From: an uncultured Terriglobales bacterium
GTDB lineage: Bacteria > Acidobacteriota > Terriglobia > Terriglobales > Acidobacteriaceae
NCBI GenBank assembly: GCA_964439635.1
Contig: CAYTPH010000001.1
Coordinates: 3,969 to 36,068 of the forward strand
DNA: 32,100 nt
Reading direction: 5' to 3'
Of this stretch, positions 1 through 32,100 are shown piece after piece (position 1 is the first letter of the stretch; every line of letters begins with the position of its first letter). Below the pieces are notes generated by a model. It made no database searches, was not told the origin of the DNA, and saw nothing but the letters and a program-made list of their open reading frames with translations. Both the position numbers and the translations under genes were made by a program.

Positions 1-1
1 G

Positions 2-130
2 ATGCAGGTGAAGGCCAAGGTCATGGGCGTGGTGGTCAACGCCGTCGACCTCCAGTCTCCCGACCTTCATTACTATTACTACGGCTCGAAGTACGGCGGT
101 CACTACTACGAGGAATCCACCCGCAACTGA
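2..130 (+). CDS. C-terminal end of a polysaccharide-biosynthesis tyrosine autokinase (BY-kinase, Wzc/EpsB-like); 5' part lies outside the window
   Basis: Frame 2 is open from the window edge and stops at TGA 128-130: ..KVMGVVVNAVDLQSPDLHYYYYGSKYGGHYYEESTRN*. A C-terminal Tyr cluster is the hallmark of bacterial BY-kinases, and other EPS genes follow. Only 42 aa are visible. Confidence 0.55.
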   Translation: MQVKAKVMGVVVNAVDLQSPDLHYYYYGSKYGGHYYEESTRN

Positions 131-141
131 CCCTGGGAGCC

Positions 142-1443
142 GTGCTGAACCGATCCAGCGCCGACGATCGAGACAGCAACCGCAAGGGGATCCTGCGCAT
201 ACCGCTCCCCTCGGCCCGGACCAAGGCCCTTCTCCTGGGGGCCGGGCTGCTGCTCCTGGGCCTCTACATCGGGCTGGTGGTGCGGATCTACGTGGCGTGG
301 CAATACGCCGCGACCCTCGAAGCCGGCTCCCTCCAGCGCGCCATCGAACTGGAGCCGGGGAACGCATCGCACTACTGGGCCCTGGGCCGGGTCCAATATT
401 TTTCGCAGCAGGACTTCCCCGCCGCCGTGCGCAACTACCAGCGGGCGACCGCATTGCAGCCCGCCATCGCCCGCTATTGGCTGGACCTGGCCGCCGCACA
501 GCAGGTGCTGGGCGACACCGCGGCCCAGGGGAGCGCCTTACAGCACGCCGTCCAGGCCGATCCCACCACACCCGACCTGCTGCGCGAAGCGGCGAATTAC
601 TACCTCGCGCTCGGCGACCGCGAGGAAGCCCTGCGGCTGTTCGGCGTGGTGGTGCGGAATGACCCCGCGGCCGCTTTGTCCTCGCTGGAACTCTGCTGGC
701 GCGCCACTGGCGACGTGGACCTCATCGCCGAGCACGTCCTCCCCCGCAATGCCGACGCCTATCTCGCCTTCCTGAATACGCTGGTCGATCAGAAGCAGAC
801 CGCGGCCGCGTTGCGCCTCTGGCCACGCCTGCTGGCGCTGCGCCAGGACGTCAAACCGCAGGGCACCTTCCGCTTCATCCACTACCTGATCGAGCACGGC
901 GAGGTGCGGCCCGCCTACCAGGCCTGGCGCGACCTGGCGCGCATCAGCCCGGGCTTCGAAGCCTACCTCTCCGACGACAACCTCATCTTCAACGCCGGCT
1001 TCGAGCAGGACATCCTCAACGGCGGCTTCGGCTGGCGCTACCAGTCCAGCAAGCAGGTCGGCCTGGCGATTGATTCCGTGGTCTATCACGGGGGCCGCCG
1101 TTCCCTCGCCGTTTCGTTCCAGGGAGAGCCCGTGGCCGATGCCGGGATCTTCCAGTTCGTGCCGGTGGAGCCCCGAACCTCCTACCGGTTGATCGCGGAT
1201 GTCCGCACCGACCGGTTGGAGGGCGCCAACGCTCCTCGCTTCGGCGTTCGCGATACGTACAGCGGGGCCTGGGTCGCGCAATCGGAGGAGATCCAGGACG
1301 CCTCCGCGTGGAGCACCGTGGTCACCGATTTCAGCACCGGCGCGGATACGCGCCTGGTGGAGCTTCGCCTCGTCCGCCAGCCCGCTCACACCCGCATCCG
1401 CGGGCTGCTTTGGGTGGACGATGTACGGATGGTCAAGCGATGA
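142..1443 (+). CDS. Membrane-anchored TPR-repeat protein with a C-terminal CBM4_9-like (jelly-roll) carbohydrate-binding domain
   Basis: 433-aa ORF with GTG start. It has an N-terminal TM helix (ALLLGAGLLLLGLYIGLVVRIYV) and TPR-like helical repeats (AIELEPGNASHYWALGRV.., ALQPAIARYWLDLAAAQ.., PDLLREAANYYLALGDREEALRLF). The last ~150 aa start NAGFEQDILNGGFGWRY, typical of CBM4_9-type modules. The stop overlaps the next start (ATGA at 1440-1443). Confidence 0.7.
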   Translation: MLNRSSADDRDSNRKGILRIPLPSARTKALLLGAGLLLLGLYIGLVVRIYVAWQYAATLEAGSLQRAIELEPGNASHYWALGRVQYFSQQDFPAAVRNYQRATALQPAIARYWLDLAAAQQVLGDTAAQGSALQHAVQADPTTPDLLREAANYYLALGDREEALRLFGVVVRNDPAAALSSLELCWRATGDVDLIAEHVLPRNADAYLAFLNTLVDQKQTAAALRLWPRLLALRQDVKPQGTFRFIHYLIEHGEVRPAYQAWRDLARISPGFEAYLSDDNLIFNAGFEQDILNGGFGWRYQSSKQVGLAIDSVVYHGGRRSLAVSFQGEPVADAGIFQFVPVEPRTSYRLIADVRTDRLEGANAPRFGVRDTYSGAWVAQSEEIQDASAWSTVVTDFSTGADTRLVELRLVRQPAHTRIRGLLWVDDVRMVKR

Positions 1444-2822
1444 GCATCCGCGAGGAGATCGTCGCGACGGAGATCGTCGTCCCCGCCCCGGCCGACGGCC
1501 GCGCGCACGCCCGCGCCGCGACCCTCAACCGCCTGCTGGTGTATGGCGTCTGCGCTCTGCTCATGTTCGGGCCGCTCGCCTTCGGCGCCACCGAGCTCTG
1601 GTCGCGGACCTTGCTGCAGGTGGGAGCGGCGCTGCTGCTGCTGGCCTGGGTCGGGAAACAAGCGGTCGCCGGGCGCATCAAGCTGCGCCCCAACCCCCTC
1701 TTCTTCCCTATCCTCTTCTTCGCAGGCCTGGTCACCGTCCAGCTTCTATTCGGCGCCACCGCCTACCGGTACGCCACCTACGCGGAAGCCCTGCGCCTGC
1801 TCGCCTGCGCCATGGTCTTCTTCGTGGTCAACCATTGCTTCCGCACCGAAAACGACCTGGGCATCTTCGCCATCGGCTTCTCCGTTTTCGGGTTCGCGGT
1901 CGCCGGCTTCGCCATCGTCCACGGGTTCACCGACGAGGCCGGGCGCCTCTACTGGATCCGCGTGCCCCGCGACCTGGGCTGGACCTACGGCCCTTACGTC
2001 AACCATAACCATTACGCCGGGCTGATGGAGATGCTGGTCCCCATCCCTCTGGTCCTGGCCGTCCGGGGAGAGGTGACGGGGGGCAAGCGGGTGATCGTGG
2101 CTCTGGCCGCCGCGGTCATGGCCGCCTCCATCTTCCTCTCGGGCTCACGGGGCGGGATGGTGGCCTTCGCCGCCCAGGCGGTGTTCCTGGCGCTTTATCT
2201 GTGGCGCAAACGCCGCGGGCGCATGGTGGCCCTGGCGATGGTCGTGACCCTGGCGGTGTTCGCGGCCCTGGTGGCCGGACTGGGGGGCAGCGCCCTGCTC
2301 GACCGCCTGGGCACCTTCTCCGCGACCGAAAAGTACAGCGGCGGCTTCCGTGCCGACATCGTCCGCGATTCCTGGACGATGTGGCGCGAACGTCCCCTGC
2401 TGGGTTGGGGCCTGGGGACTTTCCCCGACGCCTACCCGCGCTTCCGCACCTTCTACACCAATTACTTCGTGAATCATGCCCACAACGACTATCTCGAGAC
2501 GCTGGTCGATACCGGCCTGCTCGGCGGGTTCGCCGTCCTGTGGTTCATCGTGTTGCTCTATCGCGCCGCCTTCCGCCGCCTGCGGGCGCGGGAGTACGGC
2601 ATGATCGGGGCCATGACCCTGGCCGCGCTGCTCGGCTGCACCGGCCTGCTGGTCCACAGCTTCTCCGACTTCAACCTGCACATCCCCGCCAACGCGGCCC
2701 TGTTCTTCGCCCTCTGTGCGCTGGCGACCGCTCGCCTGGAGCGCTCCCACCGCCGAGGGGTCGTCCGCCCCGAACCGCGCCGGCTCTTCCCCGACCATCG
2801 AGGAGAGGTCCTGGACGCGTGA
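1440..2822 (+). CDS. O-antigen ligase / Wzy-type polymerase family integral membrane protein
   Basis: I chose ATG 1440 (MSIREEIV..), which is translationally coupled to the upstream stop, rather than the track start 1308. The protein has about 10-12 hydrophobic helices and the Wzy_C-like motifs GPYVNHNHYAGLMEMLVP and NHAHNDYLETLVDTGLLG. It sits in an EPS context. Confidence 0.8.
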   Translation: MSIREEIVATEIVVPAPADGRAHARAATLNRLLVYGVCALLMFGPLAFGATELWSRTLLQVGAALLLLAWVGKQAVAGRIKLRPNPLFFPILFFAGLVTVQLLFGATAYRYATYAEALRLLACAMVFFVVNHCFRTENDLGIFAIGFSVFGFAVAGFAIVHGFTDEAGRLYWIRVPRDLGWTYGPYVNHNHYAGLMEMLVPIPLVLAVRGEVTGGKRVIVALAAAVMAASIFLSGSRGGMVAFAAQAVFLALYLWRKRRGRMVALAMVVTLAVFAALVAGLGGSALLDRLGTFSATEKYSGGFRADIVRDSWTMWRERPLLGWGLGTFPDAYPRFRTFYTNYFVNHAHNDYLETLVDTGLLGGFAVLWFIVLLYRAAFRRLRAREYGMIGAMTLAALLGCTGLLVHSFSDFNLHIPANAALFFALCALATARLERSHRRGVVRPEPRRLFPDHRGEVLDA

Positions 2823-2828
2823 TAGAAT
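2820..2828 (+). promoter_or_regulatory. Candidate extended -10 promoter element (TGaTAGAAT) overlapping the ligase stop codon and serving the dehydrogenase gene
   Basis: TG-a-TAGAAT lies at 2820-2828, 24 nt upstream of ATG 2853. There is no Shine-Dalgarno in between. The same TGnTA..-type motif recurs at 20324 and 30235(-). Confidence 0.35.
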
Positions 2829-2852
2829 CCGGTACTCTTATCTGGTACACAC

Positions 2853-4214
2853 ATGCATCCTTCTGCTGCCCGAGTCGCGCTTCCCGACGAGTTGATCTCC
2901 AAGATCCAGGCCCGCACGGCGCGTGTCGGGATCATTGGCATGGGCTATGTCGGCCTGCCCCTCGCCCTGCTCTTCAGTGAGCAGAAGTTCCCGGTGTGCG
3001 GTTTCGACATCGACGCCAAGAAGGTGGAAGTTCTCTCCCAGGGCGGGTCCTACATCTACCGCATCCCGGCCGCCGACATCCAGACGGCCCGCGCCCGCGG
3101 CTTCAGCGCCACCGCCAATTACGCCAACGTCGCCGACATGGACGCGGTCATCATCTGTGTCCCGACCCCGCTGAACGAGTATCGCGAGCCCGATCTCAGT
3201 TACATCACCGCGACCGCCGAAGCCATCGCCCCCTACATCCGTCCCGGGCAGCTCATCGTCCTCGAGAGCACCACCTATCCCGGCACCACCCACGAGGTCC
3301 TGGTTCCCATCCTGGAGAAGAAGAACCGTCTCGGCCTGCGAGTGGCGCGCAGCAACGAGCCCGCGGCGGAAGACGTCTTCTACGTCGCCTTCTCTCCCGA
3401 GCGCGAGGACCCGGGCAACGAGACCGTCGCCCGACACGATATCCCCAAGGTGATCGGCGGCTGCGACCCGGCGGCTTCTCGCCTCGCCGCCGCCCTCTAC
3501 GGCTCCATCTTCCGCCGCACCGTCCTGGTCTCCTCGCCCGGCGCCGCGGAGATGACCAAGCTGCTGGAGAACATCTATCGCTGCGTCAACATCGCGCTGG
3601 TGAACGAGCTCAAGCTGCTCTGCCTGCGCATGGGCATCGACATCTGGGAGGTCATCGAGGCGGCCTCCACCAAGCCTTTCGGCTTCCAGCCCTTCTACCC
3701 CGGCCCCGGCCTCGGCGGCCACTGCATCCCCGTCGATCCTTTTTATCTCTCCTGGAAGGCCAAGGAATTCGACTTCCACACCCGCTTCATCGAGTTGGCC
3801 GGCGAGGTCAACACCTCCATGCCGTACCACGTGGTCAGCGCCGTCGCCAACGCTCTCAACCGCCACAAGAAGGCGGTCAACGGCTCGCGCGTCCTGGTGC
3901 TGGGAGTGGCTTACAAGAAGGACATCGACGACCTGCGCGAATCCCCTGCTTTGGCCATCATCGAGTTGTTGAAGCAGGAGGGCGCCGCGGTGGACTACCA
4001 CGACCCTTACTTCCCCTTTGTGGGCAAGGGTCGTAAGTACGATCTGCAGATGAAGTGCGCTTCCCTGGACCGCGTCGGCGACTACGACTGCGTGGTCATC
4101 GTCACCAACCACTCCACCTACGACTACGCCGACATCGTCAAGAGAGCCAGACTGGTGGTGGACACGCGCAACGCGACGCGCGGCATCAAGGCGGACAACA
4201 TCGTCCCCTGCTAG
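2853..4214 (+). CDS. Nucleotide-sugar 6-dehydrogenase (UDP-glucose/GDP-mannose dehydrogenase family; closest in look to the UDP-N-acetyl-hexosamine dehydrogenases WbpA/WbpO/TviB)
   Basis: 453 aa. Rossmann motif VGIIGMGYVGLPLALLF; catalytic region PGPGLGGHCIPVDPFYL; C-terminal UDP-binding domain VLVLGVAYKKDIDDLRESPA. Confidence 0.85.
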   Translation: MHPSAARVALPDELISKIQARTARVGIIGMGYVGLPLALLFSEQKFPVCGFDIDAKKVEVLSQGGSYIYRIPAADIQTARARGFSATANYANVADMDAVIICVPTPLNEYREPDLSYITATAEAIAPYIRPGQLIVLESTTYPGTTHEVLVPILEKKNRLGLRVARSNEPAAEDVFYVAFSPEREDPGNETVARHDIPKVIGGCDPAASRLAAALYGSIFRRTVLVSSPGAAEMTKLLENIYRCVNIALVNELKLLCLRMGIDIWEVIEAASTKPFGFQPFYPGPGLGGHCIPVDPFYLSWKAKEFDFHTRFIELAGEVNTSMPYHVVSAVANALNRHKKAVNGSRVLVLGVAYKKDIDDLRESPALAIIELLKQEGAAVDYHDPYFPFVGKGRKYDLQMKCASLDRVGDYDCVVIVTNHSTYDYADIVKRARLVVDTRNATRGIKADNIVPC

Positions 4215-4241
4215 GGAACGCGCTCCCCACGGCGGCGGCGG

Positions 4242-4646
4242 CTACCAGATCGGCTTGCCGTCCTTCTCCCGGAACATGTAGGTGCTCTGGCCGCGCACGA
4301 TCTGCCGTACCAGGATGGCATCGGCATCGTTCAGCTTCACCTTGGAGCCGGTGACCTCGATCTCGTCGCCCTTCTCGAACCTGATCTCGTACTCCTTCAG
4401 GAACTTGGCCAGGGCGATGTGCAGTTCGGCCGTACCCTCGCCCGTCTTCAAGGTGATGTGCGCGCCCACGCCCCCGCTCACCGGGCACTCGTACTCGGTG
4501 ACCTGCTCGATCACTCCCTTGAGCGTGACCTCGGTCGCCGGGTCGTACTTTACCTTGGGCTTGGGCGCATCCTTGTCGCTGGCGGCTGCGGCCAGCGCCA
4601 GCCCCAGCACCAGGAGGACCAGAAGCGCTTTCCACGCGGGTCTCAT
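4242..4646 (-). CDS. Small exported protein of unknown function (possibly an OB-fold MamS/MamX-like periplasmic domain; tentative)
   Basis: 134 aa. GGAGG lies 5 nt upstream of the ATG. Signal peptide MRPAWKALLVLLVLGLALAAAAS. The mature part alternates beta-strand-like segments (VTLKGVIEQV, HITLKTGEGTAELHIA, GDEIEVTGSKV). The family assignment is from memory only. Confidence 0.65.
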   Translation of the reverse strand: MRPAWKALLVLLVLGLALAAAASDKDAPKPKVKYDPATEVTLKGVIEQVTEYECPVSGGVGAHITLKTGEGTAELHIALAKFLKEYEIRFEKGDEIEVTGSKVKLNDADAILVRQIVRGQSTYMFREKDGKPIW

Positions 4647-4718
4647 GTTCGCCTCCGCTGACCGTAACGTAGCGCGCTCCCAGGGCGCCGTCTGTGACCC
4701 ATATCACGTCCCGCTAGC

Positions 4719-4745
4719 TCACGTGACCCGGTGACGTCCGTCACC
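4719..4745. promoter_or_regulatory. Two palindromic operator-like sites (TCACGTGA; GGTGACG-TC-CGTCACC) in the divergent intergenic region
   Basis: There is a perfect 8-bp palindrome at 4719-4726. There is a perfect 7+7 inverted repeat with a 2-nt spacer at 4730-4745. Both lie between the divergent starts at 4646(-) and 5060(+). Confidence 0.3.
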
Positions 4746-5059
4746 GCTGCGACGTACATCGGCGCGAGCGGTTCCCGTCTTTTGTCCCTTTTTCGCCGGA
4801 TTTCAACCGCCTGCCATCGGGGTTATCACTTCGTAAACACCTGAGTCCTTAACCCCTTAGAGGCCTTTTCTGTGTAGCCTTTTTCCCGGCAAAGTGGTAT
4901 TACTGCGGCCACTTAGCACCCAAATCAGGAAGGTGCAGGCTTCGACCGGGCGCCCGCTTAGGCGACCGGCCGAAGGGGATGGGCTGGTGGAGCGAACGTG
5001 TGCTGCGGTCGGCCGCGTCGGAGTCCGGATTCGTATGCCCGTTCCTCGGAGGAGGGGAA

Positions 5060-8000
5060 ATGAGCCGTCTTACACGCCGCTTCATGCTGGTTGCTGGGCT
5101 TCTGCTGCTCTTGGTCCCGGCTGTGTTCGCCGCTACTCAGAACGCCGTCATTTATGGAACCGTTTATAACGCGGCCGGTAATCCCATGCCGGATGTCAGC
5201 GTCACTCTGGAGAACCCGGCGTTGGGCTTCTCCCGCACCACCGCCACCGGCTCCGACGGCTCCTACAACTTCGCCGAGGTCCCGCCCGCGGACGGCTACA
5301 AGGTGACCGCCCGCCAGGGCGCCAAGACCCTGGACATCCGCGCCGGCATCACCGTCAACGTCGGCGACGAGCGCGTGATCCTGCCCCCGTTGACCGAGCA
5401 GGTGCAGACCGCCACCGGGCCCGCCGAGCCGGTCGCCCCCAAGGTCATGAGCGAGGGCATCCGCACGGAGACGGTCAGCACTTCCATCAGCGGCGTCGTC
5501 ACCGGCGACCAGCTGCGCTCCCTCCCGCTCTACAACCGAAACTTCCTCGTCCTCGGCCTGATCACGCCCAACGTGAAGGACACCGAGGCCGGCTCCGAGC
5601 TGGCGGGCGCCTCCTTCAGCGTCGCCGGCACCCGGCCCAGCCAGAACAGCTTCCTGCTGGACGGCGCCGACAACGTCGCCTCCAGCAGCAACCAGGCCGT
5701 GCCCTTCCAGGTGAACGACGCCATCCAGGAGTTCCGCGTCATTTCCTCCACCGCGAACGCCGAGTATGGCCGCAACCTGGGCGGCACCGTGAACGTGGTC
5801 ACCCGCCGCGGCGGCAACGCCTTCCATGGCAGCGGCTACGGCTACTTCGGCATGGATTCGCTCAACGCCGAAAACCACGTCTCTCTCTATAACGGTTCCA
5901 CCTTCGATAAGGCGGCCGCGTTCGCCGGCCCCACCACCGCGGTGGCGGTGCCCTCCACCAGCGCCGAGTTCTTCACCCCGTTCACCTACAACCAGTACGT
6001 GGCCAACGCCGAAGCCGGGGCCGGCAACCCCGCCTTCCGCTTCTGCACCGACGGCATCGGCAGTGCCGCGGGCACGCCCTGCACCAACGGCGTCAGCGGC
6101 CTGAATACCCGCTTCGATCCCGCCACCCTGCTGGCGCAGCACAACCGCTTCAAGCCCAGCTTCGATTCCAAGCAGTTCGGCATCAACCTGGGCGGCCCCA
6201 TCGCCAAGGACAAGCTGTTCTTCTTCGCCAGCTACGAGGGCACTCGCATCGACAACCCCAACGCCGTGCTGGAGCGCGTCCCCTCGTCCTTCGACCGCAC
6301 CTACGATCCGTTCGCCACCGGCGCTTTCAACTTCGCGCCCACCGACGCCAACTACGTCCTGAACCAGAACATCCTGTCGCTGTTCCCGGCTTCCAACCTC
6401 AACACCATCGCGGATGGCGCGGTACCCGGGGTGCTGGAGTTCTTCCAGGGCGAGGCCCCCAACTACACCAACGTCGACAACATCCTGTTCCGCGCCGACT
6501 ACCGCCGCTCCGAGCAGACCAGCTTCGCCCTGCGTTACGCGGTGCAGTTCCTGAACCAGCTGCACGACGCCACCCTACCCGCGACCGGCTCCTACCCCGG
6601 CAACGGCGCGCTGCGCAACGCCTTCAACCAGAACCTGAGCATCACCTTCTCGCGCTCACTGTCGTCCACCGCCATCAACGAGCTGCGGTTCGGCTTCAAT
6701 CGCTTCGACGTCTCCGAGGAGGCGCAGGACATCGGCTTCGACGCCAGCACGCTGGGCATGCCTGTTACCGCCCTGCCCACCATCCTGCTGAACGGCCTCG
6801 ACACCCAGTACAGCGGCCAGCGACCGCCGGGCGGCACCGGCTTCGCCACCGCCGGCGCCTTCACCACCTGGGTGGACTGCTGCAACATGCTGCCCTGGGC
6901 CGATTTCCGCTTCCCCTTCGCGCGACTGGGAGCGCCGCTGGGCACGCCCGCCGGGCGCCGCGACACCACCTGGTTCGTGGGCGACAGCATCTCCCTCTCC
7001 CGCGGCAAGCACAGCTTCAAGTTCGGCGTCGACTTCCGCAAGCTGGACAACAACGCTTTCAACGGGTCCTTCAACCGCGGCATGATCTACTCCTCGAACA
7101 TCGGCGAGTTCACCAGTGATTCCGAGAGCTGCCACGGCCTGTGCAACAGCGCCTTTGCCTTCCCCTCGTTCGATTTTGCCCAGTTCAATCCCACCTACAG
7201 CGGGCACTTCGATTCGTACGTCGTGTCGGGATACTTCCAGGACACCTTCCGCATCCACCCGCGCGTGACCCTCAACATGGGCCTGCGCTACGACTACTTC
7301 TCGGTGCCCACCGAGGCCAATGACGGCATCTGGAATTTCGATCCTCGTGCCAACGGCCTGGTGCAGCAGAACGGCTCCTCCATCACCGACCCCTACGGCT
7401 ACGCTTGCGGAAGCCCCGCCAGCTGGGACTCGGTCCCGCAGGTCATCCAGGGCTTCCTGGGCTTCGGCTTCGTGTCCGATTGGCAATGCCAGACGTCCCC
7501 CACTGGGGCGCAGAACATCGCCCGCTCGGATAAGAACAATGTAGCCCCGCGTTTCGGCATGGCCATCGACATGTTCGGCAACGGCCGCACCGTGCTGCGC
7601 GGCGCCGTGGGCTGGTTCTACGACCAGACCCCGGTCAGCTATACCCAGCAGCTGATGTTCAACCGGCCCATCCCCTTCTCCGAGCACAACGGCATGCTGG
7701 GGCAGATCGGCTGCCCCACTCCCTGCGCCGTCTCCATCGGCCTGGGCTCGAGCGACATCCTGAACCGCACCTTCCCGGGTTTCTCTCAGTTCTTTAGCGA
7801 CGTCGCCCAACCGTTCACCACCTACGCCCGCGATGTGGACCACTCGGCCACCCCGTTCTCCCGCCAGATCAGCGTCTCGCTGCAGCAGCGTGTGCATGAC
7901 AAGGTCGGGCTCGAGGTCGGCTACGTGAGCACCGTGGCCGAGGACCTGCCGGTCATCTACGACAGCAACTTTGTGAACGAATGGAGCAACGTCGGCTTCC

Positions 8001-9073
8001 AGGGCCTGCTGCTCAGTGGCGACATCAGCCGCGACCTGCTGCGCAGCAACATGCAGCATTTCCCGGTCTTCACCCTCACCAACCAGGCCGAATCGCACTA
8101 TCACTCGCTGATGGCGCGGGCCCGCATCCAGGACTTCCACGGCCTGCGGGTGAACGCCACCTACACCTGGGCCAAGGGCCTGGATAACGCCTCGAACGCC
8201 GTCTATCCGTCGCTGCCCATCGCCCCCCAGAACCTGCTGATCGGCTACCAGGCCTTCGCCAACGGCAACCTGCCGGCGTGGTGCCTGCTGGTGACGCCCA
8301 TCGCCGACCCCAGCCGCACGCCGCTGTGCGCCAAGAGCGTGCCGCTGTTCCCGTTCATCGATTTCAGCAGCGGGGCTGTCACCACCACCGGCGCCGGCCA
8401 GATCCTGGTCAGCCGCTACAACCTGCCCCAGAACCCCCTGAACTTCCTGGTGGACGACTACGGTCCGTCCGACTTCGACGTCCGCCACCGCGTGGTCATC
8501 GACTACACCTGGGACGTCCCCTCGCTGAGCAAGGCCTACGGCCTGCCCAAGTGGATGGACAACTGGACGCTGAGCGGCATTTTCGTGGCCCAGACCGGCC
8601 AGCCCTTCACTATCTTCTCCGGCCCCATCGCCGGCGCCATCACCCAGCGCGGCGACATCGGCGGCACCGTGATCACCGATTTCAGCACCCCGTTCAACAC
8701 CATCCAGTCCACCGACATCATCCTGCCGCAGCAGAGCCTGCTGGCCTGCCCGGCGGCGCAGCTCGGCCTGGGCACCAGCACCTTCCTCCCCCGTCCGGGC
8801 GAGCCTTGCATCGGCCACTCCGGCCGCAACCAGTGGACCGGGCCGGACTTGATCAGCATGAACTTCGCGGTACAGAAGGGGTTCCAGATCTTCGGCGAAG
8901 GCCGCATGCTGATCATGCGCGCCGAGTTCTTCAACATGTTCAACCGCGCCAACTACTACAACCCGATCAGCGCGGCTAGCGACAACGGCTTCACTCCGTC
9001 GGGCGACTTCGGCACCATCAAGTCGGCCCACGAGCCGCGCCAGATCCAGTTGGCGGTGCGCTTTACTTGGTAG
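5060..9073 (+). CDS. TonB-dependent outer-membrane receptor with an N-terminal carboxypeptidase-regulatory-like (CarboxypepD_reg) domain
   Basis: I chose ATG 5060, preceded by GGAGGAGGGG, not the track start 4979. Signal peptide MSRLTRRFMLVAGLLLLLVPAVFA. CarboxypepD_reg-like IYGTVYNAAGNPMPDVSVTLEN...GSYNFAEVPPADGYKVTA. Plug-like segment ISGVVTGDQLRSLPLYNRNF. The long beta-barrel ends in an aromatic residue (..IQLAVRFTW*). 1337 aa. Confidence 0.85.
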   Translation: MSRLTRRFMLVAGLLLLLVPAVFAATQNAVIYGTVYNAAGNPMPDVSVTLENPALGFSRTTATGSDGSYNFAEVPPADGYKVTARQGAKTLDIRAGITVNVGDERVILPPLTEQVQTATGPAEPVAPKVMSEGIRTETVSTSISGVVTGDQLRSLPLYNRNFLVLGLITPNVKDTEAGSELAGASFSVAGTRPSQNSFLLDGADNVASSSNQAVPFQVNDAIQEFRVISSTANAEYGRNLGGTVNVVTRRGGNAFHGSGYGYFGMDSLNAENHVSLYNGSTFDKAAAFAGPTTAVAVPSTSAEFFTPFTYNQYVANAEAGAGNPAFRFCTDGIGSAAGTPCTNGVSGLNTRFDPATLLAQHNRFKPSFDSKQFGINLGGPIAKDKLFFFASYEGTRIDNPNAVLERVPSSFDRTYDPFATGAFNFAPTDANYVLNQNILSLFPASNLNTIADGAVPGVLEFFQGEAPNYTNVDNILFRADYRRSEQTSFALRYAVQFLNQLHDATLPATGSYPGNGALRNAFNQNLSITFSRSLSSTAINELRFGFNRFDVSEEAQDIGFDASTLGMPVTALPTILLNGLDTQYSGQRPPGGTGFATAGAFTTWVDCCNMLPWADFRFPFARLGAPLGTPAGRRDTTWFVGDSISLSRGKHSFKFGVDFRKLDNNAFNGSFNRGMIYSSNIGEFTSDSESCHGLCNSAFAFPSFDFAQFNPTYSGHFDSYVVSGYFQDTFRIHPRVTLNMGLRYDYFSVPTEANDGIWNFDPRANGLVQQNGSSITDPYGYACGSPASWDSVPQVIQGFLGFGFVSDWQCQTSPTGAQNIARSDKNNVAPRFGMAIDMFGNGRTVLRGAVGWFYDQTPVSYTQQLMFNRPIPFSEHNGMLGQIGCPTPCAVSIGLGSSDILNRTFPGFSQFFSDVAQPFTTYARDVDHSATPFSRQISVSLQQRVHDKVGLEVGYVSTVAEDLPVIYDSNFVNEWSNVGFQGLLLSGDISRDLLRSNMQHFPVFTLTNQAESHYHSLMARARIQDFHGLRVNATYTWAKGLDNASNAVYPSLPIAPQNLLIGYQAFANGNLPAWCLLVTPIADPSRTPLCAKSVPLFPFIDFSSGAVTTTGAGQILVSRYNLPQNPLNFLVDDYGPSDFDVRHRVVIDYTWDVPSLSKAYGLPKWMDNWTLSGIFVAQTGQPFTIFSGPIAGAITQRGDIGGTVITDFSTPFNTIQSTDIILPQQSLLACPAAQLGLGTSTFLPRPGEPCIGHSGRNQWTGPDLISMNFAVQKGFQIFGEGRMLIMRAEFFNMFNRANYYNPISAASDNGFTPSGDFGTIKSAHEPRQIQLAVRFTW

Positions 9074-9248
9074 GCGGAGGCGCCCGCGTGGCGCCCCTGG
9101 CCTGACAGCAGGGACCGCGGACAGGACGGCGAGTCCCCGGCAAGGGAAGAAGACGGGACCGCGTTTGCGTCCCGCCGGTTAGCAGTGGCGGTAAGGGAAA
9201 GAGGAGCACGAGCGGTTACTTCGGGCACCTTGCCGGCGCCCGGGTTGC

Positions 9249-9278
9249 TTGACTCGGCGATCGCGACGGGCATACGAT
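9249..9278 (+). promoter_or_regulatory. Candidate sigma70-type promoter for the giant surface-protein gene
   Basis: TTGACT (9249-9254), a 17/18-nt spacer, then ATACGAT (9272-9278). This would give a leader of about 190 nt. Confidence 0.3.
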
Positions 9279-9471
9279 CGCCCCCTCCCCGACCCGCAGT
9301 TCTCCCCCAAGACGTGTGCGGTCTCCCCATCCCCCGCGGGAGGCGTGTCCGCTCACGGCAGTCCGGGCCCAGGTACAGCTTTGAGGACGACCCCAGGTGG
9401 TGGTTGCAGACCCCTCCGCGACGGAGCGTCTGCGCGCCGGACAGGGTACTGAGGGATTCAGGAGAGAAGCC

Positions 9472-12400
9472 ATGACACCGAGCCGCCTTTTCCAGACGTT
9501 GGTGATCGTCATCATTCTTGCGTTTGTCGCCCTGCCGGGCTGGGCCGGCGACGTGCAGACCAGCACCGCCCTCAGCAGCGCCACCCGCACCGCCCCACGC
9601 CAAGTCGCGTTCGGCGACGTCACCGGGGATGCCAACATCGACGCCGTCGTGGGCTTCAGCGGCCAGATCTGCGTCTTTGTCGGCGACGGCACCAGTCCCT
9701 TCCCTACCCCCACGGCTGAGACCGCCTGTGTCGCCGTGGCCAGCAACTTCGCCATCGCCATCGGGGAGGTCACCGGTGACGCGATCGCCGACATCGTGGT
9801 CAGCTCGGGCCGCGATATCGTGCTCTTGACCAACAATCCCAAGGGGACCTTCACCGCCTCGACGGCGGAGAACAACGCCGCCGACGCCAGCAACACCATC
9901 AGCGGCATCATCCTCATCGACGCCGATAACGACGGCGACACCGACATCGTCGCCACCGACACCAACGACACCGTCATCGTCGATCGCAACGCGGCCGGCT
10001 TCGGCGGCGGTGCGGTCAAGACCAACGTGACCGGCGCCGGCTCGCTGACCGGCGGCCTGGCCAGCGTGGGCGACATCAGCACCACCCCTGATTCCCTTCC
10101 CGAGCTCGCCGTGGCTGATGGCGGCAATAGCCGCATCTTCATCCTCACCAACGCCGGCGCCGGGGCTTTCACAGCGGCTCCGTTGGACACCATCACCACC
10201 ACCACCGCGCCTACCGGCATCGTCAGCGCCGATTTCGACGGGGATGGCGACCTCGACGTCGCCGCCTCCTTGAACACCGCGGGCAGCGGCGTGGGCATCG
10301 CGCTCAGCGCCGGCGCGGTGGCCAATCCGTTCCCGGCCGCCGCCACCGAGGTGGCTGTGACCGGCACCCCCAGGGATATCGGTGCCGGCGACTTCACCGC
10401 CGACGGCTCCCCCGATCTGGCGGTCTCGACCACTTCCGGCGGCGTAGGGCTGCTGAACAATGGGGCTGGTGTCTTCACCGCCGAACCGCCCATCGCCGCC
10501 GGCACCACTCCCCAGGGTATTGCGGTCGCCGATCTGCACGGCGACGGATTGGACGACGTCGCCATCGCCAACAACGGCAGCGATGATGTCAGCATTTTCC
10601 TGGTCAGCGGCTTCTCCTCCGTGAACGGAGACAACCCGCAGCCCGGCGGCGCCGACCCCTTCGAGGGCGTGCCCTTCTCCGGCATCCAGGTAGCAAACTT
10701 TAATTACGACCTCCCCGTCACCACCGCGGAGTTCACCGCCACCATCGATTGGGGTGACGGCAGCGTCTCCCCCGGCGATGGACAGCCGGTCACCATCACC
10801 GGCGGCGCCGGCGTCTTCGGGGTGTCGGGCAATCACACCTACTCCGACCCGCTGGCTACGCAGACCTCGCCCTACACCATCACCGTCACGATCTCGAACA
10901 CCACGCCGGGGGTCTTTACCGTGAGTCCGGGCACCGCGCCCACCGCCACCGTGCAGGACACCCCCATCGAGGTCAGTCCTCCGGCCACCGCGGACGTCAA
11001 CGGCAATCCGGGTCTGCTCTCGTACCTGGTCGCCAACTTCCACGACGACAACACCACCTCGGACGCGACTCACTACGACATCAGCGTGGACTGGGGCGAC
11101 ACCACCTCCGACAACTGTCCCGCCCCCTGCGCCGGCGTGGCCCAGACCGCCAGCGGCCCCGGCGGCAAGGACTACGGCGTCACCCTGTCGCATAACTACG
11201 CCGCCCCTGGCACCTACACCGTCATAACCACCATCACGGACGCCGAATCCGGCGGCACCGAGACCAACACGGTCTCCATCAGCGCTTTCATCGGCACCAT
11301 CAGCAATCTGGTTCCCACCCCCATCGCGGGCTTTACCGAGGGCACGCCGGCCACCGGTGTGCTGGCCTTCGACAGCAGCCGCGTGGGCGCCGCTGCGGGC
11401 GAGTTCAGCATCTCCGTTGACTGGGGCGACAGCACCCCGCTCGACGTTTGCAGCGCGCCCTGTGCCGACGTCAGCGGTCCGGTTGGTTCGACCTTCACCC
11501 TCAGCCGGAACCACACCTACAACAACGAGACCGACGGGACGCCTTACAACGTCACCTACACCGTCACCGACATCAGCGACGCCAGCGTGGGCACGGTCGG
11601 CACCACCGCCACCATCACGCAGGCGGTCATCAGCGTGACCGCCAACCCGGTGGCCCGCAACGAGGGCCAGCTCTTCACCGGGGTCATCGCCAGCTTCACC
11701 GATCCCAGCGCGGCCTCGCCCAGCGCTGACTACGCCGCCACCATCGACTGGGGCGATGCGACCTCCACCACCTGTCCTTCCGCCACTTGCACCATCACCA
11801 GCGCCGGCGGGGGCAGCTACAACATCAACATCGTCGGTACCGGTAAGCGGTACCTGAACGAAGGCCTGTACCCGATCACGGTCGACGTCACCGACCAGTC
11901 CTTCGGGCCTTATAGCGACACCGACACCGCCACCATCGCCGACGTCGGCCCGGTCGCCGGCGCCACCACCTTCACCGTCGGGACCCTGGCCAGCCCGCTG
12001 CTGGTGGGCGTGGACAGCTTCTCCGGCAACGTGGCGGAGTTCACCGACCCCAGCGGCACCGAGGTGGCCGGCAGCTTCACCGCCATGATCAACTGGGGTG
12101 ACGGCAGCCCGGATACGGCCGGCACCATCACCACCGTGACCCCGGGTGTCCCCGGCACCACCGCCGGCGTCTTCCGCGTGAACGCCAGCGGCACGCCACA
12201 TACGTTCACCAACGTCAGCACCACGGTCACCATCACCATCAGCGAGGCCGACGGGACTCCCGCAACCATCATCGTGGTGGACACTGCCTTCACCACCAGC
12301 ATCTCGGCGGTGACCGCTACGCCGTTTGCGGCGACCGAAGGCACGGCTTTCCTCGGCGCGGTGGGCTCCTTCACCAGCAACCGCTCCGTGCCGGCGCCGG

Positions 12401-14970
12401 CGGCTGGCGAGTTCTCTTTGGTCATCAGCTGGGGCGACGGCTCGCCTGATACGGTCTGCAGCGCGCCCTGCGCCCTGGTTTCCGGCGCCGGGCCGAGCTT
12501 CACCATCAGCGGAACCCCGGCCCACATCTATACCCACTTCGGCTCCTACCCGGTGAACATCACCGTAACCGACATCATCGACGGTAGCAGCCGCGCCACC
12601 GCGGCGCCCGCTACCGCCAGCGTGGCTGACGCGCCCCTCATCAATTCCGACTTCCACCCCGCCGTCAGCGGGACGGAAGGCTCCGCCCTGAATGGCGGCG
12701 TCCCCTTCGATATCGCCCTCTGGGAGGACACCAACCCCTTTGCCACTCCGGCCGACTACACCAGCGGCACGGGCAGCATGATTGTCAATTGGGGAGACGG
12801 CACCAGCTCGCCGGCTGACGGCGGTCCGGTCAACGTCCGTATTCTCTTCGGTTGCGGCGGTGCGTCGCCCTGCGTGTTCATGCTGAGCAGCACCCACACC
12901 TACACCGAGCACGGCCCCTACGGCACCGAGTTCGTCGTGACCTCGGACGGCGGAGCCTCCATCACCATCAATCCGGGCGGCGCGACGCTGAACGTCTCCA
13001 TCGCCGACGCTCCGCTGACCACGCCCACTCCTGCCGCAGTCGTGGGCACGGAGGGCCTGGTCCTCAGCGGTGGCGCACCCACCACGGTGGCCACCTTCGT
13101 GGACGACAACCCGTTCGCCACCCCCGCCGACTACACCACGGGCACCGGCAGCGTGACCATCAACTGGGGTGACGGCAGCCCGACCTCTCCGGGCGATGGC
13201 CAGCCGGTCAGCGTGGTCGTGCAGAGCGGCTGCGCCGGCGTGGCTCCGTGCGTCATGGCTGTCCGGGGCATCCACACCTACACCGAGCACGGCAGCTACG
13301 GCATCCAGGTGGACGTCCTCGATATGGGCGGTTCTGCCCTCACCATCAACCCGGGTGGGGCGACCCTCAATGCCAGCATCGCCGACGCCCCGCTCACTCC
13401 GGGTGCGCCGGTGGCCCTGGCCGGCACCGAGGGCACGGCCCTCAGCGGCGTGGTCGTGGGGACCTTCACCGACGGGAACCCCTACGGCCTGGCCACCGAC
13501 TTCACCGCCAACATTGATTGGGGCGATACCACCAGCTCCGCTGGCACGGTCACCGTCCTTAGCGGCTGCGGCGGCGTGGCTCCCTGCATCTTCCAGGTCA
13601 CCGGAACCCACACCTACGCGGCCTTCAATCCGGCCTACGCTATTTCGGTAGGCATCACCGATATCGGTGGCTCCACCGCAACGCTTACCGGCAGCGCGGC
13701 CATCGCCGATGCGGCGCTGACGGCGAATGCTCCGCCGGCCATCGTGGGAGTGGAGGGCGCGGTGCTGAACGTCAGCGTCGGCAGCGTCCTGGATGCGAAC
13801 CCCTCCGGTGTCGCCTCCGACCTCTCCGCCATCATCGATTGGGGTGACGGCACCGCCACTTCCGCGGGCACCGTCACCGGCGCGGTGGGCGGGCCGTTCG
13901 ACGTCAGCGGCAGCCACCAGTACACCGCCGCAGGCACCTATGGCGTTGAAGCGGCGGTCACCAGTCTCGGTGGCTCCATCGCCACTATCAACCCGGGCGG
14001 TGCGGTCCTCAACGCGACTATCTCGGACGCGCCTTTTGGCAGCTTCATCGCCAACTGCCCGGACATCCCGGCGGTGCCCTGCCAGAAGGTGACCCCGGCG
14101 GGTCGTGGCGTGCAGCCGCCGGTGCTTTTCGGCACCTTCACCGACACCAACCCCTTCGGCCTGGCGTCGCAGTTCACCGCTACCATCGACTGGAATGACG
14201 GTACGGTGGGCCCGGCCTTCGCCATCACCCCGGTGGGCTGCACCGCGGCCGGCTGCACGTTCGAGATCTACGGCGACCACCAGTACGCCGTGCCCGACGT
14301 GACCTTCGCCGTGCACATCACCATCCACAGCCTGGACGGCGCCCCCGACTTGAACGTCATCGTGTTCCTCACCTCCGGTGAGGGCGGCGGCGGTGTCGGC
14401 GCTCCGCCGTACCTGACCACCGTGGACACTCCGACCATCACCGTCCGCAACGGCCAGAATGCCGTTTACGACTTCACCCTCACGCCCCTGAGCTTCCCGG
14501 CGGGGTTCCCCTTCGAGGTGACCTTCTCCTGCATCCCGCCGCTGCCCCAGGGCGTGACCTGCGTCTTCAACCCGCCGTCGGTGCCTGATGTCACCGTGGT
14601 CCGCAACATGACCTTGACGGTGCACACCACCGCCCCGTCGGCCGCGCTGCGGCCTCCGCTCGGCGGCGCCGGCCCGATGCTGGCGTACTGGCTGCCGGCC
14701 TCGGGGCTGGGCATGTTCGGTCTCATGCTGGCCGGTTCAGGCGGCAGCCGCAAGCGCCGCGTCCTGTTCTGGACGATGGTCTCGCTGCTGTTCATCACCG
14801 TGGCGGCAGTGGGCTGCGGTGGCGGCGGTGCCACGTTCGGGCCGGTCCCCACCGGCGACACCTCCACCCCGCTGGGTAGCCAGGCGATCCGTATCCAGTT
14901 CAGCTCGCCCACGGCGCCGGCTGGCCAGCAGACGCAGACGTTCACGGTCATCGTGGCCGTGACCCCGTAA
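9472..14970 (+). CDS. Giant exported surface protein: 7 FG-GAP/VCBS repeats (beta-propeller), 11 PKD-like 'WGDG' Ig-fold repeats, a terminal Ig-like domain, a double TM segment and a short tail
   Basis: I chose ATG 9472, preceded by GGAGAG (track ORF starts at 9397). Signal peptide MTPSRLFQTLVIVIILAFVALPGWA. There are seven Dx[DN]xDGxxD-type FG-GAP motifs (GDVTGDANIDAVV, DADNDGDTDIVAT, ADFDGDGDLDVAA, GDFTADGSPDLAV, ADLHGDGLDDVAI ..). There are eleven [IV][DNS]W[GN]DG...HxY repeats. 1832 aa. A perfect terminator follows directly. Confidence 0.85.
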   Translation: MTPSRLFQTLVIVIILAFVALPGWAGDVQTSTALSSATRTAPRQVAFGDVTGDANIDAVVGFSGQICVFVGDGTSPFPTPTAETACVAVASNFAIAIGEVTGDAIADIVVSSGRDIVLLTNNPKGTFTASTAENNAADASNTISGIILIDADNDGDTDIVATDTNDTVIVDRNAAGFGGGAVKTNVTGAGSLTGGLASVGDISTTPDSLPELAVADGGNSRIFILTNAGAGAFTAAPLDTITTTTAPTGIVSADFDGDGDLDVAASLNTAGSGVGIALSAGAVANPFPAAATEVAVTGTPRDIGAGDFTADGSPDLAVSTTSGGVGLLNNGAGVFTAEPPIAAGTTPQGIAVADLHGDGLDDVAIANNGSDDVSIFLVSGFSSVNGDNPQPGGADPFEGVPFSGIQVANFNYDLPVTTAEFTATIDWGDGSVSPGDGQPVTITGGAGVFGVSGNHTYSDPLATQTSPYTITVTISNTTPGVFTVSPGTAPTATVQDTPIEVSPPATADVNGNPGLLSYLVANFHDDNTTSDATHYDISVDWGDTTSDNCPAPCAGVAQTASGPGGKDYGVTLSHNYAAPGTYTVITTITDAESGGTETNTVSISAFIGTISNLVPTPIAGFTEGTPATGVLAFDSSRVGAAAGEFSISVDWGDSTPLDVCSAPCADVSGPVGSTFTLSRNHTYNNETDGTPYNVTYTVTDISDASVGTVGTTATITQAVISVTANPVARNEGQLFTGVIASFTDPSAASPSADYAATIDWGDATSTTCPSATCTITSAGGGSYNINIVGTGKRYLNEGLYPITVDVTDQSFGPYSDTDTATIADVGPVAGATTFTVGTLASPLLVGVDSFSGNVAEFTDPSGTEVAGSFTAMINWGDGSPDTAGTITTVTPGVPGTTAGVFRVNASGTPHTFTNVSTTVTITISEADGTPATIIVVDTAFTTSISAVTATPFAATEGTAFLGAVGSFTSNRSVPAPAAGEFSLVISWGDGSPDTVCSAPCALVSGAGPSFTISGTPAHIYTHFGSYPVNITVTDIIDGSSRATAAPATASVADAPLINSDFHPAVSGTEGSALNGGVPFDIALWEDTNPFATPADYTSGTGSMIVNWGDGTSSPADGGPVNVRILFGCGGASPCVFMLSSTHTYTEHGPYGTEFVVTSDGGASITINPGGATLNVSIADAPLTTPTPAAVVGTEGLVLSGGAPTTVATFVDDNPFATPADYTTGTGSVTINWGDGSPTSPGDGQPVSVVVQSGCAGVAPCVMAVRGIHTYTEHGSYGIQVDVLDMGGSALTINPGGATLNASIADAPLTPGAPVALAGTEGTALSGVVVGTFTDGNPYGLATDFTANIDWGDTTSSAGTVTVLSGCGGVAPCIFQVTGTHTYAAFNPAYAISVGITDIGGSTATLTGSAAIADAALTANAPPAIVGVEGAVLNVSVGSVLDANPSGVASDLSAIIDWGDGTATSAGTVTGAVGGPFDVSGSHQYTAAGTYGVEAAVTSLGGSIATINPGGAVLNATISDAPFGSFIANCPDIPAVPCQKVTPAGRGVQPPVLFGTFTDTNPFGLASQFTATIDWNDGTVGPAFAITPVGCTAAGCTFEIYGDHQYAVPDVTFAVHITIHSLDGAPDLNVIVFLTSGEGGGGVGAPPYLTTVDTPTITVRNGQNAVYDFTLTPLSFPAGFPFEVTFSCIPPLPQGVTCVFNPPSVPDVTVVRNMTLTVHTTAPSAALRPPLGGAGPMLAYWLPASGLGMFGLMLAGSGGSRKRRVLFWTMVSLLFITVAAVGCGGGGATFGPVPTGDTSTPLGSQAIRIQFSSPTAPAGQQTQTFTVIVAVTP
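10660..14330 (+). repeat. Intragenic tandem array of 11 PKD-like domain repeats (period about 320-380 nt)
   Basis: W-G/N-D codon clusters lie at about 10746, 11089, 11418, 11747, 12090, 12429, 12787, 13164, 13516, 13838 and 14189. Units 7-9 are the most similar to each other, with an exact 378-nt spacing of the DAPL boundary (12628, 13006, 13384). Confidence 0.75.
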
Positions 14971-14987
14971 GCGGCTCGGACTTAGCT

Positions 14988-15017
14988 CCCCGGCGGGCAA
15001 CCGCCGGGGATTTTTTT
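14988..15017 (+). terminator. Rho-independent terminator of the giant gene (possibly bidirectional for the convergent small gene)
   Basis: Perfect 9-bp stem CCCCGGCGG / CCGCCGGGG with loop GCAA, followed by A-TTTTTTT. It starts 18 nt after the TAA at 14968-14970. Confidence 0.85.
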
Positions 15018-15028
15018 GTGGGCTTGGG

Positions 15029-15271
15029 CTATTTCGAGGCGGCCAGGCGGGAATCCAGGTCGGCCAGCGCTCGCTGCAGCATCTCCGTCAGGCGCGGGTC
15101 CTGGCTCTCCCGCAATTGCGCCAGGATGCGCGCTCGCGACAGCTCCAGCGTCTGTCGCCGCCGGCGCCGCTCGGCCTCTTCCGGGGTGGCCGGCGCGGCT
15201 GCGTGTTTGGGCTTTTCCTGGGCTTCGCTGATCTGCTCCTCCACTCCCTTGCTTTCCCATCCGCGGGCCAT
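15029..15271 (-). CDS. Small (80 aa) Arg-rich, predicted helical/coiled-coil protein of unknown function
   Basis: MARGWESKGVEEQISEAQEK...EEAERRRRRQTLELSRARILAQLRESQDPRLTEMLQRALADLDSRLAASK. Its ATG overlaps the upstream gene's stop (ATGA on the minus strand at 15273-15269). Confidence 0.6.
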   Translation of the reverse strand: MARGWESKGVEEQISEAQEKPKHAAAPATPEEAERRRRRQTLELSRARILAQLRESQDPRLTEMLQRALADLDSRLAASK

Positions 15272-15870
15272 CAGTGCGTCCTCTGCAAGCGCGCGATCAG
15301 CTTCTGCGCCAAGTTCTCCTCCGACTCCGACCACAACACCCGGCCGCTGATGCCGCAGTGCTGCTCCACCGCGCTGGAGAAGGCCACCAGCTTCTGTACG
15401 TTCTGTTTCACCCGTGCCTCGGCCTCGTCCGTGAGCGGCAGGTCCTCCCACAGGAACGGCGTGTCCAGGCCGAAGTCCACCTGGATATGCCCGTCCTCCT
15501 GGCACAGCCCCTCGCCGAACTCCGTTCCCAGCGCCAGGAAGCGCACCGGCTGCGGCTGTTGGACCCAGGCCTCCTCGGGCTCCTCCTCCGAGGGACTCCA
15601 CAGGTCCCACGCCGCCTCGAAGACGTACGCCGAATCGGCATGCAGGAACTCTCGTGCCAGCTCGACCGCCTGCTCCGGCGGGGTGGCTGAGTCGAAGGTC
15701 TGCTGGAAGGCCAGCGGCTCCTCCCAGGCGATGGGATGCACCGCCATCGCGGTGATCCCCGGCCGCTGCTCCGAATATGGGAACTGCCGCAGCACCGACA
15801 GCGCCCGCGGCAGCATCTCCTCCTCTGCGAAGCTGGGGAACCACAGGTTCAGGTAGAGGGAATCGGCCAT
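15271..15870 (-). CDS. Acidic cytoplasmic protein of unknown function (199 aa)
   Basis: ATG at 15870. It has protein-like composition, unlike the Arg/Pro/Gly-rich shadow frames here: MADSLYLNLWFPSFAEEEMLPRALSVLRQFPY...VKQNVQKLVAFSSAVEQHCGISGRVLWSESEENLAQKLIARLQRTH. I recognise no family. Confidence 0.7.
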   Translation of the reverse strand: MADSLYLNLWFPSFAEEEMLPRALSVLRQFPYSEQRPGITAMAVHPIAWEEPLAFQQTFDSATPPEQAVELAREFLHADSAYVFEAAWDLWSPSEEEPEEAWVQQPQPVRFLALGTEFGEGLCQEDGHIQVDFGLDTPFLWEDLPLTDEAEARVKQNVQKLVAFSSAVEQHCGISGRVLWSESEENLAQKLIARLQRTH

Positions 15871-15953
15871 GGCGCGGCTCTATTGTACGCTTGGATGCGG
15901 GGCCGCCCCGCCGCCCGTTGCAATCCGCGCCGCCCCTGTACTATTGTGCCCGC

Positions 15954-16313
15954 GTGGCTTGCATCGTCCGTCACGAGGGAAATGTCGCCGTCCTCCAGCT
16001 CGAGGGCAAGCTGGCGCTCGGTCCGGGGCTGGACGATTTCCGCCGCGCCTGGTCGGAGACGCTGGGCTCCGGCTGCCGCAACCTGGTGGTGAACCTGGCC
16101 CAGGTCCCCATCATCGACTCCTCCGGTATCGGCACCCTCATCCGCTTCCACTCCGCCGCCGTCGCCTCCCACGGCAAGGTCCGCCTGGTCGCGCCCACCG
16201 AGTTCGTGCGCAAGGCCCTGGAGCTCAGCCAGCTGCACACCATCTTCAAGATCTACGACGACGAAAGCGCGGCCGTCTCCTCCTTCGATTCCGGCGCCGC
16301 AGCCAAGCCCTGA
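15954..16313 (+). CDS. STAS-domain protein (anti-sigma-factor antagonist, SpoIIAA/RsbV family)
   Basis: GTG 15954 gives 119 aa: (M)ACIVRHEGNVAVLQLEGKLALGPGLDDF..NLVVNLAQVPIIDSSGIGTLIRFHSAAVASHGKVRLVAPTEFVRKALELSQLHTIFKIYDDESAA. This is the canonical STAS layout with the phosphorylatable DSSG motif. The start codon is uncertain and there is no SD. Confidence 0.75.
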   Translation: MACIVRHEGNVAVLQLEGKLALGPGLDDFRRAWSETLGSGCRNLVVNLAQVPIIDSSGIGTLIRFHSAAVASHGKVRLVAPTEFVRKALELSQLHTIFKIYDDESAAVSSFDSGAAAKP

Positions 16314-16317
16314 TGCT

Positions 16318-16347
16318 TTGACACTGCTTCCCGCGCGCTGCTACAGT
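16318..16347 (+). promoter_or_regulatory. Candidate sigma70 promoter for tRNA-Glu
   Basis: TTGACA (16318-16323), an 18-nt spacer, then TACAGT (16342-16347). It lies 24 nt upstream of the mature tRNA 5' end. Confidence 0.45.
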
Positions 16348-16370
16348 TGAGCAGGTAGCTCCTGCCCAGC

Positions 16371-16448
16371 GTCCCCGTCGTCTAGCCCGGCCTAGGACAT
16401 CGCCCTTTCACGGCGGTAACACGGGTTCGAATCCCGTCGGGGACGCCA
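16371..16448 (+). tRNA. tRNA-Glu(UUC): tRNA-Glu (anticodon UUC), CCA encoded
   Basis: Acceptor stem GTCCCCG/CGGGGAC. Anticodon arm TCGCC-CTTTCAC-GGCGG (anticodon TTC). T arm ACGGG-TTCGAAT-CCCGT. Discriminator G plus CCA. It closely resembles the E. coli tRNA-Glu sequence. Confidence 0.95.
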
Positions 16449-16514
16449 TTCCTCCGGTTGCGAAACTCCCCTCCCGGCGCTACCATGCGCTCGCAGAACC
16501 ACAGGGGGTGCGGC

Positions 16515-17636
16515 ATGAGCTGGACCCGGTTCCTCCTTCTCTCATTCATTCTCTCGTCCGTTGCTGCGGGGCAGGTGCGCAAGATCATCTTCCCCGCGAA
16601 CTCGCCCGAGGACCAGGCACTGCAGGCCATCGCGCAGGAGCAGGACGCCGCCGCCCGCCTGGAGAAGTACCGCAAGTTCCTCGCCGACTTCGCTTCCAGT
16701 CCGGAAGCCGTCGCCTACGGCCGGCTGCAGATCGCGCAGCACTTTCTCTCCGCCGGCGACGCTCGCCAGGCGCTCTCCGAGGGCGAGCAGGCGTCGGCGC
16801 TGGTGCCCAACAACCTCGATATCCTCTCCACCCTGGTCACCATCGCCCAGCAGCTCAACGATCCGGCGAAGATCATGGAGTACGCCGCCCGCGGCGGCGA
16901 GGCCATCAACGGCATCGTCAAGCAGCCGCGGCCGGAGAACGCCACCGCCACTCCCGAAGAGTGGCTGGCCACGCTGGAGGCGCAGCGCGAAGGCCTGCAG
17001 TCCAGCTACGAGTTCCTGGAAGTCGCGGCCTTCAACGCGGTCGCCAACCAGGCGGATGCCACCGCCCGCATGGCCCTCATCGAGCGCTTCAATGCCGCCT
17101 TCCCCGACTCGCGCTACGCGCCCCAGGTGGCGCAGTACGCCATCTACTCCCTGCAGCTGGCCAACAAGTTCGCCGACATCGCCGCCTACGCCACCAAGGT
17201 CGCGGGGTCGAAGAACCCCACCACGCTCGCCCTCCTGGCCAATGCCCTCGCCGAGGATCCCAAGGGTGTCTACGTCGCCCGCTCGGTGGAATACGCCCGC
17301 CAGGCCATCGAGCTGTGCGCCGCCGCTTCCACCAAGGACGATCCCGCCCTGCGCATGACCTCCGGCCTGGCCCACTCCGCCCTCGGCTACGCGCTGATGA
17401 AGCAGGAGAAGACCACCGCCGCCATCACCGCGCTGCGCACCGCCATGGACCTGCTGCGCGACGACCCCGCCTCGTATTCCACCGTGCTCTACCGGCTCGG
17501 CTTTGCCTACGCCAAGCAGAAGCGTTATCCCGAGGCGCAGCAGGTCCTGAACCAGGCGGTGCGCATCGAGGGGCCGTTCCAGCAGCCGGCGCGCGACCTG
17601 CTCGCCAAGGTCAACGCCGCCAGCGCCCGCCAGTAG
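16515..17636 (+). CDS. Exported TPR-repeat protein
   Basis: I chose ATG 16515, preceded by GGGGG (track ORF starts at 16458). Signal peptide MSWTRFLLLSFILSSVAAGQ. The protein is helical and Ala-rich with TPR-like units (..YGRLQIAQHFLSAGDARQALSEGEQA.., ..STVLYRLGFAYAKQKRYPEAQQVLNQAVRIEG). Confidence 0.75.
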   Translation: MSWTRFLLLSFILSSVAAGQVRKIIFPANSPEDQALQAIAQEQDAAARLEKYRKFLADFASSPEAVAYGRLQIAQHFLSAGDARQALSEGEQASALVPNNLDILSTLVTIAQQLNDPAKIMEYAARGGEAINGIVKQPRPENATATPEEWLATLEAQREGLQSSYEFLEVAAFNAVANQADATARMALIERFNAAFPDSRYAPQVAQYAIYSLQLANKFADIAAYATKVAGSKNPTTLALLANALAEDPKGVYVARSVEYARQAIELCAAASTKDDPALRMTSGLAHSALGYALMKQEKTTAAITALRTAMDLLRDDPASYSTVLYRLGFAYAKQKRYPEAQQVLNQAVRIEGPFQQPARDLLAKVNAASARQ

Positions 17637-17637
17637 C

Positions 17638-17666
17638 TTGACAGCGCCGCCGGGGCGCGCTACCGT
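17638..17666 (+). promoter_or_regulatory. Candidate sigma70 promoter for the 157-aa exported protein gene
   Basis: TTGACA (17638-17643), a 17-nt spacer, then TACCGT (17661-17666). The layout is the same as the tRNA promoter candidate. GGAGGAAACC ATG follows. Confidence 0.4.
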
Positions 17667-17696
17667 TCGCGCCGTTCCCCATCCGCGGAGGAAACC

Positions 17697-18170
17697 ATGC
17701 GCCTTCACACCCGCTTTGTTCTTGTTCTTTGTGCGGCCCTCGTCTGCGTCTCGGCTCTTCCCGCGCAGGACGCCCCGAAACCGGCGGACAAAGGCATCAG
17801 CCTCTGTATCACCATCAGCCAGTACGCTCTCACCGGCTACGGCCGCAGCCACATCCCTCCCGACCGCCTGCGCGATGTGCTGGTGAAGCGCCTCGATAAT
17901 CCGAAAAAGGGTGTGAAGGTGCAGGGTCTGCGCAGCGAACAGTCCGGCGAAGAGGCCGTGACCGAGGCCCGCTCGAAAGGGTGCAACTACCTGCTGACGC
18001 TGGCCATCGGCACGCCCGGGAAGTACCGCCTGGTGGCGCTGGAGACCGAGGAACCGGTGATCCAGGGCGACGTCATGATCACCAACCAGAACAGCGCCAA
18101 CGACATCTCCATCCCTAGCGAGCGCGCCGCCATGGAAGCGCTCAGCAAGTTGCAGAAGCGCCGCAAGTAG
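17697..18170 (+). CDS. Exported protein of unknown function (157 aa)
   Basis: A strong SD (GGAGGA) lies 5 nt before the ATG. Signal peptide MRLHTRFVLVLCAALVCVSALPAQD. I recognise no family. Confidence 0.65.
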   Translation: MRLHTRFVLVLCAALVCVSALPAQDAPKPADKGISLCITISQYALTGYGRSHIPPDRLRDVLVKRLDNPKKGVKVQGLRSEQSGEEAVTEARSKGCNYLLTLAIGTPGKYRLVALETEEPVIQGDVMITNQNSANDISIPSERAAMEALSKLQKRRK

Positions 18171-19596
18171 CCATCCCCGGCAGCTCGCGCAAGCCACAGC
18201 GCGCCGCCTGCCGCTCCGCCACCGCGCGCATGGCCGCCTCACGCTGGGGCGCGAGCGCTGGCCGGCGGTACCCTGCCACCAGTTCGCCGGCGCGCTGCCG
18301 CGCCCGCTCGAAGCTGTCGCCGCTGCACTCGTCTCCCCGCTGGATCACCTCCGAGGGGAAGTGTTGCTCCTCGCGGAACAGGGCGCGGGTCTCCTTCAGC
18401 CGCAGGAAGTCCCCGGTCTTTCCTGCCGCAGCGAACATCGCCAGCGTATCGGGGCGTTCCTGCACTCCTGCAAGCAGGCGCTGGACGGAGGCGATGGCCT
18501 CGGCGTCGATCACCAGCTTCTCCACGCTGTGACAGGCCAGGAAATCCAGCATGCCCGCGCCGGAGATCATGTTGATCCCCGCCAGCGCTCCCAGCATCGC
18601 CGACATGCCGCTCTCCATCCCCGCCTGCGCGTCCACCAGCTTGCTGTCGCTGGCGCAGAGATAGCCGTGCGTGGGCAGGCCCAGGCTCTTGCCCACCAGC
18701 GCGCACGCGGCATCCAGCATGGCGGTCTCCATGGCGCCCATGGGCGCCGTCCCGGTGCGCATGTCGAAGATGGCCGGCGCTCCGCCCCACACGATGGGCG
18801 CTCCCGGATTCACCGCCTGGTGGATGACGATGCCGGCCAGGCTCTCCGCCGCATGCTGGGTCACCGCTCCCGCCAGTGTCACCGGCGCCGCCGCGCCGGC
18901 CAGCGGCATCGAGACCATCTCCGCCGGGACTCCGGCCCGCGCCAGCTCCACCAGGTTCCGCGCCGCGAACTCCGTCCAGTTCATCGGAGGCGACGGGCAC
19001 ACGTCGAAAACCGCTCTGGGCGAGGCTTTCAGCGCCTCGGCTCCTCCCGCTTCGGCTTGCAGCAGCTCCCGCATGGGCCCCAGGCCGGCCGCGCTGAACG
19101 CCCCGGTCACCACCGGCTTCTCCGAATGCCACAAGACCAGCAGGAGCCGGTAGAAGTCTCCCAGCTCGCTGGGCACGTCGCTGCACACCATCGCGGTGGA
19201 CTGCGCGGCGAATTGCGGCAGCATCTCCGTCACCTGCACCATCCGGACCAGGTCGTCCGCCACCGCCGGACGCGGCCGGCGCGTCGCCGGGTCCAGGATG
19301 TTAAGACACGATGATCCCGGGTCGAAGTGCACGGCGTCTCCGCCGTAACGCACGGCTCGCCCACCCCGCCGGTCGTAGAGGAAGAACTCGCGCGGGACGC
19401 TCTCCAGCGCCGTGCGCACCAGCTTTTCCGGGATGCGGACAGAATCACCGCCCTCCACCTCCGCACCGGCGGCGCGCAGCAGCTCCACCGCCTCCAGCGA
19501 GGCCACTCGGACTCCCCGGGCATGCAGCAGCTCCAGCGCATCGCCCAGGATGCGGCCGACCAGGGCCTGGGGCAGCAGCTCCAGCCGGGGCCTCAT
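18142..19596 (-). CDS. MttB-superfamily (trimethylamine methyltransferase family) protein, non-pyrrolysine type; probable quaternary-amine:corrinoid methyltransferase
   Basis: This is the 484-aa lower part of the 701-aa track ORF, starting MRPRLELLPQALVGRILGDALELLHARGV.. The ATG overlaps the corrinoid gene's stop (ATGA at 19596-19593). The length and MttB-like segments (DAVHFDPGSSCLNILD, VSMPLAGAAAPVTLAG, GLPTHGYLCASDSKLVDAQAG) fit the family. There is no in-frame TAG. Confidence 0.8.
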   Translation of the reverse strand: MRPRLELLPQALVGRILGDALELLHARGVRVASLEAVELLRAAGAEVEGGDSVRIPEKLVRTALESVPREFFLYDRRGGRAVRYGGDAVHFDPGSSCLNILDPATRRPRPAVADDLVRMVQVTEMLPQFAAQSTAMVCSDVPSELGDFYRLLLVLWHSEKPVVTGAFSAAGLGPMRELLQAEAGGAEALKASPRAVFDVCPSPPMNWTEFAARNLVELARAGVPAEMVSMPLAGAAAPVTLAGAVTQHAAESLAGIVIHQAVNPGAPIVWGGAPAIFDMRTGTAPMGAMETAMLDAACALVGKSLGLPTHGYLCASDSKLVDAQAGMESGMSAMLGALAGINMISGAGMLDFLACHSVEKLVIDAEAIASVQRLLAGVQERPDTLAMFAAAGKTGDFLRLKETRALFREEQHFPSEVIQRGDECSGDSFERARQRAGELVAGYRRPALAPQREAAMRAVAERQAARCGLRELPGMATCGASATC

Positions 19597-20240
19597 CGCG
19601 GCACCAGTTCTTTCGCCAGCGCCACCGCGCTGAGGGCGTCCTTGCCGTATCCCTCGGCGCCGATCTCGCTGGCCCACTGCCGCGTCACCGGCGCGCCGCC
19701 CACCATCACCCGCACTCCCGGCCGCAGCCCCGCCCGCTCCAGTGCCTCCACCACACCCCGCTGGTTCTTCATGGTGGTGGTCAGCAGTGCCGACACTCCC
19801 ACCAGCTCCGCTCCTACCTCCTTCACCTTCTCCGCGAAGCGCTCCGCCGCCACGTCTACCCCGAGGTCGTGCACCTTGAAGCCGTTGGCCGTGAGCAGCG
19901 TCCCCACCAGGCACTTGCCGATCTCGTGGATGTCGCCCTTGGTCGTCCCCAGCACCACCGTGCCCAAGGATGGCCGTTCGCCGCCGGCTCGGACCAGCTC
20001 CGGTTCCAGGATGGCCATGGCTGCCTGCATGGCTTCGCTCGACGCCATCAGGTCCGGCAGGAACACCTGCCGGCAGCCGAACAGGACCCCCACTTCGTTC
20101 ATCGCCGGGACCAACCCTTCGTTGATGGCCTCCAGCGGCGCGACCCCGCTCTCCAGGGCCTTGCGCGCCGCCTGGCGGGCGTGGTCGGGGGCGCCCATCA
20201 GCACGCTCCGCCGCATGGCCGCGAAGACTTCCTCCTGCAT
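19593..20240 (-). CDS. Cobalamin-binding corrinoid protein (B12-binding cap plus Rossmann domain)
   Basis: 215 aa. An SD (GAGGTG) precedes the ATG. B12-binding signature DxHxxG (GDIHEIGK), SxL (VSALLTTT) and GG (VMVGGAP). The N-terminal helical cap resembles MtbC/MttC-type proteins. Confidence 0.85.
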   Translation of the reverse strand: MQEEVFAAMRRSVLMGAPDHARQAARKALESGVAPLEAINEGLVPAMNEVGVLFGCRQVFLPDLMASSEAMQAAMAILEPELVRAGGERPSLGTVVLGTTKGDIHEIGKCLVGTLLTANGFKVHDLGVDVAAERFAEKVKEVGAELVGVSALLTTTMKNQRGVVEALERAGLRPGVRVMVGGAPVTRQWASEIGAEGYGKDALSAVALAKELVPR

Positions 20241-20323
20241 GGCTCACCTCGGGCCGAGCCTACCGGAGGCGCGACCAGCCCGCTGTGACCTCCCGCACAG
20301 CGCCCCGGTTATCGGTCACGCCG

Positions 20324-20332
20324 TGCTATAGT
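20324..20332 (+). promoter_or_regulatory. Candidate extended -10 promoter (TGcTATAGT) immediately upstream of the DUF4440-like gene
   Basis: TG-c-TATAGT lies at 20324-20332. Only 9 nt (ccttgcccc, no SD) separate it from ATG 20342, which implies a leaderless or near-leaderless mRNA. Confidence 0.4.
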
Positions 20333-20341
20333 CCTTGCCCC

Positions 20342-20809
20342 ATGCGGACCGGCCTCATGCTCCTGCTGTTCGCCACAGCCCTTATGCACGCCTCTGAACC
20401 TGCTTCCGACGATACCGCGCAGATCCTCCAGCTCGAGCGCCAGATGATGGCCGCCATCAAGAACAAGGACGCCGCCGCCATCGAGCGCCTCCTCGCTCCC
20501 GACTTCATCTACCGCACCCCCGGCGCGCAGGACGCCGGCCGCGCCGACTTCCTGCGCATCGCCCAGTCCATCCCGGTGAAGATCGTGGACGTCTGGGGCG
20601 ACGACCTGAAGGTCACCCTCTACGGTGATGTCGCGGTCCTCACCGGCATCCAGAAGGCCCGCACGCTCGACGACAAGGGCCAGGAGGTGCTCTCCGCCGG
20701 CGCTTTCGTCGACGTCTTCCGCCGCCGCGACGGCCGCTGGCTCATGGTTCTGGCACACACCGTCGAACTGCCGGAGGTGCCGGGTTCCTCGGCGCCCTCA
20801 GCCAAGTAG
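20342..20809 (+). CDS. Exported NTF2-fold protein (DUF4440 / SnoaL-like)
   Basis: I chose ATG 20342 (track ORF starts at 20285). Signal peptide MRTGLMLLLFATALMHA. The pattern ILQLERQMMAAIKNKDAAAIERLLAPDFIY....GDVAVLTG.....FVDVFRRRDGRWLMVLAHT is typical of DUF4440. Confidence 0.7.
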   Translation: MRTGLMLLLFATALMHASEPASDDTAQILQLERQMMAAIKNKDAAAIERLLAPDFIYRTPGAQDAGRADFLRIAQSIPVKIVDVWGDDLKVTLYGDVAVLTGIQKARTLDDKGQEVLSAGAFVDVFRRRDGRWLMVLAHTVELPEVPGSSAPSAK

Positions 20810-20919
20810 CGCCGGCGTCCCGCCTTCGGTTTGTATCGCCTTTTCGCAGCCTTTCACCACTCCGAGCGTCTAAAGCTTGCAGTCTGCCGCTCCGCCGTTT
20901 AGAACTTTAGGACTTCCGA

Positions 20920-23550
20920 ATGAGCCGAATGGCGCTTCGCCAACCCGCCCGCTGGCTGCTGGTGTTGCTGCTCGCCGCCTCCGCGGCGGCCCAGGTCCCC
21001 CAGTTCCAGGAACCCGGCGGTCCGCGCCTGCCGCAGGACGAAGGCGCCCCCGGCCTCGGCCAGATGCTGCGCCGCCTGCAGCACACCGGCCGCCTGCTGC
21101 ACATCGTCGCCCACCCTGACGACGAGGACGGCGCCATGCTTACCCTGATGTCGCGCGGCCGCGGCGCCCAGGTCATGCTCCTCACCCTCACCCGCGGCGA
21201 AGGCGGACAGAACCGCACCGGCAGCGGCCTTTCCGACGAGCTGGGCGTCCTCCGCACCCTTGAGCTGCTGGCCTCCGATCGCTACTACGGCGTGGAACAG
21301 CGCTTCACCCGCGCCGCCGACTTCGGCTACTCCAAGTCCGCCGAGGAGACCCTGCGCAAATGGCCCCGCGAAGTCGTGCTGGCCGATGTCGTGCGCGTCA
21401 TCCGCGAGTTCCGCCCCGACGTCATCGTCACCCGCTTCACCGGCACGCCGCGCGACGGTCACGGCCACCACCAGACATCTACCATCCTTGCCCGCGAGGC
21501 CTTCCGCGCCGCCGCCGACCCCACCCAGTTCCCGGAACAACTTAAAGAAGGACTTCAGCCAGGGCAGGCCAAGAAGTTCTATACAGGACGGTTCCGCGGC
21601 ATGGAAGGCTGGACCATCCGGCTGGAGACCAGCGTTTCGGATCCGCTGCTCGGCGCCACCTACGCCGAGTTCGCCATGCAGGGCCTGAAGCACCAGCTGT
21701 CGCAGGGCGCCTTCGATTGGCGCCTCAGCCCGCCTCCGAACTACACCCACTACGCCTTGGAAGAATCGGTCCTTCCCGGCCGCCCGCCCGGCACCAAGGA
21801 GCAGGACTTCTTCGAGGGGATCGACACATCGCTCGGTGCCGGCTCCGACGATCCGGATGTGAAGGCGGCAGTCGCCGCCGCACGGCGCGCCACCGCGCCT
21901 GGCGCTGCCCAAGTTACGGTCGCCGAAGCCCTTCTCGACGGCCTGGCGGCCACGGAGCACGCCCTCCAGCGCGGCCCTTCTGGCTCGACGTCCTCCCCGG
22001 ATCCGCTCGACCTTTTGAAAGACCTCGAATCCACACGCGACCAATTCCGCGAAGCCGCCCGATTGGCGACCGGCGTCTCCTTGTCGTTCAGGATCGGGAA
22101 TGCCGGTTCCTCGCCGATCCTGCTTCCCGGCTACAAAGTTACCGCGGATGAGACTGTCAGCCTCCCAGCCGGTGTGACGGTTTCTCGCACGAGCGTTCAA
22201 GTACCCAAGGACTGGAACGCGGAGATGCCGCAGAACCCGTCACCGGCTACAGGAAAGGTTCAACGCGCGCACTTCAGCGGCAAACTGACTCCGCCGCCGG
22301 ATGCTGCGCCTAATCGTCCCTACTGGCACCGTACCGCTGTCTCGCGCGAGTTCGTGCACGCCGTCGACGACGCCTCCTGCCTCACCCTTCCCTTCTGTCC
22401 GCCATCGTTGCGCGCCTCCGCCGTCTACACTGTGGGCAATAACAGCGGCGTTCTGACGGCCGCTGCCGAAGCCCACGCCGATCCTCCCGCACGATGGACG
22501 ATGGTTGCTCCTCCCGTCGAGATCGCTTTCGTGCCCCCAGGCAGAGTCTTCCCCGCTTCCTCGAACGGACCCATGACGGTGAGCGTGAGAGTGACAACCC
22601 TAAAGCCTGCAGACTACCTCCCGGGGGAGCGCAAGCTTCAAGAACGCGCGATCGTGGTCCGGCTCGCGGTTCCGGATGGCTGGCGTTCCCAGCCTCGCCA
22701 ACACCGACTGGTCCTGCGGCCCGAAGGTGACGCGAAGATAGTCACATTCAACGTCTTCGTGCCTAAGTCGGATTCGAGCTATCAACAGCTCCGCGCCCTC
22801 GCCGAGTACGACGGCCGCACCTACTCCGATTCCTTCACCATCGTCCAGCGCGACGATCTCGGCGCCTATCCCTACGTCCATCCCGCCACCCAGCGCGTCA
22901 GCGTGGTGGACGTGAAGACGCCGCCCGGGCTTAAGGTCGGCTACGTCATGGGCGCCGGCGACGACATTCCTGACGTCCTCCGCCAGGCCAGCCTCGACGT
23001 CGCCCTCATCCCGCCCGCCGACCTCGCCACCGCCGACCTCGCGCGCTTTGGCACCATCGTCCTCGGCATCCGCGCCCACGAGACCGTCGCCCAGGTCCGC
23101 GACCACAACCAGCGCCTGCTCGACTACGTCGCCAACGGGGGCACCCTGGTGGTCCAGTACCACCCCGACCGCGGCCCGTTCCCCTACGCTCCCGCGCCGC
23201 TGGAGATCGGCCGCGAGCGCGTCAGCGTCGAAGAAGCCCCGGTCGAGATCCTCGCCCCCGACGACCCGCTCTTCTCCTTCCCCAACCGCATCACCGCCCG
23301 CGACTTCGACGGCTGGGTGCAGGAGCGCGGCCTCTACTTCGCCTCTTCCTGGGATCCGCGCTTCCAGCCGCTGCTGGCCTCCTCCGACCCCGGCGAAGCC
23401 CCGCTGAAGGGCGGCCTGCTGCGCATGCGCCACGGCAAAGGAACGTACATCTTCACCGGCTACTCCTTCTTTCGCCAGCTCCCCGCGGGCGTTCCCGGGG
23501 CCATCCGACTCTTCGTCAACCTGGTGAGCGCCGGACATGAGCGTCCCTAA
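20920..23550 (+). CDS. Exported PIG-L/LmbE-family deacetylase fused to a large C-terminal region ending in a ThuA/class-I-glutamine-amidotransferase-like domain
   Basis: 876 aa. Signal peptide MSRMALRQPARWLLVLLLAASAAAQ. PIG-L motif LLHIVAHPDDEDGAMLTLMSRG...LTLTRGEGGQN and the HH pair GHGHHQ. The C-terminal segment reads LKVGYVMGAGDDIPDVL..FGTIVLGIRAHE..LLDYVANGGTLVVQYH. Confidence 0.8.
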   Translation: MSRMALRQPARWLLVLLLAASAAAQVPQFQEPGGPRLPQDEGAPGLGQMLRRLQHTGRLLHIVAHPDDEDGAMLTLMSRGRGAQVMLLTLTRGEGGQNRTGSGLSDELGVLRTLELLASDRYYGVEQRFTRAADFGYSKSAEETLRKWPREVVLADVVRVIREFRPDVIVTRFTGTPRDGHGHHQTSTILAREAFRAAADPTQFPEQLKEGLQPGQAKKFYTGRFRGMEGWTIRLETSVSDPLLGATYAEFAMQGLKHQLSQGAFDWRLSPPPNYTHYALEESVLPGRPPGTKEQDFFEGIDTSLGAGSDDPDVKAAVAAARRATAPGAAQVTVAEALLDGLAATEHALQRGPSGSTSSPDPLDLLKDLESTRDQFREAARLATGVSLSFRIGNAGSSPILLPGYKVTADETVSLPAGVTVSRTSVQVPKDWNAEMPQNPSPATGKVQRAHFSGKLTPPPDAAPNRPYWHRTAVSREFVHAVDDASCLTLPFCPPSLRASAVYTVGNNSGVLTAAAEAHADPPARWTMVAPPVEIAFVPPGRVFPASSNGPMTVSVRVTTLKPADYLPGERKLQERAIVVRLAVPDGWRSQPRQHRLVLRPEGDAKIVTFNVFVPKSDSSYQQLRALAEYDGRTYSDSFTIVQRDDLGAYPYVHPATQRVSVVDVKTPPGLKVGYVMGAGDDIPDVLRQASLDVALIPPADLATADLARFGTIVLGIRAHETVAQVRDHNQRLLDYVANGGTLVVQYHPDRGPFPYAPAPLEIGRERVSVEEAPVEILAPDDPLFSFPNRITARDFDGWVQERGLYFASSWDPRFQPLLASSDPGEAPLKGGLLRMRHGKGTYIFTGYSFFRQLPAGVPGAIRLFVNLVSAGHERP

Positions 23551-25012
23551 GACGGCGGAGCAGCCGCACCTCATCCGCGGCATCGGCCTCGGCGGCGCCA
23601 CCGCGCTCAACGTCATCGACATGATCGGGGTGGGACCGTTCATCACCATCCCGCTCATCGTCAGCGCCGCCGGCGGGCCGCAAGCCATGCTGGGCTGGAT
23701 CCTGGGCGCGATTCTTGCCATCTGCGACGGCCTGGTCTGGGCGGAACTGGGCGCTGCCATGCCCGGCTCGGGCGGCTCTTACCGTTATCTCAAGGAGATC
23801 TACGGCCCCAACCGCCTCGGTCGCATGATCTCCTTCCTGTTCATCTGGCAGCTCAGCTTCAGCGCGCCTCTCTCTCTCGCCTCCGGCTGCATCGGCCTGG
23901 CGCAGTACGCCGGCTACATCTTCCCTTCGCTCGACAACGCCTGGCTCACCCGCGAGTTCCAGGCCGCCATCCCCGTGCTCGGCTCGCTGCAGGCGCGCAT
24001 CCTGGTCAACGGCGGCACCTTCGTCGCCATCGCCACCTGCCTCTTCGCCGTCTTCCTCCTCTACCGCCGCGTGACGGTGATTGGCAACATCTCCAAGCTG
24101 CTGGCCGCGGGCGTGCTCTCCACCATCGCCTGGGTCATCTTCGCCGGCCTCACCAATTTCAACGCTGCTCGCGCCTTCGACTTTCCGCCCAACGCCTTCG
24201 TCCTCGACGAGCGCTTCTTCCTCGGCTTCGGCGCCGCCCTCCTGGTCGCGATGTACGACTTCTGGGGGTACTACAACGTGTGCTTTTTCGGCGACGAGGT
24301 GAAGCAGCCGGAGAAGAACATCCCGCGGGCGCTGCTGCTCTCCATCGTGCTGGTGGCGGCCATCTACATCGTGATGAACATCAGCATCCTGGGGGTCATC
24401 CCCTGGCAGGAGCTGGACCAGGCGGCCAAGGACAACACGCGCTTCTACATCATCTCCATCCTGATGGAGCGGGTGTACGGACACTGGGCGGCGGTTGGGG
24501 TCACGCTGCTCATCATGTGGACGGCCTTCGCCTCGGTGTTCTCGCTGCTGATGGGCTACTCGCGCGTGCCCTACGCCGCCGCACTGGACGGCAACTACTT
24601 CCGGGCCTTCACGCACGTGCATCCGACGGGCCGGTTTCCGCACGTCTCGCTGCTGGCGCTGGGGCTGGTGGCCGCGGCCTTCTGCTTCCTGCGGCTGGCG
24701 GACGTCATCGCCGCCCTGGTGGTCATCCGTATCTGCATCCAGTTCCTGGTGCAGTCGGTGGGGCTCATTGTCCTGCGGCAGACCCGGCCCGACATACCCC
24801 GCCCCTTCCGCATGTGGCTCTATCCCCTGCCGGCGCTGGCCGCCATCGTGGGCTTCCTCTACGTGCTCATCTCCCGGCCGAACTTCATGAAGGAAGTGCG
24901 GTACGCCGCCGTACTGGTGGTGCTTGGCCTGGCCATCTATCTGGTGCGCGCCTGGCGTCACCGCGAGTGGCCGTTCAACGTGGCCCCGGAAGAAGCTGCC
25001 GCCGGGCGCTAA
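23537..25012 (+). CDS. APC-superfamily amino acid/polyamine permease
   Basis: 491 aa with about 12 TM helices. The N-terminal motif LIRGIGLGGATALNVIDMIGVGPFITIPLIV is typical of APC permeases. It overlaps the upstream stop by 14 nt. Confidence 0.85.
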   Translation: MSVPKTAEQPHLIRGIGLGGATALNVIDMIGVGPFITIPLIVSAAGGPQAMLGWILGAILAICDGLVWAELGAAMPGSGGSYRYLKEIYGPNRLGRMISFLFIWQLSFSAPLSLASGCIGLAQYAGYIFPSLDNAWLTREFQAAIPVLGSLQARILVNGGTFVAIATCLFAVFLLYRRVTVIGNISKLLAAGVLSTIAWVIFAGLTNFNAARAFDFPPNAFVLDERFFLGFGAALLVAMYDFWGYYNVCFFGDEVKQPEKNIPRALLLSIVLVAAIYIVMNISILGVIPWQELDQAAKDNTRFYIISILMERVYGHWAAVGVTLLIMWTAFASVFSLLMGYSRVPYAAALDGNYFRAFTHVHPTGRFPHVSLLALGLVAAAFCFLRLADVIAALVVIRICIQFLVQSVGLIVLRQTRPDIPRPFRMWLYPLPALAAIVGFLYVLISRPNFMKEVRYAAVLVVLGLAIYLVRAWRHREWPFNVAPEEAAAGR

Positions 25013-25119
25013 CAAATCGGCACTTTTGCAGTCCCTATCTCGTGGGATATTCTGCCTCGATACCAGGTGGGGATCCGGGCCGGTCAGCCACGCCTCCTCG
25101 CGAATCGCAATCACGCAAA

Positions 25120-26388
25120 ATGGCCGAACTTCAGAACACCCTGGGGACGGTGACGCCGGGCCGCGGCACGGCGCTGGCGCCTATCCGCGAGCCTCTGTTC
25201 AGCACGCTGTGGGTCGCCGCCGTCATCTCCTACACCGGCACCTGGATGCAGAACCTGGGTGCGGGCTGGCTGATGACCTCGCTCACCACCTCGCCGCTGA
25301 TGGTCGGGCTGGTGCAGGCCGCCACCAGCCTGCCGGTCTTCCTGGTGGTGCTGCCCGCGGGCGCGCTGGCCGACATCGTCGACCGCCGCCGCCTGTTGCT
25401 CTTCACCCAGATGTGGATGGTGCTGGCCGCCGCCTCGCTGGGCGCGCTGACGCTTGCCGGCGCGGTCACCCCCTGGACCCTGCTGCTGTTCACCTTCTTC
25501 CTCGGCCTGGGCGCGGTGATGAACGACCCCGCCTGGCAGGCCATCACGCCGGAGATCGTCTCGCGGCGCAACCTGCACAGCGCGGTGGCGCTGAACTCCG
25601 CCGGATTCAACGTGGCGCGCGCCATCGGCCCGGCGGTGGGCGGCGCGGTCATCGCCGCCGCCGGTTCCGGCTACGCCTTCCTGCTGAATGCGGCTTCTTT
25701 CTTCGGCGTCATCCTGTTCCTCTACCGCTGGAAGCGGGCGCCGGAGCACCACGCCGCCACCGTCCCGACCCTGCGCTCGGCGCTGCGCGCCGGCTTCCGC
25801 TACCTACGCAACTCGCCCCCGGTGCAGTCGGTGCTGGTGCGGACGGGGCTGTTCAGCATCTTCGCCTCCGCCGTCTGGGCACTGCTGCCGCTGATCGCCT
25901 GGCCGCACGGCTCCGTCGGCTTCGGACTGCTGCTGGGCTCCTTCGGCGTGGGGGCGCTGGCGGGCGCCACCTTGATCCACCCGCTGCGGTGCCGCATGTC
26001 GGTGGACGCGATGGTCGCCTCGGCCACCCTGGCGTTCGCCACCGCTACCGCGTCCCTGGCCTACCTGAAGGGCTTCGCCGCATTGCTGGGCGCGCTGTTC
26101 CTGGGCGGCGGGGCGTGGATCACCATCCTGGCCAGCCTGAACGTCTCGGCGCAGACCATGTCCCCGGCCTGGGTGCGCGCCCGGGCGATTTCCATGTATC
26201 TTCTGGTACTGCAGGGCGGGATGGCCGGAGGCAGCGCGCTGTGGGGCGCGGTCGCCGACCGCTGGGGCATGGAGACGTCGCTGCTGGTCGCAGCCGGCGG
26301 ACTCGTCGCCGGCCTGATCAGCATCAGGTGGCACCGGCTGCGGGTCCACGACGTGGAACTGACCGCACCGGTGACAGCTCCCGGCTAG
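25120..26388 (+). CDS. MFS transporter (ENTS / MFS_3 enterobactin-exporter-like family)
   Basis: I chose ATG 25120 (track ORF starts far upstream at 24280, inside the permease gene). FSTLWVAAVISYTGTWMQNLGAGWLMTSLTTSPLMVGLVQAATSLPVFLVVLPAGALADIVDRRRLL is the characteristic ENTS-family N-terminus. 422 aa, about 12 TM helices. Confidence 0.85.
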   Translation: MAELQNTLGTVTPGRGTALAPIREPLFSTLWVAAVISYTGTWMQNLGAGWLMTSLTTSPLMVGLVQAATSLPVFLVVLPAGALADIVDRRRLLLFTQMWMVLAAASLGALTLAGAVTPWTLLLFTFFLGLGAVMNDPAWQAITPEIVSRRNLHSAVALNSAGFNVARAIGPAVGGAVIAAAGSGYAFLLNAASFFGVILFLYRWKRAPEHHAATVPTLRSALRAGFRYLRNSPPVQSVLVRTGLFSIFASAVWALLPLIAWPHGSVGFGLLLGSFGVGALAGATLIHPLRCRMSVDAMVASATLAFATATASLAYLKGFAALLGALFLGGGAWITILASLNVSAQTMSPAWVRARAISMYLLVLQGGMAGGSALWGAVADRWGMETSLLVAAGGLVAGLISIRWHRLRVHDVELTAPVTAPG

Positions 26389-26407
26389 ATCTGATTTCAA
26401 AACAAAT

Positions 26408-26483
26408 CCACCACGGAGACACAGACGCACGGAGGAAGAAAAGCACAAAGAAACTTCTCCGTGTCTCCGTGCCTCCGTGGTGG
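26408..26483. repeat. REP-like imperfect palindromic element built from three CACGGAG-type units per arm (copy A)
   Basis: CCAC-CACGGAG-A-CACAGAC-G-CACGGAG..loop..CTCCGTG-T-CTCCGTG-C-CTCCGTG-GTGG. It starts 20 nt after the MFS stop codon. It is related to the copy at 27108-27176. Confidence 0.75.
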
Positions 26484-26504
26484 GTCTTTCAGTAAGGAGA
26501 GACA

Positions 26505-27095
26505 ATGAAACTGTGGGGATGGGCGGTTGTGGTCGCGCTGGCGTTGTGCACCTTCGCCGGTGCGCAGGAAGCCAAGAAAGAAACCAAGGGGCCGATCGGC
26601 GTCTCGGCGGCCATGCACAAGAGCCTCTCCGGCATGGAGGAGGAGTTCGTGGGCGCGGCCGACGCCATGCCCGAAGACAAGTACAACTACGTGCCCACCC
26701 AGGGCGAGTTCAAGGGCGTGCGCGACTTCGCCAGCCAGGTGAAGCACGTGGCCTCGGTGCACTACATCCTGGGCGCGGCCATCACCGGCGAGAAGCCTCC
26801 CGCCGACCTGGTCGGCGAAGGTGAGAACGGCCCCGATTCGGTCAAGGGCAAGGCCGCGGTCATGAAGTACCTGAAGGACAGCTTTGCGTACGCGCACAAG
26901 TCACTGAACGCCATCACCGACCAGAACGCCACCGAGCCGCTGAAGAGCCCCTTCGGCCCGGGACAGATGACGCGGCTGGAAATGGCCGTCATCCTGGTCA
27001 GCCACGGCTTCAACCACTACGGCCAGATGGTGGAGTACCTGCGGCTGAACGGCATCGTGCCACCCGCCAGCCGGCCAAGACCGCAGCAGCAGTAG
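26505..27095 (+). CDS. Exported DinB-family (DinB_2, four-helix-bundle metalloprotein) protein
   Basis: AAGGAG SD. Signal peptide MKLWGWAVVVALALCTFAGA. DinB-like His positions (..FASQVKHVASVHY.., ..ILVSHGFNHYGQMVEYLRLNGIVPP). Confidence 0.8.
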   Translation: MKLWGWAVVVALALCTFAGAQEAKKETKGPIGVSAAMHKSLSGMEEEFVGAADAMPEDKYNYVPTQGEFKGVRDFASQVKHVASVHYILGAAITGEKPPADLVGEGENGPDSVKGKAAVMKYLKDSFAYAHKSLNAITDQNATEPLKSPFGPGQMTRLEMAVILVSHGFNHYGQMVEYLRLNGIVPPASRPRPQQQ

Positions 27096-27107
27096 AACAA
27101 CACCTCA

Positions 27108-27176
27108 CCACAGAGACACAGAGGCACGCAGGAGAAACAGCAAGACCTTTTCTCTGTGTCTCTGTGCCTCTGTGGG
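27108..27176. repeat. REP-like imperfect palindromic element, CACAGAG-unit variant (copy B)
   Basis: CCACAGAG-A-CACAGAG-G-CACGCAG..loop..CTCTGTG-T-CTCTGTG-C-CTCTGTGG. It starts 13 nt after the DinB stop. The track's GTG start at 27172 lies inside this element. Confidence 0.75.
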
Positions 27177-27216
27177 CGATTTTCCGCGGGCTCGGCGAGA
27201 GTGTAGGCTTGTCCGC

Positions 27217-27774
27217 ATGGGCAAGCGCGTGTGTCCGTGGTGGCTGGGCTATCTGCTGGCGTGCCCGCTGCGGCGCTGGGCGGAGGACCCGGCGAAGCTG
27301 CTCGCTCCCTGCGTCCGCGAGGGCATGACGGTGCTCGAGCCCGGCCCCGGCATGGGCTTCTTCACTCTCGATCTGCTGCGGATGGTGGGACCCTCGGGCC
27401 GGGTGGTCGCCGTCGACATCCAGCCGAAGATGCTCGACCGGCTGAAGCGGCGCGCCGCCAAAGCCGGGCTGCAGGAGCGCCTGGATGCGCGCCTGGCGAC
27501 CGCCGAGTCCATGGGCATCGCCGACCTGGATGGGCAGGTGGACTTCACCCTGGCCTTCGCCGCGGTGCACGAGTTCCCCGACGCGCAGACCTTTTTCTCG
27601 CAGGCGGCCGCAGCCTTGAAGCCCGACGGAACGCTGCTGCTGGCCGAGCCGCGCGGACACGTGAAGGAGCAGGAGTTCGCGGAAGAGTTGGAGGCGGCGG
27701 CGAAGGCAGGATTCACCGTCGCGGAGCGGCCGGCGATCCGGCGGAGCCATGCGGCGGTGCTGCGGAAGGGATAA
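27217..27774 (+). CDS. Class I SAM-dependent methyltransferase
   Basis: I chose ATG 27217 (MGKRVCPWWLGYLL..). SAM-binding motif I is VLEPGPGMGFFTLDL, followed by VVAVDIQPKMLD and the post-I/II motifs. 185 aa. Confidence 0.8.
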   Translation: MGKRVCPWWLGYLLACPLRRWAEDPAKLLAPCVREGMTVLEPGPGMGFFTLDLLRMVGPSGRVVAVDIQPKMLDRLKRRAAKAGLQERLDARLATAESMGIADLDGQVDFTLAFAAVHEFPDAQTFFSQAAAALKPDGTLLLAEPRGHVKEQEFAEELEAAAKAGFTVAERPAIRRSHAAVLRKG

Positions 27775-27795
27775 GACACAAGGTCCTTCGACTCC

Positions 27796-27824
27796 GCGGC
27801 CGGCTCGCAAAGCGAGCCGGCCGC
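27796..27824 (+). terminator. Perfect 13-bp GC-rich hairpin downstream of the methyltransferase gene (terminator-like, no clear U-tract)
   Basis: GCGGCCGGCTCGC-AAA-GCGAGCCGGCCGC, followed by TTCGCT. It lies 22 nt after the stop at 27774. Confidence 0.5.
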
Positions 27825-27885
27825 TTCGCTCAGGATGACAAGAGTTGAGTTTCCTCGGCGCTCTCGGCGAGCTCAGCGGTGAACT

Positions 27886-27912
27886 AGAAAAGCACAGCCG
27901 GGGCGGCTGTGC
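27886..27912 (-). terminator. Rho-independent terminator of the HEAT-repeat gene
   Basis: On the minus strand: GCACAGCCG-CCC-CGGCTGTGC, followed by TTTTCT. It lies 21 nt after the stop at 27934. Confidence 0.65.
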
Positions 27913-27933
27913 CACAAGCTCGGCGGTGAAGAA

Positions 27934-30189
27934 TCAGTGGGTAGCGCTGAGGGCCTTCTGGCTCTCGCGGGCCAGCGGGTCGTCGGGGGATTTCTCGACG
28001 AAGCTGGTCAGGGCGCGGATGGCGGCTTCGCTCTTGTTCTTGCGCAGGGCGTGCAGCGCCGCGCGCCGCACCGGCATCTCCAGCTCGGCCGCGGCCAGCA
28101 CGTTCCCCAGCAGCTCCGCCGACTGCTCGCTCTGCTGCCCGGCGAGCGCCTGCACCGCCTTCTCCGCCGCCTTGGGCTTGCCTTTGCCGTCGACGAAGAT
28201 GTAGCGCTCCAACGCCGGCACGGTGGCGGGGTCGCGCAGGAACATCAGTTCCTCCAGCACCTGGTCCAGGACGTGGGGGCCGAAGTAGGGCAGCGCGTCG
28301 GCGATCGCCTGGGCGCGTCCCGGGACGCGGTTCTTGTTGATGGCGGCCAGTGCCGCCTGCTGCACCCGCTCGTCGGGATGCTGCAGCGCCGGCGCCAGGT
28401 CGGCCAGCAGGTCCGGGTCCTTCAGGTCGCCCAGCAGCTTGCAGGCGTTGCGGACCACGTACCAGTGCTTGTGCTGCAAGCGCTGGCGGGCGTGGTCGAG
28501 CGCGGGCGCGCCCATCTGCCCGATGAACCGCATCAGCACCATGCGGTTGCTGGCCTGGCTCTCGTGCTCCAGCAGGGTGAACAGCTTCTCGATGCCGGTC
28601 TGCCCCGACCAGCGGATCATGGCCAGCGACGACTTCACCCAGGCGGCGTCGTCTTTCTTCTCCAGCAGCAGTTCGACCATGCGCTCGATGGCCTTTTCCG
28701 GCAGGAGTTGCGGCAGCCCGCCCTGGCAGCACTTGACGTGCACGGCAGGGTCGCGCGGCGCCGACTTCTCCATGGCCGTGCCGATCATCTGCACAATGTC
28801 GTAGTCCTCGTAGATGGCCACCACCTTCGACAGTGCCACCATGCAGTTGGCCACCTGGAAGTGGACGAACTGGTTCAGGTCGTCGCGCAGCAGCGCGGTG
28901 CACAGCCGTTCGGCGGTGCCGCGGGCGAAGCCGGTGGCGCGCACCGGGCCCATCAGCGCGACCAGCTCCGGGCCACGGCCCAGCTCTTCCGGCTGGATCT
29001 CCTTGGCTTCCAGGACGTTGAAGTAGCGGCCGGCGAGCTGCGAGGCTTCTTCGTGCTTCTGGTCCTTGAGCAGGTCGCGGATCAGCTCCACCATGCGGCG
29101 GAACTCGATCAGCCCGAAGCGCTCCACCTTCATCAGCTCTTCCAGCTTCTGCTTGGTGGGGACGCCCACCCACTTCAGCTCGTCCTGGATGCGCTTGTAG
29201 GTGCTGGGCGGAAAGACATGCTCCTGCACGAACTTGGCCAGCTTGGTGGCCATGCGGTTGGCCATGCGCGTGGCCTGCAGGGAGCGCACCAGGACGCGCA
29301 CCACGTCCTCTTCCACCACGATGGCTTCGGTGCCCACCGGCGCCGAGGCCAGCTTCTGCACCGCCCACTGGATGGCGGTGTCTTCGATGAACTCGCCGGC
29401 CACCTGCTCCGGGGGCGCGTCCTTCAGCTCCTGTTGGCGGGCCGCGGGAAAGGCGGACATCACCATGTCCGGCTTCAGGTCCTGCAGGATGCGCGCCAGG
29501 GCGACGTAGGATTTCTGCGGGTCGCCGCGATGGTCCACCAGCGCCGCCTCCACCGTCGGCCCGATCAGCCGCATGATGTCGGTGGGGCCGCCGCGGAAGT
29601 CCTCCGGCGGCTTCTCGATGCAGGCGCTCTCCAGCAGCATGCTGATGCTCTCCATGCCCGCGAAGAACGGGGGGACGACGCCCGCCTGCGCGTCCTTGGT
29701 CATCAGGAACTGCTCGGCGTCGGTCTCCAGGACAGTGTCGCCGCTCTCGGTGCGCTGCTGGTTCTTGCCCGCGGGAAAGATGCGCACGCCCTCGATGGAA
29801 TTCTGCGCGATCAACACCGCCGGGCCGCCCATCTCCTCGATGGCTTTGGTGGGCGTGGCCATGACCGCCACCGCCTGCTTGTAGCGCGCCAGCGTCAGCC
29901 CGGCTTCGAAGGTGACCGCGCCGATGCCGCGCTTCAGGAAATCGTTCTCCAGCTGGGCCAGCCCGGCGTCCGTGGTCAGGATGTTGTTCAGCATGATCCT
30001 GTTCTCCACGAAGCCCAGGGTGAACTGGTTGGTCTGCTTGATGAGAGCGTTGAGGGTGTCGAAGCTGGCCTGCAGCGGCCCGGCGGCCACCCGGTGGTCC
30101 ACCGACAGCATCGTGACCGTGCGGATCACGACCTGCAGGGAGCGCGCGTAGCGCAGTCCCTGGACCTTCAGTTGTTTCTTATCCAGCAT
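27934..30189 (-). CDS. Large cytoplasmic protein with C-terminal HEAT/armadillo-type repeats and an uncharacterised ~430-aa N-terminal region
   Basis: The ORF is open to 30201 (GTG); I prefer ATG 30189 (MLDKKQLKVQGL..). The C-terminal third has HEAT-like units (HWYVVRNACKLLGDLKDPDLLADLAPALQHPDERVQQAALAAI.., DPATVPALERYIF.., EMPVRRAALHALRK). The start is uncertain and there is no clear SD. Confidence 0.75.
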   Translation of the reverse strand: MLDKKQLKVQGLRYARSLQVVIRTVTMLSVDHRVAAGPLQASFDTLNALIKQTNQFTLGFVENRIMLNNILTTDAGLAQLENDFLKRGIGAVTFEAGLTLARYKQAVAVMATPTKAIEEMGGPAVLIAQNSIEGVRIFPAGKNQQRTESGDTVLETDAEQFLMTKDAQAGVVPPFFAGMESISMLLESACIEKPPEDFRGGPTDIMRLIGPTVEAALVDHRGDPQKSYVALARILQDLKPDMVMSAFPAARQQELKDAPPEQVAGEFIEDTAIQWAVQKLASAPVGTEAIVVEEDVVRVLVRSLQATRMANRMATKLAKFVQEHVFPPSTYKRIQDELKWVGVPTKQKLEELMKVERFGLIEFRRMVELIRDLLKDQKHEEASQLAGRYFNVLEAKEIQPEELGRGPELVALMGPVRATGFARGTAERLCTALLRDDLNQFVHFQVANCMVALSKVVAIYEDYDIVQMIGTAMEKSAPRDPAVHVKCCQGGLPQLLPEKAIERMVELLLEKKDDAAWVKSSLAMIRWSGQTGIEKLFTLLEHESQASNRMVLMRFIGQMGAPALDHARQRLQHKHWYVVRNACKLLGDLKDPDLLADLAPALQHPDERVQQAALAAINKNRVPGRAQAIADALPYFGPHVLDQVLEELMFLRDPATVPALERYIFVDGKGKPKAAEKAVQALAGQQSEQSAELLGNVLAAAELEMPVRRAALHALRKNKSEAAIRALTSFVEKSPDDPLARESQKALSATH

Positions 30190-30226
30190 GACTCGACACA
30201 CCCGTGGTTCGGCCGTTCTACTCCGG

Positions 30227-30235
30227 TTTATAGCA
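30227..30235 (-). promoter_or_regulatory. Candidate extended -10 promoter (TGcTATAAA, minus strand) for the HEAT-repeat gene
   Basis: The minus strand reads ttcGTGCTATAAAcc. It shares GTGCTATA with the element at 20323-20330. It lies 25-37 nt upstream of the candidate starts. Confidence 0.35.
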
Positions 30236-30410
30236 CGAAATGACGGGCTCGGACTGCGCTGGCCGTCACTGGCGGTTGATTACGCGGGTAACGGCCCGCC
30301 GCGCCGCGCGCAGAAGTACACGGCCATTGGTGCTCGTGGCGCTGGTGCCTCGCCGGCTGTCGCGCGGGCGCCCCGCCCGTGCACCACAGCCCCGCGCAGC
30401 GGGGTGATTG

Positions 30411-30441
30411 AAAAAAGAGGCCCGGCCTAAGCCGGGCCTCT
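30411..30441 (-). terminator. Rho-independent terminator of ppdK
   Basis: On the minus strand: AGAGGCCCGGC-TTAG-GCCGGGCCTCT, followed by TTTTTT. It lies 13 nt after the TAG stop (30457-30455). Confidence 0.9.
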
Positions 30442-30454
30442 TCAAAGGCGGAGC

Positions 30455-32100
30455 CTACTTCGTCCGTCCGCCCTCCACCTTCAGGCTTTCGCTGGCCGCG
30501 GCCTGGGCCGCCGCCAGCCGCGCCGTCAGCACGCGGAAGGGTGAGCACGAAACGTAATTCATCCCGACCTTGTAGCAGAACTCCACCGACGCCGGCTCCC
30601 CGCCGTGCTCGCCGCAGATCCCGACTTTCAGGTCGGGACGGCTGGCCCGGCCCTTCTGCACGCCCATGTGCACCAGCTGGCCCACGCCCTCCTGGTCCAG
30701 CACCGCGAACGGGTCCTGTTTCAGGATGCCCTCGGCGATGTACGTCGGCAGGATCTTGTTCACGTCGTCGCGCGAGAAGCCGAAGGTGGTCTGCGTCAGG
30801 TCGTTGGTGCCGAAGCTGAAGAACTCGGCCTCCTTGGCGATCTCGTCGGCTACCAGCGCCGCCCGCGGCAGCTCGATCATGGTCCCGACCAGGTACTCCA
30901 CCTTCATCTCCTTCTCGGCGAAGACCTCTTCGGCGACGCGCCGCACGATGGCCGCCTGGTTGGCGAACTCCTTCAGGCTGGCGGTGAGCGGGATCATGAT
31001 CTCCGGCTTCACCTTCACCCCGTCCTTCGCCACCGTGACCGCCGCCTCGATGATGGCGCGCGCCTGCATCTCGGTGATCTCCGGGTAAGTGCTGCCCAGG
31101 CGGCAGCCGCGGTGTCCCAGCATGGGGTTCAGCTCGTGCAGCTGGTTCACTCGGTTCCGCAGCGTGCGCAGCTCCTTCAGCTTGGGCGAGCGCGGCTTGG
31201 TGGCTTCCAGCACCGCGATCTCCACCATCAGCTGCTCGCGGCTGGGCAGGAACTCGTGCAGTGGCGGATCCAGGGTGCGGATGGTCACCGGGAACCCGTC
31301 CATCGCCCGGAACACTCCGATGAAATCCGACCGCTGCATGGGCAGGAGTTTCCTTAGCGCCGCCCGCCGCGACTTCTCCTCGCTGGCCAGGATCATGGCC
31401 CGCATGTGCTTGATCCGATCCTCCCCGAAGAACATGTGCTCGGTCCGGCAGAGGCCGATGCCCTCGGCGCCGAAGGCGCGGGCCTGGATGGCGTCGCGGG
31501 GGATGTCGGCGTTGGCGCGGACGCCCATCTTACGGAAGGGCTCGGCCCAGGCCATGAACTTCAGCAGCTCGGGGTCGTCGGGCGAGGCCTCGGCGGTGTT
31601 CAGCTTGCCGGCAATGACGCGGCCGCTGGTGCCGTCGAGCGAGATCCAGTCGCCCTCCTTGAAAGTCTGGCCCTTGACGCGCATCTCGCGGGCCTTCTCG
31701 TCGACGTCGATCTCGCCGGCGCCGGCCACGCAGCACTTGCCCATGCCGCGGGTGACCACGGCAGCGTGCGAGGTCATGCCGCCCCGCGAGGTCAGGATGC
31801 CCTTGGCCACTTCCATGCCGTGGATGTCTTCGGGCGTGGTCTCGGCGCGCACCAGGATGACCGAGGCCTTCTTGTCCTTGTTCACGCGCGCCACGGCCTC
31901 GTCGGCGGTGAAGACGATCTGTCCGACGGCAGCGCCCGGCGAGGCGGGCAGCCCAGTCGCCAGCACATCCACCTTCACGCCCTTCTCCACCAGCTTGGGC
32001 ACCAGGAAGTCGTAGAGCTGGTTGGGGTCGACGCGGAAGATGGCCTCTTCCTTGGTGATCAGGCCTTCCTCCACCATGTGGATAGCGATGCGGACGGCGG
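30455..32100 (-). CDS. ppdK: Pyruvate, phosphate dikinase; the C-terminal ~548 aa, with the N-terminus beyond the window edge
   Basis: The frame is open to the window end. It contains the phospho-His swivel motif GGMTSHAAVVTRGMG, the PEP/pyruvate domain motifs GIGLCRTEHMF, FFSFGTNDLTQ and GICGEHGG, and the typical C-terminal end ..SCSPFRVLTARLAAAQAA. Confidence 0.95.
   Translation of the reverse strand, partial: AVRIAIHMVEEGLITKEEAIFRVDPNQLYDFLVPKLVEKGVKVDVLATGLPASPGAAVGQIVFTADEAVARVNKDKKASVILVRAETTPEDIHGMEVAKGILTSRGGMTSHAAVVTRGMGKCCVAGAGEIDVDEKAREMRVKGQTFKEGDWISLDGTSGRVIAGKLNTAEASPDDPELLKFMAWAEPFRKMGVRANADIPRDAIQARAFGAEGIGLCRTEHMFFGEDRIKHMRAMILASEEKSRRAALRKLLPMQRSDFIGVFRAMDGFPVTIRTLDPPLHEFLPSREQLMVEIAVLEATKPRSPKLKELRTLRNRVNQLHELNPMLGHRGCRLGSTYPEITEMQARAIIEAAVTVAKDGVKVKPEIMIPLTASLKEFANQAAIVRRVAEEVFAEKEMKVEYLVGTMIELPRAALVADEIAKEAEFFSFGTNDLTQTTFGFSRDDVNKILPTYIAEGILKQDPFAVLDQEGVGQLVHMGVQKGRASRPDLKVGICGEHGGEPASVEFCYKVGMNYVSCSPFRVLTARLAAAQAAASESLKVEGGRTK

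Follow-up and report, generated by a model that had tools for sequence, protein, structure and literature searches.

A recurrent, putative C-terminal anchoring module predicted to interrupt the last Ig-like domain of a secreted FG-GAP/PKD-like repeat protein

The window, meaning the whole stretch of 32,100 nucleotides analysed here, contains the EPS genes that had been read from it earlier, namely the C-terminal Tyr cluster of a BY-kinase (2-127) and Wzy_C (1308-2822), as well as UDP-glucose dehydrogenase (2853-4214). The gene under study lies at 9472..14970 on the forward strand, as do all features described below, and encodes a secreted FG-GAP/PKD-like repeat protein of 1832 residues, translated from an ATG at 9472 to a stop at 14968-14970; the longest ORF call for this gene takes a GTG start at 9397. 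An identical 1832-residue protein is present in the public collection (P0001). Pfam matches are to FG-GAP_3 and PKD_4, and we counted 11 'xWGD' repeats. The protein begins with a predicted Sec-type signal peptide without a lipobox, MTPSRLFQTLVIVIILAFVALPGWAG (9472..9549, with an inferred cleavage site), in which hydrophobicity peaks at a KD of 2.83 over residues 10-22. An intrinsic terminator (14987..15020), made up of a 10-pair stem (9 G-C; 14987-15010) and a T run, begins 16 nt past the stop, and the GC3 of the tail is 0.90 compared to 0.88 for the entire gene, bearing out the terminator and the GC3-rich codon style that the earlier note had described.

The C-terminus of the protein reads LAYW-LPAS-GLGMFGLMLAGSGGS-RKRR-VLFWTMVSLLFITVAAVG-C-GGGG-ATFGPV...TFTVIVAVTP in translation, with LAYW starting at 14680, RKRR at 14749-14760 and the Cys codon at 14815-14817, which is the layout originally pointed out. 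A Pro/Gly-rich linker (TAPSAALRPPLGGAG; 14629..14673), delimited from alignment A3 and an AlphaFold2 (AF2) model, leads from strand E of the last Ig-like domain to helix 1; block-mean pLDDT is 81 and 61 across residues 91-110 of the last 205 aa, and the linker Pro (P102) is near-invariant in the family (at least 90% of sequences in alignment A3). Helix 1, PMLAYWLPASGLGMFGLMLA (14674..14733), is Gly-rich and a putative stop-transfer segment running from out to in. A predicted cytoplasmic turn, GSGGSRKRR (14734..14760), carries the basic cluster and is followed by helix 2, VLFWTMVSLLFITVAAVG plus the lipobox Cys (14761..14817), which AF2 and pattern matching suggest to be the h-region of an internal lipoprotein-type signal. 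Both helices were modelled by AF2 (residues 108-127 and 134-153 of the last 205 aa) as the earlier note had expected, though helix 1 is only marginally hydrophobic (KD17 1.38; 19-residue Hessa sum +3.2 kcal/mol); helix 2 is clearly hydrophobic (Kyte-Doolittle peak 2.31 in a 15-residue window; summed Hessa dG -1.2). The proposed likeness of helix 2 to a lipoprotein signal peptide also holds, as it combines the features described by the PS51257 and DOLOP rules (basic RKRR, 18 uncharged residues, A-V-G-C) with a Gly after the Cys. These rules ask for 7-22 uncharged residues behind a basic stretch and for a lipobox of the form [LVI..][ASTVI..][GAS]-C. A match to the PS51257 core falls on residue 1782, and the distance of 18 aa from the last K/R to the Cys equals the family median. 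The same rules place the Cys within the first ~15-35 residues of the precursor, whereas in this 1832-residue protein it is residue 1782. On its own, the lipobox pattern is not very specific, giving 35 background matches in 23.8 kaa. A tether consisting of a Gly run and a Pro/Thr-rich segment (GGGGATFGPVPTGDTSTPL; 14818..14874; block-mean pLDDT 62-65 over residues 151-170 of the last 205 aa) connects the Cys to strand F. In total, 69 residues lie between RKRR and the stop.

The C-terminal 117 residues are a match to NCBIfam NF058595 ('invert_tail', the lipo-invert putative C-terminal anchoring domain; release 20.0, June 2026), scoring 64.3 bits when the last 200 aa are searched (E=1.2e-17) and 58.9 bits for the whole 1832-aa protein, above the curated cutoff of 37 bits, indicating that the layout is already curated and establishing membership of this family. 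The match covers model positions 2-112/113 and stops 3-4 residues short of the protein end. The family architecture of helix 1, basic loop, helix 2 with a lipobox Cys and short tail is found in the window protein, which also has an N-terminal signal-like segment, and 44 of 45 complete genomic homologues match the model as well. The tail of the 1832-residue protein is therefore genuine and part of a recurrent, database-curated putative C-terminal anchoring module. The name given to NF058595 implies a topology-inverting helix and a lipoprotein-type signal acting together as a C-terminal anchor. The earlier statement that no described anchoring scheme fits is thus outdated, although what NF058595 describes is an architecture, putative by name and unpublished: we found no paper, mechanism or experiment on the family or the lipo-invert module in the literature, and no report of internal SPII processing.

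Similar ends do exist in other acidobacterial proteins, as the earlier note had suggested, and the layout recurs far beyond chance. The module is C-terminal in nearly all of 86 representative clusters (defined at 50% identity) on diverse secreted proteins, enzymes and binders alike, and 118 six-frame genomic matches were obtained from 120 loci, 119 of them in Acidobacteriota, with several copies per genome. Among the 45 complete homologues the hosts include nine sedolisins and three S8 proteases, as well as beta-propellers and GlxA-like oxidases; 22 have a 'choice-of-anchor D' domain, and 37 have an N-terminal hydrophobic, signal-peptide-like segment by a crude 10-residue hydrophobicity test. 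The Cys is the sole invariant column (alignments A2, A3 and A5), and Gly occupies each of positions +2 and +3 of the Cys in at least 90% of sequences. In 82 of the 86 representatives we detected a hydrophobic segment with a lipobox-like Cys at its end, 52 of them containing CGGG, and two others (P0002 and P0062) have a lipobox-like Cys by eye; the strict PS51257 core is passed by 60/84 representatives, and positions -3 to -1 conform to a lipobox in most members. Over 178 family sequences the basic loop has medians of 4 K/R and 0 D/E, and lengths are 18 aa for the h-region (IQR 17-19) and 44 aa for the tail (IQR 42-46), while helix 1 has a counterpart across the family that varies in sequence. 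No neighbouring gene is conserved across the 120 loci, which fits use of general machinery and establishes that the module is independent of neighbouring genes.

What follows the Cys appears to be the missing part of the Ig-like domain that precedes the hairpin. AF2 and HMM place strands A-E of this final Ig-like (PapD/ASH-like) domain, ending in MTLTVHTTAPSA, at 14410..14628; counted along the last 205 aa, the strands fall within residues 20-92 (block-mean pLDDT 80-96), and residues 60 and 70 are a Cys pair. The domain would be completed by strands F (GSQAIRIQFS) and G (TQTFTVIVAVT), for which AF2, Foldseek and the family HMM indicate 14875..14967 (residues 175-184 and 194-204 of the last 205 aa; pLDDT 86-95). 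An HMM that we built on three sister domains without the interruption matches the C-terminus of the window protein over positions 7-73 (E=2e-8), and in 94 of 105 family C-termini it gives two complementary matches, one before the hairpin and a second after the Cys (in the examples listed, model ~1-76 and ~71-100, respectively). Two homologues (L121 and L023) carry an uninterrupted copy of the domain just upstream of the split copy, and the end of an uninterrupted copy is visible in P0095. The tail of the window protein is itself divergent (E=3.6 with this HMM, not significant), hence for this protein strands F and G were assigned from the family alignment and AF2. The two AF2 models, one for the window tail (pLDDT 80) and one for the homologue P0148 (pLDDT 84.6), have tail strands at 86-98. 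In Foldseek, single Ig/PapD/MSP domains of 103-142 residues align to both sides of the hairpin over 191-210 columns, with TMt of 0.45-0.56 and weak E-values (best 2.4e-3 and 3.2e-4); PapD-like chaperones and ASH/MSP domains are among the folds closest to the P0148 model, and the top matches of the window model were other Ig/Fn3-like domains. Strand pairing was inferred from pLDDT and the span of the Foldseek alignments. The complementary HMM matches, the two AF2 models and the uninterrupted sister domains lead us to read the post-Cys tail as predicted strands F and G, in agreement with the earlier suggestion that it resembles the last strands of an Ig domain, and the hairpin as a modelled insertion of ~80 residues in the E-F loop. 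This split-Ig reading is new in this analysis, and the split domain implies an even-numbered hairpin topology, which we take as established.

We consider it probable, with moderate confidence, that the lipo-invert module is a membrane anchor, built as an E-F loop insertion, in which helix 1 stops transfer, helix 2 re-exports the tail and Lgt lipidates the Cys, with a possible cut by LspA. The N-terminal Sec signal would export the large ectodomain, and helix 1 with the RKRR cluster would halt transfer, so that the chain passes from out to in. Helix 1 must invert topology, giving helix 2 the N-in/C-out orientation that the earlier note had ascribed to it. Helix 2 would then re-insert N-in/C-out and export the final 50 residues, and these would fold as strands F and G, closing the Ig sandwich in the periplasm. 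Since helix 2 ends in a lipobox, Lgt would be expected to put diacylglycerol on the invariant Cys, and LspA may next cut before it, leaving a two-chain Ig domain whose F-G hairpin bears an N-terminal lipid. A protein with an ordinary N-terminal signal would thereby be lipid-anchored at its C-terminal end. We infer the lipidation of the Cys, the cleavage before it and what becomes of the remaining helix pair, and likewise the final location, which would be the inner membrane or, by Lol-dependent transfer, the outer membrane or cell surface.

The two helices might instead merely keep the final Ig domain attached to the inner membrane, with a Cys that is neither lipidated nor cut and is kept for packing, a thiol function or metal binding. 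We consider such a plain hairpin unlikely but worth weighing, as AF2 models a helix-turn-helix, a hairpin would by itself suffice as an anchor, the 18-residue h-region has the length of a full transmembrane helix, and both the poor specificity of the lipobox pattern and the want of published internal SPII signals speak for it. Further points counting against the favoured reading are the marginal hydrophobicity of helix 1 and the fact that the LspA-cut ectodomain chain would retain the helix 1-helix 2 hairpin, which would leave the added value of the lipid, or else the removal of the hairpin, unexplained. Against a plain hairpin, however, the Cys is the only invariant residue of the module, conserved Gly residues follow it at +2 and +3, the positions before it are lipobox-like in most members, and the tail has no second conserved Cys. 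The hosts are typically cell-surface or extracellular proteins (proteases, adhesin-like arrays, proteins with choice-of-anchor domains), a poor fit with a purely inner-membrane, periplasm-facing site. Moreover, one locus (L001) has a standalone lipoprotein gene in which a 93% identical tail follows an ordinary N-terminal SPII-type lipoprotein signal, with homology beginning at the Cys codon and the terminator stem kept along with the tail. The two tail copies differ by nine synonymous and two nonsynonymous changes (pN/pS 0.08), which places the tail under purifying selection.

The same locus makes a fusion with a small downstream lipoprotein gene conceivable as the origin of the architecture, but we give almost no credence to the view that the layout is an artefact or lineage-specific accident of read-through, frameshift or fusion. 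The architecture occurs in the 86 clusters and 118 genomic matches on unrelated hosts, a syntenic orthologue (P0003/L126) keeps the entire module, and the tail has the codon style, terminator and low pN/pS described above; the earlier judgement against a frameshift or read-through was thus correct. As an explanation of the present-day gene an artefact is refuted, and only an ancient fusion origin is possible. We also regard as improbable, if less so, that helix 1, the Pro motif and the basic cluster form a sortase-, exosortase- or rhombosortase-like signal cut by a dedicated enzyme, with the remaining tail as an accessory. The order of motif, Gly-rich helix and R/K cluster does resemble PEP-CTERM and GlyGly-CTERM signals, the linker Pro before helix 1 is near-invariant, the window contains EPS genes, and many hosts carry choice-of-anchor domains, which elsewhere are paired with such signals. 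However, the sequence of helix 1 is not conserved (LP..G in 16% and W-L-[PGSAL] in 34% of 178 members), no member of the family ends with the signal, conservation is strongest in helix 2 and the Cys, PEP-CTERM and LPXTG models give no match even at E<=1, no exosortase or exosortase-like gene was found among the ORFs of the window, and the 120 loci share no conserved neighbour. The assignment of helix 1 to the PEP-CTERM/LPXTG class in the earlier note is consequently not supported, its LPAS-type motif being specific to a subfamily. Considered as individual candidates, a PEP-CTERM substrate was rejected for having no conserved PEP-like motif before the helix (LPAS lies inside it) and a long extension after RKRR, and an LPXTG substrate because LPASG is within helix 1, unconserved and non-terminal, and matches no LPXTG model.

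The lipo-invert module does have parallels in known sorting systems. Like it, the signals of PEP-CTERM/exosortase, GlyGly-CTERM/rhombosortase, LPXTG/sortase and PGF-CTERM/archaeosortase are C-terminal modules carried by a variety of secreted proteins, with several substrates in each genome and presumed anchoring near the C-terminus; for PGF-CTERM and GlyGly-CTERM the presumed outcome is a C-terminal lipid. In contrast to these, helix 1 has no signature motif and no linked enzyme gene, in addition to being non-terminal and unmatched by their HMMs, and the chemistry of the lipo-invert module would consist in lipidating the N-terminus of a separate fragment instead of C-terminal transpeptidation. 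With classical lipoproteins (Sec/SPII, Lgt-LspA-Lnt and Lol; for example Braun's lipoprotein and PulA) it shares the basic n-region, the 18-residue uncharged h-region and a lipobox whose last residue is an invariant Cys, after which comes a flexible Gly/Ser tether, with Gly rather than Asp at +2. The signal in the window protein differs in being internal and placed after another helix instead of at the N-terminus, and the 'mature lipoprotein' would be a ~50-residue part of a domain belonging to the upstream chain. Completion of an Ig-like fold by strands of another polypeptide is known from donor-strand complementation in chaperone-usher pili and from engineered split Ig domains (SpyTag/SpyCatcher), and the lipo-invert module would share this property only after cleavage. 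Unlike in those cases, the completing strands are encoded in cis by a single gene and would be severed from the rest only once the domain has folded, they number two (F and G) instead of one, and the module is proposed to serve membrane anchoring, not polymerisation.

The surface-protein gene runs on the forward strand from an ATG at 9472 to a TAA at 14968-14970 (the longest ORF call begins at a GTG at 9397) and encodes 1832 aa, identical to a protein (P0001) in the public protein collection. Its N-terminus, MTPSRLFQTLVIVIILAFVALPGWAG, has the appearance of an ordinary Sec signal without a lipobox, and the remainder is made up of FG-GAP repeats plus 11 PKD-like 'WGD' repeats of ~110 to 125 aa each (10744-14190, residues ~425-1573) that all carry the motif I/V-[DNS]-W-[GN]-D; some of the later ones bear a 'GCGG(A/V)xPC' or 'GCAGVAPC' pair. 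A match of the WGD repeats to PamR, the NCBIfam model of an RbmA-like pilus protein, was weak and sub-threshold (46 bits against a cutoff of 300) and was dismissed. The C-terminal module comprises a first helix, a basic loop, a second helix ending in a lipobox Cys (residue 1782) and a tail, and the reading of this region in the earlier note matches the translation exactly, with LAYW beginning at 14680, RKRR at 14749-14760 and the Cys codon at 14815-14817, all on the forward strand. No second copy of the module was found within the window. An antisense ORF of 1889 aa (8956-14625, reverse strand) covers nearly the entire gene and looks like a high-GC shadow ORF, not a gene.

The window protein belongs to the curated family NF058595 'invert_tail', the one NCBIfam model matched by its last 117 residues (64.3 bits against a curated cutoff of 37, E=1.2e-17, model positions 2-112 of 113). 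The model is described as 'lipo-invert putative C-terminal anchoring domain-containing protein', indicating that NCBI curators had already recognized the architecture and read it much as the earlier note did. Pfam gave no match on the tail, and even at E<=1 no PEP-CTERM or LPXTG model matched the window protein. Literature searches on lipo-invert, internal lipoboxes or lipoprotein signals, and choice-of-anchor domains returned no paper describing the module; one match, for a 'C-terminal lipoprotein signal', concerns an ordinary lipoprotein signal in which the mature N-terminal Cys is lipidated. Within the literature searched, the module, its so-far exclusive occurrence in Acidobacteriota and its split-Ig architecture therefore appear to be unpublished.

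Uninterrupted copies of the Ig-like domain that precedes the module exist in some family proteins, and at two loci (L023 and L121) a complete copy lies just upstream of the split one. In the family protein P0095 the end of an uninterrupted copy is visible (..LSITTTAATPIGSYPITVTGTSGSLTNPATVTLTV), and the terminal copy reads ..TLTVTTTAPRTS, then linker, helix 1, RRKK, helix 2, Cys and Gly/Ser, then GGTPAGTYTVTVTGTSGSLTAQTTMFTLTVQ and the stop. An HMM of 100 positions built from three uninterrupted domains and run on 105 family C-termini gave two matches in 94 of them, one before the helical hairpin and one after the Cys, spanning positions ~1-76 and ~71-100, respectively, in the examples printed. 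These complementary matches indicate that the hairpin is an ~80-residue insertion in the E-F loop and that the tail provides strands F and G. In the window protein, the match before the hairpin is clear (positions 7-73, E=2e-8) and the tail is divergent (E=3.6), for which reason it was modelled with AlphaFold2. The model of the last 205 aa (mean pLDDT 80) has six strands up to ..MTLTVHT, helices at 108-127 and 134-153, and tail strands at 175-184 and 194-204 (pLDDT 86-95). Foldseek alignments of this model to single-domain Ig structures, namely a PD-1 ectodomain (110 residues) and a BIgI domain (103 residues; TMt 0.55-0.56), extend over 191-202 columns and hence both sides of the hairpin, with weak E-values. 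Family member P0148 behaves in the same way (mean pLDDT 84.6, tail strands 96-98), aligning over 192-210 columns, again with weak E-values, to MSP and ASH/PapD-like domains of 126-142 residues. The HMM complementarity, both models and the Foldseek spans bear out the earlier suggestion that the tail resembles the last strands of an Ig domain, and strands F-G are predicted to pair with strands A-E.

The last 130 aa of the window protein were searched exhaustively with phmmer against 1.84 billion representatives (E<=1e-3; a profile query was also run), which gave 86 matches, nearly all of which end at the C-terminus of the matched protein. Alignment A2 of the family has no conserved stretch of 7-10 columns, and a degenerate DNA pattern for CGGG...GTPAGTY, biased to the consensus subfamily, was scanned over one genome per species, giving taxonomic ranges and copy numbers that are lower bounds. 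It located at least 120 loci, with Acidobacteriota accounting for 119 of the 120 matches listed (among them Terriglobia, Acidobacteriaceae, Ca. Angelobacter, Ca. Acidoferrum, Ca. Sulfotelmatobacter and Acidiferrales, and one cultured strain, KBS 83); the sole 'Actinomycetota' MAG among them (L088) proved to hold a frameshifted copy of a module gene. Six-frame analysis of these loci gave 118 matches, most of which, as printed, have helix 1, 3-7 K/R and helix 2 with a lipobox, followed by a stop after another 25-50 aa, in host ORFs of ~150 to >2000 aa and with more than one copy in several genomes. NF058595 is matched by 44 of 45 complete host ORFs, which encode secreted proteins of many kinds (sedolisins, S8 proteases, SBBP/NHL/FG-GAP propellers, GlxA-like copper oxidases and Ig arrays). 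The NCBI 'choice-of-anchor D' domain is present in 22 of the 45, and a crude hydrophobicity test found an N-terminal, signal-peptide-like segment in 37. A generic module for anchoring or sorting behaves in this way. No partner gene is conserved around the 120 listed loci, the largest neighbour clusters appearing to be off-frame translations of repetitive sequence.

The Cys is the sole column invariant in each of three family alignments (A2, A3 and A5), in which conservation also reaches at least 90% for Gly at +2 and +3, for the T and the G of 'TP.G' and for one Val of the last strand. A hydrophobic stretch ending in a lipobox-like Cys, most often L-V-G-C, is present in 82 of 86 representatives, 52 of these 82 having GGG after the Cys, and is recognizable by eye in two more, P0002 and P0062. 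The window Cys and 60 of 84 representatives fit the strict PROSITE lipobox core, a pattern of low specificity by itself (35 background matches in 23.8 kaa). Across 178 family sequences, the loop has a median of 4 K/R and 0 D/E (4 and 0 in the window protein), the last K/R is 18 aa from the Cys (IQR 17-19; window 18) and the tail after the Cys measures 44 aa (IQR 42-46; window 50). Helix 1 is only marginally hydrophobic, as judged from its median Hessa sum of +2.1 (window +3.2) and KD17 of 2.0 (window 1.38), and is variable in sequence over the same set, with LP..G in 16% and W-L-[PGSAL] in 34%. The linker from strand E to helix 1 is also variable around a near-invariant Pro ~10 residues past the 'TTA' with which strand E ends (window ~14656-14658), which is at least 90% conserved in A3 and absent from the 90% list of A5; this residue could have a structural role or mark a processing site upstream of helix 1.

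Among the apparent mini-proteins checked, the only genuine standalone gene for an SPII signal plus tail is that of P0002 on L001, a 514-bp metagenome contig of 0.6x coverage. It codes for a 70-aa protein (L001:123-335) with an ordinary N-terminal lipoprotein (SPII-type) signal, MRMSKLLAVFGAALFVLVGC, followed by a tail 93% identical to that of the window protein. The gene has its own upstream region with an in-frame stop at L001 21-23, and shares with window 14815-15010 a block of ~195 nt that begins with the Cys codon, takes in the tail and reaches the terminator stem, between unrelated flanks. Over 51 codons the two differ by 9 synonymous and 2 nonsynonymous changes (pN/pS 0.08). This single, low-coverage contig is compatible with a lipidated Cys and provisionally points either to a movable cassette of tail plus terminator or to a lipidated F-G peptide that acts in trans.

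The idea of independent 'mini-proteins' of hairpin plus tail was rejected, the candidates having proved to be truncated gene calls, genes with a frameshift or relics. P0146 and P0159 are artefacts of gene calling whose ORFs continue upstream into the Ig domain, P0190 is the last part of a sedolisin gene with a frameshift and P0155 is a truncated relic of a module gene. The last (L003-L005:8001-8291) retains 60 aa of strands C-E before the hairpin and tail, is cut by an upstream stop and lies inside a glycosyltransferase/EPS cluster. It occurs on at least 24 contigs, either as a stable pseudogene or as a gene still expressed into a hairpin-plus-tail peptide of 96 aa. Gene callers often choose an internal Met as the start of the tail or divide frameshifted long-read assemblies into pieces (L127, L128-L130, L002:5572-8282), and the module is found in databases as 'hypothetical proteins' of 75-220 aa, some misnamed 'apolipoprotein N-acyltransferase' or 'succinate-acetate transporter'.

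A conserved Cys pair within strands A-E, together with the preceding Sec signal, places these strands outside the cytoplasm, and strands F-G are needed on the same side to complete the sandwich, which calls for an even number of membrane passes. Helix 1 would pass from out to in, the K/R turn would be cytoplasmic and helix 2 would return from in to out, oriented and built like the signal peptide of a lipoprotein. The substrate of both Lgt and LspA is a signal helix embedded in the membrane, its lipobox at the outer leaflet; with helix 2 so oriented, the invariant Cys is, by analogy, most likely diacylglycerylated, and LspA may cleave in front of it. The module would work like a classical lipoprotein signal, but without its defining N-terminal position, and cleavage would yield an Ig domain of two chains with the lipid on the F-G hairpin. 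Residue +2 is Gly, not Asp. For cleavage, for the fate of the helix 1-helix 2 remnant and for the choice between the inner membrane and transfer by Lol to the outer membrane or surface, our reasoning is purely inferential. We tentatively propose, as a possibility short of a probable one, that Lgt and LspA (perhaps also Lnt and Lol) process this internal signal in hundreds of Terriglobia proteins, cutting the last Ig-like domain into two chains held together through strands F and G. A large enzyme or adhesin exported by Sec would thereby acquire a tether close to its C-terminus, in the form of the N-terminal lipid on a ~45-residue peptide. Once the marginal helix 1-helix 2 remnant is lost, the protein might travel to the outer membrane or cell surface as a lipoprotein complex held together non-covalently, which would be a new C-terminal lipid-anchoring route without a dedicated sortase-like enzyme.

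A plain hairpin anchor, left unprocessed, seems to us rather unlikely, as it accounts neither for the top conservation of the Cys and its lipobox context nor for the L001 gene. The earlier note had taken helix 1 for a sorting signal of the PEP-CTERM/LPXTG class, which the module resembles in layout only; a sortase- or exosortase-like function is very improbable given that the helix 1 motif is not conserved, is not at the protein terminus, has no HMM match and is linked to no enzyme gene, the window ORFs including none that is exosortase-like. Artefact or read-through, already considered unlikely, is now excluded by the syntenic orthologue P0003 (locus L126, with the same downstream STAS gene), which retains the entire module. 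The terminator that had been placed within 18 nt of the stop begins 16 nt past it on the forward strand (a stem of 10 pairs, 9 of them G-C, and a T run), and the tail keeps the GC3-rich style of the gene (0.90 against 0.88).

Acidobacteriota are among the most abundant soil bacteria, and many of the proteases, oxidases, propeller proteins and adhesin-like arrays that they secrete have the module as their C-terminus. Use of the internal lipobox would widen the rules of lipoprotein biogenesis to signal peptidase II substrates that need not be N-terminal, and bacteria would then have a counterpart of GPI-, PGF-CTERM- and GlyGly-CTERM-type C-terminal lipid anchoring without a dedicated enzyme. Localization predictors confined to N-termini will misplace module proteins, and the natural split-Ig domain could interest protein engineering. 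One module member is carried by a cultured organism, Acidobacteriaceae bacterium KBS 83, which opens the question to experiment.

The EPS neighbours reported earlier are present, namely the C-terminal end of a BY-kinase with its Tyr cluster YYYYGSKYGGHYY at the window start (2-127, forward strand) and a Wzy_C O-antigen-ligase-like protein (1308-2822, forward strand), together with a TPR + CBM_4_9 protein (142-1443) and a UDP-glucose 6-dehydrogenase (2853-4214, forward strand); together these form an EPS locus that precedes the surface-protein gene. Directly upstream of the latter is the gene for a 1364-aa outer-membrane protein related to TonB-dependent receptors (4979-9073, forward strand; CarboxypepD_reg, OMP_b-brl_4 and a weak Plug). 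ORFs with a similar N-terminus, judged by sequence similarity, flank 5 of the 120 module loci listed, a recurrence that may be due to chance because this receptor-related family is very abundant in Acidobacteria. Downstream, the STAS-domain gene (15777-16313, forward strand) is syntenic with the orthologous locus (L126:6310-6675). Pyrrolysine-type MttB typically has an in-frame amber codon, and a non-Pyl class also exists; an MttB-family (trimethylamine methyltransferase-like) protein is encoded at 18142-20247 on the reverse strand (E=8.5e-78).
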